This document shows, in pieces, positions 1 through 64,000 of a stretch of DNA of 64,000 nucleotides. This DNA comes from an uncultured Verrucomicrobiota bacterium. GTDB taxonomy: Bacteria; Verrucomicrobiota; Verrucomicrobiia; Limisphaerales; UBA8199. The stretch is from assembly GCA_964653485.1 (NCBI GenBank), contig CAZZFF010000019.1, forward strand, positions 1,219-65,218, written 5' to 3'. The notes under the pieces were generated by a model. The model was not told the origin of the DNA and made no database searches. It worked only from the letters and a program-made list of their open reading frames with translations. The position numbers were made by a program, and so were the translations under genes. Numbering within the stretch: position 1 is the stretch's first letter; each line of letters starts with the position of its first letter.

Positions 1-1012
1 ACGAAGAAGTTACCGTGATGGTTACGGTCGCCGGGGGCGAGATGTTCACGCCGTCGGTGGCCTGGTACGTGAAGGTGTCCATTCCGGCGAACCCGGTGTT
101 GGGCGTGTAGGTGAACGAGCCGTTTGCGCTGAGGGCCAGAGAGCCGCCGGCCGTTCCGCTGACCAACTGCGCCGTCAGAGGCGCGCTCCCCCCCGTGTCA
201 TTGGCCAGGACCCCCGGCGCCGCCACCGTCAAGGTCGTGCCCTGCACCACGGTGTAGCTGTCGTTATTGGCCACGGGCGGGGTCGATATTCCCGTGACTA
301 CGACGTTGGACACCGCGAGCGTGTAGGCCGTCGGATAGGTCGCCATGTCCACGCTAATCCCGCCGGTGGTGAACGGGGCAACCCCGCCAAAATTGTTGTC
401 GGTCACGCTGATGACCTGCGCGCCATCAAAGGACACCGTGATGTTGGCGCCCTGGAAAGTGACGGTCACCGTGTGCCAGTTGGTTCCCACTCCCTTGGTC
501 AAATTCGCCGACGCCATCGGCGTCCCGCTCCAACTCGTCCACCCCTCGAACTTGATGAGCTTCAACATCGCGGAGCCGCCGGCCGAACCCTCCGGATAGA
601 CCCACGCTCCGTAATGCGCCCCGGTGGTGGCATTCAATTGCCCGCCAAGGCCCCCGCCCCAGGAGCCGTTGGTGATTGAGAAGCGGATGCCGGCCTGCAC
701 CGTGTAGTTGCCCCAGCCGCTGGCGCTATAATACGCGTAGCCATAGCCGTTGACCGGACTGGTGCCGCTCAACACACTGTTGGCGACGGTCCACTTTCCG
801 CTTTCCACGGCAAAGGGCGCCACGCCGCTGCCTGGGAAGCTATCGGTGAACAGCGTGCCCGACGCCCCCAGCGCCCCGTGTGTCAGCCCCAGTGTCAGCA
901 GCGCGGCGAAGTTGAGCAGTTTCCTGATCGGCGCTTCAATGGAGACCGAGGTGTTCAGCGTCCAGAGGGCGACTCCGGGCACAATCAGAGCGATGAGAAT
1001 TGCAAGCGACAT
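1..1012 (-). CDS. Large secreted/surface protein, 5' part (runs off the window start); carbohydrate-binding-like beta domain followed by a cadherin-like/Big_9 (VCBS-type) Ig domain
   Basis: Not in the ORF track because it has no stop in the window. Manual minus-strand translation from ATG 1012 gives MSLAILIALIVPGVALWTLN... (hydrophobic leader) and later PPVANNDSYTVVQGTTLTVAAPGVLANDTGG...LSANGSFTYTPNTGFAGMDTFTYQATDG, a typical tandem-95/Big_9 repeat. Confidence 0.85.
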   Translation of the reverse strand, partial: MSLAILIALIVPGVALWTLNTSVSIEAPIRKLLNFAALLTLGLTHGALGASGTLFTDSFPGSGVAPFAVESGKWTVANSVLSGTSPVNGYGYAYYSASGWGNYTVQAGIRFSITNGSWGGGLGGQLNATTGAHYGAWVYPEGSAGGSAMLKLIKFEGWTSWSGTPMASANLTKGVGTNWHTVTVTFQGANITVSFDGAQVISVTDNNFGGVAPFTTGGISVDMATYPTAYTLAVSNVVVTGISTPPVANNDSYTVVQGTTLTVAAPGVLANDTGGSAPLTAQLVSGTAGGSLALSANGSFTYTPNTGFAGMDTFTYQATDGVNISPPATVTITVTSS

Positions 1013-1399
1013 AAGTCTACCCGTTCCATGTTACCTCTTTTCCTTTCGGGTTCACCTGTCTGAGCGGCATCCCATGACGCAGGGCGGGCCACGTTCCCGC
1101 GAAGGACGCAACTATAGAGCGCCGTTCTGAAATCTCCGGCCTCAATCCGGCCCTCGTCGTCCCCGGAAAGTGCCACGTCGAGTTGCCGTTGTCAACGCGG
1201 TCTGCCCGATGGCACCGCACTCCGAAACGGCGCTGCTTCCGCCGCCCCTCGGACTCGGCACGTCCTTGACCTCGCCAACGGGCGTGGCTTATTCTGCGCC
1301 CGTCAGGCGTTGCGGACCGCGTCCGGTTTGTTGGTCCGCGCGCGAAGTGCAACGGAATTGCCGCGCCCCGCGGGGGCGCTTAACGACCTAAACACGAAC

Positions 1400-2749
1400 A
1401 TGAACCGACAACCAAACCTCACACGGCGTCAATTTCTCTCAACCTCCGCTATAGCGGCGACCGCTTTCAGCCTGGCGCCACGCCACGTCGTGGCGGGCAG
1501 CGGCGAGACCCCGCCCAGCGAACAAATCAACATAGCCGGCATTGGAGTCGGGGGGCAGGGGGCCGGAGACATCGAGGAGGTCTCGCGGGGGAGCAATATT
1601 GTGGCCCTGTGCGACGTGGACCTGGCGCACTCCGGCGGGACTTTCCAGAAGTTCCCCAAGGCGAAGCAGTTTCGCGATTTCCGGAAGATGTTCGACGAGA
1701 TGGAGAAGAGCTTCGACGCCGTGGTGGTGGCCACGCCCGACCATTGCCACGCGGTGGCCGCGATGGCCGCCATCAAGCACGGAAAACACGTCTATTGCGA
1801 GAAGCCGCTGGCCCATTCTATCCATGAAGTCCGTGAGCTAATGCGGGCGGCCCGAGAGCACAAGGTTGTGACCCAGCTTGGGAACCAGGGCCACTCGTTC
1901 GAGACTATCCGCCTGTTCTGCGAGTGGGTGCGCGACGGGGCGATTGGCCAGGTCCATACCATCCACGCCGGCTGCAACGCCAGGAACTCGGGCATCGATC
2001 AACTGCCCCACCTCAAAGAGGAGCATCCCGTGCCGCCCACCCTCGATTGGGACCTTTGGCTTGGGCCGGCGCAGCAGCGGCCGTATCACCCCGCCTATCT
2101 GCCGGGCTCATGGCGGGGCTGGGTGCCCTTCGGCAACGGAACAGTCGGGGACTGGACCTGCCACGTCGTGGATCCCGTCTTTTGGGCCCTGGACCTCGGC
2201 GCGCCGGCCACCATTCAGGCCGACGTCAAGGATTACGACTTCAAGACCCAGGGCGACGCGTTCCCTTATGGTGAAGTCATCACCTACGAATTCGCGGCCA
2301 AAGGCAGCCGCGGGCCGGTGGTGATGCACTGGTACAGCGGCAACCGGCCTATACCCCGGCCGCCCGAAATGGAGCCGGACGAGAAGTCCATCGAGACGGG
2401 GGCGGTGGTCGTTGGCGACAAGGGCACCATTGTGTACGGCTCCCATGGAGCAGGCCAGGTGCGTCTGATTCCCCAGGCCAAGATGGACGCCTACCACAAA
2501 CCGGAAAAGACCATCCCTCGCGCCAAGGAGCACCACCAGGATTGGCTCCAGGCCATCCGCAACCACACCAAGGCTGGCTCCGACTTTTCCTACGGCGGGC
2601 CGCTGACCGAGATTGCCCTGCTGGGCATCATCGCCATCAAGATGGGCGGCAAGAAGCTCGAATGGGACGGCCAGAGGGCCCGCTTCAAGAACTCCCCCGA
2701 GGCCAACCTGTTCCTGAATCCGCCTTACCGGACGGGGTGGAGTTTGTAG
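1400..2749 (+). CDS. Gfo/Idh/MocA family oxidoreductase with Tat signal
   Basis: TRRQFL twin-arginine motif, IGVGGQG Rossmann motif, HVYCEKPLA motif; start moved to ATG 1400. Confidence 0.93.
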   Translation: MNRQPNLTRRQFLSTSAIAATAFSLAPRHVVAGSGETPPSEQINIAGIGVGGQGAGDIEEVSRGSNIVALCDVDLAHSGGTFQKFPKAKQFRDFRKMFDEMEKSFDAVVVATPDHCHAVAAMAAIKHGKHVYCEKPLAHSIHEVRELMRAAREHKVVTQLGNQGHSFETIRLFCEWVRDGAIGQVHTIHAGCNARNSGIDQLPHLKEEHPVPPTLDWDLWLGPAQQRPYHPAYLPGSWRGWVPFGNGTVGDWTCHVVDPVFWALDLGAPATIQADVKDYDFKTQGDAFPYGEVITYEFAAKGSRGPVVMHWYSGNRPIPRPPEMEPDEKSIETGAVVVGDKGTIVYGSHGAGQVRLIPQAKMDAYHKPEKTIPRAKEHHQDWLQAIRNHTKAGSDFSYGGPLTEIALLGIIAIKMGGKKLEWDGQRARFKNSPEANLFLNPPYRTGWSL

Positions 2750-2751
2750 GC

Positions 2752-4731
2752 GTGACCATCCGTGGTTTTCTGCTGGCCCTTCTCTGGCTTGCCTTGCCCG
2801 TTTCCATGGCAATGGCAGGCCAGAAGGTTCCCGACGCTGCCGCGCCGCGGCCGGCAGGTCCCACACTCCGCCCGCTGGCGGATGCGGGTTTTCCCGACCT
2901 CTTCGTCTGGACGGATACATGCAATGCCTACGTCCTCCGCGAGGGTGAGCGCGGCTTGCTCATCGATCTGGGCGACGGAAGCGTGCTGGACCACCTGCAC
3001 GAGATTGGGGTCAAGACAGTCGAGTGGGTCCTCTTCACGGGCCACCATCGCGAGCTGTGCCAAGGCTCTGCCCGCTTGAAAGGTTGGGATGCCCGCTTGG
3101 CCGGTCCGGGCGCGGAGCGGGCTCTCTTCGAGGACCCAACCTCCTTCCGCAAGATGCACCCGATGCTCGCAGACGCCTTCACTGTCCACAGCGCCAGCTA
3201 TGTTCGGCCCCCGGTGCAGCCTATTCCATTGGACAGGGTCTTCTCGCGGATGGACACCTTCGACTGGCGGGGCCACGAATTCTGGTGCGTCGAAACAAAA
3301 GGGAACAGCCCCGGCGGCATGAGCTATCTGCTCAAGGTCAACGGGCGGTGGATGGCGTTCTCGGGCGACGTGATGCTCGACGGGGCGCGCATGCACAATT
3401 ATTTCGACACGGAATGGGACTACAGTTTTGCCTCGGGCATCCGGGCCCTCCACAACGCGGCGGCGCTCGTGGAGGGTTTCGACCCGGCCTTGCTTCTGCC
3501 GGCCCATGGGCCGGTCATTCCGACGCCGAAACGGCAATTGCGGGAATTTCAGAAAAAGCTGCGCCGATTGGACAGCCTGGTCGTGCGCGGCTATGACGTG
3601 ATGCGCTTTGACACCGCCGATCAAGACCGTGTCTCCACCCCAACCTCCGTTCCCTTTGTCTGGCGCACCACGCCGCATCTCTACAAGTTCAAAGGCCCGG
3701 ACTATTACCCAAATTTCGTAATGCTCCTGGCCGACAGCGGCCATGCCCTGCTGGTCGATTGCGGGCTGTTCGAGGAACCGTTCCTGGACCGCTCGCTGGT
3801 CCTGATGCGGGAGCGGTTGGGCTTGAAACAGATTGATGCGGTCCTGATCAGCCACATGCACGGCGATCACATGCTCGAGGCGCCCCATCTGCGCCAGAAG
3901 TGGGGCGCCCCCATCTGGGCGCTCGACCGGGAGGCCGACCAGATGGAGCATCCCGAGCGGTACGATTATGCCGCGCCCATTCAGGCTTATGGGAAGGGAT
4001 TCGATTCTGTGCGGCCCGATCGCGTGCTTAAGTCGGGCGAGACTCTCGAATGGGAAGGGTACACGCTGACCGCGGACTGGATGCCGGGCCAAACGGAATT
4101 CGCCATGGGCCTCTCCGGCACGATCGACGGCCGGAAAGTGGTTTTCACCGGCGACAACATCTTCGCCGATCCCAGAAATCCGCGGCATACGGGCCATGAG
4201 GCGATCGTTGCCCGGAACAGCGGCATCCTCGAGGAAGGTTACATTTATGGCGCGGAGTACCTCACGCGGCTCAAGCCCGACCTCATCATGGGCGGCCACT
4301 CGTATGTCATGGAGCACCCGGCCGGACTCATCAAACGCTACCGCCAATGGGCCTACGACATGCGCGACTGCTTTCGGTCCTTGAGCACCGACTCGGATTA
4401 CCGTTACTGGTTCGACCCATTCTGGGTCCGCGCCCAACCGTACCGAGTGAGCCTTCAGCGCGGCAAGTCCGCCGAGTTGGCAGTCCAGGTGCGCAACTTC
4501 CGCCAAAGCCAACAAACCCATCGTGTCGAGATTCATACCCCTGTGGGCGTGGCCGCTGCACCTGCTGTTCTCGAGGGCATGCTCGGCGGCGAAACCCGCA
4601 AGTCATTCCCCGTCGTCCTCACCGCGAGCCGGGACGCGATTCCCGGCGTCCACATCGTCGCCTTCGACATCACCCTGGATGGCCATCGCTACGGGGAGTG
4701 GTTTGATTTTATCCTGAGCGTCGAGCCTTGA
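2752..4731 (+). CDS. Secreted metallo-beta-lactamase-fold hydrolase with two MBL domains (first degenerate)
   Basis: GTG 2752 directly after the upstream stop, hydrophobic signal ending SMAMA; N-domain LFTGHHRELCQG (degenerate), C-domain ISHMHGDHM (intact HxHxDH). Confidence 0.85.
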   Translation: MTIRGFLLALLWLALPVSMAMAGQKVPDAAAPRPAGPTLRPLADAGFPDLFVWTDTCNAYVLREGERGLLIDLGDGSVLDHLHEIGVKTVEWVLFTGHHRELCQGSARLKGWDARLAGPGAERALFEDPTSFRKMHPMLADAFTVHSASYVRPPVQPIPLDRVFSRMDTFDWRGHEFWCVETKGNSPGGMSYLLKVNGRWMAFSGDVMLDGARMHNYFDTEWDYSFASGIRALHNAAALVEGFDPALLLPAHGPVIPTPKRQLREFQKKLRRLDSLVVRGYDVMRFDTADQDRVSTPTSVPFVWRTTPHLYKFKGPDYYPNFVMLLADSGHALLVDCGLFEEPFLDRSLVLMRERLGLKQIDAVLISHMHGDHMLEAPHLRQKWGAPIWALDREADQMEHPERYDYAAPIQAYGKGFDSVRPDRVLKSGETLEWEGYTLTADWMPGQTEFAMGLSGTIDGRKVVFTGDNIFADPRNPRHTGHEAIVARNSGILEEGYIYGAEYLTRLKPDLIMGGHSYVMEHPAGLIKRYRQWAYDMRDCFRSLSTDSDYRYWFDPFWVRAQPYRVSLQRGKSAELAVQVRNFRQSQQTHRVEIHTPVGVAAAPAVLEGMLGGETRKSFPVVLTASRDAIPGVHIVAFDITLDGHRYGEWFDFILSVEP

Positions 4732-4854
4732 GCGGCGACGTGAGCGACTGCCCAGCCCGTCTCCTGGCATGGGCGGCCCTGGTCCCTGCGCCTGAACTTG
4801 CCCCCGCCGGCAGGCTTGTTTTTTCTCAGCCGCCCGTGAATAGTTAGAGGACGT

Positions 4855-7800
4855 ATGACCGAGACCATTGCGACTCGAAGCGGATTGGCCCTCCAAGTTG
4901 GCAAGCAGGCGACCGAGAAGGCCATCGAGATTGACCTCCGATTGGATGGCCGGCGAAAGTGCGTCTTGCACTGGGGGCTGCGCCAGCCGGGGCAGGATGC
5001 CTGGCGGCTGCCTCCGCAGACGGTCTGGCCCGCCCAAACTCGAGCCGTCGGGCCGGCCCTCCAGACGCCCTTCGCGCCGGAGGACGGCCACGGGAGCATC
5101 CGCATCCGCCTCCCGATGCCGGACGCATGTTCTTCCATTGATTTTGTCCTCTTCTTCCCGGACCAGCGGGCCTGGGACAACAACGGCGGCCGAAATTATC
5201 GCATCGAGATGCCCCAGGCTCAGCAGGACGGCGCCCCGTTGGACACGGCTCTCAAAGAATACGCCGGCCAGAAGAAGCTCCTTTTTCAACGTGTTTTCGA
5301 TCTCGAACCGTCCGGGCGTCTGGCCGTCTTCGTGACTCGCGAGGAAGATCGGTTCGTCATCATGATGCTGACCGATGTGCCGGATCTCCTGCTGCACTGG
5401 GGGATTGCCCGGTACTCGTCCTATGAGTGGTTCGCCCCGCCGGCCTCGCTCCAGCCCCCGGGGACCGTCCTTTGGGAAGGCCACACGGCGCAAACGCCGT
5501 TCACGGTCCAGGACGGCCTGGGCCGGTTGCGGCTGGAGATACCCCAGGCCGACGCCCCAATGGGCCTTCAATTTGTGCTCAAACAGGCCCAGGCCAACCG
5601 ATGGCTCCGGTATCGCGGGGGGAATTTCTTCATCCCAGTTCGTATCGATTACGAACAAAAGTCCGGCATCAGCTCGCCGGAACTGACCGGCATCGTCGAC
5701 CAGATCGTTCGGGCGGAGATGGGCGGAGGTTCCTGGACGCTCATGCACCGGTTCAATCTCTGCCATGACTTGCTGGACCGGGTCGCGGGCAACGGAGACG
5801 GGCTGGCGCTGCTTTTTGTCTGGCTCCGCTACTCGACGCTGCGTCAACTGACCTGGCAGCGCCAATACAACACCAAGCCCCGCGAGTTGAGCCACGCCCA
5901 GGAGCGGCTTACCCACAAGCTGGCCCAGTTTTACAGCCAGGACCCGCCCAACCGCCCCGTTCTGCGTCTCCTGCTGTCCAGCGTCGGCCCCGGCGGCGAG
6001 GGCCAGCGCATCCGCGACGAAATCCTCAACATCATGCACCGCCATCACGTCAAGGAAGTCGCCGGCCACTTCCTCGAAGAATGGCATCAGAAACTGCACA
6101 ACAATGCGACACCCGACGACATTGTCCTGTGCGAGGCCTACCTCGAGTTCCTTTATTCCAACGGCAACCTCGACCGATTTTACGAAAAACTCCTGCAGGG
6201 CGGCGTCACTCGGCAGCGCCTTGAGAGCTTCGAGCGGCCTATCCGGAGCCAGCCCGATTTTGTCCCGCACCTCAAGGACGCGCTGATCGCCGATTTCCAG
6301 CAATTCCTCCGCATCCTGCGCTCGGTCCACGCGGGGACGGACCTGGAGACCGCCATCAACGGGGCCCGCTCGCAGTTGGATGCCAACACCCAAGACCTCC
6401 TGTGGCGCATCTGGGAGCGCCGGCACGGGCCGACGACCCTTCCCGATTTGGCGGCCGAGATTGCCGAAGCGCGCCACCGGCTTGGCCCTCGCCTGGCCGG
6501 CGGGGCCGATGCCCGTGAATTGCTATACCTGGACCTGGCTCTTGAACAGTTCCTTCGCCTGATGGTCGAGCGGAACCTCCAGAACGCCTCCGGCGGCGAC
6601 GCCCTGGTCGAACTCATCGCGTCCCTGGTCCAGAATCGCCTTCTGTCCACGGACGACGCGGAGTTGGGAGCTTGCGAGCGGTTTTGGCAGCGGCTCAAAG
6701 AGCAGCCGCGCTTCGGGGCCGATTGGTCGCTGCGCGCCAAATCGGCGGCAGACCGCATCGGGCGCGTGCTGAGCGGCTTGATCGACCGCACCTACCAGAT
6801 GCTCCAGCCCAAGGCGGAGTGGCTTGGCCACGCCTTCCACGCGGACGCCTGGGTGGTGACGCTCTTCAGCGAAGAGGTTGTGCGCGGCAGCAGCCTTGAT
6901 TTTGTGCTCTCGATGCTTTTGCGCCACCTGGAGCCGGTTCTCCGCCAGGCCGCCCACCTGGGCCACTGGCAAATCGTCAGCCGGGGCAGCGGCAGCGGCA
7001 TTGTCGAGGTCGTCGACCAATTGCGGGCCGTCCAGGGGAAGGCATTCGACCGCCCTCGTGTCGTCGTCGCCGAGCACGTCAGCGGCGACGAGGAGATTCC
7101 CGAGGCGGTCACAGCCGTGATCGCGCCGGACGTGACCGACATCGTGTCACACGTGGCGGTGCGGGCGCGCAACGCCGGCCTGCTCTTCGCATCGTGTTAC
7201 GACTCCGAAACGTTCAATCGGCTCAAGGGCCTCCAAGGCCGCGCGGTTCGGGTGCAAGTCAGCCCAAGCGGGGACGTGCAGGTGGAGGAGACCCAGGAGA
7301 AACTGATCAAACAGGCCCCCGCTCCCACTCGCTGGGCGCGCACAGCCAAGGTCCGACCTCGGTCGAGCGCGTGGGCGCTGGGCGCCGCCGATTTCGAGCC
7401 GTCCCTCACCGGCGGCAAGGCCCGCAACCTGGTCCGCCTGGACGGCAAACTTCCCGCGTGGGTGGGCCGGCCCGCTTCGATCGCCGTTCCCTTTGGCGTG
7501 TGTGAACGTGTGTTTGCGGCGCCTCCAAACCGCGCCGTTGCGGAGCGATACCAACAACTGCTCCGGCAACTCGAGACCGAGCCGGCCCTTGCCTTGCCGG
7601 GCCTGCGCGAGGTCATCCTCAAGCTCAAGGCCCCGCCCGAACTGGCTTCAGCCCTGGCCCAACAAGCGGGGTCGGCCGGCCTGGCCTGGCCGCCGGATTT
7701 CCAGGATGCCTGGCTCTGCATCAAGCGAGTGTGGGCTTCCAAGTGGAATGACCGGGCCTTTCACAGCCGCCGCGCCCAGGGCCTCCCGCACGAGGACCTG

Positions 7801-8316
7801 CTCATGGCCGTGCTCGTCCAGCAGGTGATCGAGGCGGACTATGCCTTTGTGCTCCACACGGTCAACCCTTTCAGCAACCGCCCCGAAGAGCTTTACGTCG
7901 AGGTTGTCCAGGGCCTGGGCGAGACCCTCGTCGGAAACTATCCCGGCCGCGCCCTCAGCGCGGTCATTGACCGTAAATCCAAAACAATCACCCTCCTGAG
8001 CTATCCCGGCAAGAGCCTGGTCCTTCGGGGCGGCGGCCTTATCTTCCGCTCGGATTCCAATGGCGAAGACCTCGCCGGCTTCGCGGGCGCCGGACTCTAT
8101 GACAGCGTCCTGCTCCCGGCCCCCCAAAGCTCTCTGGCGGAGTACACAAACGACCCGCTGGTCTGGGATGAATCGTTCCGGCGCGACGCCTTGCTGCGGA
8201 TGGCCGAACTCGGCCTTGCCGTCGAAGCCGCGGTCGGCGCTGCGCAGGACATCGAGGGCGTCTTGAGCAAGGGAAATTACTTCATCGTCCAAACCCGGCC
8301 GCAAGTGGGATTATGA
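4855..8316 (+). CDS. Alpha-glucan water dikinase (plant GWD1/R1-like): 2x CBM45-like, phospho-His domain, PPDK-type nucleotide-binding domain
   Basis: LHWG...W..PP...P..T...QTPF twice; WLRYSTLRQLTWQRQYNTKPRELSHAQERLT; GQRIRDEIL...EEWHQKLHNNATPDD; DIVSHVAVRARN; VWASKWNDRA...MAVLVQQVIEADYAFVLHTVNP; FRSDSNGEDLAGFAGAGLYDS. These match plant GWD blocks as recalled. Confidence 0.92.
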   Translation: MTETIATRSGLALQVGKQATEKAIEIDLRLDGRRKCVLHWGLRQPGQDAWRLPPQTVWPAQTRAVGPALQTPFAPEDGHGSIRIRLPMPDACSSIDFVLFFPDQRAWDNNGGRNYRIEMPQAQQDGAPLDTALKEYAGQKKLLFQRVFDLEPSGRLAVFVTREEDRFVIMMLTDVPDLLLHWGIARYSSYEWFAPPASLQPPGTVLWEGHTAQTPFTVQDGLGRLRLEIPQADAPMGLQFVLKQAQANRWLRYRGGNFFIPVRIDYEQKSGISSPELTGIVDQIVRAEMGGGSWTLMHRFNLCHDLLDRVAGNGDGLALLFVWLRYSTLRQLTWQRQYNTKPRELSHAQERLTHKLAQFYSQDPPNRPVLRLLLSSVGPGGEGQRIRDEILNIMHRHHVKEVAGHFLEEWHQKLHNNATPDDIVLCEAYLEFLYSNGNLDRFYEKLLQGGVTRQRLESFERPIRSQPDFVPHLKDALIADFQQFLRILRSVHAGTDLETAINGARSQLDANTQDLLWRIWERRHGPTTLPDLAAEIAEARHRLGPRLAGGADARELLYLDLALEQFLRLMVERNLQNASGGDALVELIASLVQNRLLSTDDAELGACERFWQRLKEQPRFGADWSLRAKSAADRIGRVLSGLIDRTYQMLQPKAEWLGHAFHADAWVVTLFSEEVVRGSSLDFVLSMLLRHLEPVLRQAAHLGHWQIVSRGSGSGIVEVVDQLRAVQGKAFDRPRVVVAEHVSGDEEIPEAVTAVIAPDVTDIVSHVAVRARNAGLLFASCYDSETFNRLKGLQGRAVRVQVSPSGDVQVEETQEKLIKQAPAPTRWARTAKVRPRSSAWALGAADFEPSLTGGKARNLVRLDGKLPAWVGRPASIAVPFGVCERVFAAPPNRAVAERYQQLLRQLETEPALALPGLREVILKLKAPPELASALAQQAGSAGLAWPPDFQDAWLCIKRVWASKWNDRAFHSRRAQGLPHEDLLMAVLVQQVIEADYAFVLHTVNPFSNRPEELYVEVVQGLGETLVGNYPGRALSAVIDRKSKTITLLSYPGKSLVLRGGGLIFRSDSNGEDLAGFAGAGLYDSVLLPAPQSSLAEYTNDPLVWDESFRRDALLRMAELGLAVEAAVGAAQDIEGVLSKGNYFIVQTRPQVGL

Positions 8317-8362
8317 CCCGGGCGGGCGGGAATAGCGGGGCGGCCGCAACAAAGGCATCTCC

Positions 8363-8875
8363 TCAGGAAAAACTGAAGTGCCGGACGGGTTCAGTTCGCG
8401 CCGCCTGGGCCGCTACCGTCGGGAGTGAGGCGTGGCCGGAGGTTTCGCGCGGGTTCAGGTTGGCGCATTTCTCACTGAGTTGGCGCGCTGTCTCCACCAA
8501 GTCGCGGAAATTGATCCGCTTGGCGAAAAAGAACCTGGCGCCCAAGGCGAGGGCCTTCCGGATGTCCGGCTCGTAATCAACGTCACTGAGCAACCCAATG
8601 ACGAGGCGGTGGAAAGAGCGATGCTGGCGCAGCCGGTCCAAAAGCTCCAACGCGCTCATGCCGGGCAGGCGCAACTCCGTCACGAAGAGGTCCGGAAACG
8701 GGAAGCGGACCCGATCCCCGTAAGGTCCGAGGCCTTGCAGATAATCGATGGCTTGCCGGCCGTCCTGGACAAAATGGAGAGTGACAGCCGACCCCACTTT
8801 TTTGAAGGCGAGCGCCAGGAAGAAAGCGTCATCGGGATTGTCGTCGGCCACGAGGATCGTTGGTTTGCCAGGCAT
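8363..8875 (-). CDS. Stand-alone response regulator receiver protein
   Basis: ILVADDNPDD, FVQDGRQAIDYL, GAxxFFAK receiver pattern; the expected phospho-acceptor position reads VTELRLP. Confidence 0.85.
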   Translation of the reverse strand: MPGKPTILVADDNPDDAFFLALAFKKVGSAVTLHFVQDGRQAIDYLQGLGPYGDRVRFPFPDLFVTELRLPGMSALELLDRLRQHRSFHRLVIGLLSDVDYEPDIRKALALGARFFFAKRINFRDLVETARQLSEKCANLNPRETSGHASLPTVAAQAARTEPVRHFSFS

Positions 8876-8928
8876 TTTTTACTTATACGCCTTGCTCCGC
8901 GAGTTCGCCATGGGGTGTCCGCCCCAAC

Positions 8929-9996
8929 TTACGGCGGCGGACATCTCGACGGGGCGGATTGGGGCGCGCCGGCGCCCTGATACACGGCGAGGATGTTCTC
9001 GGGCGGGACGTCGGGTTGAAAGAGGTGGGCGGGGGCGAGGATATAGCCGCCCGCGGCGCCCAGGACATCGCAGTAGCGGCGGGCTTGGGCTGCGACCTGG
9101 GCCGGGGTGCCGTGCGGCAAGAGGTCTTGCATATCGATGCCGCCGTGGAAGCAAAGGCTGCGGCCGAACTCCGCCTTGAGGCGCTCGGGTTGCATGGCGG
9201 GGCCGGCGGGCTGGAGCGGGTCCAGGATGTCCACTCCGAGCCGTATGAGTTCGGGTATGAACCGTGTGACCGCTCCGCAACTGTGGTACATGACCCATCC
9301 TCCGAGCTGGTGGATGCGGACGATCATCTCCCTCAGGTAAGGCTCCACGAACTCGTGGAACATGGCGGTCGAGATGAGGGGGCCATGCTGCCCCGCAAGG
9401 TCGCTGATGAGGAGATAGAGGTCGATGCGGCCATGGGTCAATTCGGCGGCGCGGGTGTAGTCTTCGAGGTAGAAATCGGTGAACTTCCGGCAGAGAAAAT
9501 GGACCCACTCGGGCCGCTCAGCCAGGTCGAGGAAGAACTCTTCCCATCCTCGGACCAAGGCGGGGCGTTGCCAGACATCGGCGAAGCCATAGAGGAGGGC
9601 GTGGTCGGCGTGGCGGCGGGCCTGGTCCCGCAGGCCGGAACGGTCCAGGCAATCGGGAGTGGGCCAGTCAAATGCCTCGATGTCAGCCAGGCTCCGGGCT
9701 TGCGCCAAGGCCCCTTTGACGTCCTGGCGCATGGGTCCCCAGGGGGTCGGCTGCTGGACGAATCGCTCGCCCCAGAAGTTCTGTAAAACGCCGTCGCCAA
9801 CCTGGCGTTCGGGCGGGGCGGGCGCTTCCAGGTGGCGCACGTCCACTTCGATGGCGTCCAGGAGGCGGTCCTGATCCGGATACCCGGTGTATTCGAGCAA
9901 GCGGCGCAGGGCCGGCGGTTCCGCCCAGAAATCTCGAGGGGTGCGGTCGGGCTGTTCACGCCGCACAGCGGCAAGGACTCGTTCTCGTGGAGTCAT
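8929..9996 (-). CDS. Uroporphyrinogen decarboxylase / MtaA-CmuA methyltransferase family protein
   Basis: MTPRERVLAA start, YHSCG motif, FHGGIDMQ, GGYILAPAH. Confidence 0.88.
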   Translation of the reverse strand: MTPRERVLAAVRREQPDRTPRDFWAEPPALRRLLEYTGYPDQDRLLDAIEVDVRHLEAPAPPERQVGDGVLQNFWGERFVQQPTPWGPMRQDVKGALAQARSLADIEAFDWPTPDCLDRSGLRDQARRHADHALLYGFADVWQRPALVRGWEEFFLDLAERPEWVHFLCRKFTDFYLEDYTRAAELTHGRIDLYLLISDLAGQHGPLISTAMFHEFVEPYLREMIVRIHQLGGWVMYHSCGAVTRFIPELIRLGVDILDPLQPAGPAMQPERLKAEFGRSLCFHGGIDMQDLLPHGTPAQVAAQARRYCDVLGAAGGYILAPAHLFQPDVPPENILAVYQGAGAPQSAPSRCPPP

Positions 9997-11057
9997 GGCT
10001 TGTCTGGCCCGGGGCGCGGGGGCAGGCCGGGCGGGGCAGGCGGGCGCTTGAGGCCGGGCGGGGCAGGGGGACCTTCCAGGCCCGGGGGCGCGGGAGGTTG
10101 CTGAGGCAGTTCGTTGACCAGTTCACGCCAATTCTGCCGTTCGTCGGGGGCCATCAGCTTCCATAACTGGGCGTTCCGAAGGAACTGGCGGCGTTGATCA
10201 AGGCTGAGGCGGGCAAACTTCTCGAACGAACGGATGGCCTTGGCGCGGTCTGTCGGGGAGAGGTTAGCGAACTTATAGAGGGTTCTTTCGATTTGCCGGC
10301 GTTCCGGCTCGCTCAGGGTATTGCAGGCCTCCTGCTGCTCTTCCGGGGTGAGGTCGAAGAATCGTTTGAAGCGGGCGGTAATTCTTTGCTGTTGGATGCG
10401 GGGCAGGGCTTGCCACTGGAGGATGCCGCGGTCAAGTTTGGCCTGTTGGGCCGGGGAGGCGGGCGGAAGGGGGGGCGGCCCGGTCTTGAGATCGGTGAAG
10501 AAGCGGATGGCGGCGGTATTGGTGAGCAGCTCCTGTTGTTTGCTGGCGGGGAACTGGTCCCAGGCGAGCAATCGTCTTTCGATCTCGCTACGCTCGCTCC
10601 GCGGCACCAGGGCCAGGAGAGCAAAGCGATTGGAGGCGGATGTGTTCATCAGGGGCCAGAGGTAGTAGAAGAGTTCCGTGGCTTTGAGGCGCAACTCGCG
10701 CCGGTTCGGGCTCATGGATTCGTACTCGCGGACTTTGGCCAGGATTTGTCTTTGGATGTCCGGGGGGCGGCCGGCGAGGAATTGCTTCCGTTCCGCGGGA
10801 TTCATGGCAAGCAACTCGCGGAACGTCTCGACGGGCGACCGGGCGGCGATTGCGTTGGTGGGGGTGTCGCCTGCGGATGGAGCGGGCGGGGGCGGCAGAG
10901 TATGAGACAGGAGCGGCCCTCCGGCAAGTTCCTGGGGCGCGGCCCAGGAGGCGAGCAGGGAGTGCCTGAGCGAGGCCCTCCCGGTCCATACGCACGCAAC
11001 CAGGGAGACGGCCATCACGCCCGCCAGCCAAAGGCCCTTTGTGGAGGAACGGTTCAT
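9993..11057 (-). CDS. DUF3106-like membrane-anchored helical repeat protein with Pro-rich tail
   Basis: N-terminal TM/signal; repeated W/F..L.P.E(R/Q) helical units; C-terminal 3x PPAPPGLxx. Confidence 0.75.
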   Translation of the reverse strand: MNRSSTKGLWLAGVMAVSLVACVWTGRASLRHSLLASWAAPQELAGGPLLSHTLPPPPAPSAGDTPTNAIAARSPVETFRELLAMNPAERKQFLAGRPPDIQRQILAKVREYESMSPNRRELRLKATELFYYLWPLMNTSASNRFALLALVPRSERSEIERRLLAWDQFPASKQQELLTNTAAIRFFTDLKTGPPPLPPASPAQQAKLDRGILQWQALPRIQQQRITARFKRFFDLTPEEQQEACNTLSEPERRQIERTLYKFANLSPTDRAKAIRSFEKFARLSLDQRRQFLRNAQLWKLMAPDERQNWRELVNELPQQPPAPPGLEGPPAPPGLKRPPAPPGLPPRPGPDKP

Positions 11058-11058
11058 A

Positions 11059-11562
11059 TTATTTCAGCAGGTGCAGCAGTTCAATGTCCGCCGGTGGCGT
11101 GCGGTCGAGCACCTGGATGGCGTCGAAGTTGGTGAGAATCTGGGGGCTGGGCAGGGACACGACATCAGCGATGGCGACTACGCTTCTGATGAGCTGTGCG
11201 CGCTGAAAGGCCAGGACCTCATGGTAAGAGAGCAGGCTGGTGCCCAGGAAAATCGCCGCGAACGCCGCCTTGGGCAACCAAGGGAGGCGGCCAGGCCAGA
11301 CAAGCCAGCGCAATCGCACCGGCCGCGAGAGGACGCCCGCTTCCCGGCCGGCAGCCTCCAGGGCCAGCGCCGTGAAATTGCTGGGCACGGCCGCATCGGG
11401 CAGTTGGTCCAGGACGCGGTTCAGGGCGGCTTCGGTCCGCCACTCGGCCAGCGCTTCAGGATGCCCGGCGAGCCATGCGCGCAACTCCGCCTGCTCAGCC
11501 GGCGTGAGGTCTCGCCGCCAACTCAATTCCCGCCAACGCTCGCATCTCAGATTGTCTTTCAT
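11059..11562 (-). CDS. Putative anti-sigma factor (single TM)
   Basis: Directly downstream of an ECF sigma; N-terminal LTPAEQAELRAWLAGHP...L..LPD..VPSNF anti-sigma-like domain plus one TM helix. Confidence 0.75.
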   Translation of the reverse strand: MKDNLRCERWRELSWRRDLTPAEQAELRAWLAGHPEALAEWRTEAALNRVLDQLPDAAVPSNFTALALEAAGREAGVLSRPVRLRWLVWPGRLPWLPKAAFAAIFLGTSLLSYHEVLAFQRAQLIRSVVAIADVVSLPSPQILTNFDAIQVLDRTPPADIELLHLLK

Positions 11563-11659
11563 AAGCCTCGCCGAAGTTCTAGAGATTTGATAACCGCGCG
11601 GAGACGAAAGTTGCGTTCATCGAAGGTCCTCGGCCGAGAGGCCGCCACGAGGACGCCGT

Positions 11660-12286
11660 TCAGGGCGCGTCGCTCCACACCCCGCTGCGCAGGTAGGGTT
11701 TGAGTTTGTGCTTCAGGGTCTCGCGGCCGCGGTGGATAAGGGATTTGGTGGCGGAGACGGAGCAGCCGAGGACCTTGGCAATTTCCTCGTAGCTCATTTC
11801 ATCCTGGCGGCACAGCAGGATGGCCGTGCGCTGGTTTTCAGGCAGGTCGGCCAGGGCCTGTTCGATTTTTTGCTCGAGTTCGCCGTGGAGGAGGTTCTCC
11901 GGGGGCGGAACCGCTTTCTTGTCTTCGAATTGCTGCAAGGGTTGGTCGTCCTGCTCGGGTCGGGTGGCATCCATGGACTCGGAGGGATGGCGGGAGCGAC
12001 GCCGCAGTTCGTTGAGGGCCAGGTTGCGGGCGATAGTAAAGAGCCAGGTCGAGAACTTGGCGGAGACCTCGTAGCGATGGGCGGAGCGAAAGACCTGGAC
12101 AAAGACGTTTTGGGCGACGTCTTCGGCTTCGGTCGGGTCGTGGAGCATCCGGTACACGAGGTTCAGGACCGGCCGCTTATACTTGTCCACGAGCGCGGCA
12201 AAAGCGGTGCCCTCGCCCTGTTTAACGCGTAACATCAAGGCGGCATCGGGTTCCAGCTCAGCGGACATGCTAGGGCATCTTATCAA
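11660..12286 (-). CDS. ECF RNA polymerase sigma factor (SigW/RpoE-like)
   Basis: DAALMLRVKQG, AEDVAQNVF, KFSTWLFTIARN, MSYEEIAKVLGCSVSATKSLIHRGR. Confidence 0.93.
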   Translation of the reverse strand: MIRCPSMSAELEPDAALMLRVKQGEGTAFAALVDKYKRPVLNLVYRMLHDPTEAEDVAQNVFVQVFRSAHRYEVSAKFSTWLFTIARNLALNELRRRSRHPSESMDATRPEQDDQPLQQFEDKKAVPPPENLLHGELEQKIEQALADLPENQRTAILLCRQDEMSYEEIAKVLGCSVSATKSLIHRGRETLKHKLKPYLRSGVWSDAP

Positions 12287-12356
12287 ACACCGGAAAGCTC
12301 ACAAGGTTTGACGCGGCTTGCGTTTGGGGCGTTTCTCACCCAAGCTTGGAAGTGGA

Positions 12357-15140
12357 ATGCAGGAATTGCTCAAGAAGATCGAGGCCAGCGCCGCCGCGCG
12401 GCTGTCGCTGCCCCCGGGCCGGGAGCCGGCGCAGGAGTTGGCGCGCTACAAGGCCTTTCTGAAGGTCGAGACCCATCGGCTCAAGATGCTGCACCGGGCC
12501 GGCGGAGGCGGTCTGGAGGTGTGCCACGCGCGGTCGGTGATGATGGACCTCTTGCTGCGCCATCTGTGGGGCACGGCGAAGGCGAATCTGACCGAGGCGG
12601 CGCGGAAGGAGTTTCCGCACCTGGCCCTGGTGGCGATCGGGGGTTACGGGCGTGGGGAGCTCAACCCGCACAGCGACATCGACTTCATGTTCCTGCACAG
12701 CGGGCAGGTTGCCGGAAACCGGCCGCTGCCCTATTTGTCCAAGATCATTGACGGCATTCTGTACCCGCTCTGGGACATCGGGCTCAAGGTCGGCCATTCG
12801 GTGCGGAGCATCGAGGATTGCGTGAAGGTGGCCAACACCGACATGCAATCCAAGACCTCGTTGATCGAGGCCCGGCTCGTCGTGGGAGACGAGGACTTGT
12901 TCCTGAAGTTCCAGAAGGCCCTGGTCAACAAGTGCGTCGAGGGGCATGTCGAGGAATATATCGCGATGCGCGTTGCGGACCAGGCCGCGCGGAGGGAGAA
13001 GTTCGGCAATTCGGCCTGCATGCAGGAGCCTAATCTGAAGAACGGCTGCGGCGGGCTGCGGGACTTTCAGAACCTGCTGTGGATGGCATTTTTCAAGCAT
13101 CGCACGCGGTCGCTCACGGAATTGCAGGCGCAGGGCCTGATCAGCGAAAAGGAGCGGAAGCAACTCGAGGGGGCCTACGACTTCCTGCTGCGCGCGCGCA
13201 CGGAGATGCACTATCACCTGAACCGGGCCATGGACGTGCTGACCAAGAACCTCCAGCCGACGGTGGCCCACAACCTGGGCTTTACGGAGCGGTCCCCCAG
13301 CGAGCGCATCGAGCGGTTCATGCGGGAGCTGTATATGCGCTCCAGGAACGTCTTTCTCATCACCCGCACGCTGGAACAGCGTTTGGCCCTCCAGCCCGAG
13401 GTCCCGCGCCGTTTGTCCCTGCGCTCCTTCCTGCCCGGCGGCCGCAAGCCGGTCATCGAGCCGGTCGATGGTTTCAAGTTCTGCGACCACGAGATTCACG
13501 CGGTATCCGACCGTGTTTTTCGCGAGCAGCCCTGCCGGCTGATGCGCGTGTTTCTTTACGCCCAGCAACGCGGTCTGCGCCTGCACCCCGACCTGGCGCA
13601 ACTCATCCGGAAGGAGTTGCTGCTGGTGGATCGGACCTTCCTCATGGACCAGCACGTGCGGGAGACTTTCCTGACGATCCTGGACCAACGCGGCAACGTC
13701 GCCCCCATTCTGCGCACGATGCACGAGGTCGACTTCCTGGGCCGCTATATTCCTGAGTTCCGCAAGCTGACCTGCCTTGTGCAGCATGAGTTCTACCACC
13801 TATACGCGGCCGACGAGCACACGCTCGTCTGCCTCGAACAGCTTGATCGCGTCTGGAACGCCAAAGCCCCCCCTTACACCGAGTATGCCGAGCTGCTACA
13901 CAAGGTGGAGCGGCCCTTTATCCTGTACCTGGCCTTGCTTCTCCACGACCTGGGCAAGCCCGAGGGTCACGGTCATCCGGCCTTGAGCGGGGAGATGGCC
14001 CTGCGCGTGGCCAAGCGCCTGGACCTCGACGGGGCAGCCACTCACACCCTCCGCGTGATCATCGAGAACCATCTCTTGCTGGCCAGCATCTCCCAACGCC
14101 GCGACCTCGACGACCCGTCCGTCATCCGGCACGTGGCCAAACAAATCCAAACCCCCGAGACCCTCGGGATGCTCACGTTGCACACCTTCGCGGATTCCCT
14201 GGCCACAAGCGACAAGCTCTGGAACGGTTTCAAGGACTCGCTCCTTTGGGCGCTGCACAACAAGACCATGGCGCTGATGACCGGCGGGACGGAGTTTGTC
14301 CGCACTGACGAGATGCACCGCGAATTGTTGCGCCAGGAGGTCAACCGCCTGCTGGCGGGCAGCGCCGACCCTGCCGAACTGCAGGCCCATTTCACCAAAC
14401 TGCCTCCGCGCTATTACCAGCTCCATTCCGCGCGCGAGGTCATCGCCGACCTCGTCCTGGTGAACCGGTTCTTGCGCCTCCAGGTCCTGGAAGACCAGAA
14501 TGTGCTCGGGCCGATCGTGAGTTGGCAGGACCAGCCGGATCGGGGCGCCAACCTGGTGAAAGTCTGCACCTGGGACCGCGAAGGGCTCTTCAGCAAGATA
14601 GCAGGCTCTTTCAGCGCCGCCGGCCTCAACATCCTCAGCTCCCGCGTTTTCACCCGCTCCGATGGCATCGCCCTCGACGCGTTTCTGGTTACCGATGCCC
14701 GCAACGGCAGCCTTGCGGGCCCCGAGCAGCGGGACAAGTTTCAGGAGGTCCTCAAGAAGGCCCTCGCCGGAGGCGGCGTCGATTTCCCCGCCCTCATCGC
14801 CCGCCAGAAGATTACACGCCCTCTTTACCAGGCCTATTCCGGCGAGCACATCTCGACCCAGGTCCGCTTCGAGGACGAGGCTTCCGACACCCGCACCATC
14901 ATCGAGATCGAGACCGAAGACCGGCTCGGCCTCCTTTACATCATCTCGCAGACGCTGGCGGAGTTGAACCTTGACATCTCCAACGCGAAGATTCTCACCG
15001 AGAAAGGCGCGGCGATCGACAGCTTTTACGTCCGGGAAACCAACGGCGCGCGCGTCAGTTCACCCGAACGGCGCACCGCCATCGAGCGGCGCCTGCGCCG
15101 AGCTATCCAGAAACTGGCGGAGCGCTCCGGCGAAGCATAG
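12357..15140 (+). CDS. glnD: [Protein-PII] uridylyltransferase
   Basis: ALVAIGGYGRGELNPHSDIDFMF nucleotidyltransferase, NLKNGCGGLRD, HEFYHLYAADEH, LLHDLGK HD motif, two ACT domains; start set at ATG 12357. Confidence 0.95.
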   Translation: MQELLKKIEASAAARLSLPPGREPAQELARYKAFLKVETHRLKMLHRAGGGGLEVCHARSVMMDLLLRHLWGTAKANLTEAARKEFPHLALVAIGGYGRGELNPHSDIDFMFLHSGQVAGNRPLPYLSKIIDGILYPLWDIGLKVGHSVRSIEDCVKVANTDMQSKTSLIEARLVVGDEDLFLKFQKALVNKCVEGHVEEYIAMRVADQAARREKFGNSACMQEPNLKNGCGGLRDFQNLLWMAFFKHRTRSLTELQAQGLISEKERKQLEGAYDFLLRARTEMHYHLNRAMDVLTKNLQPTVAHNLGFTERSPSERIERFMRELYMRSRNVFLITRTLEQRLALQPEVPRRLSLRSFLPGGRKPVIEPVDGFKFCDHEIHAVSDRVFREQPCRLMRVFLYAQQRGLRLHPDLAQLIRKELLLVDRTFLMDQHVRETFLTILDQRGNVAPILRTMHEVDFLGRYIPEFRKLTCLVQHEFYHLYAADEHTLVCLEQLDRVWNAKAPPYTEYAELLHKVERPFILYLALLLHDLGKPEGHGHPALSGEMALRVAKRLDLDGAATHTLRVIIENHLLLASISQRRDLDDPSVIRHVAKQIQTPETLGMLTLHTFADSLATSDKLWNGFKDSLLWALHNKTMALMTGGTEFVRTDEMHRELLRQEVNRLLAGSADPAELQAHFTKLPPRYYQLHSAREVIADLVLVNRFLRLQVLEDQNVLGPIVSWQDQPDRGANLVKVCTWDREGLFSKIAGSFSAAGLNILSSRVFTRSDGIALDAFLVTDARNGSLAGPEQRDKFQEVLKKALAGGGVDFPALIARQKITRPLYQAYSGEHISTQVRFEDEASDTRTIIEIETEDRLGLLYIISQTLAELNLDISNAKILTEKGAAIDSFYVRETNGARVSSPERRTAIERRLRRAIQKLAERSGEA

Positions 15141-15154
15141 CCGGCCGGAGGGTG

Positions 15155-16216
15155 CTATATCCGCACTCCCGCAGCCCGGTAGAACCGCTGTACGCGGGCC
15201 ATCTCCTCCTCGAGTTCCAGGACGCCAATTGACCGCACCATCTGGCCGATCGTCGTTTTGGGATCATTGGACCAGAAGATGCCGCAATCCTCGTCTTCGT
15301 AATAGCGGAAACCGACCTTGTCGCCAAAGGCTTTCCGGAGGGCTTCGCCGTTTCGCAGCTTCGCGCTCCAAGGGAGCAGGGCGTAACTGAGGTCCAATTC
15401 GTGAACCAGGATGCTTTGCGGCGGCCTGACCTGCGCGGCGATCTTACCCGTCGGCTCAAAGATGGACGCGTTGTGCCTCCAGGTGCTGGAGGCAATGTAG
15501 CAGCGGTGCTGCCTGGCTCGGAACGCGGGTTGAGATGTCTGCGGCGATTGGGTGGGCCAGGCGATGAGCTCCGCTCCGCGGCGGGCCAGTTCCGCCCAGC
15601 CGCCGCCGAAATTCATGTCGTAGCAGATTTGAATTCCCAGTTTCCCGAAATCGCAGTCGAAGACGGGCAGCGCGTCGCCGGGGGTGGCGCCGCCCTCCAT
15701 GGTTCGGCGTTCGAGCGAGACCACCAAATGCACTTTGCGGTAGGTTCCCAGCACGTCACCTTTGCGTCCGAGGAGGATCGCCGCATTCGAGCACACCCGT
15801 TTTTCTCTTGAATCCAACAAGTAAGTGGGAACGACGATATGGCAGGCGTGCTCGCGGGCCTTCCGAGCGAAGGAATCCTTGAATTCTCCCTCGAAGGAGA
15901 CCGAATGGGCCACGGCGTCGTCGCCCGCTTCGCCGGTGATCGCCGTCTCCGGCAGAACGGCGAGGTCGAGACCGCGGCCATAGGCTTGTTTGGCCTGGGC
16001 GGCCATTTGGTCTATGATGCCGGTGAGTTGCTCCGAGCGTTTGGACAGCCCGGGATACTCCCCCCAAAAGGACTGCATGACGGTGCCGACGATGACCTTT
16101 CGGGGAGGGGTGTCGGAGGTGGTTCGGACTTGTCCCTCCTCCTCGGAGGCCAGTGCGGGGACAGCGTCAAGAGCCGCGACGCCGCTCAGCGTCGCCAGGA
16201 ATGTTCTTCGGTGCAT
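15155..16216 (-). CDS. Carbon-nitrogen hydrolase (nitrilase superfamily) with Tat signal
   Basis: MHRRTFLA Tat motif; E-K-C triad in LPET, YRKVHL, ICYDMNF. Confidence 0.9.
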   Translation of the reverse strand: MHRRTFLATLSGVAALDAVPALASEEEGQVRTTSDTPPRKVIVGTVMQSFWGEYPGLSKRSEQLTGIIDQMAAQAKQAYGRGLDLAVLPETAITGEAGDDAVAHSVSFEGEFKDSFARKAREHACHIVVPTYLLDSREKRVCSNAAILLGRKGDVLGTYRKVHLVVSLERRTMEGGATPGDALPVFDCDFGKLGIQICYDMNFGGGWAELARRGAELIAWPTQSPQTSQPAFRARQHRCYIASSTWRHNASIFEPTGKIAAQVRPPQSILVHELDLSYALLPWSAKLRNGEALRKAFGDKVGFRYYEDEDCGIFWSNDPKTTIGQMVRSIGVLELEEEMARVQRFYRAAGVRI

Positions 16217-16341
16217 TTGCGAGTTCTCCTGCGAGGTGAACAACAGTTCTATTTTTCTCAATCATAACTCCCGCGCAAGGACAGCGCCAGGGCTAAGGAG
16301 GCTATTCAGAATAGCATGAACACTTTCGCGTGGTCGTTTGA

Positions 16342-16410
16342 CCGCTGGCTTCGTTGCTCGCTCGTTCCAGACCGGTGCGGGTATGCGTCTCGCTAGCGCC
16401 TCGCCAGCGG
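16342..16410. repeat. Intergenic imperfect inverted repeat (REP-like)
   Basis: ccgctggc...gccagcgg arms enclosing gcttcgttgctcgctcg...cgtctcgctagcgcctcg; lies downstream of the GH3 gene. Confidence 0.45.
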
Positions 16411-16507
16411 AGGTCCGGAGCGGCGAGCCGAACGAGGGGGAATCATCGTGCGAGGCTGAAAATGGGCTGCTTGCGTGAGGGGAGCCATGATGACGTGAAG
16501 GACTCCC

Positions 16508-18712
16508 TCATCGCACCTCGAATTGACCTTTGACCCGAATGTCCTCGGACGAACTGCCCACCAGGACCTCGAACGCGCCCGGTTCGACGACAAATCCGCG
16601 AGTCTTAACATCGTAGAATGCGAGCTTCTCAGCCGGCAGCGCAAAAGTGACCGCCTTCTTCTCCCCTGGACGCAACGCAACACGCTCGAACCCCCGTAAT
16701 TCCTTCAAGGGCCGCCTTACGCTGGACGCCACCTGGTGTATGTAAACCTGAACCACTTCGTCGCCTGCCCGGTCTCCTATATTCTCGACCTCCACACTCA
16801 CCGCGACCTTGCCGGTTGGCGGGATGTGCTGGGGCCGGGTCTGCAGATCGGAGTATTTGAACGCGGTGTAGCTTAGGCCGTGGCCGAAGGGAAAGAGAGG
16901 TTGTCCCTCCAGATACATATAGGTAAAACCCTTACTGACGTCATATTCGTCCTGGGCGGGCACCTGGCTTTCAGAGGCATAGACAGTGTGCGGCAGACGG
17001 CCCGCGGGGTTGACCTCGCCAAAGAGCACGTCGGCGATGGCGTCGCCGCCCTCGACACCATTCCACCATGCCTCGATCATGGCGGGCACATTCTCTTTAA
17101 GCCACGGCACTGCCAACGGACCGGCGTTCATGAGCACGACGACGGTCTTCGGGTTAGCCGCCAGCACTGCCTTGACCAACTCCTCCTGGCGGCCCGGCAG
17201 CCGGAGGCTGGGGCGATCATGTCCTTCCGATTCGATGCGGCTGTCCGTGCCGATGCAAAGGATCGCCACGTCCGCGTTCCGGGCAGCCGCGGCAGCCTGG
17301 GCGATTGAGTCCGCTTCGTTGTCGGATGCCGCCCCCTCGCTCGATTGGGCGTTGGGGGCTTGGCTGATCCGGCATCCGCGAGCGTAAAGCACCTCGGTCC
17401 CCGGGACGGCGCGGTTTCGGATGCCCTGGAGCGGCTTGACCGGCCCGTCGGCCTTGCCGCTGTAGCCGCCCGCCGTAAACGTATCGGCGTGAGGACCGAG
17501 GACGGCGATCCTCGTGAGTTTGCCCTTGTCCAGGGGCAGGAAGTGGTTTCGATTGACGAGCAGCACGATGGACTCGCGGGCCGCCTCCAAGGCCAGCGCC
17601 CGATGCTCCGGGCTGCATATTGCCTTAGTGGGGATTCGGCTGTAAGGCACCAACTCCGGGGGATCGAACTCGCCCAGGCGGATGCGGTCGCGCATGAGGC
17701 GGAACACAGCGTCGTTGAGCCGCGCCTCAGGTAGAAGCCCCTGCCGAACAGCGGCGGGAAGATAGGTTTCAAACTCCTTGTCGGAGAAGTCGCAGCCGGC
17801 CATCAGGGATTTGGCCACGGCATCCTCGTAAGTCATTTGGCCTTTCATGTGCCCGCTGACCATGCTGTTCACCCCGCCCAGGTCCGACACCACAAAACCC
17901 TGGAAGCCCCATTGCTTCTTCAGTATGTCGGTGAGCAGCAGGGGGTTGATATTGCTGGGAACACCGTTGATGGCGTTGTAAGAGGCCATGACCGACTGGG
18001 CTTGGCCCTCGACGATGCAGTCGCGAAAGTGCGGCAGCCAGTACTCGTGGAGCATCCGCTCCGGCACCGTAGCGGAAAGTTGCTGGCGCCCCTGCTCGAC
18101 GTTGTTGACCGCATAGTGCTTGAGGGTGGAGACCAGCTTGAGGTGCTTCGGGTCATCGCCCTGCAGGCCTTTGACATACGCCACACCGAGCCGGCCGGTC
18201 AGGTAAGGGTCCTCGCCGTATGCCTCTTCGTTGCGCCCCCAGTAGGGGTTTCGTCCGATGTTGATGACAGGCGCGCGATAGATAAGACCTTTGTGCTCCC
18301 CCGGAAAGTTCGGGTCCTGGCGCCAGCCGTTATATATCGCGCGCGCTTCGTCCGAGATGGCCGTGGCAACCTCATGCACCAGGTTGGAATCCCATGTCGC
18401 CGCCATCGCCAGTGACACCGGGAACATCGTTGTCTGCCGGTCCCAGCAGACGCCATGGAGGCACTGGTTCCAGCCATCGCACTTGATGCCAAACCGTTCC
18501 ACCGTCGTCCCCTTGTGGTTGAGGAGCATCGCCTTCTCCTCCAGCGTCAGACGCGAGATCAAATCTCGAGTGCGGTCCTCGGCGGATTGGGCTGGGTCCA
18601 GATAGAGGGGCCTTGGCGGGGATTCGGCGGCGCGAAGTCCATTTCCGAACCCGGCAAGGAGCCCAAGAGCCACCAGCCAAGAATGAGAGCCGGAGCCAAA
18701 TATGGTCTTCAT
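16508..18712 (-). CDS. Secreted glycoside hydrolase family 3 (beta-glucosidase/xylosidase) with Fn3-like C-terminus
   Basis: Signal peptide from ATG 18712; RNPYWGRNEEAYGEDP, STLKHYAVNN, FVVSDLGG nucleophile, FPFGHGLSYT, KELRGFERV. Confidence 0.93.
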   Translation of the reverse strand: MKTIFGSGSHSWLVALGLLAGFGNGLRAAESPPRPLYLDPAQSAEDRTRDLISRLTLEEKAMLLNHKGTTVERFGIKCDGWNQCLHGVCWDRQTTMFPVSLAMAATWDSNLVHEVATAISDEARAIYNGWRQDPNFPGEHKGLIYRAPVINIGRNPYWGRNEEAYGEDPYLTGRLGVAYVKGLQGDDPKHLKLVSTLKHYAVNNVEQGRQQLSATVPERMLHEYWLPHFRDCIVEGQAQSVMASYNAINGVPSNINPLLLTDILKKQWGFQGFVVSDLGGVNSMVSGHMKGQMTYEDAVAKSLMAGCDFSDKEFETYLPAAVRQGLLPEARLNDAVFRLMRDRIRLGEFDPPELVPYSRIPTKAICSPEHRALALEAARESIVLLVNRNHFLPLDKGKLTRIAVLGPHADTFTAGGYSGKADGPVKPLQGIRNRAVPGTEVLYARGCRISQAPNAQSSEGAASDNEADSIAQAAAAARNADVAILCIGTDSRIESEGHDRPSLRLPGRQEELVKAVLAANPKTVVVLMNAGPLAVPWLKENVPAMIEAWWNGVEGGDAIADVLFGEVNPAGRLPHTVYASESQVPAQDEYDVSKGFTYMYLEGQPLFPFGHGLSYTAFKYSDLQTRPQHIPPTGKVAVSVEVENIGDRAGDEVVQVYIHQVASSVRRPLKELRGFERVALRPGEKKAVTFALPAEKLAFYDVKTRGFVVEPGAFEVLVGSSSEDIRVKGQFEVR

Positions 18713-18827
18713 TGCGTGCAAAACCGTGGTGCCGCTTGGATTCCGCTTTTCATGGTCTCCCCTTTTATGATAATTGAGCGTCGCTGGACAGGCATTTTTC
18801 CGGAGCATCCATGCGCGCTGCGCGAAT

Positions 18828-20240
18828 ATGAAACAAACGGCATTGGCGGTCCTCCTTCTTGTCATTCCCCTTGTCGCAAGGCCGGCGGTGGAGCCGGCTC
18901 CAACCGGCGGCATCAGGGTGTATGCCGACAACCCATTCTACTGGGAATACCAGGGGAAACCGGTGCTGCTGCTGGGCGGGTCTTCGGCCCCAAAGGGCGG
19001 GCTGAACGATGAGGGAATGTTCCTGTGGCCGGACGTGGCCGGCAGTCTGGACAAACTCGTTTCGGCCGGAGGCAATTATACGAGGTGTCTTGTATCGGGT
19101 CGATTGCGCGGCGAGCCGCTGTGGCCCTTCTCGAGCGCCGAGGGGCGTTTTGACTTGGATCGCTGGGACGAGGCCTACTGGCATTGCTTCGAGAGCTTTC
19201 TGACGGAGACCCGGAAGCGCGGGGTCATTACCGACATCGAGGTGTGGGCCACGTTCGATTACGCGCGCCTGCCCTGGACCAAGAACCCCTTCAACCCGAT
19301 CAATAACCGAAATTATACGACCCAGGAGAGCGGTCTTCCGGCCGAGGTCAATAGTCCTGCCTATTTGGCGAAGAATCCGTTTTACGAGACGGTGCCGGAC
19401 GAAGGAAAAATGCCGGCGGTGCTCCGATATCAACAGCGCTTTGTGGATAAGGTCCTGTCTTATACGCTACGGTTCGGGAATGTTTTGTACTGCATGGATA
19501 ATGAAACCGCCGGCGGTCCGGCCTGGGGCGCGTATTGGGCCCGCTACATCCGCGACGCCGCGGCCAGGGCCGGGGAGAAGGTTTGCGTCACCGAGATGTT
19601 CGAGTCGCACGACCTGGAGCATGCTTCCTACCGCAACGTGACCGATTATCCTCAACTCTACGACTTCATCGAGGTTTCACAAAACAACCACCAAACGGGC
19701 CAGACCCATTTCGACAAGATTCAGGGGCTGCGGCAGCGCATCCTCGCGGCGCCCCGTCCGCTGAGCAACGTCAAAATCTACGGGAGCGACGGGGGCGGGT
19801 TGTTCGGCACCGGCCGGGAGGCGACTGAACGGTTCTGGCGAGACATTTTCGCCGGCTGCGCTTCGGCTCGCTTCCATGAAAAGCACCTCGGGGACAGCGA
19901 GTTGGCCCTACGGATGGTGCGGAGCGCGCGAGAGGTGACCCGTGCCTTTGATCTCTTTCATTGCGCGCCGCATAATGAACTCCTGGCAGACCGGGCGCCG
20001 AACCAGGCCTACTGCCTGGCGAACCCGGGCAGAGAGTATGCAGTCTATTTCCCCGCGGCGGGCCGGGTCCAGCTCGACACCCCCGGGCTCGGAGGCCAGG
20101 CTGAGTTGCGCTGGTACGATATTGACCGCGGAACCTGGATGGAACCGGCGCGGGTCCCCGATGAGAGGCCCATCGCGCTGTCCACACCGGGTGAGGGTCA
20201 GTGGGCCGTCCTGGTTCGAGCCGGTCGGAGTCCGCGATAG
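18828..20240 (+). CDS. Secreted TIM-barrel glycoside-hydrolase-like protein with C-terminal putative collagen-binding-type domain
   Basis: Signal peptide; NPFYWEYQGKPVLLLGG, YCMDNET; C-terminal YCLANPGREYAVYFP...RWYDIDRG...LSTPGEGQWAVLV. Confidence 0.7.
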   Translation: MKQTALAVLLLVIPLVARPAVEPAPTGGIRVYADNPFYWEYQGKPVLLLGGSSAPKGGLNDEGMFLWPDVAGSLDKLVSAGGNYTRCLVSGRLRGEPLWPFSSAEGRFDLDRWDEAYWHCFESFLTETRKRGVITDIEVWATFDYARLPWTKNPFNPINNRNYTTQESGLPAEVNSPAYLAKNPFYETVPDEGKMPAVLRYQQRFVDKVLSYTLRFGNVLYCMDNETAGGPAWGAYWARYIRDAAARAGEKVCVTEMFESHDLEHASYRNVTDYPQLYDFIEVSQNNHQTGQTHFDKIQGLRQRILAAPRPLSNVKIYGSDGGGLFGTGREATERFWRDIFAGCASARFHEKHLGDSELALRMVRSAREVTRAFDLFHCAPHNELLADRAPNQAYCLANPGREYAVYFPAAGRVQLDTPGLGGQAELRWYDIDRGTWMEPARVPDERPIALSTPGEGQWAVLVRAGRSPR

Positions 20241-20250
20241 GACCTGTTTA

Positions 20251-21777
20251 TCACTGCGCTCGGGGCTTTCGGCCCGCGATCTGACTTTCCGCAGACCAGG
20301 TCGAGCCGTTGTGTTGGTTCCCCGTCGTTGCGTAGCCTCTGGCGCGGATTCTGGCTTGAGGCGGCAAGGTCACGCCGGCAAGCTGCCAAACCCCGTCCTT
20401 GAAGGTCCCTTCCCCGAGGCCCACCCAGTCTGTGCCGTTGGTCGAGAAGTCGAAAGTAACCCGGGACTCCTCGGGGTTGGCTCTTCCCAGCCGCCAAGTG
20501 ATGGTCGAGCCGTCGTATGCCAAGCTTTGGATCGCGCGCGCGATGTTGCTGTGCGAACCTGCGCTCATACGCGCTTGCGAGTTGGTCCGAGAGCTCCCCT
20601 GTCCACCCACCATGATGCTTCCACCCGCGTGCGGGCCGGGACCATTGGCCGTAAAGCGCGCGCCCGATCTGGAAGCGCCGCCGAGGGCGAAGGAACCGCC
20701 AAAGCCGCCTGCGGGAACGCCCGTTTGTGTCCCCAGTTGGAGGAGACCACCTCCGGCTGGCGTTGGCGAAGTGAGTCCAAGCCCCGGGTCTGTGCTCGAC
20801 AGGCAATTCGTTTGAGGTCCCTGCCGCGGTGACTCGTCCGCCACACCGGGGCCGGCATTGTCGTCTTGGACCCGCGGGGGAGGCGAATCTGCCGGCGTGG
20901 CGGCGGTGACTTCTTTGGGGCCGGTTAAATGCGTTTTGGCCTCAGCGGCCGCCGCCATTGCGAACTGGGACGCCACTGGAGCAATACTCACCGGAGACCG
21001 ACCCAGAACCTGCCGCTTCGCTTTGTGGTTGGACGCGAACCAGAGGGTGCTTGCCGCCAGGACCACGGCCAGGCCTGCCAAAGCCAGCTTCGCCCCGGCG
21101 GCGGCGACTGGAACGGAGGTCGAGGCCGCCTTGGTGAGGGCTATCTTGGCCAGGCTGGCGCGCACGGCATCGGAAATGGCCGGGCGGCTCAGCAATAGGA
21201 GCCCTTGCAGGGCCGCGGCGTCGGTTACCTTGCCGCGGGCGCGCAATTTGCGGCGCAACTCGTCCAGGCCCTCCGCCAGGCGGCGCGATACGGTGGGCTG
21301 TGACATGGCCTTGGCGGCCGCGATTTCGGTCGTGTTATGGCCCTCCAGAAAGTGCATAGCCACCAGCTCCCGCAGGCCCTGCGGGAGTTCTTCGAGGGCT
21401 TCATCGACCGCGGCTTCGAGGCTCGGCCAGGCATGAGGCGCGCCGCTCTGGGCATCGAGGGCGTAAGTCTCCTCCCGGCGCCTGCGCGAGGCCCTCTGCC
21501 GAATCAAGTCCACCGCGCGGCGGGTGGCTACCCGATGAAGCCAACTGCCCAGCGAGCCGTTGATGCGGCCCGCGCTTTTCGAGAATTGGAGGAACGTCTC
21601 CTGGGCCGCATCGGCAGCCTCGACGTCATCGCCCAGGATGCGGCGACAGGTCCCATAGACCATGGCCCCGTGGCGGTCCACAATGGCGCCGAAGGCCTCC
21701 TGGTCGCCCAGGCGGGCGAAACGCGTCGCCAGCGCCCGGTCGGTCTCTTGCAGGTCCAGGCTTTCGAGCTTATTCAT
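20251..21777 (-). CDS. ECF sigma factor with TM helix and long extracytoplasmic C-terminal extension
   Basis: sigma2/sigma4 motifs (AADAAQETFL, LGSWLHRVA, TTEIAAAKAMSQPTVSRRL), TM LALAGLAVVLAASTLWFA, low-complexity linker, C-terminal beta domain. Confidence 0.85.
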   Translation of the reverse strand: MNKLESLDLQETDRALATRFARLGDQEAFGAIVDRHGAMVYGTCRRILGDDVEAADAAQETFLQFSKSAGRINGSLGSWLHRVATRRAVDLIRQRASRRRREETYALDAQSGAPHAWPSLEAAVDEALEELPQGLRELVAMHFLEGHNTTEIAAAKAMSQPTVSRRLAEGLDELRRKLRARGKVTDAAALQGLLLLSRPAISDAVRASLAKIALTKAASTSVPVAAAGAKLALAGLAVVLAASTLWFASNHKAKRQVLGRSPVSIAPVASQFAMAAAAEAKTHLTGPKEVTAATPADSPPPRVQDDNAGPGVADESPRQGPQTNCLSSTDPGLGLTSPTPAGGGLLQLGTQTGVPAGGFGGSFALGGASRSGARFTANGPGPHAGGSIMVGGQGSSRTNSQARMSAGSHSNIARAIQSLAYDGSTITWRLGRANPEESRVTFDFSTNGTDWVGLGEGTFKDGVWQLAGVTLPPQARIRARGYATTGNQHNGSTWSAESQIAGRKPRAQ

Positions 21778-21808
21778 GAGACTCTGTTCTTTTACAGCGG
21801 CGAACCGA

Positions 21809-24297
21809 TCAGGGCCAGCGCAGACGGTAGAAGCGACTTGGATACTTTGCCCACTGGGGATCGCTGAAATAAAACAGGCCGCCAGTGAGGAGATTCGTGG
21901 TCATCGGAGACCAGACGGGGCTGGTGAGGCTCGTGCTCGCCTCCACAACGACGGTCATGCCACTGGCCCAGTTGACGTTGAACCCGAATTGATTGGATTT
22001 AACCCCGAAGGCGGCATCACCGGTTTGCACCCGGGGAGTCCACAGGACGGTTGGGAGGCCGGTGGAGTTGGTGCTCCATCCTGTCGTTCCGGGAAGGTAA
22101 TAGACGGTTGCGGTGTCGCCGGAGAACGCTTCAAAACCGATGGCGGGAGCGTTACCCAGGAAATAGACTCCCTCAAGACTTAGGCTGTGCCAAAGCGCAT
22201 AGTTGCCGATGTTTGTGACGCTGTTCGGGATCGTGAGGTTAATCAGGCTCGTGCCGTATCCGAACGCCAAAGCTCCGATGCTGGCGACCCCGGCAGGGAC
22301 CGTATAGGTTCCGGCTCTGCCTGCGGGGAACTGAATGAGCGTCCGTTGGCTCTTGTCGAACAGGACTCCGTCCAGACTGCTGTATGCCGGATTGAGGGCG
22401 TCCACCGTTATCGCGCCAAGGCTGGCGCAGTCGCTGAACGCCGCATAGCCGATGCTGGTGACGCCGCCGCCAATGGCGACGTTGGTCAAGCCGGCGCAGA
22501 GATAGAACGCCGAACCGCCGATGTTTGTGACGCTGTTCGGAATCGTGAGGTTAATCAGGCTCGCGGAGTATGCGAATGCCCAATCTCCGATGCTGGCGAC
22601 GCCGTCGGGAACCGCATAGCTTCCGGCTTCGCCCGCGGGGAATTGAATGAGCGTCCTTTGGCTCTTGTCGAACAGGATTCCGCCCAAACTGCTGTAAGCC
22701 GGATTGAGCGCATCCACGGTGATCGCGGCAAGGCGGGTGCAGTATCTGAACGCCCCATCCCCGATGCTGGTGACGCCGTCGCCGATGGTGACGCTGGTCA
22801 GGCTCGTGCAGGAATAGAACGCCATCTCGCCGATGTTCGTGACGCTGTTCGGAATGGCGACGCTGGTCAGGCCGGTGCCGTCGAACGCACCGTTCCCCAT
22901 GCTGGTGACGCCGTTCGGGATCGCGATGCTGGTCAGACGGGTGCCCTCGAATGCCCAGGCCCCAATGCTGCTGACATCGGCGCCGATCGTGACACTGCTC
23001 AGGAGGGTTCCAGCGAATGCCGAGTCACCAATGCTGGTGACGCCGTCTCCGATGAAGGCGTTGGTTAGGCTGGCGCAGGAAAAGAACACGGAACCTCCCA
23101 TGTTGGTCACGCTGTTCGGGATCGTGACGTTGGTCAGAGCCGTGCCCTGGAACGCAGCGTTGCCGATGCTGGTGACGCTGTTCGGAATCGCGATGCCGGT
23201 CAAAGCCGTCCCCTCGAACGCAGAGTTTCTGACGCTGGTGACGCCGGCGCCTATCGTGGCGCTGGTCAGCCTGGCGCACAGAAAGAACGCGGAGTTTCCG
23301 ATGGTAATGACGCTGTTGGGGATCGTGACGCTGGTCAGTCCCGTGGCCAGGAACGCCCCATCCCCGATGCTGGTGAGGCCGGCACCCATCGTGACATTGG
23401 TCAGGCTGGAGCATTCAGAAAACGCGGAGTCCCCAAGGCTGGTAACGCTGTCCGGAATCGTGACACTGTTCAAGCCGGCCCCCCGGAACGCTGAGTTTCC
23501 AATGCTGGTAACATTGGTGCCGATCGTGGCGCTGGTCAGGCTGGAGCAGCTCGAGAACGCAGAGTTTCCGATGTTGGTGGCACCGTTGGGGATCGTGATG
23601 CTGATTAGTCCGCTGCCCTCGAACGCCGAGTCCCCAATGCTCGTGACGCCGGCGCCTATCGTGAGGTTGGTCAGACTGACGCACTCGGAAAACGCAGAGT
23701 CCCCCAGGCTGGTGACGCTGTCCGGAATTCTGACGCCGGCCAGATTGGGGCAGAAGCCGAACGCAGAGTTTCCGATGTTGGTGACGGTGTTGGGGATCGT
23801 GACGTTGATTAGCCCGCTGCCCTCGAACGCCGAGTCCCCAATGCTAGTGACGCCGGCGCCTATCGTGACGTTGGTCAGGCTGGAGCACGCCGAAAAGGCA
23901 AAGTCCCCCAGGCTGGTGACGCTGTCCGGAATTCTGACGCCGGCCAGATTGTAGCAGAAGAAGAACGCAGAGTTTCCGATGTTGGTGACGCTGTTGGGGA
24001 TCGTGACGCTGGTCAAACTGGCGTCTCGGAACGCATTAGTACCGATGCTGGCGACCGGCAGGCCATTGAGCATGCTTGGGATGGAGACGGACCCGCCAGG
24101 ACCAGTGTATCCCGTGATCGTGATCGCGCCGTTGTTGGTCGTGTAATTGAATTGGGCTTGAGCCACCGCAGGCAGCGTCGCCAGCGACAGCAGCAGCAGG
24201 CTGGCGCCCCAGGCGGCCCTCAATCGCCTGGCTCCCGCCTTTGGGCAGTGTGAGCCCGCGGAGGGCGTTTTCGATACGATGCAGATTTCTGTTTTCA
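21809..24297 (-). CDS. BspA-type leucine-rich repeat (LRR_5) surface protein
   Basis: Many 22-23 aa LTSVTIPNSVTxIGxxAF repeats after signal ...LPAVAQA; start uncertain (24297 or 24370). Confidence 0.92.
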
Positions 24298-24565
24298 TGG
24301 GTCGCCGCCTTCTGAATTCCCAGACCCCTTCATTGTGTCTCTTATCATTCATAAGGAGCCCTTTGCTCATAGCTTAGTCGGAGCCGGAGCCGTGATTTAT
24401 TCAGGGCAGGCGGGTTTATTGAGGCGGTGCTGACCTGGGCGGCCGGCCCAGGCTTGCATGGGCCGCGCCGTCGGCGCTATGAAAAGGCTAGCGGTTCGCA
24501 AAACGTTCCGCGGTGGGCGCTGTCCAATCTCCGTGCGTGCGCATTCCCGAAAACAAATTCGCGTC

Positions 24566-25822
24566 ATGAAAGCGGCGAATTCGCTCCTCTGCTGTCTCGC
24601 CTTCGCCGCGCGTGCGGGCCTGTCCGCGCAAGAAGCCACGCCAGCCCACGGCGGGCCGGAGGTCGTGCATACCGTCTATCTCGAATACCAGGAGGCCGAC
24701 CGCGGCCTCGTCTCCTGGGTTTTCCTGGTTCCGCTCCAAAACGCGCGGTTCAGCAAAGAGCCGGATTTCGGCCGGCGGCGAGTGTGCCGCGGGAGCCTGC
24801 GGCTGGGGAGCGAGCCCGAGGATGCCGTTCCTTTCGCGTGGGATCCGGGCCAGGCCAAACTTTACCTGGACCTCAACCGGAACGGGGACCTGACGGACGA
24901 CCCGAACGGCGTGTTTTCAGCCAGGTCGCGCAGCGATCAGACCTTTACGAACCTCCATATAGAATTCAAGACGCGCATAGGCACCCGTCGCCTGTTGGCC
25001 GATTTGAGCCTCTACCAGACGGGCCTCCGGTGGGGCAACCGGCTCATGGTTACGCTGGCCTGCCACTCCTTCTGGGCTGCCAAAGTGCTGCTGCAAGGCC
25101 AGGAATGGCAGGTGGGTCTTGTGGAGAATCTCGCCGGCCAAACTCCACGCCGCAACGGAACCATCGAAGTCGGCCTTGGCAGGCTGGGTTCGGCCGAGGA
25201 CGGCTACCTGCTGCTGCGCCCTTGGGAATCGCGGAACCAGCCTTTCAACCTGCAAGACGGCTCGCTGGACGGCTTCAACTTCCGCCGCGACCTCTTCATC
25301 GGCCACCAGGCATACCAGGTGGATTGGGCCTACGACCAGCATGACGGCGCGCCTGGATTCAAACTCGAATTGAGAGAGTGCTTCGCCGCGTTGGGAGAAC
25401 TCAGGCTCACCGGCAGGTTCATCCAACGGCTTGTCCTGACCGGCACGCCGAACCCGCCCGCTGCCGGGCCGTTCACCGTGGTGCTGGACAGGCCGGAACC
25501 GACGGTCAGAATCCCTGTGGGCAGCTATAGCCAATGCCGGATTCAGCTTGAGGCGGGAGGCGCGCAGGCCTGCCGCTTGGAGCAAGCGAGCCCGGTGATG
25601 CCGGTCGGCCCCAGCAACGCCGCCGTTCTCACCGCCGGCGGGCCGCTCACCAACACCGTGCGTATCGTTCCCGATGAGGGCTCTTTGTCGCTGACCTATC
25701 AACTGGTCGGGGCCGAAGGCGCGCTTTACCAGTTGCTGCACCAGGACCGGAGGCACCCCCCGAGCTGGGTGGTTTATCGGAAGGGCGAGGCCATCGATAC
25801 CGGCTGGTTCCGGTTCGGCTGA
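24566..25822 (+). CDS. Secreted hypothetical protein
   Basis: Signal-like N-terminus MKAANSLLCCLAFAARAGLSAQ; contains LYLDLNRNGDLTDD (Dx[DN]xDG-like Ca-binding loop); no family recognised. Confidence 0.7.
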   Translation: MKAANSLLCCLAFAARAGLSAQEATPAHGGPEVVHTVYLEYQEADRGLVSWVFLVPLQNARFSKEPDFGRRRVCRGSLRLGSEPEDAVPFAWDPGQAKLYLDLNRNGDLTDDPNGVFSARSRSDQTFTNLHIEFKTRIGTRRLLADLSLYQTGLRWGNRLMVTLACHSFWAAKVLLQGQEWQVGLVENLAGQTPRRNGTIEVGLGRLGSAEDGYLLLRPWESRNQPFNLQDGSLDGFNFRRDLFIGHQAYQVDWAYDQHDGAPGFKLELRECFAALGELRLTGRFIQRLVLTGTPNPPAAGPFTVVLDRPEPTVRIPVGSYSQCRIQLEAGGAQACRLEQASPVMPVGPSNAAVLTAGGPLTNTVRIVPDEGSLSLTYQLVGAEGALYQLLHQDRRHPPSWVVYRKGEAIDTGWFRFG

Positions 25823-25870
25823 GGGAGCACTTGCCGGTACTCATGGCGAGTACCACTGACCGCCACAGGC

Positions 25871-26827
25871 GTGCTCCAAGTCACCGCTTCCGAGGACCTG
25901 GGCGGCCTGGGGGCCAAAGACGGTCCGCCGGTCGACTATCAGCCGCGGAGACGGATGGCTCCGTCCGTCTCAACCACTGCGCTGAGGTCGGAAGACTCGC
26001 TGCCGCCGCTCGTGCCGGGGTTGGGGTTGCTGCTCCTGCTGGCGCTCAAGGCCAACCGCCGGCCTCGGGCCTGGTGGATCGGTCTGCCGGTCCTCTGCGG
26101 TCTTGGCCTGCGCGCGTTCTTGCCTGCCACGCTTCTTTCTCTGCCCGCCCAGGTTCCGGCGTCACTGGCCGCGGTGGTCCGGCTCTCCGCCGGTGGCGCG
26201 GCGTTGCCGCCCTCCGACCTGCTGGACATCCTCGTCCAAAGCGTCCCGGCCTTGGCCTTCGCGGTCGCGGCAGTGTGGTTGCTGGGGGATTACCTGCCCC
26301 CGAAGCACCGGTTCCTCACGTTCCTCGCTGTCCTATTCGTATTGGGCGGCCTGGCGGTGCCGCTGTCCTGCCAGCTTGATCTGGACAAAGTGGCGGGTCT
26401 CTTGGTCCCCGGCGCGAACGCGGATACCGACCTGGGAATCCCTGCCTGCGCCGAACTGACGGGGCTGGAGGCCTTGGTGATTGCCGTGTCACTGATGCTG
26501 GCAGGGAGGCTGTGCCGCCGATGCCACCCGTTGCGGCTGTCGCTTTGGCTGCTTGCCTGGTTATTGATCGTCTGGCTGGCCGTGGTCGTGCTCGTGATGG
26601 CAACAACAGTTGTGGTCGACAGCGCGCAGCCTTCGGCGCCGGCGATACTTGGCGGTGTGTTTGGCCTGGCGGGCTTCGACTTCGCGCTGCTGCTTCCGTT
26701 CCTGATTCTCTCCTGGACCAACGCGCTTTACCGTGCTCGGTTGGAGCGAATGTTGGGCCTGGAAGCCAGCGAATTGGCGGGCGGGGAGCATCCTGTCTCG
26801 AAGCCCGAGTGCGCGGACATTTCGTGA
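25871..26827 (+). CDS. Polytopic membrane hypothetical protein
   Basis: About 7-8 hydrophobic segments; follows the upstream gene; start uncertain. Confidence 0.65.
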   Translation: MLQVTASEDLGGLGAKDGPPVDYQPRRRMAPSVSTTALRSEDSLPPLVPGLGLLLLLALKANRRPRAWWIGLPVLCGLGLRAFLPATLLSLPAQVPASLAAVVRLSAGGAALPPSDLLDILVQSVPALAFAVAAVWLLGDYLPPKHRFLTFLAVLFVLGGLAVPLSCQLDLDKVAGLLVPGANADTDLGIPACAELTGLEALVIAVSLMLAGRLCRRCHPLRLSLWLLAWLLIVWLAVVVLVMATTVVVDSAQPSAPAILGGVFGLAGFDFALLLPFLILSWTNALYRARLERMLGLEASELAGGEHPVSKPECADIS

Positions 26828-26831
26828 CGGC

Positions 26832-27704
26832 TCAGATGGGCCGCCGGCCGCTCGGCGACCGCTTCGTGTTATCAAGCAGTTCGATGCCTGGTTTGGAAAA
26901 GCGAATGCGCCGGGCTTTGTAGAGCGTGCCCAGGGCTTGTTTAAAAGCGTTCTTGCTGACGCCGAAGGCGCGGCGAACCGCCTCGGGTGGGCTGTCGTCG
27001 TCCAAGCCCAGGCGGCCATTGCTGCGCTGGAGTTCGAGGACGATGCGCCGGGCCAGCGGCGCCACGCGCTGGTAACCAGCCTGGTCGAGGCTCAAGTCGA
27101 TTTTGCCGTCGGGCCGGAGCGCCCGCACAAAGCCCTTGAGTTTCTGGCCGACGGCCACAGGAATAGAAACGCCATCGTGGAAGAGCAAGCCTTGATGCTT
27201 GCCTCCCACCAGGGCTCTGTAGCCCAATTGTGTCTTTTCGGTGATGAGGAACTCCACCTGCTCCCCGGCCCGGAGGTTGGGCGGCTCAATTGCCGAGTCT
27301 CTGCCCAGTTTCATGGAGGCGACAATTCGCTGGGTCTTTTCGTCCAAGCAGACCCGCACGGCCACATCTTGGCCTACTCGCACCGGACCAGTCTGCTCGC
27401 TGAAGGGGAGCAAGAGGTCCTTGGGCAGTCCCCAGTCCAGGAAAGCGCCGACCTGGCGGTTGATGCTGACGACCTTGAGGGTGGCCAGCTCCCCGACGGT
27501 GGCGCGCGGGGTTTGGGTGGTGGCGACCAACCGGTCCTCCGAATCGCGGTAAATGAATACGTCGATCCGGTCGCCCGGTGCGAGCCCCCGTCTAATGTAG
27601 CGATTGGGCAGGAGAATCTCCCCGAGCTCGCCGCCGTCCAGATAAAGACCCGGGGTCGAATCTCGGAGGACCGTCAGAGTGTTGCGTTTGCCGATGTAGG
27701 CCAT
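26832..27704 (-). CDS. CvfB/YitL family S1-domain RNA-binding protein
   Basis: IGKRNTLTV, GEILLPNRY, VFIYRDSEDRLVATT, GAFLDWGLPKDLLLPFSEQ, FGVSKNAFKQALGTLYK. Confidence 0.9.
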   Translation of the reverse strand: MAYIGKRNTLTVLRDSTPGLYLDGGELGEILLPNRYIRRGLAPGDRIDVFIYRDSEDRLVATTQTPRATVGELATLKVVSINRQVGAFLDWGLPKDLLLPFSEQTGPVRVGQDVAVRVCLDEKTQRIVASMKLGRDSAIEPPNLRAGEQVEFLITEKTQLGYRALVGGKHQGLLFHDGVSIPVAVGQKLKGFVRALRPDGKIDLSLDQAGYQRVAPLARRIVLELQRSNGRLGLDDDSPPEAVRRAFGVSKNAFKQALGTLYKARRIRFSKPGIELLDNTKRSPSGRRPI

Positions 27705-27742
27705 GAGCTACAGCATACACGATCCAGAGCTTAAACGACCGA

Positions 27743-28735
27743 TCATAATCCCGCGACGGATGGCCGGGCCACGGTGATGGGGGCGGTGTGGAAAAAGTCT
27801 TCCGCGCGTCGCCGGAGGTCCTCCAGGGACAAGGCCCGTGCCAGGTCCACGTTGAATTGGTGGCCGAACTTGAAATTGGCCGCGTAGTACTTCGTAAACA
27901 TTTGCAGCCGCCGCAAGGCCGCGGCGGGCGGGAAATCCTCTGTTATATTCTGGTACATCCTGGCCCAGATGGCCGCGAGGTCCACACATCCAGGCCGGCC
28001 CCAGGTGGCAAAGACCCAGGGGCGGACCACGGCCATGCGTCCAAGCATGACCGCGCTCACGGACTGGAAATCGCCCGCCCGCGTTGACACCGCGTCCGGG
28101 CCGCTCAGGTCGCCATTAGCGATGAGCGGCAGACGGGTCAAAGAGGCCGCCCAGGGGAATATCTCGTGACGGGCTCGGCGCTTGAGTTTTTCTTCGAAGA
28201 ACCGCGCGTGCAGGATCACGGCATCCACTCCGCCGTCCTCGATCTGCCGCAACCGTTCCACAAAGGCTGGTTGCCATTCCGGGCGCTGATGCCCAAGCCG
28301 GATTTTGGCGGTGAGCATGTGTGGCCAGAGTTTCCGTACTTTGTGGAGCACGGCGCGCAAATCGTCGAGGTTCTCGAATAAGGCGCTGCCTGCCGCGTGG
28401 GAGCGAATCGATCTGGCGTTGCAGGCGAGGTTCAAGTCCAGGGCATCGGCTCCGGCCTCGCCCAAGCGGTCCACGATCCGTTCCAGCGGGTCCGCGGCGC
28501 TCACCATGAGTTGATAGACCAGGCAGCCTTCCTGCGGGCGGCGGCGCAGCCAGGGTGAGGTCTTGAAGTTCTCGCACAGGATTTGCCGGGCCGCCAGCAT
28601 CTCGGTCCACAGGGCGCCACAGCCCCCCAAGTCCGCTACCAGCCGCCGGAAGGCGCTATGCGTGTAACCCGCCAGCGGGGCGCAAAAGCGCGCCGGGGCG
28701 AAACGCCGGCCCCGGATGACACATTCATCGAACAT
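27743..28735 (-). CDS. tRNA-dihydrouridine synthase family protein
   Basis: APLAGYTHSAFRRL, LDLNLAC, GSAL, TAKIRLG, ILHAR, IANGDL, VMLGR. Confidence 0.88.
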   Translation of the reverse strand: MFDECVIRGRRFAPARFCAPLAGYTHSAFRRLVADLGGCGALWTEMLAARQILCENFKTSPWLRRRPQEGCLVYQLMVSAADPLERIVDRLGEAGADALDLNLACNARSIRSHAAGSALFENLDDLRAVLHKVRKLWPHMLTAKIRLGHQRPEWQPAFVERLRQIEDGGVDAVILHARFFEEKLKRRARHEIFPWAASLTRLPLIANGDLSGPDAVSTRAGDFQSVSAVMLGRMAVVRPWVFATWGRPGCVDLAAIWARMYQNITEDFPPAAALRRLQMFTKYYAANFKFGHQFNVDLARALSLEDLRRRAEDFFHTAPITVARPSVAGL

Positions 28736-28850
28736 CGCCGACGATGAACAACCGGGCGGGCTCCGCGGCCACCGCCCGCCGCTCTTCCACGCTCACCCGG
28801 GCGTCGGAGGCTCTGACTCTAGCTAAGCTCATGAAGCAACCCTATCCGCC

Positions 28851-30452
28851 TTGAAACCAAAGGGCAAAAACAAATCCCGTGGATTGGTCCTTGAAATCGG
28901 GGGGGACTTGCGCCACAACCCCATCGTGTCCATGAGTCCACCTGCAAGAAAGCGCCGGCGTTGGTTGAGAATTCTCGTTTGGTGTTGCGGGGCGGTCTTG
29001 GCGGGCTTCGCAGCGTTGGCGGCGCTGCTGTTGGTTCTCCTGAGCCGCGTTCCGAAATACTACCCGCCGGTCGCTCATCCAATAGAAATCGCCCGCGGCT
29101 TCGGGTCGGACACCGATTTGGAAGGCTTTGCCTCCCCTTACATCGGGCACACCGGCAGTTGGGACGGCAAGGGCGGCGCGATATTCGGCGGTTCAAAGGT
29201 CCCCGACCTGGACACGGACCAGGCGATGCACCTGCGCTGGACCTTCATGGCGGCGTACTGGAGGGCGCTGGAGCCTGGCGGCCCGGTGGACCTGGCAAGA
29301 GAGACTCCCGCGGCGTGGAAAGAGATGGACGCGTTCCTGGCGGCCGCCCACGCGCGGCGCCTGAACATCCTGATGCAAGCCCCGGTGGTCGGGGGCAATG
29401 CCGGAGGTCCGCCGAAATGGGCCGGCCGCCGTGAGGAGGGCAAGTCAGCGCCCGCCAATATGGAGGCGGCCGCGGCGTTCGCGGGTAAGCTCGCGGCCCG
29501 CTATGCCCCGGGCGGGACGTTGGCCAGGGAGCGGGGGTGGGGCGCGAAGTTCGGCGTGCGCGCGTGGGAACTCGACAACGAGCCGGATGGCTACCTGACA
29601 CACTGGAAGGGCCAGGCGGCCGATTATGCGGAATTTGTCACCAAGGTCGCGGCGGCCATTCGCCGCGAGGACCCGCGCGCGGTCATTCTCGGGCCTGGCA
29701 CGATGAGTTCGCGCAATGCCTGCCGATGGATTGAAGGGGCCTTGGACGCGGCGGCCCTCAACGGGTCGCCGGCCTACCGCGTCAGAGGGACGGCTTACTC
29801 GATTGGACCGGTATTGGACGCGGTTTCCTTTCATGTTTACGAGGGCTTGGATAGCGCCTTCTCCGGCGGGGATCGCACCGTGGAAGTCGTCTTCAGCGAA
29901 ATCCGGGGTCTCTTCGAGCGGTATGAAGACCGGTCTCCGAGGTTCCATTACGCAAGGAAAGAGCAATACTGGCATACCGAAGGCAACTTCGATTTTTTCG
30001 GGGTCCTGTCCAGGGAGCGGCGCGCGGCCTGGCGCATTCAGTTCTTCACCCGCGCCTTTGCCGCCGGGATTTCCAAGGTGGTCGTCATGGATGCCTCCAA
30101 ACCGGAGCAAGCCGCCGTCCGCGCTTATGTTGACGCCCTGCCTGACCCGTTTCCGATGCGGCGGGCCGGCGACAAAGTGAAAGTGGTGAGCGGAACCCCG
30201 GCCGTCTTCCTGCATTTGGACAGCACCAATGCGGACGCCGGTCGCGTGTGGGTCTTGTGGGCCACGGGCCAAGGCGGCGCGGAAGTGGACGTGCCCGCGA
30301 TACGAGCGCGCGTCATGCAAGTCTCCGCCGATGCCAGCCGCCTTCCGCTCGAAAGCCCCGGTCACACGGTGAGGGTCCGCCTTAAAGGCGACGCGAAGAT
30401 GGCGCCTCCGGTGCTGGTCATTGACCGGGAAAGGCTGTGGGGCTCCGATTAG
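28851..30452 (+). CDS. Membrane-anchored clan GH-A glycoside hydrolase (GH5/GH39-like)
   Basis: N-terminal TM; WELDNEPD acid/base motif, SFHVY, YWHTEGN nucleophile-like motif; start may be ATG near 28930. Confidence 0.75.
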   Translation: MKPKGKNKSRGLVLEIGGDLRHNPIVSMSPPARKRRRWLRILVWCCGAVLAGFAALAALLLVLLSRVPKYYPPVAHPIEIARGFGSDTDLEGFASPYIGHTGSWDGKGGAIFGGSKVPDLDTDQAMHLRWTFMAAYWRALEPGGPVDLARETPAAWKEMDAFLAAAHARRLNILMQAPVVGGNAGGPPKWAGRREEGKSAPANMEAAAAFAGKLAARYAPGGTLARERGWGAKFGVRAWELDNEPDGYLTHWKGQAADYAEFVTKVAAAIRREDPRAVILGPGTMSSRNACRWIEGALDAAALNGSPAYRVRGTAYSIGPVLDAVSFHVYEGLDSAFSGGDRTVEVVFSEIRGLFERYEDRSPRFHYARKEQYWHTEGNFDFFGVLSRERRAAWRIQFFTRAFAAGISKVVVMDASKPEQAAVRAYVDALPDPFPMRRAGDKVKVVSGTPAVFLHLDSTNADAGRVWVLWATGQGGAEVDVPAIRARVMQVSADASRLPLESPGHTVRVRLKGDAKMAPPVLVIDRERLWGSD

Positions 30453-30583
30453 AGGCTTGAGACCCGCGGCCCGCCTGCGCAGCGTATTACAGTTTGCTTC
30501 TCTTGGCGCATGAGACCAACGGCGGCACAGGCGAAAAGCCTGCCGCCCTTCGGAGATTGGCGAGATGGACACAATGACCACAA

Positions 30584-30624
30584 GATGCGTGATTTTCACG
30601 CGGAATGCGTGAAAATCACGCATC
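30584..30624. promoter_or_regulatory. Perfect 18-bp inverted repeat whose arms are each a palindrome GCGTGA-N3-TCACGC
   Basis: gatgcgtgattttcacgc-ggaat-gcgtgaaaatcacgcatc read directly; upstream of the LuxR-type gene. Confidence 0.7.
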
Positions 30625-30840
30625 CTCACAGCGGCAAGGATAAGGAACATGCGGATTTGCCGGGGTTTCGTGTTTGGCACCGGAAATGCTGGTGTTTCGC
30701 CGTTACCTCGGTTCGCTGCGGATTCATCTTTGATGAATCCCTGGCGCCCCTGTGTAAAGGCAGTGCAGTTTGGTCCTTTTGGAGCATGAACTCGACGGCG
30801 ACAGAGTCGAAGAGACGGCCCGAGGGCACGGGCCGCGCGC

Positions 30841-31611
30841 GTGTGTGGCAGGGTGGGATCCAGCGCTTCTGCGAGGGCTGGGGTTGTCGCGTCTGCACTC
30901 CGGATCCGGCGGCCGAGATGGGCCGCGTACCGCGGGGGGGGGGGGGAGGGCGTTGCTGTCGTTGGAGGCAACGCGAGGGTGCGGTCGGTGGTCCTCGAAG
31001 CGGTCGCACGGTTGCCCGGGTTCCAGAGCTGCACCCTCTTTGCAACGGGCGCGGAGGCTATCAGGCTCCTGCCGGGCCTGGAAGTGGAAATCGCCCTCGT
31101 CGCGCTGACTCTCCCGGACCTCTGCGGCATCAGGTGCGGCAGAGAGTTGCGCACCCGCAAACCCGGCCTCAAGGCCGTCCTGATCGTCTCAGCGGAGGAA
31201 TGTGCGCTCGCCGGCCATGCCATGGCAAGCGGCTTTGATTACTGCCTTGCGCACCCGTTCGACACGGGCCGCTGTGTGGAGACGCTCCTCTTCGTTTCGG
31301 CATGCCAAGCTCGCAGGCCTGGGACGTCACTGGGCCATCCAGGGCCATGCACCCGGTCCTTCGCCTCGTCCGGGCTGACGCGTGAGGAGGATCGGGTGAT
31401 GGCCTGCCTTGCTCAGGGTCGGTTCTACAAGGAAATCGAGGCTGACCTCGGGTTTAGCAGGGCGAAGGTGTGCCGCCTTGTGCATAGCTCGTACACCAAA
31501 CTCGGCGCTCAGAAGGCCACTGAAGCGGTGGAGAAGTGGCGGCGGTCCAGCTCGCCGCGCGCGAGCCAAGGCGCACTTGCAGCCGGAGGAGAAGGAGGAG
31601 GAGCACTTTGA
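30841..31611 (+). CDS. LuxR/NarL-type regulator with degenerate (pseudo-)receiver; 5' end crossed by a G13 tract
   Basis: [11 protein letters not shown] (acidic pair lost), [14 protein letters not shown] (phospho-Asp replaced by Ala), C-terminal [29 protein letters not shown]. Confidence 0.75.
30934..30946 (+). repeat. G13 homopolymer
   Basis: 13 consecutive G between c30933 and a30947. Confidence 0.95.
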
Positions 31612-32534
31612 CAACGCTGAGAAGAAGCGCATATCGCGGCGATCGAAGGGGTTTGCCTCCTGGCGCGGCCGCGCCAGGGGGCCGGAGCCGCCGCGCCGGC
31701 GGCGGCGCCGCTTGCCGTCCGTCCAGGCGCCGGGCGCCTGCGGAGGGCGGGCGGGCGGCGTTTACGCTTGTCGAGTTGCTTGTGGTGATCGCCATCATCG
31801 CCATTTTGGCCGCGCTCCTGCTGCCGGCCCTGGCCAGGGGGAAGGCCAAGGCCTACCGAGCGGTTTGCTCGAGCGACCTCTTGCAGATGGGCCAGGCGGC
31901 GAACATGTATGCCGCCGACAACCGCGATTTCATGGCCTGGCCAAATTGGCAGACCCTCGGCGCCGTTTCTCCGGAGCCTGACCCCTGCGGCCCGCCGGTC
32001 CATCCGATGGGCGGCTGGCTCTACACTCCCGGCGTCCCGCCCGACCCGACGGTCAGCCCGTACAGCGCCAACCCGATTGCCGCCTGGCAGCAGGGGCTTT
32101 GGTTTCCGTACCTGCGCACCCCGGGCGTTTATCTGTGCCCCGTGAGCCTGAGGAGCCAGTACTACGCCCAGCGTATCAACAAGCTGTGCGGTTACCTGAT
32201 GAACGGAGGGGTCTGCGCCTTTGGACAACTGTACTTGCAGAGGGCCCCCTCGCCCACGTGGAGGACGAGCGACATCTGGAGCCCGATGTGCTGGCTGTTG
32301 TGGGAGCCGGATGAGAGCCTGGGCCAGCCGCCGGTGGGCGGCTACGCTTATGCTGACGGCAGCGTTTATCCGGACCAGATGACCGCCCTGACCCGGAGTC
32401 ACGGCCCCGGTGCGGACATCCTCGCCTTGGCCGGCCACGTCCAGTTCGTCCACCTCAACCAGTTCGCCGCCGAACAAACTAACAGCGCCCGGGGGCTGCT
32501 CTGGTGGAATCCTGGAACAGCCAGCGGGCGCTGA
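31608..32534 (+). CDS. Prepilin-type N-terminal cleavage/methylation domain protein (pseudopilin-like)
   Basis: [35 protein letters not shown]; GGAGGAGGAG RBS and TTG 31608 overlapping the upstream TGA. Confidence 0.88.
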
Positions 32535-32548
32535 ACGAACACTCAACC

Positions 32549-34615
32549 ATGAAATCCCTCCTCTATGGCTCAGCCCTCCTGGCCCTCGCGTACCAGGCGT
32601 TAGCCCAGACCAACGATCCGCTTGACCAATGGCAGTCGTATGACCCGCTGCCGAGCAATTTCCTTGGCAGCGTTGCTTTTCTCAACGGGCAGTTTTGGGG
32701 TGTTGGCGATGGCACCGTCTGGGCATCCCAGGACGGCACTAACTGGGCTTGCTCCGGCCTCCTCCCGATGGACGGGCCTTTCGCGATCGCCTACGGGAAC
32801 GGCACCTACGTGGTCGTGGGGATCGTCCAGACTGTTGCCGGCATGAACTACTCGGGCGGGCTCATCGCGACATCCCCGGACGGTGCCGCCTGGACCGCCC
32901 AGCAGGGCCCCCTGGGCTACGCCATTGGGAATGGTCCGGCGGGTCTCTGGTTGCCCATCTTTAGTCCAGGCGCCAGCCCCATCGCTTTCGGGAACGGGGT
33001 CTTTGTCGTGTGGGTCGAACTCGAGGACGGCACTGTGGCTGTCCTGACCTCGCCCGACGGCATCCAGTGGGCCATTCACGAGTTCGGGGACACGGCCCTC
33101 GTAAAGGACATTACGTTCGGCAACGGCATTTTTGCGGCGCTGGCCAGCGACGCGAGTGGCAATTATCGTCTCATCACGTCCGCCGACGGAGTGCTCTGGA
33201 CGCCGCACCCTTCTCCAGTCGGCCCGGTGCCATGTTTGGGCTACGGGGGCGGTTCATTCATCGTCTTGGGCGGCGGGTCAACTGTAGATGCCGTCGCGAC
33301 CTCCACAAACTGCGCCGCCTGGACGACCAACACGGTTTCCTGGCCATTTCGTGATTCTCCCTGGGACGTCGCTTATGGAAACGGGCTGTTCGTCGCCGCG
33401 TGTTCGGGCGGCGGCGTCGCGGTATCGGCCAACGGCATCGCCTGGGCGGATTCCGGCTTCGCGGCGTTGAGCGACGTGATGGGTGTCTGCTATGGCAAGG
33501 GCGCGTTTGTCGCGGTCGGCCCCGGACCGCCGGCGGTGTCGACCGACGGCGTGAGGTGGGACCAACCGGCGCCGGTGGCTGACCTTTGGATCAACGGGGT
33601 CGTTTATGCTAGGGACAGGTTCGTCGCCGTTGGCTGCGAGGGCTTGTGGAGCCCTTACAACGGCGTCGGCGTCATTTTCGGCTCGGCCGATGGGATGCAC
33701 TGGAGCGTGGCCCACCCGGTCGTGGAGGGGCTGATGTCGGTCGCCTATGGGAACAGCCTTTTTGTGGCCGCCGGCGGCAGCAACGTCGTGACATCCGCCG
33801 ACGGCATCAGTTGGGCTCCTCAGGCCCTCGGCGGGGCGGCTTCCATCCAGAGCGTTGCCTACGGGGAGGGCCAGTTCGTCGCTGTCGGCGGGGCCATCCT
33901 CACCTCGACTGACGGCGTCCACTGGCTCCAGCGGAATCCAGGAACCAACGTGGGCCTCGCGCAAGTCGTCTATGGCAACGGCGCTTTTGTCGCGCTGCTT
34001 GACGCGCCAGGTGGGGCGGTGCTTGCCTCCCCGGACGGCGTGGCCTGGACGCTGCAGAGCTCCGGCACGACCGACCAGCTTCTGGGGCTGTGCTACGGAC
34101 AGGGCGTGTTTCTGGCTGTCGGCAACCAGACCGTCCTCACCTCCACCGATGGCGTTCATTGGTCCGCGCCGGGCTCGAGCCCCCCCTGGTCGGGCGAGGT
34201 GGTGGGACCCGCCTATGTACACGGGATGTTCGCCGTCTGCAGCGGTGGCGGCTTCTTCACATCGACCAACACCGTCGACTGGGTCCTCCACGACACGGGG
34301 TGCGGCTGCAGGCTCACCGGCTTGGCATTCGGCGGGGCCACCCTCGTTGGGGTGGGGGAGTCCGGCAGAGTTGTGCAATCTGGCACAATGACCTCGTGGC
34401 CCATGCGCCTCGCGCCGCTGCCGTGGCGGGGGACCGGTCCCTTTCAGATCACGGTCGCCGGGCCTGCTAATCACAACTGGGAAATAGACGCGTCCAGCGA
34501 CCTCTTTGGCTGGGCCCCGCTCGCAAATCTCTGGAGCACGAACGGCGTGATCACGCTCACCGATCCCGGGGCCCCGCATCAAGCCCGCCAGTTCTACAGG
34601 GGCGAGTGGTGGTGA
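32549..34615 (+). CDS. Secreted BNR/WD40-YVTN-like beta-propeller repeat protein, copy 1
   Basis: Signal MKSLLYGSALLALAYQALA; repeated VAYGNG.FVAVG...LTSPDG..W units; C-terminal ...DASSDL..W..L.N..STNG..TDP....FYR domain. Confidence 0.88.
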   Translation: MKSLLYGSALLALAYQALAQTNDPLDQWQSYDPLPSNFLGSVAFLNGQFWGVGDGTVWASQDGTNWACSGLLPMDGPFAIAYGNGTYVVVGIVQTVAGMNYSGGLIATSPDGAAWTAQQGPLGYAIGNGPAGLWLPIFSPGASPIAFGNGVFVVWVELEDGTVAVLTSPDGIQWAIHEFGDTALVKDITFGNGIFAALASDASGNYRLITSADGVLWTPHPSPVGPVPCLGYGGGSFIVLGGGSTVDAVATSTNCAAWTTNTVSWPFRDSPWDVAYGNGLFVAACSGGGVAVSANGIAWADSGFAALSDVMGVCYGKGAFVAVGPGPPAVSTDGVRWDQPAPVADLWINGVVYARDRFVAVGCEGLWSPYNGVGVIFGSADGMHWSVAHPVVEGLMSVAYGNSLFVAAGGSNVVTSADGISWAPQALGGAASIQSVAYGEGQFVAVGGAILTSTDGVHWLQRNPGTNVGLAQVVYGNGAFVALLDAPGGAVLASPDGVAWTLQSSGTTDQLLGLCYGQGVFLAVGNQTVLTSTDGVHWSAPGSSPPWSGEVVGPAYVHGMFAVCSGGGFFTSTNTVDWVLHDTGCGCRLTGLAFGGATLVGVGESGRVVQSGTMTSWPMRLAPLPWRGTGPFQITVAGPANHNWEIDASSDLFGWAPLANLWSTNGVITLTDPGAPHQARQFYRGEWW

Positions 34616-34757
34616 GCCGGAATCTGCACGCGACGGCTGGGACCCAGCCCTCTTGCCGCTCTCGGGCGCCAGACCGGCGGAGGGCAAGGCTGGAGCAACC
34701 GTTGCACAAGCATTTCGCGTGCCGCTTACGGTAACGGCTTGGGGAAGATTTCTTCTT

Positions 34758-34786
34758 TTGCAGCTTCTGCTGTGCGGCGCTACAAA
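34758..34786 (+). promoter_or_regulatory. Sigma70-like promoter, copy 1 (TTGCAG-17-TACAAA)
   Basis: Aligned with the better-matching copy at 37320-37348. Confidence 0.5.
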
Positions 34787-34917
34787 AGTGGCCGTTGCTT
34801 TGGTATCCAGGTCCGGGAGGCCTGATGCTTCGGGAGCCAAGTGGCAGCTTTGCCCTCGGAGGGCAGGCAGACGCGAGTGAACATGATCGCACGCGAACAG
34901 ATAACTTGAAACAAGCT

Positions 34918-34965
34918 ATGAAGACCTCGAACGAAACGGCCGGCGCTGAGGCATTCCCGCCCTAG
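34918..34965 (+). pseudogene. Truncated 5' stub of the Cys-rich protein gene (MKTSNETAGAEAFPP*)
   Basis: 14 of 15 residues identical to the N-terminus of 37480-38514, then TAG at the duplication junction. Confidence 0.85.
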
Positions 34966-35070
34966 CCAGCCACGTCCAATTCGTCCGCCTCAACCAGTTC
35001 GCCGCCGAACAAACTAACAGCGCCCGAGGCCTGCTCTGGTGGAATCCGGGAACAGCCACCGGGCGCTGAG
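34966..35070 (+). pseudogene. Orphan 3' end of a pseudopilin gene
   Basis: Encodes [32 protein letters not shown], matching the end of 31608-32534. Confidence 0.85.
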
Positions 35071-35083
35071 CAAGCACTCAACT

Positions 35084-37177
35084 ATGAAATCCCTTCTCTA
35101 CGCCGCGGCGCTCCTGGCCCTTGGGGGCCAGGTCCTTGGCCAGACCAACGATCCGCTTGACCATTGGCAGCGGTATGATCCTGCGCCGAGCAACTTCTTT
35201 TCCAGCGTTGGTTTTCTCAACGGGCAGTTTTGGGGCGTTGGCTGTGGTACTGTCTGGGGATCGCAGGACGGCACTAACTGGGCGTGCTCCGGTTTCGTCC
35301 CCATGGATGTACCCTTGGGCATCGCGTATGGGAACGGCACCTACGTGGTCGTGGGAGAGGACGGTTACGACCCCGAGCTTGACGGGACGGCAGGCCTTAT
35401 CACGACCTCGCCTGATGGAGTCGTCTGGACCGCTCAGTCTGGGCCGCCCGGGTACTCTGTCTTCGGTGGACCAGCAGGCTTTTGGTTTCCCGAGGCCGGT
35501 CCCGATGGCAACGCGGTCGTTTATGGCAACGGCTTGTTCGTCGTGGCGGTCACGCTGGAGGATAGCACTCCCGCCTTCCTGACGTCGCCGGACGGTGTCC
35601 AGTGGGCGATCCAGACCTTCGGAGACATCCACGCTATCTCGAGCCTTATCTTCGGCAATGGTCTGTTCGTAGCACTGGGCTATACGGGTGACTTCGGCGC
35701 CGGCGGCCAGAGCTTCCTGTTGACGTCCCAGGATGGGCAGCTTTGGACGAAGCACGCGGGCGGAACTGGGGGCTGGCTTGACTGGGTGGGCTACGGCAAC
35801 GGCACCTTCGTGCTTGGGAGCGGTTTAGGGCAGCTCCAGGCGGTCGCCGCATCAACCGACCTCCAAACGTGGACGACCAATGCGGCCCAGGGCACCGCCG
35901 GTTTCTACCCGGGTTCCATTGCCTATGGGGACGGAGTGTTCGTTGCCGCGGGCGGCGCGGGCGCCGTCTGGACTTCGCCGGACGGTCTTCAGTGGGCGAG
36001 CCACGACTCGGGCATATCCAATACCTTGTATTCCGTCGCCAACGGAAACGGGGTTTTCGTGGCCTCCTCGCGGTCGCCACCCGTCACGTCGAGCGATGGG
36101 GTCCACTGGACGGCGGCCAAGCCCGCGATCCCCGTAAGCATGTACGATGTCGTCTTTGCCCGAGGCCGGTTCGTGGCGGTCGGGCAGCAGACGGGCTCAT
36201 CAGCAGACTATCCCAGCCAGGGCGTAAGCATGACCTCGACGGACGGCGCCCACTGGAGCATCGCCTACACTGGGACCACGCAGTGCCTCAGTGTGGTTTA
36301 CGCTGATGGCCTTTTTGTAGCGGTGGGCGGCGACCAGGTTGTCACCTCGCCGGACGGGCTGAACTGGACCCCACGCGTCTCGGGCACTGCAAATTCCATC
36401 CAGAGCGTCGCTTACGGGAACGGCCTCTTGGTGGGGGTCGGCTGGAGTGGCACCGTCATCACCTCGACCAACGGCACCGACTGGATTTCGCGTAATCCGG
36501 CAACCAATGTTAGCATGATGCAGGTCGTTTACGGGAACGGCGTCTTCGTTGCGCTCTGGGAGAGCCAGGACGGCTCCATCCTCGTCTCGACCAACGGCGC
36601 GGACTGGCAGATCCGGGACTGCGGGGCAACCGATTGGGTCTGGGGACTGGGCTCCGGCGATGGGATGCTCTTCGTGGTGGGAAGACAGTCCCTTCTGGTG
36701 TCAACCAACGGGAGCGATTGGTTCACACTTGGATCCGGCATCTTCCCCTGGTATGACACCGGAAACCTTAAATACGCCCACGGGACCTTTCTCATCGTCT
36801 GCGGGTCGGGGGACATTTACGCCTCGACGAACGCGACGGACTGGGTGCTCCACAACACCGGTTGTGGCCAAGACCTATCTGGCTTGGCGTACGGCAACAA
36901 CACCTTCGTAGCGGTGGGAGAGGGTGGCACCATACTCCAGTCTGCCCCCACTCCTTCATGGCCTCTGCAACTTGCGCCTTCGGGTGTGCCCGGGCCAAAC
37001 GGATTTTCCCTCACCGCCTCCGGCCCCGCCGGGCACAACTGGGAGATTGACGCGTCCAGCGATCTCCTTGACTGGGCTCCGCTCGCAAATCTCTGGAGCA
37101 CGAACGGCGTGATCACGGTCACCGATCCGGCGGCCACAGCCTGCGCTCGCCGGTTCTATCATGGTCAGTGGTGGTGA
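35084..37177 (+). CDS. Secreted BNR/WD40-YVTN-like beta-propeller repeat protein, copy 2
   Basis: Paralogue of 32549-34615: same signal, repeats and C-terminal domain. Confidence 0.88.
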   Translation: MKSLLYAAALLALGGQVLGQTNDPLDHWQRYDPAPSNFFSSVGFLNGQFWGVGCGTVWGSQDGTNWACSGFVPMDVPLGIAYGNGTYVVVGEDGYDPELDGTAGLITTSPDGVVWTAQSGPPGYSVFGGPAGFWFPEAGPDGNAVVYGNGLFVVAVTLEDSTPAFLTSPDGVQWAIQTFGDIHAISSLIFGNGLFVALGYTGDFGAGGQSFLLTSQDGQLWTKHAGGTGGWLDWVGYGNGTFVLGSGLGQLQAVAASTDLQTWTTNAAQGTAGFYPGSIAYGDGVFVAAGGAGAVWTSPDGLQWASHDSGISNTLYSVANGNGVFVASSRSPPVTSSDGVHWTAAKPAIPVSMYDVVFARGRFVAVGQQTGSSADYPSQGVSMTSTDGAHWSIAYTGTTQCLSVVYADGLFVAVGGDQVVTSPDGLNWTPRVSGTANSIQSVAYGNGLLVGVGWSGTVITSTNGTDWISRNPATNVSMMQVVYGNGVFVALWESQDGSILVSTNGADWQIRDCGATDWVWGLGSGDGMLFVVGRQSLLVSTNGSDWFTLGSGIFPWYDTGNLKYAHGTFLIVCGSGDIYASTNATDWVLHNTGCGQDLSGLAYGNNTFVAVGEGGTILQSAPTPSWPLQLAPSGVPGPNGFSLTASGPAGHNWEIDASSDLLDWAPLANLWSTNGVITVTDPAATACARRFYHGQWW

Positions 37178-37319
37178 GCCGGACAGGTGCCGAGCGCCCC
37201 GCGCTAGCTCTGTTGTCGCTGTCTGCGGCGCCAAGCCGGCGCGGGGCAAGGCTGTAGCAAGTGCTGCACAAGCATCTCGCGTGCCGCATACGGTAACGGC
37301 TGGGGGAAGATTTCTTCCT

Positions 37320-37348
37320 TTGAAGCCTCTGCCGTGCGGCGCTATAAA
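37320..37348 (+). promoter_or_regulatory. Sigma70-like promoter of the Cys-rich gene (TTGAAG-17-TATAAA)
   Basis: Near-consensus hexamers with 17-nt spacer about 130 nt upstream of ATG 37480; conserved in the duplicated copy. Confidence 0.6.
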
Positions 37349-37479
37349 AGTGACCCTTGCCTCAGGATCCAGGCTCCGAAGGCCTGATGCTTGGGGAACC
37401 AATCGGCGACTTTGCCCTCGAAGGGCAGGGAGACGCGAGCGAGTATGATTGCACGCGAACAGATAACTTGAAGCAAACT

Positions 37480-38514
37480 ATGAAGACCTCGAACGAGACG
37501 GCCGGTGCCGAGCCATTTCCACCCTCAACCCGCCGGGATTTCCTCCAGAAGGTCACGAAGTCCGTCCTTGGCGGCGGGCTGCTTATCGGCGGTGTTGGCT
37601 TGCCGACGGCTGCGCTTGCAGGTGGTGGCTGCACGCACTGCGACACGACCCTTGACAGCACTTGCAACAACACGTACGCATGCACGAGTCTGAACGCTTG
37701 TGGCTCGAACCAATGCAACACCGCGGACGGATGCAGCGTCACCGATAGCTGCTTGTACAACAATACGTGCCAAGTGACCAACGCTTGCGGCGTCGACACG
37801 TGCGAGACCAACAACAATTGCCAAGCCCCCGGCGGCCTCTCGGGCAGCGACACATGCACGAGCAACGTATGCACTTCCTACGACCTTTGCTCCACTAACA
37901 CGTGCATCAACACCGACGCTTGCACCACCACCGGGGGCAGCCAGAACCAGTGCTACGAGCAGGACACTTGCGAGGCCAGCAACACCTGCGGCACAGATGT
38001 GTGCGGTGCGGTCAACTTCTGCACGTCCTGGAACAAATGCACCAGTGACGATGAATGTGTGAATTACAACCTGTGCAGCTCCTATAACTACTGCGTCAGC
38101 CGCGAGGTCGGCACACTCGGGTGCCAAACCGACACGTGCAAGGCGTCCAACTACTGCGGCGGGGACGACCCGTGCTCTACGAACTCCTGCGGAATCTCGA
38201 ATACCTGTGCGGACGATAGTTGCTTGGCATCAAACAACTGCGCTGGCATCAATGATTGCGGGGTTGATACCTGCTCTGGCGCCACCTACGGAAACTCGTG
38301 CTTCAGCGATGCCTGTCAGTCCAGCGATTCATGCATTGGCACGGCCGGCAACTCCTGCACCACGGACACGTGCGGGACGGACTCTTGCGGCCACTCGAAC
38401 ACCTGCATTTCCAGCGACCGGTGCATGACGCTGGACGATTGTATGTTTAACATCTGCGATTCCTTCAATATATGCAATGGGATCAACACGTGCTCGAGCA
38501 CTAACAGTCCATAA
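37480..38514 (+). CDS. Tat-signal, 48-Cys periodic repeat protein of unknown function
   Basis: STRRDFL Tat motif and AALA cleavage site; mature part has Cys every 5-6 residues, 43 of 48 preceded by N/D at -2. Confidence 0.9.
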   Translation: MKTSNETAGAEPFPPSTRRDFLQKVTKSVLGGGLLIGGVGLPTAALAGGGCTHCDTTLDSTCNNTYACTSLNACGSNQCNTADGCSVTDSCLYNNTCQVTNACGVDTCETNNNCQAPGGLSGSDTCTSNVCTSYDLCSTNTCINTDACTTTGGSQNQCYEQDTCEASNTCGTDVCGAVNFCTSWNKCTSDDECVNYNLCSSYNYCVSREVGTLGCQTDTCKASNYCGGDDPCSTNSCGISNTCADDSCLASNNCAGINDCGVDTCSGATYGNSCFSDACQSSDSCIGTAGNSCTTDTCGTDSCGHSNTCISSDRCMTLDDCMFNICDSFNICNGINTCSSTNSP

Positions 38515-38515
38515 C

Positions 38516-39520
38516 GCGGGTAGCCGCTACGGAGGAACTCCGCTCGCTGGTGATTGAGCAGCCCGAACTGCTGATCGCGCAAGGGACTGCCATTGGCGCA
38601 AAGGCTTTTGCGGTTGGCGTGCAGAGCGTAGTCGATTTCCTCCAACAAACGCCGGACCGTGTTCGGACAGACGCGCAAACCCAAGTGCGCCAGTTCGGAA
38701 CTGATGCTGCGTAACCGTTTGCCAGTCCACAAGCCGTGCTTGCCCATCGGATCCCCGGCGGTGTCCTCCCGCAACAAGGCTCGGAGCCGGCTCAAGATTT
38801 GGGGCGTTTTTTTTCCACAGCCGGTCGGCCGCTCCCCGGCTGCCGAACCCGCCCTCGCAGCACCTGGCCGCTGAGCAACTCGCGCTCCGCACGGGCGATG
38901 GTGTCCACATCCAGCCCGAAGCGCTCTGCCGTTCGTTGCTGACCTCCGTAGCCGCACTGCAAACTCTCCAAGCCGGCGTAAAGTCGCCGCTGCTTTTCGT
39001 CCAGCAAGCTATAGAACAGCGCTTTGGCCGCCGGCAGGTCGTCGCCCGCCTCTTGCTGGGCCTGCCGCTGGGCCCACTGCTCCTGTCGTCGCGCGCGATC
39101 CAGGGCACAATACAGATAACGGCCTTCCCACTCCCGCCGGAATAGCCGCCCGGCCTCCACCAACTGGCGCAGCGCATCCTTGGCCGCGACGTGAACCACT
39201 GCCTCCAGTTCCGGCACCTGATAGCCGGCGGCAGACTGTGTCACCAGCGCCTCCGCCGTGTTCAACAACGTGCCCCGCCGCGAGAAACGAACATCGCGGC
39301 AGGACCACAGCCCCAGCTCATCGTAGTGCGCGATGGAATCGAGCGTGAAATACGTGCCGCCATGGGAATAGCTGCTCCGGTAGCCCAAGGGCGAGAGCTT
39401 GCGCAAGACCGTATACGTGACGCAGGTGCCCAAGGCCTCTTTGAGTTCCGGCATGGTGGCGACTTTTTGGTCGTTTAAAAGGCCGACCAGCTTCTCAGCC
39501 GGATAGTGAACGACATTCAT
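38516..39520 (-). mobile_element. Truncated ISAzo13-family transposase (two frames joined at an A8 slippery run; DDE domain missing)
   Basis: LDEKQRRLYAGLE...GYGGQ...GRVRQPGSGRPAVEKK, then in the next frame LLREDTAGDPMG..LWT.K.LR.I..EL...G..V...TV.RLL...YAL.ANRK...RDQQF; A8 at 38807-38814; ends abruptly at FLRSGYP. Confidence 0.85.
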
Positions 39521-39733
39521 AATGTGAACATAACGCCTTCGCGTGGGTTGTCGAGCGTCATATTCACATTTTCGACCAAAAGCGCCTCTGTGGACAAATG
39601 CATCGGCAAATGCATCATTTGCTCAGGAACTACGGGTGTCCGGAAGGCACCGCCTCAATCCTCACCGAGAACAGGTTCTCGGCATCTTGTGCGTGTGCAG
39701 CCTTAGAATCGGAAGTTGTTTATGCACGAACCC

Positions 39734-41827
39734 TTAGGGCCAGCGCAAGCGATAGAAGCGGGTCGGATAATTTGTCCACTGTGGATCGCTCAAATAAGCA
39801 GAGCCGCTCGTGATGATGTTCGTGGCAATCGGAGTCCACAAAGGATTGGCAAGATTCGTGCAGGCGTCAACTGCGACGGTCATCCCGTTGGCCCAGTCGA
39901 TGGTGAAGCCGAATTGATTGCTCCGAACGCCGAAGCTGTCATTGCTGGCCTGCAGCCGGGGGAGCCACAGCGCGACCGGAACTCCGGTGCTGGCGGATAC
40001 GTCGTCCCAGCCCGTAGTCCCAGGCAGGTAATAGAGCGTCAAATCACTGTCCCCGTCGAACACATCCTCACCAAAGCTGGGGGCGCCACCCTGGAAATAG
40101 ACTGCCGGCAGCTTGGTGCAGAAACCGAACGCCTCTTCTCCGATGTGAATGACGCTGTTGGGGATCGTGTAGCTTCCGACCTCGCCTCCCGGGTATTCAA
40201 TGAGCGTGGTCAGGTTCTTGTTGAACAGCACCCCATTCAAACTGCTGTAAGCAGGATTGTTTGTATCCACCGTGATTGCCGCCAGACTAGGGCAGTCTTG
40301 GAACACAGCCGGTCCAATGTTGGTAACGCTTGCGGGTATCGTGATGACAGGCAGGTTGGCGCAGTCGAAAAACGCATAGTCCCCGATGTTCGCGACGCCG
40401 CTGCCGAGCGAGAGATTGGCCAGTTTGGCGCAGCCATTGAACGCCCAGGGGCCAATGCTGCCGACACTGTTGGGGATCGTGACGCTGGCCAGGCCGCATA
40501 CCGAGAACGCAAAGGCCCCGATGTTGGTAATGCCGTTGCCGAGCGTGGCATTCGTCAGGCCGGCGCAGCCAGCGAACACCCCCGCACCGATGCTGGTGAC
40601 GCTGTCAGGGATCGTGAGGCTGGTCAGGCCGGCGCAATCATCAAACGCCCAGTTCCCGATGCTGGTGACGCTGTCAGGGATCGTGACGCCGGTGAGGCCG
40701 GCGCAGCCATCAAACGCCCAGTTCCCGATGCCGATCACGGTGTTGGGGATCGTGTAGCTTCCAACCCTGCCTACGGAACATTGAATGAGCGTGGTCAGGT
40801 TCTTGTTGAACAACACCCCATCCAAACTGGCATAGGCAGGATTGTTTGTATCCACCGTGATTGCCGCCAGACTGGGGCAGCCAGCGAACGGACCGGATCC
40901 AATGTTGGTAACGCTGCCGGGGATGGCGATGCCATCCAGGCCCGAGCAACCGGAGAACGCACCATCTCCGATGCTGCCGAGGCTGTTGGGAAGCGTGATG
41001 CTGGTCAGCGTGGCGCATTCACTGAACGCATCGTCTCCGATGTTAATGACGCTGTTGGGGATCGTGTAGCTTCCGGCCTGGCCTGCCGGGTATTCAATGA
41101 GCGTGGTCAGGTTCTTGTTGAACAACACCCCATCCAAACTGGCATAGGCAGGATTGTTTGTATCCACCGTGATCGCCACCAGACCAGAGCACCCAACGAA
41201 CGGACTGGGTCCAATGTTGGTAACGCTTGCGGGTATCGTGATGCGAGTCAGGCCCAAGCAATCGGAGAACGCATCGTCTCCGATGTTTATGACGCTGTTG
41301 GGGATCGTGTAGCTTCCGACCCCGCTTCCCGGGTCTTCAATGAGTGTGGTCTGGTTCTTGTTGAACAACACCCCATTCAAACCGCTGTAAGCGGGATTGT
41401 TTGTATCCACCGTGATCGCCGCCAGACTGGGGCAGTCTTCGAACGCCTCGTTCCCGATGCTGGTGACGCTGGCGGGGATCGTGACGCCAGCCAGGCTGGG
41501 GCAGTAGGCGAAGGCCATGTCCCCGATGTTGGTAACGCCATTGGGAATCGTGACGCTAGTGAGGTTGTTCAAGCTGAAGAACGCCCCGTCCCCGACGCTG
41601 GTGACGGGCAGGCCAGCGACCACGCTGGGGATGGTCACCGCCCCACCAGAACCGGTGTATGCCGTGATGGTAATCGTGCCGTTGGTGACTGCGTAATCGA
41701 ATTGGGCTCGCACCACGGCAGGCAGCGCCAACATCAACAGCAGCGGTAGAATCCATGAAACGAAGACCCGACCCACAATAGCCATTTTGACGGCCAGAAT
41801 TCCGAGCACTGTCTTAGTTGTCTTCAT
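39734..41827 (-). CDS. BspA-type leucine-rich repeat surface protein, second paralogue
   Basis: LRR_5 repeats, signal ...LPAVVRA-QFDYAVTNG, same C-terminal domain as 21809-24297; start set at ATG 41827. Confidence 0.92.
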   Translation of the reverse strand: MKTTKTVLGILAVKMAIVGRVFVSWILPLLLMLALPAVVRAQFDYAVTNGTITITAYTGSGGAVTIPSVVAGLPVTSVGDGAFFSLNNLTSVTIPNGVTNIGDMAFAYCPSLAGVTIPASVTSIGNEAFEDCPSLAAITVDTNNPAYSGLNGVLFNKNQTTLIEDPGSGVGSYTIPNSVINIGDDAFSDCLGLTRITIPASVTNIGPSPFVGCSGLVAITVDTNNPAYASLDGVLFNKNLTTLIEYPAGQAGSYTIPNSVINIGDDAFSECATLTSITLPNSLGSIGDGAFSGCSGLDGIAIPGSVTNIGSGPFAGCPSLAAITVDTNNPAYASLDGVLFNKNLTTLIQCSVGRVGSYTIPNTVIGIGNWAFDGCAGLTGVTIPDSVTSIGNWAFDDCAGLTSLTIPDSVTSIGAGVFAGCAGLTNATLGNGITNIGAFAFSVCGLASVTIPNSVGSIGPWAFNGCAKLANLSLGSGVANIGDYAFFDCANLPVITIPASVTNIGPAVFQDCPSLAAITVDTNNPAYSSLNGVLFNKNLTTLIEYPGGEVGSYTIPNSVIHIGEEAFGFCTKLPAVYFQGGAPSFGEDVFDGDSDLTLYYLPGTTGWDDVSASTGVPVALWLPRLQASNDSFGVRSNQFGFTIDWANGMTVAVDACTNLANPLWTPIATNIITSGSAYLSDPQWTNYPTRFYRLRWP

Positions 41828-42131
41828 AGGTGTCCTAATTCTGTCGAGAAGCGGCATGTCAATATCCACTCCGGCGGGTCTCAAGCCTCACCGGCATGGG
41901 CAGCACTATCCCCGGCAACCACACAGACTCTTTTTGCAACATCCACCATTGTCAAAGTTTCTTTCCAAGGGTGCAAGCCAAATCCGCCCGCCCGAAACGT
42001 GCCCACAAGGCCCCGTTCTTTATCGGACCACGCTCTGGTAATCCGTCTCGTCGTCGGCTTTCACAACGACGCGGAGGTCGGAATTCGCGGCTTTCAATTG
42101 GCGCAGTTTGTCCTTGAGGGCGGAGCTTTTT

Positions 42132-42623
42132 TCAGGGCGTCTCGTTCCGTTCCAGTTTGGCTACTTTGGCAAGGCGGCGGCAGTGACGCTCGGCGCCTGT
42201 GAATCGCGCCGCAAGAAATGTTTTCACCAGTTCCCAGGCCAAGGCGTCGCCGATAACCCGGCCGCCGAGGCAGATCATGTTCAGATCGTCGTCTTCGACC
42301 CCCTGGTGCGCTGAAAAGCTGTCATGGATGAGGCTGGCCCGCGCCCCCGGCACCTTGTTGGCGGCCACAGAGGCGCCAACGCCGCTGCCGCACACGGCCA
42401 CGCCGCGATCCACGGTCCCCCCTGCAACCGCTCGGGCCAAGGGCACCACGAAATCGGGGTAATCATCCCCTGGCTCGCATTTGAGATCGCCGAAATCGGT
42501 CACTTCATACCCTGCCTCGCGCAGGAGCCGGGCGAGCGTCTCCTTCAAGCCAAAGCCGCCATGGTCGGCGGCAATCCCGATGCGCTTCGGGGCCGGCGTC
42601 AAGGCTTTCCCAGGGTCGGTCAT
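42132..42623 (-). CDS. rpiB: Ribose-5-phosphate isomerase B
   Basis: IGIAADHGG, DDYPDF, VCGSGVGASVAANKVPGARA, DDLNMICLGGR, RHCRRLAK. Confidence 0.93.
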   Translation of the reverse strand: MTDPGKALTPAPKRIGIAADHGGFGLKETLARLLREAGYEVTDFGDLKCEPGDDYPDFVVPLARAVAGGTVDRGVAVCGSGVGASVAANKVPGARASLIHDSFSAHQGVEDDDLNMICLGGRVIGDALAWELVKTFLAARFTGAERHCRRLAKVAKLERNETP

Positions 42624-42633
42624 AATCGGAAGC

Positions 42634-44430
42634 TCACGCCGGGGCGGTCCATTTGCCGTGCTCTTTGATGAGGTCCACGAGGCGGTCGACGGCCTCAGCT
42701 TCGGGGATATTGAATTTAACCGGGGTCTTGCCGACATAGAGGTTGATCTTGCCGGGGGCGCCGCCCACGTAGCCGAAATCGGCGTCAGCCATTTCGCCCG
42801 GGCCATTGACGATGCAGCCCATGATGGCGATTTTCACCCCTTTGAGGTGCTCCGTGCGGGCCTTGATTCGGGCGGTCACGGTCTGAAGGTTGAACAAGGT
42901 GCGGCCGCAGGAGGGACAGGCCACGTAGTCGGTCTTGAAAGACCGGCAGCCGACCGCCTGGAGGATGTTGTAGGCCAGGCGCAGGGACTGGCCGGGGCCG
43001 GTCTCGGCTCGGACCAGGACGGCGTCGCCGATGCCGTCGGCCAGCAAGGCGCCGATGACAACCGAGGAGCGGATCAGCGCGAGCTTGGGCGGGAGCGAGG
43101 CCGGGTGGGCCTCGAGCGTGTCTTTGAGCAGGATTGGATTGTTGCGCCCGGCTCGTTTGAGTTTGGCCGCCAGCAGGCGAAACGCCGCCAATGCAGGCAG
43201 GGGCGTGCCGTCCTTGACTGTGAGCAGGCGGGTGTCGTCGGGTGGCGCCGGATCGCGGGTCGGGTCAACCTCCAGCGCGCCAAGGTCTTCATAGACCCCC
43301 TCGGGCCTCACATCGGTCTTAGGACTGAGTTTGGGGGCGACCGTGTCCCAGACAGCGCGGGTCACCACGACGCGGACGGTTTGTTGGCCGCCGCATTTCA
43401 CGCCCCCGGGCAATTCGAGTTCCGGCGTGGAGCGGCGCGAGTAGGTGAAGGGATCGAACGGGGCGATTGCGGCGAGGGCCGGGTCCGAAATGCCGAGCGC
43501 GGAACGCGAAGCCGAGGAGGCGGGCAAGGTCAGCAGCGGGATGTGCGCCAGCAAATCGCGGCAAACCTCGATTTCCCTAGGCGAATCTTCGGTGAGGGAG
43601 ACGCGAATGGTGTCACCCAGGCCGTCGCACAGCAGCGAGCCGATGCCAATGGCGCTCTTGATGCGGCCATCCTCCCCTTCGCCCGCCTCGGTGACGCCCA
43701 GGTGAATCGGGTAGTTCCAGTCCGCCCCCTCCTGTTCCAAGCGCGCGGCCAGCAGCCGGTAGCATTCGATCATCACCTTGGGGTTGCTGGACTTCATCGA
43801 GAACTTGAAGTTGTGAAAGTCGTGCTTGCGGGCGATGCGGGCGAACTCGAGCGCGCTCTCGACCATCCCCAAAGGCGAATCGCCAAAGCGATTCATGATG
43901 CGGTCGCTCAAGGAACCATGGTTGACGCCGATGCGCAGGGCGCGGCCCAATTCCTTGCACACCTTGACCAGCGGCGTGAATTTCTCCTCGATGCGCGCCA
44001 GTTCAGCCGCGTATTGCTCGGGTGTGTACTCCTTGACGGCGAATTTCTTGCTGTCGGCGTAATTGCCCGGGTTGATGCGGACCATCTCGACCCATTTGGC
44101 GGCTTCGAGGGCGGCCTCGGGCTTGAAGTGGATGTCGGCGACAATCGGCACGTTCGAGCCGCGCGCGCGCAACTCGGCGACGATGTTCCCGAGATTGGCG
44201 GCGTCCTTGACCGTGGGCGCGGTGATCCGCACGATCTGGCAGCCCGCTTCGACCAGTTCCAGGGTTTGCCTCACGCACTCGGCGGTGTCCATGGTGTCGC
44301 AAGTCAGCATGGACTGGACGACCACGGGACGATTGCCGCCGATGATGACACCGCCCCGTGCCGGATCGCCCACGACCACCTCGCGGGTGAGGCGGCGCCG
44401 CCATAGGAAGGGGGAATCGCAGTAGCGCAT
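42634..44430 (-). CDS. ispG: (E)-4-hydroxy-3-methylbut-2-enyl-diphosphate synthase, long three-domain form
   Basis: VQSMLTCDT, VADIHF, RINPGNY, RIGVNHGSLS, HLGVTEAG, GDTIRVSLT, ACPSCGRT, IMGCIVNGPGE; insertion domain present. Confidence 0.96.
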   Translation of the reverse strand: MRYCDSPFLWRRRLTREVVVGDPARGGVIIGGNRPVVVQSMLTCDTMDTAECVRQTLELVEAGCQIVRITAPTVKDAANLGNIVAELRARGSNVPIVADIHFKPEAALEAAKWVEMVRINPGNYADSKKFAVKEYTPEQYAAELARIEEKFTPLVKVCKELGRALRIGVNHGSLSDRIMNRFGDSPLGMVESALEFARIARKHDFHNFKFSMKSSNPKVMIECYRLLAARLEQEGADWNYPIHLGVTEAGEGEDGRIKSAIGIGSLLCDGLGDTIRVSLTEDSPREIEVCRDLLAHIPLLTLPASSASRSALGISDPALAAIAPFDPFTYSRRSTPELELPGGVKCGGQQTVRVVVTRAVWDTVAPKLSPKTDVRPEGVYEDLGALEVDPTRDPAPPDDTRLLTVKDGTPLPALAAFRLLAAKLKRAGRNNPILLKDTLEAHPASLPPKLALIRSSVVIGALLADGIGDAVLVRAETGPGQSLRLAYNILQAVGCRSFKTDYVACPSCGRTLFNLQTVTARIKARTEHLKGVKIAIMGCIVNGPGEMADADFGYVGGAPGKINLYVGKTPVKFNIPEAEAVDRLVDLIKEHGKWTAPA

Positions 44431-44432
44431 TA

Positions 44433-44488
44433 GTGAATTATGAAATGTGAAATATGAAATGCGGATTCTGAATCGTGAATCATGAATG
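44433..44488. repeat. Eight degenerate 7-bp tandem units (RTGAAAT-like) between rseP and ispG
   Basis: gtgaatt atgaaat gtgaaat atgaaat gcggatt ctgaatc gtgaatc atgaatg. Confidence 0.75.
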
Positions 44489-44508
44489 GCCCAACATCGC
44501 CGGACGGC

Positions 44509-45918
44509 TCATTTTTCGGATGCCTTCGGAGAGAACCTGATGTCGGCCGGCTTGTCCTTGGCGCGTTTCCAAGGCAGGTCCTGCACGTCATAAAACGCGA
44601 TATAGAGCATGAACCCGATGAGCAGCACGGCGCAGGTGGTCTGAACCGCCCCGAGCAGCCGGGCGCTGATCGGCTTGCGGCGGATGCCCTCGATCAGGGC
44701 CAAGAGGATGTGGCCGCCATCCAGGACCGGGATGGGCAGCATATTGAGCACGGCGAGGTTGACGTTCATCAGGACGCTGAACCAGAGCGCCAGCCGCCAG
44801 CCTTGCTCCGCGTTAAAGAGCCGGGAATAGACCTCCATGATCTTGACCGCGCCGCCCAGGTGCTGCGGTTTGATGTCCGAATGGCGCGCGAACAGGGCGC
44901 CGAACGTCTCGAACATGGTGGCGACGCTGGCCGTGACCTGCTCGATCGCGCCCGGGTAGCGGAGGGTCCACTTGTCCTCCCAGGTAAGAATTCCCAGGCT
45001 GGCCTTGCCTCCCGTGGCGGGCACTTCGGGCTTTAACGAGATTTCAAGCGGCTGTCCTTGCCGAAGGCAGCTCAGCCGCAGGGTCTCGTCGGGATGGCTT
45101 TCGGCATAGTCATCCAGCGCGTTGGGATGATATAGCTTTATCCCGTTGACGGCGAGTATCTGGTCTCCGGCGCGGAGGTGGGCCAGGGCGGCGGGGCTGT
45201 TGGGAGCCATGTCGCTGACGAGCAAATCATGGGCCGGGGCGATTTGAATTTTTCGCAGGCTCTTGCGTTCCCACAGCTTGGTCGGCTCCTTGGAAGGCTT
45301 GGGAAAGAATTCGAGGGCCTTTCCCTCGCGCTCGACCCTGACGGGCACGGTGGCCCCCTCGCTGCGCACAATCCGCCACGTCACGCTGTCACCCATCCCG
45401 CCAAACTTGGTTACGGCCCGGCCGTCCACGGACAGGATACGGTCGCCGGGACGCAACCCCGCCTCGTCGGCGGGGCCGTCTTTGACCACATAGCCGACGG
45501 TGGTGGTCCTCTCGGCCTCGCTGACGGGCCGGCCGACGATCATCACCACGAGCGCAAAGGCCAGCGCGAGCAGAAAGCTGAAGAGCGGGCCGGCAAACGC
45601 CACGATGATCTTGTCGAGCGGAGGAATATTGGGCAAGCTCGCGGCCTCGCCCGAACCCTCTCCTTTGCCTTCGATGACCTCCATGGTCGCCATTTGGGGC
45701 AGAGAAACATAACCGCCCGCGGGAATGGTCCCGAGGGCATATTCCACCCCGCCAATCTTCTTCTTCCAAATGGGCTTGCCGAACCAGATGGCAAAGCGGT
45801 CGATCTTCAACCCCCGCCAGCGCGCAGCCAGGAAGTGCCCCAACTCATGCACAAAGATGAGCAGGTTGAAAAGCAGCAGCACTTCCAGGGCGATTACGAT
45901 AATCTTCAAAATGGACAT
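44509..45918 (-). CDS. rseP: RIP metalloprotease RseP
   Basis: FVHELGH, GGYV, FAGP, two PDZ domains, NMLPIPVLDGGH. Confidence 0.94.
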   Translation of the reverse strand: MSILKIIVIALEVLLLFNLLIFVHELGHFLAARWRGLKIDRFAIWFGKPIWKKKIGGVEYALGTIPAGGYVSLPQMATMEVIEGKGEGSGEAASLPNIPPLDKIIVAFAGPLFSFLLALAFALVVMIVGRPVSEAERTTTVGYVVKDGPADEAGLRPGDRILSVDGRAVTKFGGMGDSVTWRIVRSEGATVPVRVEREGKALEFFPKPSKEPTKLWERKSLRKIQIAPAHDLLVSDMAPNSPAALAHLRAGDQILAVNGIKLYHPNALDDYAESHPDETLRLSCLRQGQPLEISLKPEVPATGGKASLGILTWEDKWTLRYPGAIEQVTASVATMFETFGALFARHSDIKPQHLGGAVKIMEVYSRLFNAEQGWRLALWFSVLMNVNLAVLNMLPIPVLDGGHILLALIEGIRRKPISARLLGAVQTTCAVLLIGFMLYIAFYDVQDLPWKRAKDKPADIRFSPKASEK

Positions 45919-46215
45919 ATTTCCAGCCCGGACATTTCACAGGCCAAGCGCCAATTCTTCATCCGTCCCGGGCTGGCGACTTAGCCCAACATCCGACGCC
46001 CAAGAATATAGCAGAGGTAATTCCACGGGGGAAGCTGGAATCCACCTCAGACACGCGGATGCCGTGAGGTGGGCCTTCCTTCGGCTCTCCGCGTTCGCGC
46101 GCCGTGTTGACTGGCGCCCGCTCGGCTGCTAGATTCCAGGCTGTGACGCGTCAGCCACGAACATCTGCAATCATCCCCGATTCATAGCCATAATCCCGTT
46201 CAACAGAGCATCAAT

Positions 46216-47118
46216 ATGAACACGACTCATTTCAGCCGCCGCCAGTTTCTCCAACGCACCGCCGCCGCCGCCGGCGGACTGTTGCTGAGCGCCGAGGGCC
46301 TCCTCGCTCGCCAGGCCGCCAAGCGGACAGCGGTGGACCAGGTTGCCCTGGGCAACACCGGCCTCAAGTTGAGCCGCTTGGGTTTTGGCGCCGGCAGCAA
46401 CAGCGGGAACGTGCAATACGCCCTGGGCCGGGAGTCGTTCAACAAGCTCATCCACTACGCCTACGACCAGGGCATCACCTTTTTCGATTGCGCCCAGAGC
46501 TACCGCACCTTCGAGTGGCTTGGCGGGGCGATTAAGGGGCTGCCCCGCGAGAAGATTTTCATCCAGTCGAAAGTCTCGGGCAGGCCGGAGAAGGTGCTCG
46601 AGGCCATCGATCATCACCGCAAGGTGTTCGACACCGATTACGTGGACAGCATGCTCATTCACTGCATGGTCGAAGACGGCTGGACCGACAAAATGAAAGC
46701 CATGATGGACGGCTTCAACGAGGCCAAGGAGAAAAAGTGGATTCTGGCCAAGGGCGTTTCCTGCCACAGCCTCCCTGCCCTCCGCGCGGCAACCACCTCA
46801 CTGTGGACCGATGTCCATCTGGTCCGTGTCAATCCCCAGGCCAAACACATCGATGGCATGGAGCAGGAATGGAACAAGTCCGGCACCGACATCTCGCCCG
46901 TGCTTGCCGAGCTCAAGACCATGCGCAGCAAAGGCCGCGGCGTCATCGGCATGAAGATCATCGGCGACGGCGAGTTCGTCAACCCGGACGACCGCGAGAA
47001 ATCCATCCGCTTTGCCATGTCCCGTCCCGAGCTGAGCGCGATTGTCATCGGGTTCAAGAGCGCTGCCGAAATCGATGAAGCGATCCACCGCGTAAATCGT
47101 GCCTTGGCGGAGGCATGA
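46216..47118 (+). CDS. Aldo/keto reductase with Tat signal
   Basis: SRRQFL; LGNTGLKLSRLGFG, GITFFDCAQSY, GVSCHS, GMKIIGDG. Confidence 0.9.
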   Translation: MNTTHFSRRQFLQRTAAAAGGLLLSAEGLLARQAAKRTAVDQVALGNTGLKLSRLGFGAGSNSGNVQYALGRESFNKLIHYAYDQGITFFDCAQSYRTFEWLGGAIKGLPREKIFIQSKVSGRPEKVLEAIDHHRKVFDTDYVDSMLIHCMVEDGWTDKMKAMMDGFNEAKEKKWILAKGVSCHSLPALRAATTSLWTDVHLVRVNPQAKHIDGMEQEWNKSGTDISPVLAELKTMRSKGRGVIGMKIIGDGEFVNPDDREKSIRFAMSRPELSAIVIGFKSAAEIDEAIHRVNRALAEA

Positions 47119-48728
47119 AGCCCTCGATCCCGCGCTGCAAGCGCGCGTCGTGGAATGCGGGATACCGAATCGCGGGGCCGCAACAGTCCGGGGCGTCACC
47201 GCGGAACCGTGTAACGCCCTCAACGGCGGCAGGTATTGTTCTTGACCGGCCGCGCGGCTGCTTTCATTTTGCGCGGGTGTTGAGAAAGGTTTTAGTCTTT
47301 GGGGTGATGGCGGGGTGGGTGGTTGCCGGGCTGGGAGCGGAGCCGGAGCGGTCGGTGGTGCAGATCATGACGTTCGCTCAGCAGCCGTCATGGGACAGTC
47401 CGTGGCGGTTCGAGGCGGTGAGGCGGCTGGGCGGTTCGGGCTTTGTGATCAAGGGGAAGCGGATCATGACCAATGCGCACGTGGTGAGCTGGGCGCGCCA
47501 GATCATCGTGCGCCGCTACCAGGACCCGCGCCCTTACCTGGCGGAGGTGGAATACATCGGGCACGATTGCGACCTTGCCGTGCTGAAGGTGGCGGACGGC
47601 CGCTTCTTCGAGAAGCTGGAGCCCCTGGAGTTTGGCGAACTGCCCAAGGTGCGTTCGAGCGTGGTCACCTACGGCTATCCTGCGGGCGGGGAGGAAATCT
47701 CTTACACGCGCGGGGTGGTCTCGCGCGTTGAACTGGAGACCTACTCCCATATCGGGAACCGTCATTTGCTGAGCGCGCAGACCGACGCGGCGATCAACCC
47801 TGGGAACAGTGGCGGCCCGGTCATCCAGGACGACCGGGTGGTCGGCGTGGCGTTCCAAGGCATGCCGGGGCTGGAGAACACCGGCTTTTTTATCCCCCCG
47901 CCGGTGATTGAGCATTTCCTGAAGGACGTTGAAGACACGCATTACGACGGCATTCCACAGGCAGGGGTGCGGCTGGCGCAACTGCAAAACCCCGCCTATC
48001 GCAGCCAGCTTAAACTGCCGGATGACGCCCGGGGCGCGCGGGTGGACGGCCTTCTGCCAATCGCCAGCACCGAGAAGGTCCTTAAAGAGGAGGATGTGAT
48101 TTTGCAGATCGGCTCGTTCCCGGTAGCGAGCGACGCCACGATTCTCTACCAGGGCAATCGTGTTTCCGCGGCCCTGGGTTTTCAGTTGGCCCAGGCCGGG
48201 GAGAGCGTTCCGCTGAAAATCTGGCGGGACGGCCAGCAGCAAGAGGCCTTGCTGCCGGTCTTTCCGTACAGCGGGGATCGCGCCGCGGGCTACCAGCACG
48301 AATCTCCCCCTCGCTACTATGTGTACGGGGGACTGGTGTTTACCCCGTTGAGTCTCGATTATCTCAGGACACAGGGCCGGAGTTCGACCGATCCCTCCTC
48401 CGGCGAGCTTTACTACGAACTCTACTACCGGCGCTACGAGAGCCCCGCGACGGCGCGGCCCGAGCCGATAGTCCTGGCCGCGGTGCTCGCGGATGCCGTC
48501 AATGCCAACGTTTCGACCCGGAGCCGGGCGCTGGTGGACCGGATCAACGGCAAGCGCATCGAAAAGCTGGAGGACGCGGTGAGCGCGTTCGAGACGAACA
48601 CCAACGCTTACGAGATCATCGAGTTTCTACCCAACCATTCAATCGAGTGCCTGGACCGCGGCGCTACCGCCAAGGCCAACGCCGGCATCCTGCAAACCTA
48701 CGGCGTGACCAAGGACCGCCGATTGTGA
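47115..48728 (+). CDS. Trypsin-like serine protease with two PDZ domains (plant Deg2/Deg9-like architecture), active triad
   Basis: MTNAHVV (His), GHDCDLAVL (Asp), AAINPGNSGGP (Ser); C-terminal PRYYVYGGLVFTPLS..YL PDZ; true start probably near 47307. Confidence 0.9.
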   Translation: MKPSIPRCKRASWNAGYRIAGPQQSGASPRNRVTPSTAAGIVLDRPRGCFHFARVLRKVLVFGVMAGWVVAGLGAEPERSVVQIMTFAQQPSWDSPWRFEAVRRLGGSGFVIKGKRIMTNAHVVSWARQIIVRRYQDPRPYLAEVEYIGHDCDLAVLKVADGRFFEKLEPLEFGELPKVRSSVVTYGYPAGGEEISYTRGVVSRVELETYSHIGNRHLLSAQTDAAINPGNSGGPVIQDDRVVGVAFQGMPGLENTGFFIPPPVIEHFLKDVEDTHYDGIPQAGVRLAQLQNPAYRSQLKLPDDARGARVDGLLPIASTEKVLKEEDVILQIGSFPVASDATILYQGNRVSAALGFQLAQAGESVPLKIWRDGQQQEALLPVFPYSGDRAAGYQHESPPRYYVYGGLVFTPLSLDYLRTQGRSSTDPSSGELYYELYYRRYESPATARPEPIVLAAVLADAVNANVSTRSRALVDRINGKRIEKLEDAVSAFETNTNAYEIIEFLPNHSIECLDRGATAKANAGILQTYGVTKDRRL

Positions 48729-48748
48729 GGCGCGAAGTGAAGGACGAC

Positions 48749-50296
48749 ATGACAGGGAGACGAATGGACTGCGATAGCGAGGCCATCATGCGGCAGAGAT
48801 TCAGACTCTTGAGGCCCGTGCTGGCGCTGATGGTGCTGGCGTTTGTTGCGGCGCCCGTTGGCGGCTGGGCGCAGGGGGAGCGGAAGGAGTATCGGTCGGC
48901 ATGGGAGCACTCAATCGTGACGGTGGAGGTGGCGCGGAAGCAGTACGACTATTATCAGCCCTGGAGCAAGGGCACGCGAGGGCTGCAGAAGGCCGGTTTG
49001 GTCGCAGGGGAGCGGGAGGTGCTGACGACAGCCGACGAGATGTTCGAGCGCACGCTGGTGCGGCTCCAGAAGGGGGGACGTGGGCGCTGGTGGATAGGAG
49101 AAGTGAAGTGGGTTGATTATCACGCGAACCTGGCGCTGGTCACCACGCCGGAGGCGGACTTTTGGCGTGACTTGAAGCCGGCGGCCCTCGGCAGCGCGGC
49201 GCCCGCCGAAGGGGCGATGCAGATTCTGCGGTGGCGCGAGGGAAACCTCGAAGATCGGCGGGCGGAGTTTACCCAGTTTTCAGTGCGCGAGGGCCAGCTA
49301 AGCCCAATCAATCAGGCGGTCCTCGAGGTCAGTTCCGACATACAGGGAGCGGGATGGGGGGAACCGGTGGTGGTCAATTCACATCTGGCGGGGCTGCTGA
49401 CGGCGCAGGAAGGGCGCAACGCCTATGCGATGCCGGCCTCCTTCATCCAGGCCGTGCTGGAAGCCCGGCGCAAGGGGACGTACCGCGGTCTGGGCTATTT
49501 CCATTTCTATTGGCAGCCGGGGAAGAACCCGGCGACCCTGGCCATGCTCGGCCTGACGGGCGAACCGCGCGGCGTCGTGGTCATCGACGTGCCGGCCCGC
49601 CCGGATGACGGGGAGCAGGTGCTCAAGCCCAGGGACATCCTCCTGAATGTCGACGGCTTCGACGTGGACATCCAGGGGGACTACACCGACCCGGAATTCG
49701 GCCACCTGAACCTGGAGAGCCTGGCGACCCGGCGCAAGTGGGCCGGGGAGGAGATGAAGATGCAAATCTGGCGCGAGGGCAAGCCGATGGAGGTGAGCTA
49801 TCGTCTGCCGAAGTACGAATACGGCAACGCCCTGGTGCCCTGGGCGGTCCACGACCAGGAACCGGAATATTTGATTGTGGGAGGGCTGATCTTCCAACCG
49901 TTGACGGACAGTTACCTCCAGAGCTGGGGAGCCGACTGGAAACGCGCCGCGCCGTTCCGGCTTTACTACTATAACAACGAGCAGCCGACCAAGGAACGCC
50001 CGGCCTTGGTGCTGCTTTCCCATGTGCTGCCGGATGCCTACAACATCGGCTATCAGGACCAGAAGTACCTCGTGCTCGACAAGGTCAACGGACAACGGGC
50101 CAGCCGCCTGTCCGAGCTGCGCGAGGCCCTGCAAAAACCCGTAAACGGGTTCCACGTCCTCGAGTTTGTCCATGGGGACTCATTACGCCGCATCGTGCTG
50201 GCCGCGGGGGATGCCGAGCGGGAGGCTACCGCACGGGTGCTGCAACATTACGGGATCGAGCGGGCCTCCCGGTTTGCGTCCGAGACGGGAAAGTAG
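48749..50296 (+). CDS. Paralogous Deg-like protein lacking the catalytic triad (pseudoprotease) with PDZ domains
   Basis: TTADEM for TNAHVV, YHANLALV for DCDLAVL, IQGAGWGEP for INPGNSGGP; PDZ parts conserved (PEYLIVGGLIFQPLTDSYL). Confidence 0.8.
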   Translation: MTGRRMDCDSEAIMRQRFRLLRPVLALMVLAFVAAPVGGWAQGERKEYRSAWEHSIVTVEVARKQYDYYQPWSKGTRGLQKAGLVAGEREVLTTADEMFERTLVRLQKGGRGRWWIGEVKWVDYHANLALVTTPEADFWRDLKPAALGSAAPAEGAMQILRWREGNLEDRRAEFTQFSVREGQLSPINQAVLEVSSDIQGAGWGEPVVVNSHLAGLLTAQEGRNAYAMPASFIQAVLEARRKGTYRGLGYFHFYWQPGKNPATLAMLGLTGEPRGVVVIDVPARPDDGEQVLKPRDILLNVDGFDVDIQGDYTDPEFGHLNLESLATRRKWAGEEMKMQIWREGKPMEVSYRLPKYEYGNALVPWAVHDQEPEYLIVGGLIFQPLTDSYLQSWGADWKRAAPFRLYYYNNEQPTKERPALVLLSHVLPDAYNIGYQDQKYLVLDKVNGQRASRLSELREALQKPVNGFHVLEFVHGDSLRRIVLAAGDAEREATARVLQHYGIERASRFASETGK

Positions 50297-50509
50297 AGGG
50301 CGCTTGCCGGAGCCTGCCCTCGGAGACGGCATCGGGCAAGGCGCGCCCGGTATGACTTGGTGATCCCTTGCGCGCTTGACCCAAGGACGGATGAACGGAC
50401 CTTCCTATCCAACGCCTCCATCGCCCCCGCCGCTCTTCCGGTCAAGCCGGGGGTTTTTTGTGGAAGAAAAACCGTTACCTTTCGAGGCGGGCGAGGATGT
50501 ACAGGTGGA

Positions 50510-51682
50510 ATGATGATCGATGACATGGACTTGGTGCGGGAGTACGCGCGAAGCAACTCCGAGGAGGCGTTTGCCAGCCTGGTGTCCCGGCATGTCAACC
50601 TCGTTTATTCCGTTTCGCTGCGGCACGTTCATGACGCTCACCTGGCGGAGGAGGTCACTCAGACCGTCTTCGTCATCCTGGCGCGGAAGGCGGCGTCGTT
50701 CGGCGCCGGGACAGTGGTGTCCGGCTGGCTTTGCCGCACGGCCCGCTACGTATCCGCCAAAGCTCTAACCCTGCAACGCCGCCGAGCGCTCCGCGAACAG
50801 CAAGCCTATATGGAATCCCAATCGGACGGAGCAGAATCGGATGCCTGGATGCGCATCGAACCCCTGCTGGAGACAGCGATGGCGCAACTCGGCGAAAAGG
50901 ACCACAACGCCGTGGTGCTCCGCTTTTTTGAAGGCCGAAGCTTCAAGGACGTCAGCGCGGCCCTGGGGACGAGCGAAGCCGCGGCGAAGATGCGGGTGAA
51001 TCGGGCGTTGGAGAAGCTGAGGAGGTTCTTTGCGGCGCGGGGCCTCACGCTTTCAGCGGCGGTGATCGCGGGGGCGGTCTCGGCCAATTCAGTCCACGGC
51101 GCGCCGATTGGGCTGGCGGCCTCCGCAACGGCCGCGGCCGTCAAAGGCGCGACCGTAACGAGCTCAACCTTAACCCTCATCCAAACCACGCTGAAATTTA
51201 TGGCACTGACAAAACTCAAAACCGCCGTCGTCGTGGGCGCTCTTGCAATCATAGCCGCGGGCACCGCAACCGTCACGCTGCGGCACCTGATTGCGCCGGC
51301 CGGCGCCGCCAAGGCGACGCCCGATCCGTCACCCTTCACCTTTGCCGGCTACGCAACACCCGAAACCTCCATACAGTCGATGCTTTGGGCCGCCAGCAAG
51401 GGAGACTTGGAGAAACTCTCGGGCGGCGTCACCCCGGAGGAGATGAGGCGGTTCAAGGACAGAATGGAAGGGAAATCCGACGACGAGGTCCGGCATGGAC
51501 TCATCGGCTGGGCGAACGGGATGGTCGGCTATAAAGTCACCGAAAAGGAGGCCATATCGGGCGATGAAGTCCATCTGCACATCCACGCCACGCCGTCGGC
51601 TGAGGCGCTCCACAGCGGGAAAGTCGTCCTCGTCATGAAGAAAGTCGGGAACGAGTGGAAGGAAGCCGGAAACGCGAATTAA
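50510..51682 (+). CDS. ECF sigma factor with TM helix and C-terminal extension
   Basis: [66 protein letters not shown]; [16 protein letters not shown]. Confidence 0.88.
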
Positions 51683-51699
51683 GCCGGGGAAGCAAGAAC

Positions 51700-52353
51700 A
51701 TGAAGGCGAAGCGCGGCTTCACACTGATCGAGTTGCTGGTGGTCATCGCCATTGTCGGGGTCCTGGCGGCGCTCCTGCTGCCGGCGCTGAGCCGCGCCAA
51801 GGAAAAGGGGAGGCGGACCTCCTGCGCAAGCAACCTGCGGCAGGTCAACCTGGCGATACGCTTCTACGCGGAAGATTGGGCGGATTCGCTGCCGGTCTTG
51901 CCGGACCCCAACCCCTATCCCAACGGAGTCGGCGCGTATTACAAACAACTCGTGAAAGGGTATCTGGGATTAACCGGCCCAGCATCGCCCAATGAGAAAG
52001 TGTTCATCTGTCCGTCCGACCCGGTCCTCTGGAAACAAATAGGTCATGCGTTCACGAGTTACACCTTCAATGGCTACGAGGTCGGGCCGGGGGCCATTGC
52101 GCGCATTACGGGCCAACGGCTGAGCGCCATCAAGAGTCCGGCCAAGGCAGTGTTGGCCGGCGAGTGGCCCGCGTTTTTCGGGGGTTCCTGGCATCCGTTC
52201 ATCGATCGGGACTATCCCGACGCGAAAGATGTCCTGAGCTTTGTCGATGGGCACGCGAGCTTCGCCAGAATCTATTGGAACGGGGTGTCGGATTCCGACC
52301 CGTGCAGTTATGAGCCGCCAACCGGATACGACTACAACTGGGACGGGCAATGA
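51700..52353 (+). CDS. Prepilin-type N-terminal cleavage/methylation domain protein
   Basis: [34 protein letters not shown]...C.SNLRQ; C-terminal SFVDGHA. Confidence 0.9.
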
Positions 52354-52522
52354 TCACAAGGTCACAGCCCGCCCCGTCCGCACCGAAGCCCTCCCGCACG
52401 GGGTGCGCTTCGCCATTCTGCCGGGCCTCACGCGCGATGGTTACGCGCGACCATTTTGGCCCAAGCGTTGTGGTTAATCCGCTCCTCATCCTGCAAACGC
52501 TGGACCGCCATCTCGAGCAGTA

Positions 52523-53824
52523 TCAGAGCTTCGCCAGGCGCCCCCTCAATCCTTTGCTCACGGCCATAGGTATTTCTTCCGGAAAACCCTGCGGGAGTTC
52601 CTTCTCTGCCGCTGCGATAGCTTTATCCACGGAGTCAGCAACATCCTTGAGTGCATCCAGCGCTAGCGATTCCGGAAGACGGGCGCGTTTCACCGTTTGC
52701 ACGAAGTGTCGCCCTTCAATTTCATCAAGGCGGTAATGCCGGTTGTCCCCCACGAACATGGCCAACTTCATCTGCTTCCGCTCGATTTGGCGATGTTCCA
52801 AGCTGGGCTGAGCGGACAGAACATCGTATAAGGGAGTCAGGCGGAAACGTCCTCTTGGTCCCAGGAACAGGCTGAAGTTCTTGGCGTGTCCATCTGTCGC
52901 TCCAATCAACCAAAACAGAATCTGTGCTTTCAGGAAGGTCAGTTGGTCCTGCCGCGGGATATCTCCGCCCTTAAGCAGATCCAGAATGGCCACCACGCCC
53001 GGACCGTCCTGGCTCTGATACTTCTGACTGGGAGGCACCGAAAGCGCCTGGCAGCAATCCTCCTGCGGCAACCGAACCAATCGCCTGGAGGACATCCATT
53101 TCCGGTCGAATCGACTCACCACTAAGACCGTGCGGGGCCCGAATGTTGCGATCTCGGCGGTCGTGACGGGCAAACCGAACGCGCCCAGCAGCTTCAGGCA
53201 GTAAAACTCATTCTCCACGCTATTGGAGAGGTCCATGCCGTTGGGCAACGTCCCCATCTGTGTCTTGAGAATATGAGTGGTGGGAGTGGTGCCGTATGGT
53301 TTTATCCAATGATTGTCATGCCACGATAGCGCCGTCTTTTCCTGCGCGCCAGCCACGGAAATGCGGAACTCGGCCCTTCCGTCCAATCCCAGCGGGGTCT
53401 TGGGCAGGTTTTTCAAGAGCAACTCAATTCCTGTTTCGTCCATGACTTCTCCATCCAGGGGTGGAGCAGCCTTTGGCGGTTCCTCTCCTTCCGGCAGAAA
53501 TTGCAGAGCTCCCACACAATCGCGGCCGATTACGGACAGAAGGCTGTATGCGTCTGTTCCTCTTGCTCCCACTTTTTCTGCGACCATGCGGCGCAGGCTT
53601 TCCGAATCCGGCAGGAGGTTCTCGAAAACGGCTTGGACCGGCGCGCCTTTGAATGCATCTTCTCGCAGCGGAAGGGAAAGGGAGACCGGAATCGCATTCT
53701 CTCGATTTACCCAATTGGGATCATAACGAAAAGATATTACCCCCGACGGGTCCTTCACCAGAAGGCCGACGGCGTCGTTGGTCAGGAAAACTTGCAGTGG
53801 GGTGTTTTGGCGGTGGCGCGGCAT
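52523..53824 (-). CDS. hipA: HipA family Ser/Thr kinase toxin
   Basis: HipA N-terminal couple domain, RISVAGAQEKTAL, TTHILK, NEFYCL, RFDR, PQEDCCQAL, IGATDGHAKNFS, LTPLYDVLS. Confidence 0.95.
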   Translation of the reverse strand: MPRHRQNTPLQVFLTNDAVGLLVKDPSGVISFRYDPNWVNRENAIPVSLSLPLREDAFKGAPVQAVFENLLPDSESLRRMVAEKVGARGTDAYSLLSVIGRDCVGALQFLPEGEEPPKAAPPLDGEVMDETGIELLLKNLPKTPLGLDGRAEFRISVAGAQEKTALSWHDNHWIKPYGTTPTTHILKTQMGTLPNGMDLSNSVENEFYCLKLLGAFGLPVTTAEIATFGPRTVLVVSRFDRKWMSSRRLVRLPQEDCCQALSVPPSQKYQSQDGPGVVAILDLLKGGDIPRQDQLTFLKAQILFWLIGATDGHAKNFSLFLGPRGRFRLTPLYDVLSAQPSLEHRQIERKQMKLAMFVGDNRHYRLDEIEGRHFVQTVKRARLPESLALDALKDVADSVDKAIAAAEKELPQGFPEEIPMAVSKGLRGRLAKL

Positions 53825-53830
53825 GGTCGA

Positions 53831-54073
53831 TTACCTCTCGATGGTCCAGTCTCCAGTCGAACGTATCGACACCTGCAACTCCAAACCCAGCGCCGACAGG
53901 ACAGCGAGCAGAGTGTGAAGTTTAGTCGAAGCGTAGCCATTCTCAATCATCGAGATGTTCTCTTGGCGCAAACCAACCATGGACGCCAATTTCTTTTGAC
54001 TTAGCGCCTTCCGCTTCCGCGCATTGCGAATCAGATTCCCGATTTGCCTGGGGTCGCGAGCCAGTTCTTGCAT
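53831..54073 (-). CDS. hipB: HipB-like HTH antitoxin
   Basis: IRNARKRKALSQKKLASMVGLRQENISMIENG; directly upstream of hipA. Confidence 0.92.
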   Translation of the reverse strand: MQELARDPRQIGNLIRNARKRKALSQKKLASMVGLRQENISMIENGYASTKLHTLLAVLSALGLELQVSIRSTGDWTIER

Positions 54074-54085
54074 AGTTTGTTAGAG

Positions 54086-54157
54086 TATGTGTTTTTCGCA
54101 ATATATTGTCAATATCGTCTTTTCAACATATTGTATTATTATGCGGAAAAGCGCATA
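54086..54157. promoter_or_regulatory. Three HipB-type operators (TATnn-N8-nnATA) at exact 27-bp period
   Basis: TATGTGTTTTTCGCAATA (54086), TATCGTCTTTTCAACATA (54113), TATGCGGAAAAGCGCATA (54140); geometry of the E. coli TATCC-N8-GGATA operator. Confidence 0.75.
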
Positions 54158-54288
54158 AACCCCGCAGGTCAAGTCCCACTACCGGCCCTGCTCGCAGCCT
54201 GTGGCCATGCCCATATTAACGCGACTCGGATCGAAGGGGGCGCAACAGACTCCCTGGACGAAGCATCGAAGAACCTGCCGATGAAAGA

Positions 54289-54770
54289 TCAAAGGCCCAG
54301 CGCCAACTGCGCTCCCCCCGGCTTTCGGGAGGCCGCGGTGGAGAACTCGGGGCCACCCTCATGAAAACCCTCTTTCCGACGCGCGACGTGGAACATCCGC
54401 AAAATCTGTTCGGCGACAATCCCCTCGCCGGACATGCGCGTGCCGAAGCGCGGATCGTTAAGCCTTCCCCCGCGTATGCGGCGCAGCCGGTTCAACACCT
54501 TGTCCGTCTTCCCTGGAACGTTCCGCTCGATCCATTCCACGAAAATCGGAGCGACCGTCAAGGGAAGCCGGATGATATCACCAGCGCGGCATGGTGCGCC
54601 GCCAGTTCCCTAAGCAAGTCCAGGTCTCGTCTGACGAGGGAGTTTTTAGTGACGATGCTGACAGGGTTTCGAAACTCCGCCAGAGCCGCCAAACACCACC
54701 GGGTCAGTTGCAACTTCTGCTCGATGGGCTGGCAGCAGTCGGTCGCACCGCTCATTGCCAGCTTTTGGAG
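54289..54770 (-). pseudogene. PA0069/Rv2578c-like radical SAM gene remnant A (internal deletion and frameshift)
   Basis: QKLAMSGATDCCQPIEQKLQLTR...FRNPVSIVTKNSLVRRDLDLL, then jumps to IRLPLTVAPIFVEW...LNDPRFGTRMSGEG. Confidence 0.85.
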
Positions 54771-54942
54771 TTTTCGTGTTCGGTCACCAACAGAGGCCAG
54801 GCCGGTGTCCCTTGCCCTTTGGCGAGGCGGGGTTATAGTCCAGAAAACTCTTTTGTGGATAAGTCGTATTTGTGCAAAACGGGCCGCGCCGGCGGCCGTG
54901 AACAGCAATGCGGCCATGTCATCGTCCTGCTGCCCATGACCA

Positions 54943-56769
54943 TTGGCCGCCGATCACCAGAGGATCATGTGGCGACGATTGACGGCGAGTAATGGATGGA
55001 AGTTTTTTGTCGTGCTGGGGCGTGCCGATGGGGCGCTGGCGTGGGCGTGGTGGAGTGTACTGGTAACGCGGGGGGTACTGCCGGCGGCTTTCGCCATCTC
55101 CATGGGTGTGCTGGTGGGCGCCGTGAACCGAGGCGCTCCCCTGGGGGGCCCGCTTGCATTTGCCGGCGTCGTATTCGTCCTGCTCCAGGTGCTCCCGCCG
55201 TTGCACCAGGTGATCGGGGCCAATCTCGGCAGCCAGGCCGCCGCCTGGCTTTACAGCGAATTGACCACGGCCTGCGTGTGTCCCCCCGGCCTGGGGCATT
55301 TGGAGGATCCCAGCCTGGCGACGGACCTGACGATGGGGCGCGATTTCGACCTGGGTATCAGCGGGCCGCCCCTGTCCATCTCGATGGGTTTCATTGCGTC
55401 CGGCCTCGTGGAAATGGTAGGCGGTCTGACCTCAGCGGCGGTGCTCGGCGCTTACCGCTGGTGGGCGCCTTTGGTGCTGGCGGGGGCCTGGCTGGCAACG
55501 CACTGGCTCCTGCGGGAGAGCGCGGTTTGGAAGGATCGCAACACGGAGGAGGTGCGCCAGGCGCAACGGCACGCCGACTATGCCTACCGGTTGGCGGTGG
55601 ACCCGCCAGCCGCCAAGGAGCTACGACTTTTCGGACTCGCGAGCTGGGTCGTGGACCGGTTCAGGGCCCGGCGGCGGCGGCTGGTCGAGTTGCAGTGGGA
55701 AGCCACGCGACTGCGCGAGCGGCCGGTGCTGTGGAGTCTGCTGCTGGTGCTCGGGGCCAATCTGCTGGTATTCGCGGCGCTGGCGACGGATGCTGCGGCG
55801 GGCAGGCTCGAACTGGCCCGGCTGGTAACGTTCGCCGGTGCGGCGGTGGGCACCAGCATGGTAGCCTTCGGGGGCCTGTCCTGGGCGCTCGATGGCGCGG
55901 CGGCGCCGGCCACTGCGGTTCTGCGCCTGCAGGACTCCATGAAGCCGGCCGGATCGCTGTCCTTGGGCAAGCGCGGGGCGGCGGGTATGCCGGCGCGCCA
56001 TGTGCGGTTCCGCGATCTGAGCTTCGCGTATCCCCGCAGCAGCCGACCGGTGCTCGATGGGTTCGATCTGTCCATCCCGGCGGGCACGTCGTTGGCCATT
56101 GTGGGCCGAAACGGCGCGGGCAAGACGACCCTGGCGAAATTGCTTTGCCGGCTGTACGACCCCGGCAGCGGCGCCATCGAGATCGATGGAGTGGATTTGC
56201 GGGAGCTCGAGCTGGAAGGATGGCGAGCACGGCTCGCCGCGGTTTACCAGGACTTCGCTCGCTTCGAATTGCCGTTGCGCGACAATGTGGCGCCTGGAGG
56301 CGCGCCAGAGGAGGTCATCCGGGAGGCGCTCGCGCAAGCCGGGGCCGCCGATCTGGCGGGCCTGGACACGCCGCTGTCGAAGGGATATCCGGGCGGAACG
56401 GATTTGTCAGGGGGCCAGTGGCAGCGGATTGCTCTGGCCCGAGCCATGTGCGCGGTGAAACTTGGGGCGGGGCTGGTACTGCTCGACGAACCGACGGCCC
56501 AGTTGGACGTTCGCGGAGAAGCGGAGATCTTCGATCGCATCCTCAAGGCGACCCGGCACACGACGACCATTCTCATCTCGCACCGGTTTTCGACGGTGCG
56601 GCACGCCGACCGGATTTGCGTGATCCAGGAGGGACGGGTGGCGGAACTGGGGAGCCACGAGGAGTTGATGGCGCTGGGCGGACGCTACCGGAGGATGTTC
56701 GACCTCCAGGCCTCGCGCTTCAATGGCAGCGCCGATGAGGCAGAGGAGGCTCCCAATGCAGCCGGCTGA
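54943..56769 (+). CDS. ABC exporter half (TMD+NBD)
   Basis: TM domain; GRNGAGKT, LSGGQWQ, LLDEP, SHR. Confidence 0.92.
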   Translation: MAADHQRIMWRRLTASNGWKFFVVLGRADGALAWAWWSVLVTRGVLPAAFAISMGVLVGAVNRGAPLGGPLAFAGVVFVLLQVLPPLHQVIGANLGSQAAAWLYSELTTACVCPPGLGHLEDPSLATDLTMGRDFDLGISGPPLSISMGFIASGLVEMVGGLTSAAVLGAYRWWAPLVLAGAWLATHWLLRESAVWKDRNTEEVRQAQRHADYAYRLAVDPPAAKELRLFGLASWVVDRFRARRRRLVELQWEATRLRERPVLWSLLLVLGANLLVFAALATDAAAGRLELARLVTFAGAAVGTSMVAFGGLSWALDGAAAPATAVLRLQDSMKPAGSLSLGKRGAAGMPARHVRFRDLSFAYPRSSRPVLDGFDLSIPAGTSLAIVGRNGAGKTTLAKLLCRLYDPGSGAIEIDGVDLRELELEGWRARLAAVYQDFARFELPLRDNVAPGGAPEEVIREALAQAGAADLAGLDTPLSKGYPGGTDLSGGQWQRIALARAMCAVKLGAGLVLLDEPTAQLDVRGEAEIFDRILKATRHTTTILISHRFSTVRHADRICVIQEGRVAELGSHEELMALGGRYRRMFDLQASRFNGSADEAEEAPNAAG

Positions 56770-58627
56770 CGACATGCCCCGCGCCATGCCGTCGATGTGG
56801 CGCGCCTTGAAGCGCGGCCTCGACACCGAACCGCGGCTGCTGCCCGTGGCCTTCGGCCTGTCACTGCTCGCCGCGCTGCCTGACGCCCTCATCGCGCTAT
56901 GGCTCAAGCTGATGGCGGACGGGGTGCTGGGCGGCGATGGCCGGCGGGTTATGGGCGCCGCTCTCGGGCTGGCTGCATCCACCGTCGGCACGTGGTTCCT
57001 GCGGGTCGTGAGTGATCGCGCCCAGCGCCGGTTTCGGGACCGTCTGACGATTGCTCTGGAGTCTCACGTGGCCCATTTGCAGGCCTCGGTGATGACCATC
57101 GCCCACCAGGAAAGTCCGGAGTACCTCGACCGGTTGGCGATGCTGCGTGACCACGTCTTTGTCCTGGACCACATGTACATGTCCTTGTTTTCCACGTGTG
57201 GCTGGGTCCTGAGGCTGGCGGTCACGTTGCTCCTGCTGGTTTCAATTCATCCGGTGCTGGGACTGCTGGCCGCCATTGCCTTGCCGACGGTTTGGACCTC
57301 GGTTTGGCGCCCCGGGGTGGAGCGGGCGGCCGAGCAGCGGGGCGCCGCGGCCCGCCGTTTGGCCCGCCACCTGTTCGAGATGGCGACCACCGCAGCGCCA
57401 GGCAAGGATGTGCGCACGGCACGCATCGGCGCCTGGTTGGCGGGGAAGCGGCGGGCGGCTTGGGATGAGTGGTACCGAGGGGTGTCCAGCGCGCGATGGG
57501 GGAGCGCGATTTGGCTTGTAGCCGCCTGGGCCCTCTTCGCGGGCGGATTCGTGGGAGCGGTCGTTTTTGTTTCCGCCGTTTTGCATGCCACCGCGGCGCA
57601 GGTGCTGCTGGTGCTCGCGGCAGGCTCGCGCCTGTCGGCCTACATCGGCGCGACGGTGGGGGAGATTGGCTTCCTGCGGGGCTTCTGGCTGGAAGGATCG
57701 CGCCGGCTTGCGTGGCTGGAGGACTATGCGCGGGCGATCGGGGAGCAAGCCGACGCGCCGGCGCCGAAGCGGCTGACGCGGGGCCTTCGGCTGGAGCAGG
57801 TCAGCTTCGCCTACCCGGGCAGCGAGCGGCGGGCGCTGGAGGATGTCAACCTGGACCTGCCGGCGGGCAGCGTGGTGGCCCTGGTGGGCGAAAACGGGGC
57901 GGGCAAAAGCACGCTGGTCAAGCTGTTGTGCCGCATGTACCAGCCCGATTCCGGCCGAATACTCGTCGACGGGGTGGACCTGGCCCGCATACCTGCCGAG
58001 GAATGGCGCTCCCGGTTGGCCGGCGCCTTTCAAGACTTTTTCAAATTTGAGTTTCGGGCGCGTCATACGGTGGGGCTGGGTGACATTCCGCGGCTTGAGG
58101 ACGAGCCCGCTGTGGCGGGGGCGATCTCGCGCGCCGGCGCGGGCGATGCCATCGACGCAATGAAGGCCGGCCTTGAGACGCAACTCGGCGCAACCTGGCC
58201 GGAAGGGGTCGACGTCAGTTTCGGCCAGTGGCAGAAGCTTGCGCTGGCGCGGGGTTTCATGCGGGAGCATCCGCTCTTGCTCGTCCTGGACGAACCGACC
58301 GCGGCGCTCGATGCCGAGACTGAGCATGCCCTTTTTGAGCGTTATGCGGCGGCGGCGCGGGGAGGCCGCGTTGGGGACGGCGCGCTTGATGACGCCGATG
58401 GCCGGATAATCCTGCTGGTCTCCCACCGTTTCAGCACCGTGCGCATGGCGGACCTGATCGTTGTCATCGAGGGCGCCCGGGTGGTGGAGGTGGGGAACCA
58501 TGAAACGTTGGTCGCCAAAGGAGGAACCTATGCTGAGCTCTACGCAATTCAGGCGGCGGCGTATCGTCAACGGAAGCCGAACTCCAGACCAATTGGGAGC
58601 GCCGCCGTAACCACTCCGGCGACGTGA
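56756..58627 (+). CDS. ABC exporter half (TMD+NBD) with degenerate signature motif
   Basis: GENGAGKS, VSFGQWQ (degenerate), VLDEP, SHR; start ATG 56756 overlaps the partner gene. Confidence 0.92.
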   Translation: MQPADDMPRAMPSMWRALKRGLDTEPRLLPVAFGLSLLAALPDALIALWLKLMADGVLGGDGRRVMGAALGLAASTVGTWFLRVVSDRAQRRFRDRLTIALESHVAHLQASVMTIAHQESPEYLDRLAMLRDHVFVLDHMYMSLFSTCGWVLRLAVTLLLLVSIHPVLGLLAAIALPTVWTSVWRPGVERAAEQRGAAARRLARHLFEMATTAAPGKDVRTARIGAWLAGKRRAAWDEWYRGVSSARWGSAIWLVAAWALFAGGFVGAVVFVSAVLHATAAQVLLVLAAGSRLSAYIGATVGEIGFLRGFWLEGSRRLAWLEDYARAIGEQADAPAPKRLTRGLRLEQVSFAYPGSERRALEDVNLDLPAGSVVALVGENGAGKSTLVKLLCRMYQPDSGRILVDGVDLARIPAEEWRSRLAGAFQDFFKFEFRARHTVGLGDIPRLEDEPAVAGAISRAGAGDAIDAMKAGLETQLGATWPEGVDVSFGQWQKLALARGFMREHPLLLVLDEPTAALDAETEHALFERYAAAARGGRVGDGALDDADGRIILLVSHRFSTVRMADLIVVIEGARVVEVGNHETLVAKGGTYAELYAIQAAAYRQRKPNSRPIGSAAVTTPAT

Positions 58628-58775
58628 CGGCTCGACAGTCCAACAGATGTGACGGATGCGTCTTGGTCCCCCGGCGATGGGGCCTGCGCTATGCCTCCCA
58701 GGGTCATGGTGGTCTTCCGCCGCCGATTCCTCGCGGAGTCGGTTCAACGATTCACGGTTGGAGTTCCAACGTCAA

Positions 58776-59030
58776 CTACGGCCCTTCCGGCTTCTGGAAG
58801 GCCGCAACCGACAACGCGGGTCCATGCTCCGCAAGGCCCACTTTGCGGCGGGCGATGTGGAACATTTGGGAGAGCTGGTTGGCAAATATCCTCCTCCCCG
58901 TCATCCGCAACCCGAAGCGCGGGTCGTTGTGACGATGCCCACTGGGTTGCGGAATTCGACCAGAACCGCCAGCCATCGCCGGGTCAGTTGCGGTTTCCTC
59001 TCGATCGGCTGGTAGCAATCCGTCACGGCG
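58776..59030 (-). pseudogene. PA0069-like radical SAM gene remnant B
   Basis: VTDCYQPIERKPQLTRRWLAVLVEFRNPVGIVT joined to NDPRFGLRMTG...MFHIARRK. Confidence 0.8.
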
Positions 59031-59032
59031 AG

Positions 59033-59069
59033 AATGTGGCGTGGTTATGGCGCGGTCTCAAGCACGAAG
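59033..59069 (-). promoter_or_regulatory. Orphan second copy of the vapBC promoter/operator
   Basis: ttcgtgcttgagaccgcgccataaccacgccacattc, near-identical to 61303-61339. Confidence 0.7.
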
Positions 59070-59143
59070 GAAGAGGCGTGACCCCGGCAAGTTGGAAATA
59101 GCCCTGCGACCACGCAGGGAAACCACCAATGAGAGCCCAGGCA

Positions 59144-59818
59144 CTACGCGCCTTCCACTTCCGCGAGGGCCTGGCGTTGCCGCATCGTTGCTGTTCGGCG
59201 AGCGATGACAAGCATCTTGTCGCGGCCGTATTGGTAGTGGCGAGAAAGCAAAGCAGTGACCCGCTCGGCATATTCCTTCGGCTCCGCCGTGGCGGAGAGA
59301 ACGTTAAACCAAACCGGCAACACCTTGGGCCAGTCCACTCCGACCTGCCAGGAACCGCCCTCGTCCGCAAAGAAGATGACATCGTCGAGGCATTGATCGA
59401 TGTGGTCCAGCAGGCCGAAGAGGATGTCCATGGCCTCACGCACCTCCGCCGGATTGTTCGTCTTTGCATTGGCGACACAGTGATCCAGGAGCCGACGGTA
59501 CTCGGCAATCCACGCGCTCGTCCCAGAGGACTGTTGCGTAGAGTTCTTGGAATTGACGTTGAATGACTCGTAATACTCGCCGGCGAGACTGGCCTTTTCA
59601 AACCGCTTCACGTCCGTGAGCAAGCTCGGCCTCGCAGGCCTCTCCGCGTCCGGGCGCAGCCGCTCCAGATCGAGGTACTTCTTCGCGATCTTGTAGAGCT
59701 TGGCCGGGGGCAAAAGCTCGATCGCGTCGTCCAGCATGTAGAAAACGTACTCGTTCCCGAGCTTGCGGACCGCTGCGCGGAGCTTTTCACGGTCGATCGG
59801 GATGGGATTCCGTTGCAT
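59144..59818 (-). CDS. Hypothetical protein
   Basis: Clean 224-aa ORF with protein-like composition, 2 nt downstream of the preceding gene's stop. Confidence 0.75.
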   Translation of the reverse strand: MQRNPIPIDREKLRAAVRKLGNEYVFYMLDDAIELLPPAKLYKIAKKYLDLERLRPDAERPARPSLLTDVKRFEKASLAGEYYESFNVNSKNSTQQSSGTSAWIAEYRRLLDHCVANAKTNNPAEVREAMDILFGLLDHIDQCLDDVIFFADEGGSWQVGVDWPKVLPVWFNVLSATAEPKEYAERVTALLSRHYQYGRDKMLVIARRTATMRQRQALAEVEGA

Positions 59819-59820
59819 CG

Positions 59821-60651
59821 TCAGAGTTCTTCGATGCGCCGCAGCATAGCCGGGCGATTTGAGTACCGACGTCGAAAGCCAGCGAGCTTCTGCTGGAAGG
59901 CCCTGATATCACCGGCCTGTGCATAGGCGTCGCGCAGTTCCTGCAGTTGGGCGGTCGCCTGGTCGTAGGCCGAAGCGATCTTCTGATCCATGAGGGGGTC
60001 CAGCCCCGACCATAGCGTGTCTGCGCGCTGCATGATCGAGGCAAGATGCTGCTTACGCAGCCTTGCCTCGCGCTCTTGCTTGGCCGCGGCCTCTTTGGCC
60101 TCCTTCTTCTGCCGTGCTTCCCGAGTCTCGATGGTCTTTGCGGCAAAATCCACGCATCTCATCGCTTGGCCGGCCGGGATTTGCGCCCGGGGATACGTCA
60201 TCCGGTTCAATTCCGCCATTACGCCCGATTCACCCCCCTCGGCCACCCGTGCGAGCAATGCCCGCATTCCGGACACGGAAAGTCCCTCAAGAACTGCGGC
60301 AATGGGGATGCGGTCAGGTGCGCTGGCTCGAGACAGTCCACCGGCTACAGCGAGCGCGTCACGATCCACGGGGAACTGCTTGATGAGTGCCTCCAGCGCG
60401 GGGCTAAGCTGATCGAGTCCCCGTGGAATCGGCGGCATGACAACCGCGCCGTCCTCGGGATCCTGCCACTCGTCCGGGTCGAAACCAGCCAGCCAGCCGA
60501 GAAACAAAGCCCGATAGTCGCCGCGCATCAATTCCTCGCGGACGCCTACAAGTTGGTCGATGAGGCCCTCGCCTTCTGTCCACCCCCATCCGCCCTCTTC
60601 ATTGCGTTCCCACCAGACAATGCACCTGTCGCCGATTTCCTTGACCGTCAA
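59821..60651 (-). CDS. Hypothetical protein, possibly 5'-truncated
   Basis: EGEGLIDQLVGVREELMRGDYRALFLGWL resembles the middle of an uncharacterised family recalled as longer at the N-terminus; TTG start overlaps the vapC stop. Confidence 0.6.
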   Translation of the reverse strand: MTVKEIGDRCIVWWERNEEGGWGWTEGEGLIDQLVGVREELMRGDYRALFLGWLAGFDPDEWQDPEDGAVVMPPIPRGLDQLSPALEALIKQFPVDRDALAVAGGLSRASAPDRIPIAAVLEGLSVSGMRALLARVAEGGESGVMAELNRMTYPRAQIPAGQAMRCVDFAAKTIETREARQKKEAKEAAAKQEREARLRKQHLASIMQRADTLWSGLDPLMDQKIASAYDQATAQLQELRDAYAQAGDIRAFQQKLAGFRRRYSNRPAMLRRIEEL

Positions 60652-61052
60652 TAAGGCGTGAGGATTTCCAGGTCGGGCGCGGCGTGGGCGAAGTGGGAGG
60701 GATTGCGCGTGACAATGCGCTTGGCGCCCTTGCGCCGGGCAAAGCTCGCATGGAGCGAATCGTAGATGCCGCCCCCCATTATGCCACGGCGCTGGGCCTC
60801 GCCAATTGACCTCTCGTAATCCCCCAGCGGCAAAGCCTCGATCACCAGACTGGTCTTGAGGCCCAGTGTCAGCTCCGCAGCGGCGCCCACCGGCACCTTG
60901 TAGAAGCCAGTGAGTGTGGCAAACGTCTCCGCCAGCGCGTGAGCGTCCGTGAAGGGGCTCTCGGAATCCTCAAGCGCCTCGAGGCAGGCGGCATGCTCGG
61001 GGTGCTGCTCCAGCAGGGCTCCGACCAGCACACCCGTGTCCAGGAAGGTCAT
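60648..61052 (-). CDS. PIN-domain (VapC-like) toxin
   Basis: MTFLDTGVLV, HALAETF, GGIYDSLHA, IVTRNPSHF. Confidence 0.9.
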   Translation of the reverse strand: MTFLDTGVLVGALLEQHPEHAACLEALEDSESPFTDAHALAETFATLTGFYKVPVGAAAELTLGLKTSLVIEALPLGDYERSIGEAQRRGIMGGGIYDSLHASFARRKGAKRIVTRNPSHFAHAAPDLEILTPY

Positions 61053-61297
61053 CGCTCGTAATGCCGGGCGGCTTCAACGGCTTCCGCCAAGGGTGTGGAA
61101 GGAACATCACCAGTCCACACCTTCAGCTTTCCGCGCCTGATGACTTTGCCGTCAGCCGTGGGGACGATCTCCAGCACGATCCGCCCCGGCGTCGCCGAGG
61201 CTTTCAGTTTCTGCCCGCGCGGAACCCCGGCGGCCCGCCGCAGGTCACGGGGCAGGACAATCCGGTTCGAAGCATCAAGCTGCACAATCGTCGTCAC
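61049..61297 (-). CDS. AbrB/MazE/SpoVT-fold antitoxin
   Basis: VQLDASNRIVLPRDLRRAAGVPRGQKL; GTG 61297; 4-nt overlap with the PIN gene. Confidence 0.88.
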   Translation of the reverse strand: MTTIVQLDASNRIVLPRDLRRAAGVPRGQKLKASATPGRIVLEIVPTADGKVIRRGKLKVWTGDVPSTPLAEAVEAARHYER

Positions 61298-61302
61298 GGC
61301 AC

Positions 61303-61339
61303 GAATGTGGCGCGGTTGTGGCGCGGTTTCAAGCACGAA
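61303..61339 (-). promoter_or_regulatory. vapBC promoter TTGAAA-17-CACATT overlapped by an 11-bp direct repeat (AACCGCGCCAC x2)
   Basis: Read directly on the minus strand just upstream of the antitoxin start. Confidence 0.65.
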
Positions 61340-61368
61340 TCGGGCGCATGGAATCCGCATCCATACCC

Positions 61369-62155
61369 CTAATCCTCTTTCCCCCCAATCAACTTCCTGT
61401 CGAGGAGTTGCAGCAGTTCTGTGGCGGCAATCAGGATTTCAACGAACACATCCCTCAGCGGCTGCTTGCCAACGCCGAAAAACTCGGCCGCCCTTTCGTA
61501 GCCATCGCCCTTGCGATGACCGACGCCGTGCCGTAAGCCGTACAGCCGCCGCATGTAGGTCCCAACTGGCTCGGCGGCGATTCCGTTCATCGCCAGAAAC
61601 CGCTCGAACTTCGCGATACCCTTCTCCTCCGCGATCTTCGACGGCAACCATTTGCCGATTTCGTCTTCGTTCAATGAATCTATGATGAGCTTCGCCAATG
61701 CGAGGACTTGTCCGTCGAACTCCCCTTGTTCGTCGTTGAGTGGGATACGAAGCGTGGCAAGCAAGTAGGAGACTTCGTTGGCAACATCCCCGGCTGATGC
61801 CTCCCTCGGGCAGTACGTTATACGACTTCCAATAAAGCTGCTCCTCGTGTGGCAGGCTCTTTCCAAGGTCGCCGAGGAACACAACGACGTGGTCTCGGCG
61901 TTCGTCATCTACAGGCAGCCCCCACAGTCCGCCGCGCCGGATGTAGCCTGCCTCAACAGAGTACACCTCCGGCCTAGCGTAATACGTTTGAAGAATTTCA
62001 CGCCGGAAAAACACTGGCTTGAGGAAGCCGGCAGCGCCGGCATTCTTCCCCCAATAGCCGGCAAGCTTTTTGGGGTCACATGTGGATGCAACTTGCTTTC
62101 CCTCGTCGTCAAAGCCACTGACGAATTCAGCGCATTGAGAATTCCTCTTCTTGGT
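61369..62155 (-). pseudogene. Remnant of a conserved protein with C-terminal R-x4-H (HEPN-like) motif; 5'-truncated and frameshifted
   Basis: PVFFRREILQTYY...GGLWGL...VVVFLGDLG..LP.EEQLYWKSYN in one frame; LRIPLNDEQGEFDGQVL.L.K..IDSLNE...LRHGVGHRKG in another; break near 61790. Confidence 0.65.
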
Positions 62156-62156
62156 G

Positions 62157-62434
62157 ACGATGGAGACCGGGTTGCGGAACTCGGCCGGCACGGCCAGGCA
62201 GCGGCGGGTCAATTGCAACTTCCGTTCGATGGGCTGGTAGCAGTCGGTCACGCCGCTCATGGCCAGCTTCTGCGGTTTCCATTTGGGCGAGGAGATCTCC
62301 TTGCGGAGCAACTCGGGCGCGTTTTCCTTCACCATGATCTTCGTCTCGAAATCCAGGCCGGCAGAGAAACCGAGGTACTCATGAAACGGGCGGGCGTAAC
62401 AGTACGCCGGGCCACAGCTCCACGGACAAACCAA
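62157..62434 (-). pseudogene. PA0069-like radical SAM gene remnant C (damaged CxxxCxxC region through IVTK)
   Basis: AYCYARPFHEYLGFSAGLDFETKIMVKENAPELLRKE...KLAMSGVTDCYQPIERKLQLTRRCL...FRNPVSIVTK, fused to the HEPN-like remnant. Confidence 0.85.
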
Positions 62435-62810
62435 CTCCGCGATCCTGACGCTCTAAAGCTCCAACATGCATCCAATTGGAGGAATCCCCCAAGCCTGAGC
62501 TAATGGCACACTCTGCAAGTAGAATGGTACGTTCTGCTAGTGACAGACTCCAGCCGGATTCACAGCCCCGGCCCACCGCGGACCAGCCGGACGAAATTGT
62601 TGATGCGCATGGCATCTCCCTGAGGCCCGAGTCCCTTGACCAATCGGGCCGGATCGCCGGACTTGAAATCGGTGCGCCGGGGACTGCCGGGCGGCATGCT
62701 CATAAACCCCAACGCACGGCCAAACAAAACGCGGATACGTCTCGCCACCAGGTTTCTCTTTCGCTTCCCTTGCGGACAAGTTACTGTGCTGCAGCGATAC
62801 TTTAAATTTG

Positions 62811-64000
62811 ATGCCTGAGATTCTTCGCAGCGAGCCACGAGACGATGTGTTCAATGCCGTTCTTCGCGGCCTTGGGCGGCTGGGCTATCGCGACGAATTG
62901 CTCCGGAGGAATTACTCGTTCACGGATTGGTTTGCGAGCGATCCGGAGACGCCAACCGTTCCTGCGGCGGCCTTTGGCAGAAGCCCTGAGGATTACGATT
63001 CGGCCTGCATCGCCGTCCTTTTTAGCGGCGCGACACAGGAGGTCTTCCGGTGCCGCTCGCTAGGGGCGCCCTTTGTGATCGAGGTTCAGGAAGATGGCAT
63101 TGTTCCCTGGCGCATTGGCCGGGATGAGCGGACGACGCAACCGACGAGCGGGCGGATTCCCGCCGCAGCCATGGAGCAGTTCTTCCGCGCCTTGGAGGGA
63201 AAGTGGAGTTCCAGCGCGGTGCTGCGAGCCAAGAACATCGGGAAACCGGTGGGTCCCGCCGAACTGGATTGGGTGGATACGGGGCTCATCCCCGCCCTGG
63301 AGGCTGAAGTCAGCACAAAGCTCGATCGCATGGTTCGGCGCGCCCTGCAGGATGGCCGAGGCGCCCAGCGGCGTAGCTCGGCCCAGCAAACCGACGACGA
63401 AGCGCTGTTCCGTCTGGTGTTCCGATTATTGGCGGCGAAAGTGTTCAAGGATCGGCGCGTCCCCGGGTTTGTTCAATTGGACGCTCTCTCCGATCCGGGC
63501 GAGGCACTCCGAAAAGTCTGCGATTACTACAAGGAGCCTCAGAACCACATTCTCGACGTGGATACGCAGCGCGCAGTCGCCACGGCCCTGTGGACCGGGT
63601 TTGGTTTTCAGAACCTGTCAGTCGATGTTCTCGCGCTCATCGCCGAAAACACCCTGGTGGATGAAGATCTGCGCAAGCTATACGGCATTCACAGTACTCC
63701 CAGGAGGATCGCGCGTTATATGGTCGAGCGCTTGCCGCTGGAGCAGATTCCTCAGGAGCAGCGGGTTGTGGTTGAGCCTTGCGCCGGGCATGCCGTGTTT
63801 CTGGTCGCCGCCCTGAAGCGGTTGCGCGATCTGCTCGGCCCGGGCTGGAGCGGCCAGGAGCGGCATCGTTACTTTGTGAAGCGCCTGTTCGGTTTCGAGC
63901 AGGACGCGTTCGCCCGGGAAGTCAGTAAACTGTGCCTGACCTTGGCTGACTTCCCGAATCCCAACGGTTGGAACCTGGAAAAAGCCGATGTTTTCAACTC
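62811..64000 (+). CDS. N6-adenine DNA methyltransferase / type IIG-like restriction-modification protein, 5' part (runs off the window)
   Basis: Not in the ORF track (no stop). Open from ATG 62811; LFRLVFRLLAAKVFKDR, GIHSTPRRIARYMV, VVEPCAGHAVFL (motif I), LFGFEQDAFA. Confidence 0.85.
   Translation, partial: MPEILRSEPRDDVFNAVLRGLGRLGYRDELLRRNYSFTDWFASDPETPTVPAAAFGRSPEDYDSACIAVLFSGATQEVFRCRSLGAPFVIEVQEDGIVPWRIGRDERTTQPTSGRIPAAAMEQFFRALEGKWSSSAVLRAKNIGKPVGPAELDWVDTGLIPALEAEVSTKLDRMVRRALQDGRGAQRRSSAQQTDDEALFRLVFRLLAAKVFKDRRVPGFVQLDALSDPGEALRKVCDYYKEPQNHILDVDTQRAVATALWTGFGFQNLSVDVLALIAENTLVDEDLRKLYGIHSTPRRIARYMVERLPLEQIPQEQRVVVEPCAGHAVFLVAALKRLRDLLGPGWSGQERHRYFVKRLFGFEQDAFAREVSKLCLTLADFPNPNGWNLEKADVFN

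Follow-up and report, generated by a model that had tools for sequence, protein, structure and literature searches.

A single uninterrupted reading frame at positions 4855-8316 of the window (the whole 64,000-nucleotide stretch of DNA analysed here) encodes a complete orthologue of alpha-glucan, water dikinase (GWD) of 1153 aa, with exactly the boundaries and length given in the preliminary description. The carrier is a soil-type bacterium, probably one of the Verrucomicrobiota. The frame opens with an ATG, 6 nt downstream of a Shine-Dalgarno-like GAGGA, and the N-terminus of the protein is in line with the N-termini of its homologues. The GC content, GC3 and codon usage of the gene are those of the neighbouring genes, and the flanking genes are bacterial on both sides (ECF sigma factors, a response regulator, GlnD, RseP and HipA, as assigned by Pfam). 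Moreover, the upstream neighbours, an MBL-fold gene and a GFO_IDH_MocA gene, also lie beside 86-89% identical copies of GWD in independent samples. A terminator-like hairpin separates the MBL-fold gene from GWD, and the downstream neighbour (8363-8875, - strand) is convergent, which together suggest that GWD is transcribed alone. The features of the gene are as follows:

4797..4824, + strand: terminator-like hairpin and T-run between the upstream MBL-fold gene and GWD (consensus scan, weak evidence)
4855..8316, + strand: complete coding sequence of the GWD orthologue (ORF list; ATG start; 1153 aa; stop codon within the coordinates)
4855..5214, + strand: predicted CBM45-type beta-sandwich domain 1, aa 1-120, LHWG with the nearly invariant W40 (PF23166; AF2 strands at aa 2-118)
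5278..5640, + strand: predicted CBM45-type beta-sandwich domain 2, aa 142-262, with W182, W192, P195 and W250 (PF23166; AF2 strands at aa 142-261)
5677..6954, + strand: predicted all-helical central (glucan/phosphotransfer) domain, aa 275-700, with EEWHQKLHNN and E673/E674/R677 (phmmer to 9ha9/9qvi; about 20 helices in the model)
6967..7290, + strand: predicted phospho-histidine (swivelling) domain, aa 705-812 (PF22973)
7150..7152, + strand: codon of the predicted catalytic His766 in SHVAVRARN (invariant; equivalent to StGWD1 H992)
7387..8304, + strand: predicted C-terminal ATP-grasp nucleotide-binding domain, aa ~845-1150 (PF01326; Foldseek)

No tRNA gene or Rfam match was found in the window, which also encodes a GH3 glycosidase and sugar oxidoreductases near GWD. 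Searches of the 64 kb by tblastn with alpha-glucan enzymes of eight families from related loci gave no match, the TIM-barrel partner and the second dikinase that accompany GWD in other genomes are absent from the window, and the neighbours recognised by Pfam are unrelated. The gene thus sits alone, with no glycogen genes beside it, as had been noted from the letters, and its function cannot be argued from the local context.

Domain architecture and conserved residues

All the motifs originally read from the sequence were recovered at the positions reported for them: LHWG at aa 38 and 180 (nt 4966 and 5392), QTPF at aa 70 and 213, QLTWQRQYNTKPRE at aa 331, GQRIRDEIL at aa 383, EEWHQKLHNN at aa 408-417, SHVAVRARN at aa 765-773 (nt 7147), WASKWNDRA at aa 960 and FRSDSNGEDLAGFAGAGLYDS at aa 1064. 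Pfam assigns two stretches to PF23166, the GWD1 N-terminal Ig-like/CBM45 region (E = 1.2e-40; best stretch, aa 145-262), aa 705-816 to PF22973, the GWD1 phosphohistidine domain GWD1_pHisD (E = 3.7e-35), and a further region to PF01326 (PPDK_N; E = 8e-22), while aa 280-700 match the crystal structures of the potato GWD1 central domain, 9ha9 and 9qvi, in phmmer (E = 1.7e-79). An AF2 model of the protein (mean pLDDT 80.5) consists of two beta-sandwiches, a helical domain, a His domain and an ATP-grasp domain. Foldseek ranks rifampin phosphotransferase first, through its ATP-binding domain (5hv6; E = 5e-9, TM 0.76 on the target), with PEP synthase and PPDK next; the copy of the PDB searched is older than the entries for the GWD1 central domain, and the ATP domain alone was matched.

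His766 is invariant in two alignments (12 of 12 and 38 of 38 sequences), and V769, R770, A771, R772 and N773 are, like it, invariant across bacteria and eukaryotes. The same holds in the alignment for EEWHQKLHNN, for E673, E674 and R677 and, in the second beta-sandwich, for W182, P195 and W250, W192 being nearly invariant. E673/E674/R677 have as their counterparts E900/E901/R904 of StGWD1 (PMC13553574), and the residues stressed for StGWD1 are the invariant ones here. A PPDK_N-type ATP-grasp domain, a His domain with SH-x-x-VRARN, a central domain with EExxR and tandem CBM45 domains with their tryptophans are all present, and the match of the protein to these motifs and domains is, as judged from the sequence comparisons, far above chance. 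The protein is predicted to carry five domains in the GWD order, CBM45-CBM45-central-His-ATP, and its tandem CBM45-type domains are putative alpha-glucan binders. Both the domain order and the annotation as GWD first proposed for the gene find support in Pfam, the match to crystal structures, the invariant catalytic residues and the AF2 model. The lack of a signal peptide, also claimed at the outset, agrees with the absence of any N-terminal hydrophobic segment (maximum 19-aa Kyte-Doolittle mean of 0.17 over the first 60 residues); on this basis, and given the dependence on ATP, the enzyme is predicted to be cytoplasmic.

The same five domains, in the same order, are found in plant and algal GWD1 (R1, SEX1; EC 2.7.9.4), such as potato StGWD1 and Gossypium GWD1 (P0151), with 38% identity over aa ~119-1151 of the window protein (about 790 bits). 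Also common to both are SH[VI][AS]VRARN, EExxR, EEWHQKLHNN, the CBM45 tryptophans and a late-positioned FRSDSNGEDL..AGLYDS motif, and the identity to the GWDs of Gossypium (GWD1), Nymphaea (GWD2), Picocystis, Cyanidium, Gloeochaete and Stentor is 36-41%. However, whereas plant GWD1 has a plastid transit peptide, the window protein opens immediately with its first beta-strand; its two CBM45 domains are joined by a linker of ~20 aa, as against ~200 aa in the plant enzyme, and the total length is 1153 aa, as against about 1400-1470 aa. Moreover, CFATC, which in plant GWD1 lies next to the catalytic His and reportedly forms a redox-active disulfide (Mikkelsen et al. 2005), reads LFASC, with the first Cys missing, and the genomic context is, unlike that of plant and algal GWD1, bacterial. 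Since the transit peptide, the long linker and CFATC are absent, the term "plant-type" used in the preliminary description fits the architecture only, and the protein is best classed from its sequence as a GWD outside the land-plant plastidial GWD1 subtype.

PEP synthase and PPDK consist of an N-terminal nucleotide domain, a central His domain and a C-terminal PEP/pyruvate TIM-barrel domain. Together with rifampin phosphotransferase they share the His-swivel dikinase chemistry of GWD, but in all three the nucleotide domain comes first, the reverse of the order found here, and only the ATP domain matches. Identity with PEP synthase or PPDK was rejected on this reversed order and on NCBIfam scores of about 50-65 bits, against cut-offs of 598-1350, confined to aa ~955-1028. 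PWD/GWD3 (EC 2.7.9.5) was also rejected: the window protein is of the CBM45 type and has no Pfam match to PF01261 or CBM20, whereas PWD/GWD3 begins with a CBM20 in plants and with a TIM barrel in those bacterial proteins that JGI calls by this name. The latter, TIM-barrel-fused dikinases auto-named "phosphoglucan, water dikinase", to which plant PWD/GWD3 is likened by implication only, have a central-like region, GWD1_pHisD and PPDK_N in common with the window protein and are 31% identical to its aa 626-1153. They differ in carrying an N-terminal xylose-isomerase-like TIM barrel (PF01261) where the window GWD has its CBM45s, and RSSANxEDL before WASxW.

The bacterial family and its relation to eukaryotic GWDs

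In the usual view, GWD belongs to eukaryotes that accumulate starch, and its origin coincides with that of the primary plastid (PMC6260743). The window protein is not an isolated oddity but belongs to a very large family in bacteria. At least 75 reference bacterial species, nearly all uncultivated and spread over about 9 phyla, carry a full-length orthologue; the window GWD has matches in more than 1,300 protein clusters, many already labelled GWD by JGI, and in 120 clusters the identity over the full length is 53-89%. The bacterial orthologues are 1140-1200 aa long, 41-89% identical to the window GWD and of the same Pfam architecture, and the contigs that contain them are bacterial and reach 3 Mb in length. 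Their carriers include Verrucomicrobiota, Nitrospirota (among them Ca. Magnetobacterium), Desulfobacterota, Myxococcota and Planctomycetota, as well as Acidobacteriota, Chloroflexota, Omnitrophota and Gammaproteobacteria. Bacterial sequences appear in a GWD tree published in 2018, for which lateral transfer was suggested (PMC6260743). It had been cautioned that bacterial orthologues already characterised would remove the novelty. Our search of the literature found no enzyme assay, characterisation or functional study of a bacterial GWD, and one figure legend only; the caution applies in part, the family being large, annotated by JGI and placed in a published tree.

In neighbour-joining trees with bootstrap, built from bacterial and eukaryotic GWDs and the bacterial paralogue, the window protein lies within the GWD part and nests with the Verrucomicrobiota copies (100% bootstrap), and the co-occurring paralogue, the TIM-barrel-fused dikinase, forms a clan apart, also at 100%. 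Under three distance corrections, the main bacterial clan receives 91%, 82% and 24% support, a sister relation of the bacteria to glaucophytes 46%, 40% and 14%, and a clan of all eukaryotes 4%, 10% and 40%; in the full set of 174 taxa, support for the bacterial clan is 21-25%. The distance trees fit a sister, a nested or an ancestral placement of the bacteria with respect to the eukaryotic GWDs alike, and the bearing of this lineage on the origin of the eukaryotic enzyme, proposed in the preliminary description, is a possibility only. Prokaryotic outgroups make the origin of the eukaryotic starch-phosphorylation machinery testable.

A proposed role in storage-glucan phosphorylation

Within 10 kb of GWD, 41 of the 75 related bacterial loci have glgA, glgB, glgX, a GH57 branching enzyme, GH13, GH77 or a glucan phosphorylase, often immediately adjacent and on the same strand. 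In about half of the related loci, GWD is accompanied by a TIM-barrel protein and by a PWD-like second dikinase, and a close relative of the present organism (GlnD 89% identical) has an operon with glgA, the second dikinase and a gene for a ~360-aa protein. Most bacterial orthologues lie in alpha-glucan clusters, have a TIM-barrel gene or a second dikinase after them, or both, whereas the window copy has none of these in 64 kb. Given the glycogen genes beside GWD in other genomes, it is probable that some bacteria phosphorylate the glucan they store. The suggestion, made from the sequence, that this organism phosphorylates its own storage glucan gains indirect support from those loci, but none from the window itself. 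The window protein is a genuine GWD orthologue which, most likely, phosphorylates the cell's own alpha-glucan.

The architecture, the conserved residues, the orthology, the bacterial origin of the contig and the linkage to glycogen genes elsewhere are observed; we infer the activity, regiospecificity, substrate and physiological role as follows. The reaction would be of the EC 2.7.9.4 type (ATP + alpha-glucan + H2O -> AMP + phospho-alpha-glucan + Pi), with a mechanism borrowed from potato GWD1 by homology. ATP would be bound by the C-terminal ATP-grasp domain, the beta-phosphate passing to His766 on the swivelling domain and the gamma-phosphate to water; the His domain would then pivot onto the helical central domain, facing E673/E674/R677, and the phosphate would be handed to a glucosyl hydroxyl, that of C6 if the enzyme acts like GWD1, on an alpha-1,4-glucan to which both CBM45-type domains would bind. 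The physiological substrate is most likely the cell's own storage polyglucan, either glycogen or a longer-chained, less soluble form, and phosphorylation would loosen or solubilise ordered chains and so govern the access of degrading and remodelling enzymes. Three points speak against this reading: plant GWD acts poorly on bacterial glycogen, which is soluble and has short chains (PMC13011383); the gene stands alone in the window; and, for the dephosphorylation half of the cycle, a scan of about 1,000 ORFs neighbouring bacterial GWDs found no laforin/SEX4-type CX5R phosphatase motif.

A wider reading, which we put forward as doubtful, is that many bacteria possess an ancient and complete system of reversible storage-glucan phosphorylation, made up of GWD, the PWD-like dikinase with its xylose-isomerase-like TIM barrel, a stand-alone copy of that TIM barrel and a distantly related protein of ~360 aa. 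In it, one of the TIM-barrel proteins would replace laforin/SEX4 as the glucan phosphatase, and the eukaryotic enzymes would derive from it, as opposed to a late transfer from algae to bacteria; the window gene would be a reduced, solo member. In sequence searches of the PDB, the TIM barrel matches MJ1311 best, itself an uncharacterised protein (E = 8e-6), and the ~360-aa partner has no match.

The same chemistry could serve another target, such as maltodextrins or starch fragments imported from plant or algal debris, or another alpha-glucan of the cytoplasm, for example a product of the GlgE pathway. The GH3 glycosidase and the sugar oxidoreductases of the window would suit such a role, as would the many loci in which the adjacent GH13 is of the hDGE_amylase/GlgE-like type in place of the classical glg genes. 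However, the commonest neighbours of GWD are synthesis genes (glgA, GT4/5, branching enzymes) and not uptake systems, no sugar transporter family was found among the recurrent neighbour clusters examined, and ATP dependence without a signal peptide points to the cytoplasm; we regard this alternative as unlikely. It is quite improbable that the protein is a neofunctionalised dikinase that kept the fold but acts on a non-glucan acceptor (another polysaccharide or a small molecule), in the manner of the rifampin and phenolic phosphotransferases. Relatives in the superfamily have indeed changed acceptors, the window lacks a glycogen context, and the best NCBIfam matches, although far below threshold, are RedH, PEP synthase and rifamycin phosphotransferase. 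Those matches, however, span the ATP domain only (about 65 bits against cut-offs of 598-1350), whereas the acceptor-side domains, the two CBM45s and the central domain with its invariant residues, show the highest conservation relative to plant GWD, and the orthologues are strongly linked to glycogen genes. Finally, although the nearest relatives that have been characterised come from eukaryotes and chimeras do arise in metagenome assembly, a mis-assembled algal or plant gene, or the chimeric or eukaryotic contig envisaged in the preliminary description, has a negligible probability, contamination being ruled out by the intact frame, the bacterial flanks, the native composition, the independent assemblies with the same neighbours, the long bacterial contigs of the orthologues and the lack of a transit peptide or long plant linker.

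Glucan phosphorylation is regarded as the switch that makes semi-crystalline starch degradable. With a conserved and widespread orthologue set among glycogen genes, bacteria may carry phosphate on their storage glucans, which are perhaps also more ordered than has been assumed; this would bear on carbon storage in abundant uncultivated bacteria of soil and sediment and in anammox and magnetotactic bacteria. Of plant GWD, the central domain alone has been crystallised so far (PMC13553574); the compact bacterial enzymes (~1150 aa, with a short linker and no transit peptide) could prove more tractable in expression and crystallisation and could serve as tools for the enzymatic phosphorylation of starch.

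Domain plan and catalytic residues of the window protein

The gene at 4855..8316 (+) begins with ATG and encodes a protein of 1153 aa in the ORF list, as the preliminary description had it, and all of the motifs quoted there lie where they had been placed: two LHWG...W..PP...QTPF units (aa 38-73 and 180-216), the central blocks, SHVAVRARN (nt 7147) and the C-terminal WASKWNDRA / FRSDSNGEDLAGFAGAGLYDS motifs. A hydrophobic stretch is absent from the N-terminus, in line with the reported lack of a signal peptide. GAGGA is found 6 nt 5' of the ATG. Since a terminator-like hairpin (4797-4814) lies between the upstream gene and the GWD gene, and the gene on the 3' side is convergent, the GWD gene is probably transcribed on its own.

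The assignment as an alpha-glucan, water dikinase (GWD) of plant type holds at the level of domains, structure and catalytic residues. In Pfam, PF23166, the GWD1 N-terminal Ig-like/CBM45 region, is matched twice (E=1.2e-40), the GWD1 phospho-histidine domain PF22973 once (aa 705-816, E=3.7e-35), and the PPDK_N ATP-binding domain PF01326 is also matched; NCBIfam matches are far sub-threshold and confined to the ATP domain. Among solved structures, residues 280-700 match the crystal structures of the central domain of potato GWD1, 9ha9 and 9qvi (E=1.7e-79), the remaining matches being only ATP domains of PEP synthase-type enzymes. An AlphaFold2 model (38 homologues as input, mean pLDDT 80.5) comprises the following domains:

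aa 2-118, beta-sandwich 1
aa 142-261, beta-sandwich 2
aa 275-699, all-helical domain
aa 705-812, small alpha/beta His domain
aa about 845-1150, ATP-grasp domain

This is the five-domain plan given for StGWD1, the potato enzyme (PMC13553574). The ATP domain is closest to rifampin phosphotransferase in Foldseek (E=5e-9), as likewise reported for the plant enzyme (PMC13553574).

We aligned the window protein with GWD1 of Gossypium, GWD2 of Nymphaea, the GWDs of Picocystis, Cyanidium, Gloeochaete and Stentor, and five bacterial proteins; its identity to the eukaryotic GWDs is 36-41%. Across this alignment His766, V769, R770, A771, R772 and N773 are invariant, as are G744, E746 and P749 of the G-x-E..P acidic loop ahead of His766, and E673, E674 and R677 of the EExxR helix, whose StGWD1 counterparts, E900/E901/R904, have been proposed as proton donor and stabiliser (PMC13553574). 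Nine of the ten positions of EEWHQKLHNN (aa 408-417) are invariant, the second E, E409, being variable. Of the CBM45 residues, W182, P195 and W250 in the second module are invariant, and W192 and the tryptophan W40 of the first module nearly so. The activity class of the window protein is likely that of GWD, in which alpha-glucan is phosphorylated at the expense of ATP through a His-swivel mechanism. The nucleotide-domain motif RSSANxEDL..AGLYES precedes WASxW in the bacterial TIM-barrel-fused dikinase paralogue and in the GWD-like protein P0248 of Auribacterota, and a motif of the same type follows WASxW in the window protein (aa 960-968, then 1064-1084) and in all the eukaryotic GWDs; judged from the alignment, the latter placing would appear to reflect a rearrangement within the ATP-grasp domain that is specific to GWDs.

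The window protein differs from land-plant GWD1 in that it lacks a transit peptide and in that the linker between its CBM45 modules is about 20 aa long, whereas that of plants is about 200 aa, which accounts for its smaller size. The CFATC motif, which has a redox role in plant GWD1, reads LFASC in the window protein.

Genomic setting and host

That the contig might be chimeric or eukaryotic had been raised as a ground for rejecting the assignment. The gene is flanked by bacterial genes, for a GFO/IDH/MocA oxidoreductase, a double MBL-fold protein, a response regulator, URO-D, ECF sigma factors, GlnD, a nitrilase-family protein and GH3, with Dus, RseP, HtrA-like proteases, HipA and ABC transporters farther along; its GC content (0.650), GC3 (0.806) and codon usage fit those of the window at large, and in independent samples similar genes lie upstream of copies with 86-89% identity. 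The contig is thus bacterial and the gene native. The named best matches of GlnD are from Verrucomicrobiota and Limisphaerales, and the window protein clusters with copies from Verrucomicrobiota MAGs in our tree of GWDs (100% bootstrap), so that the host is probably a member of the Verrucomicrobiota.

Other genes of the window were also recorded:

2737-4731 (+), directly 5' of GWD, 664-aa protein with Lactamase_B, Lactamase_B_2 and weak Anti-Pycsar Apyc1 matches
21809-24370 (-), large BspA-type leucine-rich-repeat protein (PF13306, E=8e-174)
32504-34615 and 35039-37177, two DUF6242 proteins, between the BspA-type genes
39734-41884 (-), second large BspA-type protein (PF13306, E=4e-103)
52523-53824 (-), HipA-family toxin kinase (HipA_C and Couple_hipA), GC 0.565, below the rest of the window
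53831-54073 (-), small ORF directly 5' of the HipA gene, which could be its HipB partner

In another sample (L084), a metallo-beta-lactamase-fold gene like that at 2737-4731 lies 5' of a GWD that shares 89% identity.

Glycogen genes and a second dikinase in related loci

As first described, the GWD gene sits alone: tblastn with eight families of alpha-glucan enzymes detected none of their genes in the 64-kb window. We clustered about 1,000 ORFs of 75 related loci and annotated the recurrent families. At least one gene of alpha-glucan metabolism lies within 10 kb of GWD in 41 of these loci, the families being GlgA (GT5), a GT4/GT5 synthase, GlgB, GH57 branching enzyme, other GH57 proteins (including a DUF3536-containing type), GH13 of the hDGE_amylase type, GlgX/isoamylase, GH77 MalQ, GT35 phosphorylase and DUF4912. 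Often GlgA or GlgX is directly upstream of GWD and GH13 directly downstream, on the same strand. It is mainly this linkage that points to an alpha-glucan substrate in bacteria, and the physiological role is most likely phosphorylation of the cell's own alpha-glucan, which we hold less firmly than the activity class. In a close relative of the window organism, whose GlnD is 89% identical, glgA forms an operon with genes for a second dikinase and a 337-aa protein, and hence the window organism likely makes glycogen too. In this relative (L088, a 232-kb contig of JGI 3300041955), the URO-D/DUF3106/ECF-sigma/GlnD block is syntenic with the window, and a guanylate-cyclase/TPR gene stands in place of the MBL-fold gene, GWD and response regulator (window 2737-8875); GWD thus occupies a variable chromosomal spot.

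Eight Nitrospirota loci, several of them magnetotactic, have no glg genes near GWD; ahead of GWD they encode a conserved protein of ~195 aa with no Pfam match (L032, L035, L038, L052, L064 and L071, in which a class I methyltransferase lies farther upstream, and L048 and L075).

Three further gene types, absent from the window, recur beside GWD in related loci:

TIM barrel alone: L026:13021-13836, L005:6069-6893, L013:13569-14378 and 17 other loci
Second dikinase: L007:13802-17311, L022:13032-16844, L034:13469-17059, L016:2680-6231; also L085:5991-9557 and L086:10001-13681
~340-445-aa protein: L022:16859-17950, L034:17056-18081, L066:17180-18268, L086:13955-14968

A xylose-isomerase-like TIM barrel (PF01261) of ~270 aa follows directly after, or overlaps, the GWD stop codon in 20/75 loci of several phyla; among solved structures the uncharacterised MJ1311 is nearest to it, and the barrel is possibly a glucan phosphatase or a sugar-modifying partner. 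In 18/75 loci the barrel makes up the N-terminal part of a second dikinase beside GWD, of about 1150-1270 aa and laid out as [PF01261 TIM barrel]-[central-like]-[GWD1_pHisD]-[PPDK_N], without CBM20. JGI names it automatically 'phosphoglucan, water dikinase', and with 1284 matching clusters its family is as large as that of GWD; our literature search found no description of this fused architecture. Usually 3' of the second dikinase, in 14 loci, is the ~340-445-aa protein, which has no Pfam or PDB sequence match, is distantly linked to the TIM barrel by profile comparison (hhalign 92.7%) and has invariant His/Asp-rich motifs (CIDIGH, HFHLHDGHP, SDH). Because no CX5R phosphatase motif occurs among the neighbouring ORFs, we hypothesise that one of the metal-dependent barrels might provide the phosphatase activity in a cycle of glucan phosphorylation.

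Distribution and evolution of bacterial GWD

The window gene is one of thousands of such genes already in databases. A search of 5.8 billion proteins returned 1345 clusters matching the window protein at E<=1e-10, the best 120 of which are without exception full-length (about 1030-1280 aa), with identities of 53-89%, many of them labelled 'alpha-glucan, water dikinase' (JGI) or 'PEP/pyruvate-binding domain-containing protein' (NCBI). A scan of one genome per GTDB species gave at least 80 GWD loci; those listed belong to Verrucomicrobiota, Desulfobacterota, Myxococcota, Acidobacteriota, Chloroflexota, Omnitrophota, Gammaproteobacteria, Nitrospirota/Thermodesulfovibrionia (including Ca. Magnetobacterium casense and Ca. 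Magnetominusculus) and Planctomycetota (Ca. Anammoxibacter, Phycisphaeraceae). MAGs and enrichment genomes account for nearly all of the carriers listed, and this may be why biochemical work is lacking. As a whole, the bacterial GWD family is widespread and linked both to glycogen genes and to the TIM-barrel/second-dikinase module; it is essentially unstudied and would surprise most starch researchers.

An exhaustive search of 50%-identity representatives gave 550 at E<=1e-30, with eukaryotic GWDs starting at about 800 bits and below (cotton, water-lily, Picocystis, Mesostigma, Cyanidium, Gloeochaete, Cryptomonas, Rhodomonas, Diacronema, Cymbomonas, Stentor, Vitrella, Chromera and Effrenium). 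In neighbour-joining trees (830 columns, aa 280-1153, bacterial paralogues as outgroup), the main bacterial clan is coherent, with support that varies with the distance correction (91%, 82% and 24% with 55 taxa; 21-25% in the 174-taxon set). Its place relative to the eukaryotic GWDs is unsupported: it is sister to glaucophytes at 46%, 40% and 14%, and an all-eukaryote clan receives 4%, 10% and 40%. An Auribacterota sequence branches off beside the outgroup (92%), and one from Margulisbacteria falls among the eukaryotes. Chloroflexota and Acidobacteriota sequences lie inside the Verrucomicrobiota group (100%) and those of anammox bacteria with Nitrospirota (100%), a conflict with taxonomy that indicates transfer of GWD among bacterial phyla. 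Cenci et al. 2018 (PMC6260743) included a few bacterial sequences in a GWD tree and suggested bacterial acquisition by LGT, which our trees neither confirm nor overturn; given the exclusively bacterial sister family and the deep bacterial branches, a bacterial origin of GWD is also possible.

P0125, from the transcriptome of the glaucophyte Gloeochaete wittrockiana, is a compact, bacterial-length GWD of 1177 aa that shares 46% identity with the window protein (1027 bits). The same transcriptome also has a longer, eukaryote-type GWD, and P0125 may be either contamination or a true intermediate form.

Follow-up and report, generated by a model that had tools for sequence, protein, structure and literature searches.

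The locus lies within the window, the 64-kb stretch of DNA that was analysed (64,000 nucleotides), and all of its genes, from the regulator through the Cys-rich gene, are on the + strand. A palindromic box pair (30584..30624) is followed by the gene for a LuxR/NarL-type pseudo-receiver regulator (30841..31611), a GspG-like pseudopilin gene (31608..32534), an exported double-propeller gene (propeller 1, 32549..34615), two gene remnants, a second exported double-propeller gene (propeller 2, 35084..37177), and a Tat-signal Cys-rich repeat gene (37480..38514). The five genes are intact. The regulator stop codon (TGA, 31609-31611) overlaps the pseudopilin start codon (TTG at 31608) within the sequence TTGA, and 14 nt separate the pseudopilin stop codon from the propeller 1 ATG (32549). 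An ISAzo13-family transposase remnant (38516..39520, - strand; NF033519, E 5.6e-11, N-terminal part only) directly adjoins the Cys-rich stop codon, where the window copy of the cluster ends.

The region between the propeller genes carries the joint of a tandem duplication of ~2.55 kb. Here, a 5'-end remnant of the Cys-rich gene (34918..34965, + strand; MKTSNETAGAEAFPP, then a stop) is fused to a pseudopilin 3'-end remnant (34962..35069, + strand). On the Cys-rich side, positions 34660-34959 match 37222-37521 at 84% nucleotide identity; on the pseudopilin side, positions 34952-35251 match 32417-32716, also at 84% identity. A pseudopilin 3'-end type remnant is likewise present between both propellers of a second locus, L101, in the same organism. 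The earlier note on this DNA had described a co-oriented locus with the TTGA overlap, the 14-nt gap, the duplication remnants, the palindrome pair, a pseudo-receiver LuxR gene, two propeller genes, and a Tat Cys-rich gene, and each of these is present where that note had placed it.

The regulator matches the Pfam receiver domain Response_reg (PF00072) at 35.9 bits (cutoff 30.2), its helix-turn-helix scores 18.2 bits against GerE, below the cutoff of 23.5, and the protein aligns with DevR across both domains. In the DevR alignment, the phospho-acceptor D54 is replaced by Ala, the acidic pair DD by GG, and the conserved Lys by His, and the pseudo-receiver label is therefore right. The phospho-acceptor Asp is missing throughout the cluster-linked LuxR subfamily. 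The regulator had also been described as switchable, which is not supported: the G13 tract in the gene (30934-30946) encodes Gly4 in frame from the GTG at 30841, and this start matches that of a paralogue on C202 (MCAGRMSSGASRA).

The palindrome pair is located 217 nt upstream of the regulator GTG. Positions 30584-30601 and 30607-30624 form a perfect 18-nt inverted repeat built of two 15-bp GCGTGA-N3-TCACGC boxes, in the layout ATGCGTGA-N3-TCACGC-N5-GCGTGA-N3-TCACGCAT. The palindrome is far beyond chance; the box has 28 matches genome-wide versus none for the reversed control, and there are 14 paired sites versus none for the control pattern. At least nine of the 14 paired sites precede a gene for an exported FYR-CTD protein or a pseudopilin. 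Paired boxes also occur in G401, G402, G403 and G413, and are present even in genomes without the Cys-rich/radical SAM system. The proposed operator pair is thus real as a palindrome pair, but it is a family-wide, regulon-level motif and is not locus-specific. We propose that it connects the locus with a broader regulon of surface proteins.

The N-terminus of the pseudopilin matches PF07963 (E 8.5e-6) and TIGR02532 (25.1 bits, cutoff 16.3) and contains the prepilin motif AFTLVELL, with Glu5 present and Ala, not Gly, at position -1. The first ~100 residues are GspG-like (PDB GspG 5wda, E 2e-9, residues 52-153), and the C-terminal motif is H-X9-(A)G-H. Assignment as the equivalog GspG of a gsp operon was rejected, since the protein scores 41.3 bits against TIGR01710, below the cutoff of 88.85, and its neighbours are LuxR and propeller genes. 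The window pseudopilin is 74% identical to the pseudopilin of L101 and falls in a different clade from the cluster-type pseudopilins described below. The genome contains ~80 pseudopilin genes and encodes TatC, a prepilin peptidase, and eight secretins.

The two propeller proteins are 52% identical, and both carry a Sec signal peptide. Propeller 1 consists of two seven-bladed beta-propellers and a C-terminal beta-sandwich ending in FYRGEWW, and the AlphaFold2 model of propeller 2 (pLDDT 84) has 14 blades and a C-terminal sandwich. The same C-terminal domain is common to 87 proteins of the genome and has no Pfam match. The propellers themselves match only DUF6242 in Pfam, and their repeat motif, SxDGxxW, is one residue shorter than the BNR/Asp-box repeat, S-x-D-x-G-x-T-W; with no BNR match in Pfam, the BNR label first given to these proteins is not supported. 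Propeller 2 has more than 6000 relatives at E<=1e-10, all annotated as hypothetical, and the best PDB fold match of its model is PorZ (5m11, TM 0.56, 12% identity).

The Cys-rich protein is 344 residues long and contains 48 Cys in a hexapeptide unit, C-x-x-[ST]-[DN]-[ST]. Asp or Asn occupies position -2 of 43 of the 48 Cys, position +4 of 28, and position +3 of 17. Among the 11 family members, Asp or Asn is found at -2 of 87% of 410 Cys, compared with a background of 18%, and Asn is as frequent as Asp. The leader, STRRDFLQKV...GGGLLIGGVGLPTAALA, matches TIGR01409 (18.0 bits, cutoff 16.7) and has the features of a Tat substrate, with an S/T-R-R-x-F-L motif, a hydrophobic stretch, and an A-x-A site; it is kept in all 10 family members with an intact N-terminus, and the pattern TRRDFL..GGG.LIGG is kept across genera. 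A short ranthipeptide precursor with a dedicated leader was considered and rejected on the basis of the protein's length and its conserved N-terminus, which is a twin-arginine signal. The protein had been labelled a solenoid, a description that its AlphaFold2 prediction (pLDDT 30, no fold) does not support.

Recurrence of the locus as a module had been predicted, and a synteny search identified its gene types together in ~15 other loci on paralogous contigs, in three related genomes, and on four independent metagenome contigs; the idea that they never co-occur elsewhere fails. The three genomes, G401, G403 and G412, represent two genera of one Limisphaerales-like family, and these loci are not independent because all of the genomes compared are related MAGs. 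The set is found in G401 (C12 and C21), in G403 (C16 and C26), in G412 (C280, C145, C143/C531, C42, C290, C570 and C208), and in metagenome sequence (L104-L108 and a JGI contig). The LuxR, pseudopilin, propeller, and Cys-rich genes recur together with varying order and orientation, and the pseudo-receiver LuxR subfamily adjoins Cys-rich/radical SAM clusters in ~11 loci. The propeller gene lies between two GT4 genes in L104, G412:C531 and G412:C208; in G401:C12, G412:C280 and G412:C145 its neighbour is the pseudopilin gene or the Cys-rich gene, and roughly half of the loci have no propeller gene. The earlier note took the adjacency of propeller and Cys-rich genes to be ancestral, and G401:C12 repeats the window order of propeller followed by Cys-rich gene, but across the loci it is the pseudopilin that regularly accompanies the Cys-rich gene (~13 of 15 loci), with the propeller present in ~8.

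The full cluster encodes a pseudo-receiver LuxR protein, a GspG-like pseudopilin, the Tat Cys-rich protein, a 541-residue protein, a PapB-like radical SAM/SPASM enzyme, a GT4 glycosyltransferase, often a double propeller, an S41 peptidase, and a further GT4. Outside the window, members of the Cys-rich family are always beside the genes for the 541-residue protein, which has a SPASM domain only, and the radical SAM enzyme, both of which follow the Cys-rich gene. Within the 64-kb window, no homologues of the SPASM-only protein, the radical SAM enzyme or the GT4 enzymes were found, and the S41 peptidase is also absent; the IS remnant truncates the locus at the Cys-rich stop codon, which accounts for the absence of these genes, and shows the point beyond which the cluster's maturation half is gone. 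An intact enzyme set is present elsewhere in the same genome, on C174, in the form of a Cys-rich paralogue, the 541-residue protein, the radical SAM enzyme (CNLACIYC), GT4, S41, and GT4. A second copy in this genome, on C238/C96, is visibly degraded, and several of the relatives' copies carry stops or split genes.

The best NCBIfam match of the C174-type radical SAM enzyme is the PapB ranthipeptide maturase NF047865 (229.9 bits, below the cutoff of 340), with QhpD (third-best, 169 bits) and SCIFF maturases among the next matches. The CrpC family, TIGR04463, is absent among the best 25 of 64 family matches. The (D/N)-x-C / C-x3-(D/N) motif of the Cys-rich protein suggests a candidate chemistry. 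The Cys-rich and 541-residue families have an identical distribution, occurring in four of 41 relatives, and neither was found among 400 genomes sampled across the phylum; in a set of 5.8 billion proteins, the 541-residue family forms just 19 clusters. The regulator, pseudopilin, propeller, and Cys-rich genes are the front part of this rare cluster. They had been interpreted as one functional module, and the genes do recur together, but the module is larger, with the radical SAM, SPASM-only, two GT4, and S41 genes missing from the window. The full cluster is probably a system for the cross-linking, glycosylation, and export of a cysteine-repeat protein of 300 residues.

We favour, with moderate confidence, the reading that the window contains the front half, with regulatory and extracytoplasmic functions, of a rare cluster that occurs in several copies in one Limisphaerales-like family of Verrucomicrobiota and whose Cys-rich product is stapled, glycosylated, and Tat-exported. 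The PapB-like radical SAM enzyme that presumably acts on the window Cys-rich protein has its gene elsewhere in the genome. We infer the roles of the pseudopilin, propeller, and Cys-rich protein as follows. The radical SAM enzyme would staple the 48-Cys protein in the cytoplasm, forming thioethers from Cys to the near-invariant Asp/Asn of each hexapeptide. The GT4 enzymes may glycosylate its many Ser and Thr residues, and the S41 peptidase may trim it. The stapled protein would then leave via Tat because it would already be rigid after cytoplasmic maturation. As the window holds no enzyme gene, the C174 enzymes are assumed to act in trans on the product of its copy. More speculatively, the membrane-anchored pseudopilin might receive the product in the periplasm or pass it to a secretin system of the genome, the Sec-exported double propeller might, with its lineage-typical C-terminal domain, bind or anchor it at the surface, and the LuxR protein, which is not phosphorylatable, might act as the pathway regulator.

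An unlikely alternative is that two unrelated cassettes lie side by side without functional interplay, one a LuxR-pseudopilin-propeller cassette of the palindrome regulon and the other an orphan Cys-rich gene brought in by recombination. The separate clade of the window pseudopilin is consistent with this, as are the sister locus L101/C171 (LuxR-pilin-propeller-propeller), beside which no Cys-rich gene was found, the box-pilin-propeller arrangement alone on C218, and the pseudopilin-propeller pairs without radical SAM genes in G402, G413, G423, and G412:C349/C231. The IS remnant and the mosaic duplication also indicate a rearranging region, and with ~80 pseudopilin genes and 87 proteins sharing the propeller C-terminal domain, some adjacency may arise by chance. 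However, several observations link the two parts. First, the duplication joint places the Cys-rich gene downstream of the propeller already when the unit was duplicated, and the same order is seen in G401:C12. Second, in L104, G412:C531, G412:C208, and the JGI contig, the propeller gene is embedded among the enzyme genes. Third, the LuxR subfamily itself is found beside the Cys-rich/radical SAM clusters.

It is improbable that the Cys-rich protein is unstapled and instead a periplasmic protein that binds metal or iron-sulfur or forms a disulfide ladder, with folding around a cofactor as its reason for using Tat, and with the radical SAM and SPASM proteins serving in cofactor insertion or another modification. 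Tat is the classic route of cofactor-bearing proteins, and 48 Cys with many Asp/Asn would provide good metal ligands. The apo chain is without a fold in AlphaFold2, and CrpA, a Cys-rich protein of Methanococcus voltae, is reported to be induced on pyrite (PMC13692751). However, the nearest enzyme families, PapB, QhpD, and SCIFF, all cross-link Cys to Asp/Glu/Asn-type residues by thioether, the strict placing of Asp/Asn at -2 of 87% of Cys is easier to understand as a cross-link register than as a motif for cluster binding, and the GT4 and S41 genes suit a maturation pathway. We also strongly doubt that the window copy is a decaying remnant left by an IS-associated deletion of the enzyme genes, with a merely historical co-orientation: the IS remnant at the Cys-rich stop codon, the two remnants between the propellers, and the degraded copies in this genome and its relatives fit such decay, but the five window genes are intact, the D/N-x-C registers are kept at 43 of 48 Cys despite only 35-40% identity to the C174 paralogue, which argues for continued selection on the window gene, and in RiPP systems a lone precursor is commonly served in trans by a distant maturase.

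Under the preferred reading of a stapled, glycosylated, and Tat-exported product, the cluster appears to be a variant, not described before, of radical-SAM-modified Cys-rich proteins. It provides a bacterial case in which a single chain of 300 residues offers ~48 potential sites and the accessory set is defined (two GT4 enzymes, the S41 peptidase, and the SPASM-only protein), and cytoplasmic maturation would supply a built-in rationale for Tat export. It also represents the most consistent gene linkage found here for a member of the expanded PVC pseudopilin family, and the same applies to the uncharacterised double-propeller surface proteins, whose family is very large; both families become testable in this way. 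For annotation, the 'orphan' Cys-rich gene of the window has enzymes elsewhere in the genome. A tentative and doubtful extension is that the H-X9-DG pseudopilins of Planctomycetota and Verrucomicrobiota are cargo-specific adaptors, one of which would here pass the stapled, glycosylated, Tat-exported protein to a secretin for display, with the propeller as surface partner. If true, the expanded H-X9-DG family would gain its first functional assignment, and the stapled protein would be the first RiPP-like product at protein scale with its own export adaptor. We know of no description of a cargo-linked pseudopilin.

Parts of the locus resemble known systems. RedZ-type pathway regulators of Streptomyces are phosphorylation-independent NarL/LuxR-class response regulators, and such atypical regulators share with the window protein a receiver fold without a phosphorylation pocket, a GerE helix-turn-helix, and a gene at the head of a biosynthetic cluster. 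The pseudopilin shares with GspG the prepilin motif with Glu5 and the first 100 residues, but differs in lying outside a gsp operon, in the Ala before Phe1, and in its large C-terminal domain, which is of the H-X9-DG type usual in the expanded PVC family. Pseudomonas PlcH is a Tat-dependent T2SS cargo, which finds a parallel in the adjoining pseudopilin and Tat substrate genes of the window. PorZ, which belongs to the type IX secretion attachment complex in Porphyromonas, has two seven-bladed propellers followed by a C-terminal beta-sandwich, as predicted in the propeller model, although a TM of 0.56 is also reached by many eukaryotic double propellers.

Among radical SAM systems, QhpD makes Cys-to-Asp/Glu thioethers in a protein that ends in the periplasm. 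However, its substrate QhpC is small, has three links, and is part of an enzyme complex, and the cluster here contains no dehydrogenase genes. To our knowledge, short peptides were for a long time the only known substrates of radical SAM thioether chemistry. The chemistry of PapB has been described (PMC9413430, PMC12373016), and PapA/PapB (freyrasin, ranthipeptides) is the closest family to the enzyme here, though below cutoff. PapA has C-x3-D, and the window Cys-rich protein similarly combines recurring Cys with Asp/Asn a constant short distance away, C-x3-D/N. In contrast, PapA-type precursors are <100 aa, compared with a 300-residue protein with ~48 sites, a Tat leader, and Asn as common as Asp. 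The SPASM-only, two GT4, S41, pseudopilin, propeller, and pseudo-receiver LuxR genes of the cluster are additional to PapA/PapB, and the window itself holds no enzyme. The first proof of radical SAM thioethers on a whole Cys-rich protein came in 2026 from the ranthionine cross-links of CrpA/CrpC of Methanococcus voltae (PMC13692751). CrpA, like the protein described here, is a full-size Cys-rich repeat protein encoded beside a SPASM radical SAM enzyme, with a motif of the C-x-x-Q/D type and a structure predicted at low confidence (PMC13692751). Its repeat unit is 17 residues, as opposed to six, and the cluster described here is distinguished by its bacterial origin, Tat export, glycosyltransferases, and linkage to a pseudopilin and a propeller.

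Every element listed in the earlier note is found between 30584 and 38514 of the window, with all genes on the + strand. The window lies within contig C19 of a 6.6-Mb draft assembly (251 contigs, 94% complete), and the nearest database proteins are labelled Limisphaerales and Verrucomicrobiae MAGs. The locus opens with a palindrome pair (30584-30624), two GCGTGA-N3-TCACGC boxes in a perfect 18-nt inverted repeat, followed by a LuxR/NarL-type open reading frame with a receiver domain (30841-31611). Alignment of the LuxR protein to DevR reveals that the phospho-acceptor Asp is replaced by Ala, the acidic pair by GG, and the conserved Lys by His. The TTG start of the pseudopilin gene (31608-32534), whose product has an N-methylation motif and resembles GspG over its first 100 residues, overlaps the LuxR TGA as previously noted, and the ATG of propeller 1 (32549-34615) lies 14 nt past the pseudopilin stop. 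Propeller 2 (35084-37177) shares 52% identity with propeller 1 and precedes a gene (37480-38514) coding for a 344-residue Cys-rich protein that starts with a twin-arginine leader; of its 48 Cys, 43 have Asp or Asn at position -2. Just upstream of the palindrome pair, a gene at 28851-30452 codes for a membrane-anchored 533-residue protein with a weak GH44-like match, and no relation between this protein and the cluster is seen. An Rfam search of 28000-42000 returned no RNA family, and consensus scans identified neither a sigma-70-like promoter nor a convincing intergenic terminator.

The locus had been interpreted as one functional module, with co-occurrence of its gene types elsewhere named as the test. 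These gene types recur together in about 15 loci, which backs the core of that interpretation; its extent and details are corrected here. First, contig C12 of G401, a relative's genome, carries on one strand a LuxR gene, the palindrome pair, a propeller gene, a Cys-rich gene, a pseudopilin fragment, and genes for a 541-residue protein, a PapB-like radical SAM/SPASM enzyme (rSAM), and two GT4 glycosyltransferases. Second, C16 of another relative, G403, has the order LuxR, two pseudopilins, Cys-rich, 541-residue protein, rSAM, two GT4 enzymes, and S41 peptidase. Third, L104, an ENA metagenome contig from an organism similar to the relative G412, has the order LuxR, pseudopilin, Cys-rich (48 Cys), 541-residue protein, rSAM, GT4, propeller, and GT4. 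Fourth, in G412 itself (C280/L107 and C145), a pseudopilin-propeller pair is divergent from the Cys-rich/enzyme arm. The pattern is repeated in the metagenome loci L105, L106, and L108 and in a JGI contig, all from other samples. Within the clusters, a pseudopilin is present at about 13 of 15 loci, a pseudo-receiver LuxR at about 11, and a propeller at about 8, and the phospho-acceptor Asp is absent from all cluster-linked LuxR proteins. The genome contains about 80 pseudopilin genes, roughly one per 80 kb, so the near-constant adjacency to the cluster is not due to chance. Conserved proteins of about 580-640 residues and 348 residues with no Pfam match follow the first GT4 gene in several clusters (L107:14624-17592, L108:5327-7069, and the JGI 3300075153 contig).

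Parts of the system are present elsewhere in the window's own genome (G000). Contig C218 carries a palindrome pair, pseudopilin, and propeller, and C171 a propeller followed by a pseudopilin. C174 contains a Cys-rich paralogue followed by genes for the 541-residue protein, a radical SAM/SPASM enzyme (CNLACIYC), GT4, S41 peptidase, and a second GT4, and a degraded second copy of this maturation cluster is found on C238 and C96. The degraded copy (C96:20170-23511 and C238) comprises GT4 and S41 fragments, a truncated 541-residue protein gene, and a Cys-rich fragment with a palindrome pair immediately upstream. The metagenome locus L101 (JGI Ga0455670_0014322) corresponds to the end of C126 plus C171; it is 99.99% identical to C126 and thus represents another locus of this organism, not independent evidence. 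Its order is LuxR with a shortened receiver, pseudopilin, propeller, pseudopilin-tail remnant, and propeller. The window and L101/C171 pseudopilins share 74% identity, and the propellers only 42-55%. Short stretches at the L101 contig end recur at the ends of C171, C96, and C174, an indication of tangles in the assembly graph at these repeats.

The window copy contains the regulator, pseudopilin, two propellers, and precursor but no enzyme genes. An ISAzo13 transposase remnant on the - strand (38516-39520) starts two bases past the Cys-rich stop, at the point where the 541-residue protein gene follows in every other locus. Thus, the window carries a truncated, rearranged front half of the cluster. 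The remnant retains only the N-terminal part of the transposase and contains eight consecutive T at 38807-38814 (A8 on the coding strand). The window pseudopilin and the cluster-type pseudopilins group in separate clades. The window Cys-rich gene is intact and retains its repeat register at only 35-40% identity to the C174 paralogue, which we read as continued selection, with maturation of the product presumably in trans.

The locus contains a 2.55-kb tandem duplication, whose joint fuses 15 codons from the start of a Cys-rich gene to 35 codons from the end of the pseudopilin gene. Across the duplicated units (32380-37530), the ends, consisting of the signal peptide and first blade, the C-terminal domain, and intergenic remnants, are 80-89% identical, versus only 45-65% for the propeller core. 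Such a mosaic suggests that either the ends underwent gene conversion or the core was replaced.

The palindrome pair is present in 14 copies in the genome, with sites outside the window contig on C3, C4, C10, C27, C38, C41, C72, C76, C102, C146, C205, C218, and C238. The boxes and the 20-bp spacing are conserved, and the centres, spacers, and flanks are variable, a pattern typical of protein-binding sites rather than mobile repeats. At least nine of the 14 sites lie upstream of genes for pseudopilins or for exported proteins ending in the RFYR domain, the C-terminal domain of the propellers. The pair occurs 6-10 times in each of the relatives' genomes G401, G402, G403, and G413, some of which have no Cys-rich system, and at least three genera share the two-box regulon. 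It thus marks a broader regulon of surface-protein genes. The pseudo-receiver LuxR is probably not the only factor that binds the pair, since G402 and G413 have the box pair without the Cys-rich/rSAM system and G412 carries the system without the pair at the same spacing. G402 and G413 contain only weak matches to this LuxR, of canonical response-regulator length. C49 of G402 has a box pair whose spacer matches that in the window, and this contig is not syntenic with the window. Within the LuxR gene, a G13 tract (30934-30946) codes for Gly4 in frame from GTG 30841, and the residues following this GTG align to the start of the paralogue on C202 (M-CAGRMSSGASRA); the gene is therefore in frame as assembled. 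Slippage at the tract is possible.

The propeller model (pLDDT 84) has 14 blades arranged as two propellers plus a C-terminal beta-sandwich. Among PDB structures, PorZ from the type IX secretion attachment complex matches it best (TM 0.56, 12% identity), and many double propellers come next. None of the 120 best propeller homologues is fused to a Cys-rich tail or Tat signal. The RFYR domain, for which there is no Pfam model, closes 87 proteins of the genome and may tag them for sorting or anchoring. It is about 65 residues long, is modeled as a beta-sandwich, occurs in the window at 34400-34615, 36960-37177, and 39734-39955, and is carried by otherwise unrelated exported proteins, including LRR_5/BspA proteins and propellers. 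A general rule that pseudopilins adjoin such proteins does not hold (5 of 76 pseudopilins, versus a random mean of 3.8). The genome also encodes TatC, a prepilin peptidase, and eight secretins.

The Cys-rich protein has no sequence relatives in the PDB, and a word-indexed search yielded no homologues. Only a full profile search recovered its relatives: of 1.84 billion, 21 representatives score E<=1e-10 and 134 score E<=1e-3, and the 21 share the leader and (D/N)-x-C repeats. AlphaFold2, run with a three-sequence alignment, gives no fold for it (pLDDT 30). The nearest family of the C174 rSAM is the PapB ranthipeptide maturase, at 230 bits and thus below the cutoff of 340, followed by nif11-type, QhpD, and SCIFF maturases. 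The 541-residue protein (G000:C174:1033-2658; L028) has only a SPASM domain, which is weak, and no radical SAM core. It may be a substrate-recognition partner. Its gene always lies between the Cys-rich and rSAM genes and is fused to the latter in G412 (C570, 905 residues). The 541-residue family comprises only 19 clusters among 5.8 billion proteins. Exactly the same three of 40 relatives, G401 and G403 from the same genus and G412 from another, contain both this and the Cys-rich family, and a phylum-wide sample of 400 genomes contained neither.

Alongside the observed gene content, linkage, phyletic pattern, and motifs of the system, we infer a maturation route. The radical SAM enzyme would link Cys to Asp/Asn by thioethers throughout the hexapeptide repeats, the GT4 enzymes would glycosylate the Ser/Thr-rich chain, the S41 peptidase would trim it, and the rigid product would leave via Tat. 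More tentatively, the membrane-anchored pseudopilin and Sec-exported propeller would handle the product outside the cytoplasm. PapB chemistry provides a precedent (PMC9413430, PMC12373016), as does CrpA/CrpC, in which thioethers are placed on a whole Cys-rich protein (PMC13692751). No paper joining Tat, radical SAM, Cys-rich proteins, and Verrucomicrobia was found in the literature. QhpC/QhpD is a further precedent. The pseudopilin, propeller, and LuxR form an undescribed accessory set of a presumed radical-SAM-modified Cys-rich system.

Follow-up and report, generated by a model that had tools for sequence, protein, structure and literature searches.

One gene in the 64,000-nt stretch of Verrucomicrobiota DNA analysed here (the window; Table 1) raises the question of what becomes of a protein that carries a twin-arginine (Tat) signal followed by dozens of regularly spaced Cys residues. 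An earlier note on this DNA had proposed a RiPP-like product with thioether cross-links introduced ahead of Tat export, a disulfide-laddered beta-solenoid or a metal-thiolate solenoid. Based on homologous sequences and their gene neighbourhoods, we consider it probable (about 60%) that the gene encodes the substrate of an undescribed radical SAM system of Limisphaerales. This protein-sized, ranthipeptide-like substrate would receive its cross-links, and perhaps sugars, in the cytoplasm before export by Tat; the window copy would be either served in trans or orphaned.

Table 1. Features of the window around the precursor gene
Feature	Position (nt)	Strand	Evidence and remarks
Precursor gene	37480..38514	+	344 codons plus TAA; Tat leader, then Cys-repeat core
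Tat signal and likely RiPP-type leader, aa 1-47, STRRDFLQKVTKSVLGGGLLIGGVGLPTAALA	37480..37620	+	TIGR01409; family conservation
Core, aa 48-344	37621..38511	+	~47 units C-x(2-3)-(N/D)-x; T/S/G/N/D-rich
Truncated, frameshifted ISAzo13-family transposase remnant	38517..39520	-	PF07592, 59 bits, profile 2-91 of 308
DUF6242-like repeat protein	35039..37177	+	PF19755, 4.6e-10; conserved upstream neighbour of precursor
Second DUF6242-like paralogue, tandem duplicate	32504..34615	+	PF19755, 2e-11
Prepilin-type N-terminal methylation motif protein	31536..32534	+	PF07963 N_methyl, 8.5e-06

A Cys-repeat protein with a Tat leader

Translation and counting confirmed the composition given in the earlier note. 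All 48 Cys residues of the window precursor lie in the 297-aa core after residue 47, and 40 of the 47 Cys-to-Cys intervals fit the pattern, being either 6 (C-x5-C, n = 27) or 5 (C-x4-C, n = 13). Position -2 of Cys is occupied by Asn in 24 cases and by Asp in 19 (43/48), for which the binomial p is ~3e-24, given that N + D account for 21% of the core. No DNA-level tandem repeat was found in the gene, so the Cys periodicity is maintained at the protein level.

The twin-arginine signal was also upheld. Residues 17-47 match TIGR01409 at 18.0 bits (curated cut-off 16.7), STRRDFLQK fits the S/T-R-R-x-F-L-K consensus, and the motif is followed by the hydrophobic stretch VLGGGLLIGGVGLP and then by A-L-A at residues 45-47. 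A helix at residues 18-30 is the sole part of the precursor that AlphaFold predicts confidently. Among NCBIfam models, the Tat signal was the only match to the precursor. A Pfam search gave no match, a PDB sequence search at E 10 returned nothing, exact-sequence look-up of the protein returned no record, and scans for promoters and terminators in the vicinity of the gene yielded nothing informative.

At 63% GC, the window has long open reading frames in all frames (37525-38127 on the minus strand is one), and the precursor frame might be a chance product of GC-rich DNA or a wrong-frame reading of other sequence. However, its GC3 (0.765) and codon choice agree with those of neighbouring genes, the Tat signal scores above its curated cut-off, and at least 17 protein-level homologues keep both leader and register despite the absence of a DNA repeat. 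Judged on these sequences, the homologues in effect refute such a reading, to which we attach a negligible chance.

Relatives of the precursor and the (N/D)-x-C register

The repeats defeated a word-indexed search of 5.8 billion proteins, which returned nothing for the single window sequence and three proteins only when a family profile was used. When the window protein was the sole query, pattern scans of genome contigs and metagenome contigs revealed no relatives. It was an exhaustive HMMER search that opened the family: homologues of the kind that the earlier note had advised searching for do exist, with 17 representative relatives recovered. Further members were found in MAG and metagenome loci, and a pattern scan based on a 5-sequence alignment yielded loci L091-L096. 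All relatives come from Limisphaerales/Verrucomicrobiota or from unclassified environmental samples. Loci L092-L098 originate from peat and soil.

In all 17 HMMER representatives, TRRDFLxKxTKxxIGGGxLIG is followed by Cys repeats. The same Tat leader is present throughout the relatives, with columns R18, R19, F21 and G32 invariant and the GGG-LIG stretch conserved, and (N/D)-x-C repeats occur in all relatives but one. N/D at Cys -2 is significant in every family member, the exception being a single divergent relative whose repeat is of another kind. Across the family, Asx stands at -2 of the downstream Cys in 107/116 units of spacing 5, 189/209 units of spacing 6 and 29/35 units of spacing 7; in the last class Asx is found at +4 in merely 2/35. 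Since Asx is tied to the downstream Cys at any loop length, the conserved unit is (N/D)-x-C, and C-x3-(N/D) is apparently a by-product seen in 6-spaced units only. The Asx register noticed in the window protein is thus kept in its homologues, but as (N/D)-x-C rather than as the C-x3-D of PapB.

Asn is the commonest residue at the Asx site (50% of the 6-spaced units), Asp occupies 41-59% of Asx sites, and His is found there in ~8% of units, a substitution that would also suit a structural or metal-binding function. In one related cluster (L098), the precursor combines a Tat leader with C-Q repeats that lack any Asx register; Asx is therefore not universally required. At least six full-length members have odd Cys totals (23, 21, 17, 17, 17 and 17).

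Three other assignments were rejected. Bacteroidales loci L059-L076 are not family members; they encode Tat-signal ferredoxins and were weak profile matches to the leader only. N-x-C was not accepted as an N-glycosylation sequon because of the Asp content of the sites. The in-frame stop in L091/L092 falls at the 'x' position and not at Cys, and its read-through as selenocysteine was dismissed for this reason. Full-text literature searches found no published description of the precursor family, which is small, undescribed and confined to Verrucomicrobiota as far as its members are classified.

A conserved gene cluster surrounds the relatives

In every related locus with enough flank, the precursor adjoins a conserved set of maturase genes and two genes for GT4 glycosyltransferases. 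The gene order is [DUF6242-like, prepilin-like] - precursor - dead RRE-bearing radical SAM/SPASM paralogue - active RRE-less radical SAM/SPASM enzyme - GT4 - GT4. Precursor-first searches revealed this context in L001 and L004-6, and in radical-SAM-first searches the precursor was found to adjoin the enzyme in L013, L014, L015, L017, L018, L019, L029 and L009. Inspection of homologue neighbourhoods, as proposed in the earlier note, thus places a radical SAM/SPASM gene beside the precursor wherever the flank suffices (L001, L004-6, L013-15, L017-19 and L092). The dead paralogue lies at most ~2 kb downstream of the precursor in 6/6 of L091-L096, with the full operon in L092. In L004, the partner/radical SAM and radical SAM/GT gene pairs each overlap by 4 nt. 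Adjacency of the genes suggests that the GT4 enzymes may act on the precursor.

Related genomes contain 2-4 cluster copies plus extra precursor copies, and not every locus is complete. In L029 the radical SAM gene is present as a truncated fragment only, L097 has the partner and no radical SAM enzyme, and precursors with a frameshift or an in-frame stop occur in L091-L096. With its IS remnants, frameshifts and orphaned parts, the locus is unstable.

An active radical SAM enzyme and a catalytically dead paralogue

Against NCBIfam, the active enzyme matched NF047865 (PapB) at 237 bits, the nif11 maturase at 212, QhpD (TIGR03906) at 187 and the SCIFF maturase at 151. PapB and QhpD, both of which had been cited as precedents on the basis of the window sequence alone, are therefore among its best family matches. 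With NF047865, two active enzymes scored 237 and 232.5 bits over profile positions 2-327 of 330, below the cut-off of 340. The QhpD score is under its cut-off of 453, and the same is true for TIGR04115 (CXXX-repeat, 125 versus 350), NF038107 (Cys-every-fifth, 55 versus 600) and TIGR04068 (CcpM, 128 versus 500). Because the scores fall under the curated cut-offs of every named family, the chemistry of the enzyme may differ from theirs. It carries CX3CX2C and a complete SPASM Cys motif. Its nearest solved structure is CteB (5WGG, 1e-30); the alignment begins at CteB residue 96, which indicates that the active enzyme is without an RRE.

The partner encoded next to it matches TIGR04085 (SPASM). 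AlphaFold predicts for it, at a mean pLDDT of 84.9, a beta3-alpha3 unit followed by an alpha/beta barrel and then SPASM, and the top Foldseek match of this model is full-length CteB including the N-terminal peptide-binding domain (E 2.8e-11). CX3CX2C is absent in 23/23 members. According to these models, the partner is a catalytically dead radical SAM paralogue with a predicted RRE-like, peptide-recognition fold at its N-terminus. The RRE that the earlier note had advised looking for in homologue loci is accordingly placed by prediction on a separate protein. The relationship of the partner to radical SAM enzymes was established by AlphaFold and Foldseek; hhalign of 2-sequence profiles of the partner and the active enzyme was not significant.

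Structural alternatives for the core

The protein could instead be a disulfide-laddered beta-solenoid like the beetle antifreeze proteins, folding after export, with the radical SAM enzyme uninvolved. Such a structure would suit a chain rich in Thr/Ser/Asn with Cys at each fifth or sixth residue, and the Cys total of the window member is even. However, structure prediction, one of the checks proposed in the earlier note, gave no fold for the core: AlphaFold returned a mean pLDDT of 38.7, a pTM of 0.18 and no strands, so the solenoid idea gains no support from it, although the shallow alignment makes this a weaker argument. The PDB sequence search was empty even at its permissive E value, and the odd Cys totals of at least six full-length relatives, together with the tight linkage to a radical SAM/SPASM operon, likewise argue against it. 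In Tenebrio-type antifreeze beta-helices, Cys also recurs at roughly each sixth residue of a Thr/Ser/Asn-rich chain, but the precursor has no sequence similarity to them, lacks the 12-residue TCT-type repeat and mixes 5- and 6-residue units irregularly. Finally, Tat exports proteins already folded in the reducing cytoplasm. We regard a disulfide solenoid as improbable.

Cofactor-loaded proteins are commonly carried by Tat, and a metal-thiolate protein, either metallothionein-like or an Fe-S/metal store, could be loaded in the cytoplasm through a (D/N/H)-x-C chelating pair and then exported. Of the residues concerned, D, H and C can bind metals, and the His residues at Asx sites would fit such a role. 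Asn, which is the most frequent residue at these sites, is a poor ligand, however, and C-x-C and C-C motifs of the metallothionein type are nearly absent. No conserved gene for a metal transporter or chaperone lies nearby; what is conserved there is the pair of radical SAM paralogues, active and dead, and the GT4 genes. Metal-thiolate solenoids find no more support than disulfide solenoids in the predicted structure, the PDB search or the odd Cys counts, and we rate metal loading as still less probable than a disulfide ladder.

State of the window copy

The observation that no maturase is adjacent to the window gene was extended to the whole 64 kb: tblastn of the three cluster enzymes against the window returned nothing, and Pfam found no radical SAM gene among its 30 largest ORFs. 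In the position that maturase genes occupy in relatives lies an ISAzo13-family sequence with an N-terminal ORF at 38792-39520 and a frameshifted continuation that reaches nt 38517, where the homology stops 3 nt past the precursor TAA (38512-38514). A partial DDE_Tnp_ISAZ013 domain in a shifted frame marks this copy as a remnant rather than an active IS. The PF07592 fragment thus substantiates the truncated downstream IS described in the earlier note, and the guess that it replaced maturase genes fits the synteny with relatives.

Upstream, the context of the family is preserved. The DUF6242-like gene next to the precursor has homologues in L001 (genes 7880-9841), which directly precede precursor P0002 there, and a neighbour of this type is also found in L011, L012, L013, L015, L018, L091 and L092. 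Prepilin-type genes flank the precursor in most related loci (L002, L003, L004-6, L013-15, L019, L029 and L091-96). The sister strain (L089) has one DUF6242-like copy only. In its two assemblies, GCA_052139615.1 and GCA_052915925.1 (92-96% nt identity), homology to the window stops at nt 37642, past the leader and GGGCTHC, and the last ~125 nt of both contigs beyond this point are unrelated DNA. The break in the sister strain and the frameshifted relatives mean that the window copy may go unmodified or unexpressed.

With the maturases missing from the window, its protein is either modified in trans or a recent, decaying orphan. As an orphan, it would be a former radical SAM substrate whose maturases were taken by an IS-associated deletion, now unmodified, probably useless and on its way to becoming a pseudogene. 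The truncated ISAzo13 abutting the stop codon, the sister-strain break just past the leader, the disrupted precursors of L091-L096 and the partner-only locus L097 all agree with such a course. Yet the 344-codon frame is intact, with a native stop, normal GC3 and an undamaged register, and the multiple cluster copies and extra precursors in related genomes make service in trans plausible; our view of the window genome spans 64 kb only. We consider decay of the window copy possible although rather doubtful. It is compatible with the assignment to the family, and the sole point of difference is whether the window gene remains functional.

Proposed pathway and comparison with known systems

For the radical SAM substrate that we favour, the following route is suggested, in which enzyme chemistry is modelled on the closest characterised relatives of the active enzyme, PapB, QhpD and CteB, and, by chemistry, on NxxcB. 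In the cytoplasm, the dead paralogue would use its RRE-like N-terminal fold to bind the Tat-type leader and would hand the long core to the active enzyme. The latter would take H from the Asn/Asp beta-carbon and bond this carbon to Cys sulfur, forming up to ~40 small thioether rings per chain. A ring could span Asx(i)-x-Cys(i+2), the option favoured by the register across the family, or be PapB-like, Cys(i)-x3-Asx(i+4). Sugars would possibly be added by the GT4 enzymes. Sec could not thread a polycyclic chain of this kind, for which reason we propose export via Tat, followed by signal peptidase cleavage after A-x-A. The window protein would perhaps be modified in trans by a cluster copy elsewhere in the genome.

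We infer the thioether chemistry and the partner roles from homology. The existence of homologues, their radical SAM/SPASM neighbours, the RRE-like fold and the retained register all favour the pre-export thioether modification put forward in the earlier note. That proposal does not stand in every part: the window lacks a maturase, PapB and QhpD scores are below cut-off, the register is not C-x3-D, and L098 does without Asx. Only tentatively do we suggest the full picture of a ~300-aa chain with ~40 thioether rings, possibly glycosylated, in which the Tat signal doubles as the RRE handle and which would be the first Tat-exported product cross-linked by a radical SAM enzyme.

A close known counterpart is PapA/PapB, the system of the ranthipeptide freyrasin, in which PapB forms Cys-Asp beta-thioethers in repeated CX3D motifs and tolerates 0-6 spacer residues (PMC9413430, PMC12373016). 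PapB is the best family match of the active enzyme, over the whole profile although under the cut-off, and the 6-spaced C-x3-(N/D)-x-C units contain the CX3D spacing of PapA. On the other hand, PapA has six motifs compared with a core of ~300 aa and 48 Cys here, Asn and Asp are equally frequent, and the register is that of (N/D)-x-C. The family also differs in its leader, which is a Tat signal, in the placement of the predicted RRE on a dead paralogue of its own, in its two GT4 genes and in its hosts, which belong to the phylum Verrucomicrobiota.

QhpC carries 3 links and leaves via an ABC exporter after leader removal, whereas the window precursor bears a Tat signal and offers potential sites by the dozen. 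The two systems share a protein-sized substrate, for in QhpC, the gamma subunit of quinohemoprotein amine dehydrogenase, Cys-Asp/Glu thioethers are made by a radical SAM/SPASM enzyme, QhpD, in the cytoplasm before the protein moves to the periplasm (PMC7876137). Among the family matches of the active enzyme, QhpD ranks third, although under its cut-off, and no qhpA/B/E/F/G genes were found in the window or in loci L001 and L004. In the streptococcal RaS-RiPP system NxxcA/NxxcB, the enzyme NxxcB forms a beta-thioether between Cys and Asn, with Asp also accepted (PMC9389541), and in NxxcA, as in the precursor family, Asx lies upstream of Cys and N and D interchange. NxxcA has a single N-x-x-C motif in a short peptide versus the repeated N-x-C of the precursor, and NxxcB belongs to another maturase lineage and is absent among the matches listed for the active enzyme. 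CteB is both the nearest structure to the active enzyme and, at full length, the nearest fold to the dead partner; it carries RRE, active barrel and SPASM on one polypeptide, whereas the family splits these functions over two paralogues. SCIFF peptides have ~45 aa and six Cys.

If the proposed chemistry is true, thioether cross-linking by radical SAM enzymes extends from short peptides with at most ~6 links to secreted proteins with dozens. It would also provide a natural case of Tat exporting a covalently polycyclic product, and an example of work divided between a dead radical SAM paralogue that binds the leader and an active RRE-less enzyme. PapB already serves as a peptide-stapling tool, and a relative that is perhaps processive on (N/D)-x-C with Asn or Asp would widen the stapling toolbox. 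For annotation, a small Limisphaerales-restricted gene cluster is now defined, whose present labels do not go beyond 'hypothetical' or 'Tat signal domain protein'.

The precursor gene and its cysteine register

The precursor is a genuine gene, with a GC3 of 0.765 in its frame and the codon preferences of housekeeping genes nearby. No tandem repeat was found in it at the DNA level, so the periodicity is kept at the protein level. By script count the protein contains 48 Cys, every one beyond residue 47, and 40 of the 47 Cys-to-Cys intervals are in pattern (27 of 6 residues and 13 of 5). The residue at −2 is Asn before 24 of the Cys and Asp before 19 (43/48, binomial probability ∼3e-24 with N + D at 21% of the core). 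The leader runs from S-T-R-R-D-F-L-Q-K through a hydrophobic segment to A-L-A, and residues 17-47 match the NCBIfam Tat signal model with 18.0 bits, above the curated cut-off of 16.7. The cysteine count, spacing, Asx (Asn or Asp) register and twin-arginine signal described in the earlier note are thus confirmed. Searches against Pfam, PDB sequences and word-indexed proteins gave no match, NCBIfam gave the Tat signal alone, and full-text literature searches found no description of the family. AlphaFold produced no fold for the core (mean pLDDT 38.7), which may be compatible with a chain shaped by modification; this is weak evidence because the alignment was shallow.

Seventeen relatives emerged when 1.84 billion representatives were scanned exhaustively with HMMER; in each, the leader TRRDFLxKxTKxxIGGGxLIG ... 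AxA precedes a run of Cys repeats. The only one annotated at source is a Tat-signal protein from a Limisphaerales MAG. Loci fetched later added further members, some with cores of the window's length; the precursor of locus L015 has 48 Cys, 40 with N/D at −2. Across 418 inter-Cys units from 19 members, Asx is constant at −2 of the downstream Cys independent of loop length, and therefore falls at +4 of the previous Cys mainly in 6-spaced units. The conserved unit is (N/D)-x-C, mostly (N/D)-(T/S)-C. His replaces Asx in ∼8% of units, and several full-length members have odd Cys totals.

Position of Asx in inter-Cys units of the precursor family
Spacing	N/D at −2 of next Cys	N/D at +4 of previous Cys
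5	107/116	7/116
6	189/209	189/209 (same residue)
7	29/35	2/35
9-12	25/31	5/31

Gene neighbourhood in relatives

The key evidence on the precursor system is its neighbourhood in relatives. The relative P0002 (locus L001) has a SPASM-domain gene, a radical SAM gene and a glycosyltransferase (GT4) gene 1.4-6.8 kb downstream; this SPASM-domain gene has no Pfam match and is split by the assembly into ORFs of 101 and 415 aa. P0009 (L004-L006) lies directly after SPASM partner, radical SAM and GT4 genes, and in L004 the partner/radical SAM and radical SAM/GT4 pairs each overlap by 4 nt. When the radical SAM enzyme served as query, pattern scanning gave 13 close loci (57-100% identity, 2-4 copies per MAG) in MAGs of Verrucomicrobiota/Limisphaerales or named just ‘bacterium’. 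According to local profile and BLAST annotation, the recurring order is [DUF6242-like, prepilin-type] - precursor - SPASM partner - radical SAM - GT4 (∼600-650 aa) - GT4 (∼390 aa). With the exception of L020, a precursor was found wherever the contig reached far enough. An independent leader-based scan of JGI metagenomes gave six loci, all with the partner ≤∼2 kb downstream of the precursor; one of them, L092, is a whole operon. In L098 the same partner/radical SAM/GT4/GT4 set stands beside a Tat-leader precursor of C-Q-x-x and C-Q-G-S-G-A repeats, with Gln after each Cys and the Asx register absent. This gives the set a second type of core, so what stays constant across clusters is a Tat leader, repeated Cys and the enzymes themselves.

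The two radical-SAM-type proteins

The radical SAM enzyme (387-413 aa) carries CX3CX2C as well as all the Cys of the SPASM pattern. It matches the PapB ranthipeptide maturase over the whole profile (237 bits), nif11-type (212), QhpD (187) and the SCIFF maturase (151), each under the curated cut-off; scores below cut-off likewise assign it to none of the PapB, QhpD, SCIFF, CXXX-repeat, Cys-every-fifth (CefB) or CcpM families. The nearest solved structure is the SCIFF maturase CteB (1e-30), and the alignment begins at CteB residue 96, which indicates that the N-terminal peptide-recognition domain (RRE) has been lost from this enzyme.

The partner (415-570 aa; ∼31 clusters, all Limisphaerales or environmental) matches only a SPASM domain at the sequence level. 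Its AlphaFold model (mean pLDDT 84.9, pTM 0.85) has three N-terminal strands with helices, then a six-fold alpha/beta barrel and the SPASM region. Foldseek placed full-length CteB at the top (E 2.8e-11, 497 aligned columns), with TigE, anSME and SuiB next in the ranking. CX3CX2C is present in 0/23 members, while CX2CX5C is kept in 23/23. Together with the fold, this predicts a catalytically dead radical-SAM paralogue with an RRE-like domain, its auxiliary-cluster site at least partly retained.

State of the window copy

Within the 64 kb, tblastn gave no match to the partner, radical SAM or GT4 genes, and Pfam detected no radical SAM gene among the 30 largest ORFs. Upstream, the window shows synteny with L001: the DUF6242-like genes (32504-37177) match L001 7880-9841. 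Downstream, homology to ISAzo13 ends 3 nt past the precursor stop codon, so that the IS and the native DNA were both cut at a single junction, at the site of the partner gene in relatives. This fits a deletion that would have taken out the maturase genes. With the enzymes missing and a truncated IS at the partner site, the precursor might be a dead orphan, but related genomes hold several clusters and spare precursor copies, so that service in trans by a cluster elsewhere is possible; we consider the dead orphan somewhat doubtful.

A sister strain, represented by two assemblies (L089, GCA_052139615.1; L090, GCA_052915925.1), is 92-96% identical to window nt 24320-37642. The homology is lost at nt 37642, straight after the leader and GGGCTHC, and both contigs stop ∼125 nt later. 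The DNA beyond the break is unrelated and AT-richer; it contains TTGACA...TATATGGTGATATTA, which resembles a promoter, as well as a new ATG. The single DUF6242-like copy in this strain points to a recent ∼2.5-kb tandem duplication in the window, immediately ahead of the precursor gene.

The system is clearly unstable. Interrupted precursors occur in several loci. The same frameshifts recur in L094-L096, from three separate metagenome samples, so sequencing error is an unlikely cause; precursors may decay often, or recoding is possible. L097, which lacks radical SAM and GT4 genes and any detectable precursor, is another degraded locus. In L019 and L029 (MAG MFD03726.bin.2.4) three consecutive leader-bearing genes each follow a prepilin-type gene; the second of them encodes nothing but a leader, 57 aa long with GVVSSVL at its end.

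Features in the window and in fetched loci
Feature	Location	Strand	Remarks
Precursor ORF	37480-38514	+	344 codons + TAA (38512-38514), frame intact
Prepilin-type gene	31536-32534		Upstream of DUF6242-like genes
DUF6242-like repeat-protein genes	32504-34615, 35039-37177		Tandem pair; single 697-aa copy in sister strain
ISAzo13-family transposase remnant	38517-39520	-	N-terminal ORF 38792-39520, frameshift, then DDE profile positions 2-91/308
1153-aa protein	4855-8316	+	Alpha-glucan water dikinase domains Ig_N_CWD1, GWD1_pHisD, PPDK_N
Two large BspA-type leucine-rich-repeat proteins	21809-24370, 39734-41884	-	Second directly past ISAzo13 remnant
677-aa ORF	39716-41749		Opposite strand to BspA-type gene
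HipA-family toxin kinase	52523-53824	-	HipA_C 1.9e-49; window's lowest-GC stretch (0.573)
Interrupted precursors	L091:2105-3055, L092:5117-6067		Single in-frame stop, non-Cys position
Broken precursors	L093:2917-3635, L094-L096		Frameshifts
Partner alone, putatively inactive	L097:8001-9302		Adjoins prepilin-type gene
C-Q precursor	L098:1-381		
DNA beyond sister-strain break	L089:10164-10288, also L090		
TIGR04222 membrane protein	L004:12729-14941		Together with adjoining radical SAM/SPASM gene; 7 kb from precursor
Distant radical-SAM loci	L030:12465-12665, L039:12422-12658, L034:1646-2381		Clostridium, reindeer gut MAG

Proposed mechanism and comparison with known systems

Starting from the established family, register, Tat signal, gene cluster and enzyme nature, we propose that the partner would bind the leader, the active enzyme would form Cys-S to Asx-Cβ thioethers, the GT4 enzymes would glycosylate the product, and the cross-linked product would leave through Tat. 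PapB couples Cys to the Asp beta-carbon in repeats of CX3D, with tolerance for 0-6 spacer residues (PMC9413430, PMC12373016). With NxxcB, the beta-carbon joined to Cys is that of an Asn further upstream, and Asp can take the place of this Asn (PMC9389541). The protein QhpC receives its cross-links from QhpD while still in the cytoplasm, and a dedicated exporter then carries it into the periplasm (PMC7876137). Because Asx keeps its distance to the downstream Cys throughout the family, putative Asx(i)-x-Cys(i+2) rings are favoured; a possible alternative is the arrangement made by PapB, Cys(i)-x3-Asx(i+4). The thioether-crosslinked, RiPP-like Tat product proposed in the earlier note has thus gained homologues, a register and an enzyme cluster; its chemistry stays conjectural and the enzymes are missing beside the window copy. 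The disulfide and metal-thiolate solenoids gained no support.

By analogy, the system may work in the manner of the ranthipeptide and QhpC systems. It differs from them in how large the core is, in its Tat leader, in using Asn and Asp equally with (N/D)-x-C as the anchor, in having a putatively dead RRE-bearing paralogue beside a separate active enzyme, and in its paired GT4 genes. L004 also encodes an unrelated second system, in which a TIGR04222 membrane protein whose tail consists solely of Gly and Cys (GGCGGGCGGGGCGSGGCGGGGGCGGGGCGGCG) adjoins a radical SAM/SPASM enzyme that best matches SbtM and ACGX-system maturases. The distant L030, L039 and L034 loci encode other Cys-rich precursors, such as those with C-x3-C (CSGTCSNSCRGGCNAGC) or C-D/E-rich repeats, which are different families beside related enzymes.

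Other genes in the window

The ORF opposite the second BspA-type gene is most likely an artefact of antisense reading in GC-rich DNA. The HipA region may be an acquired toxin-antitoxin module. The domains of the 1153-aa protein make up the architecture of a plant-type, starch-phosphorylating enzyme, here in a genome of Verrucomicrobiota.
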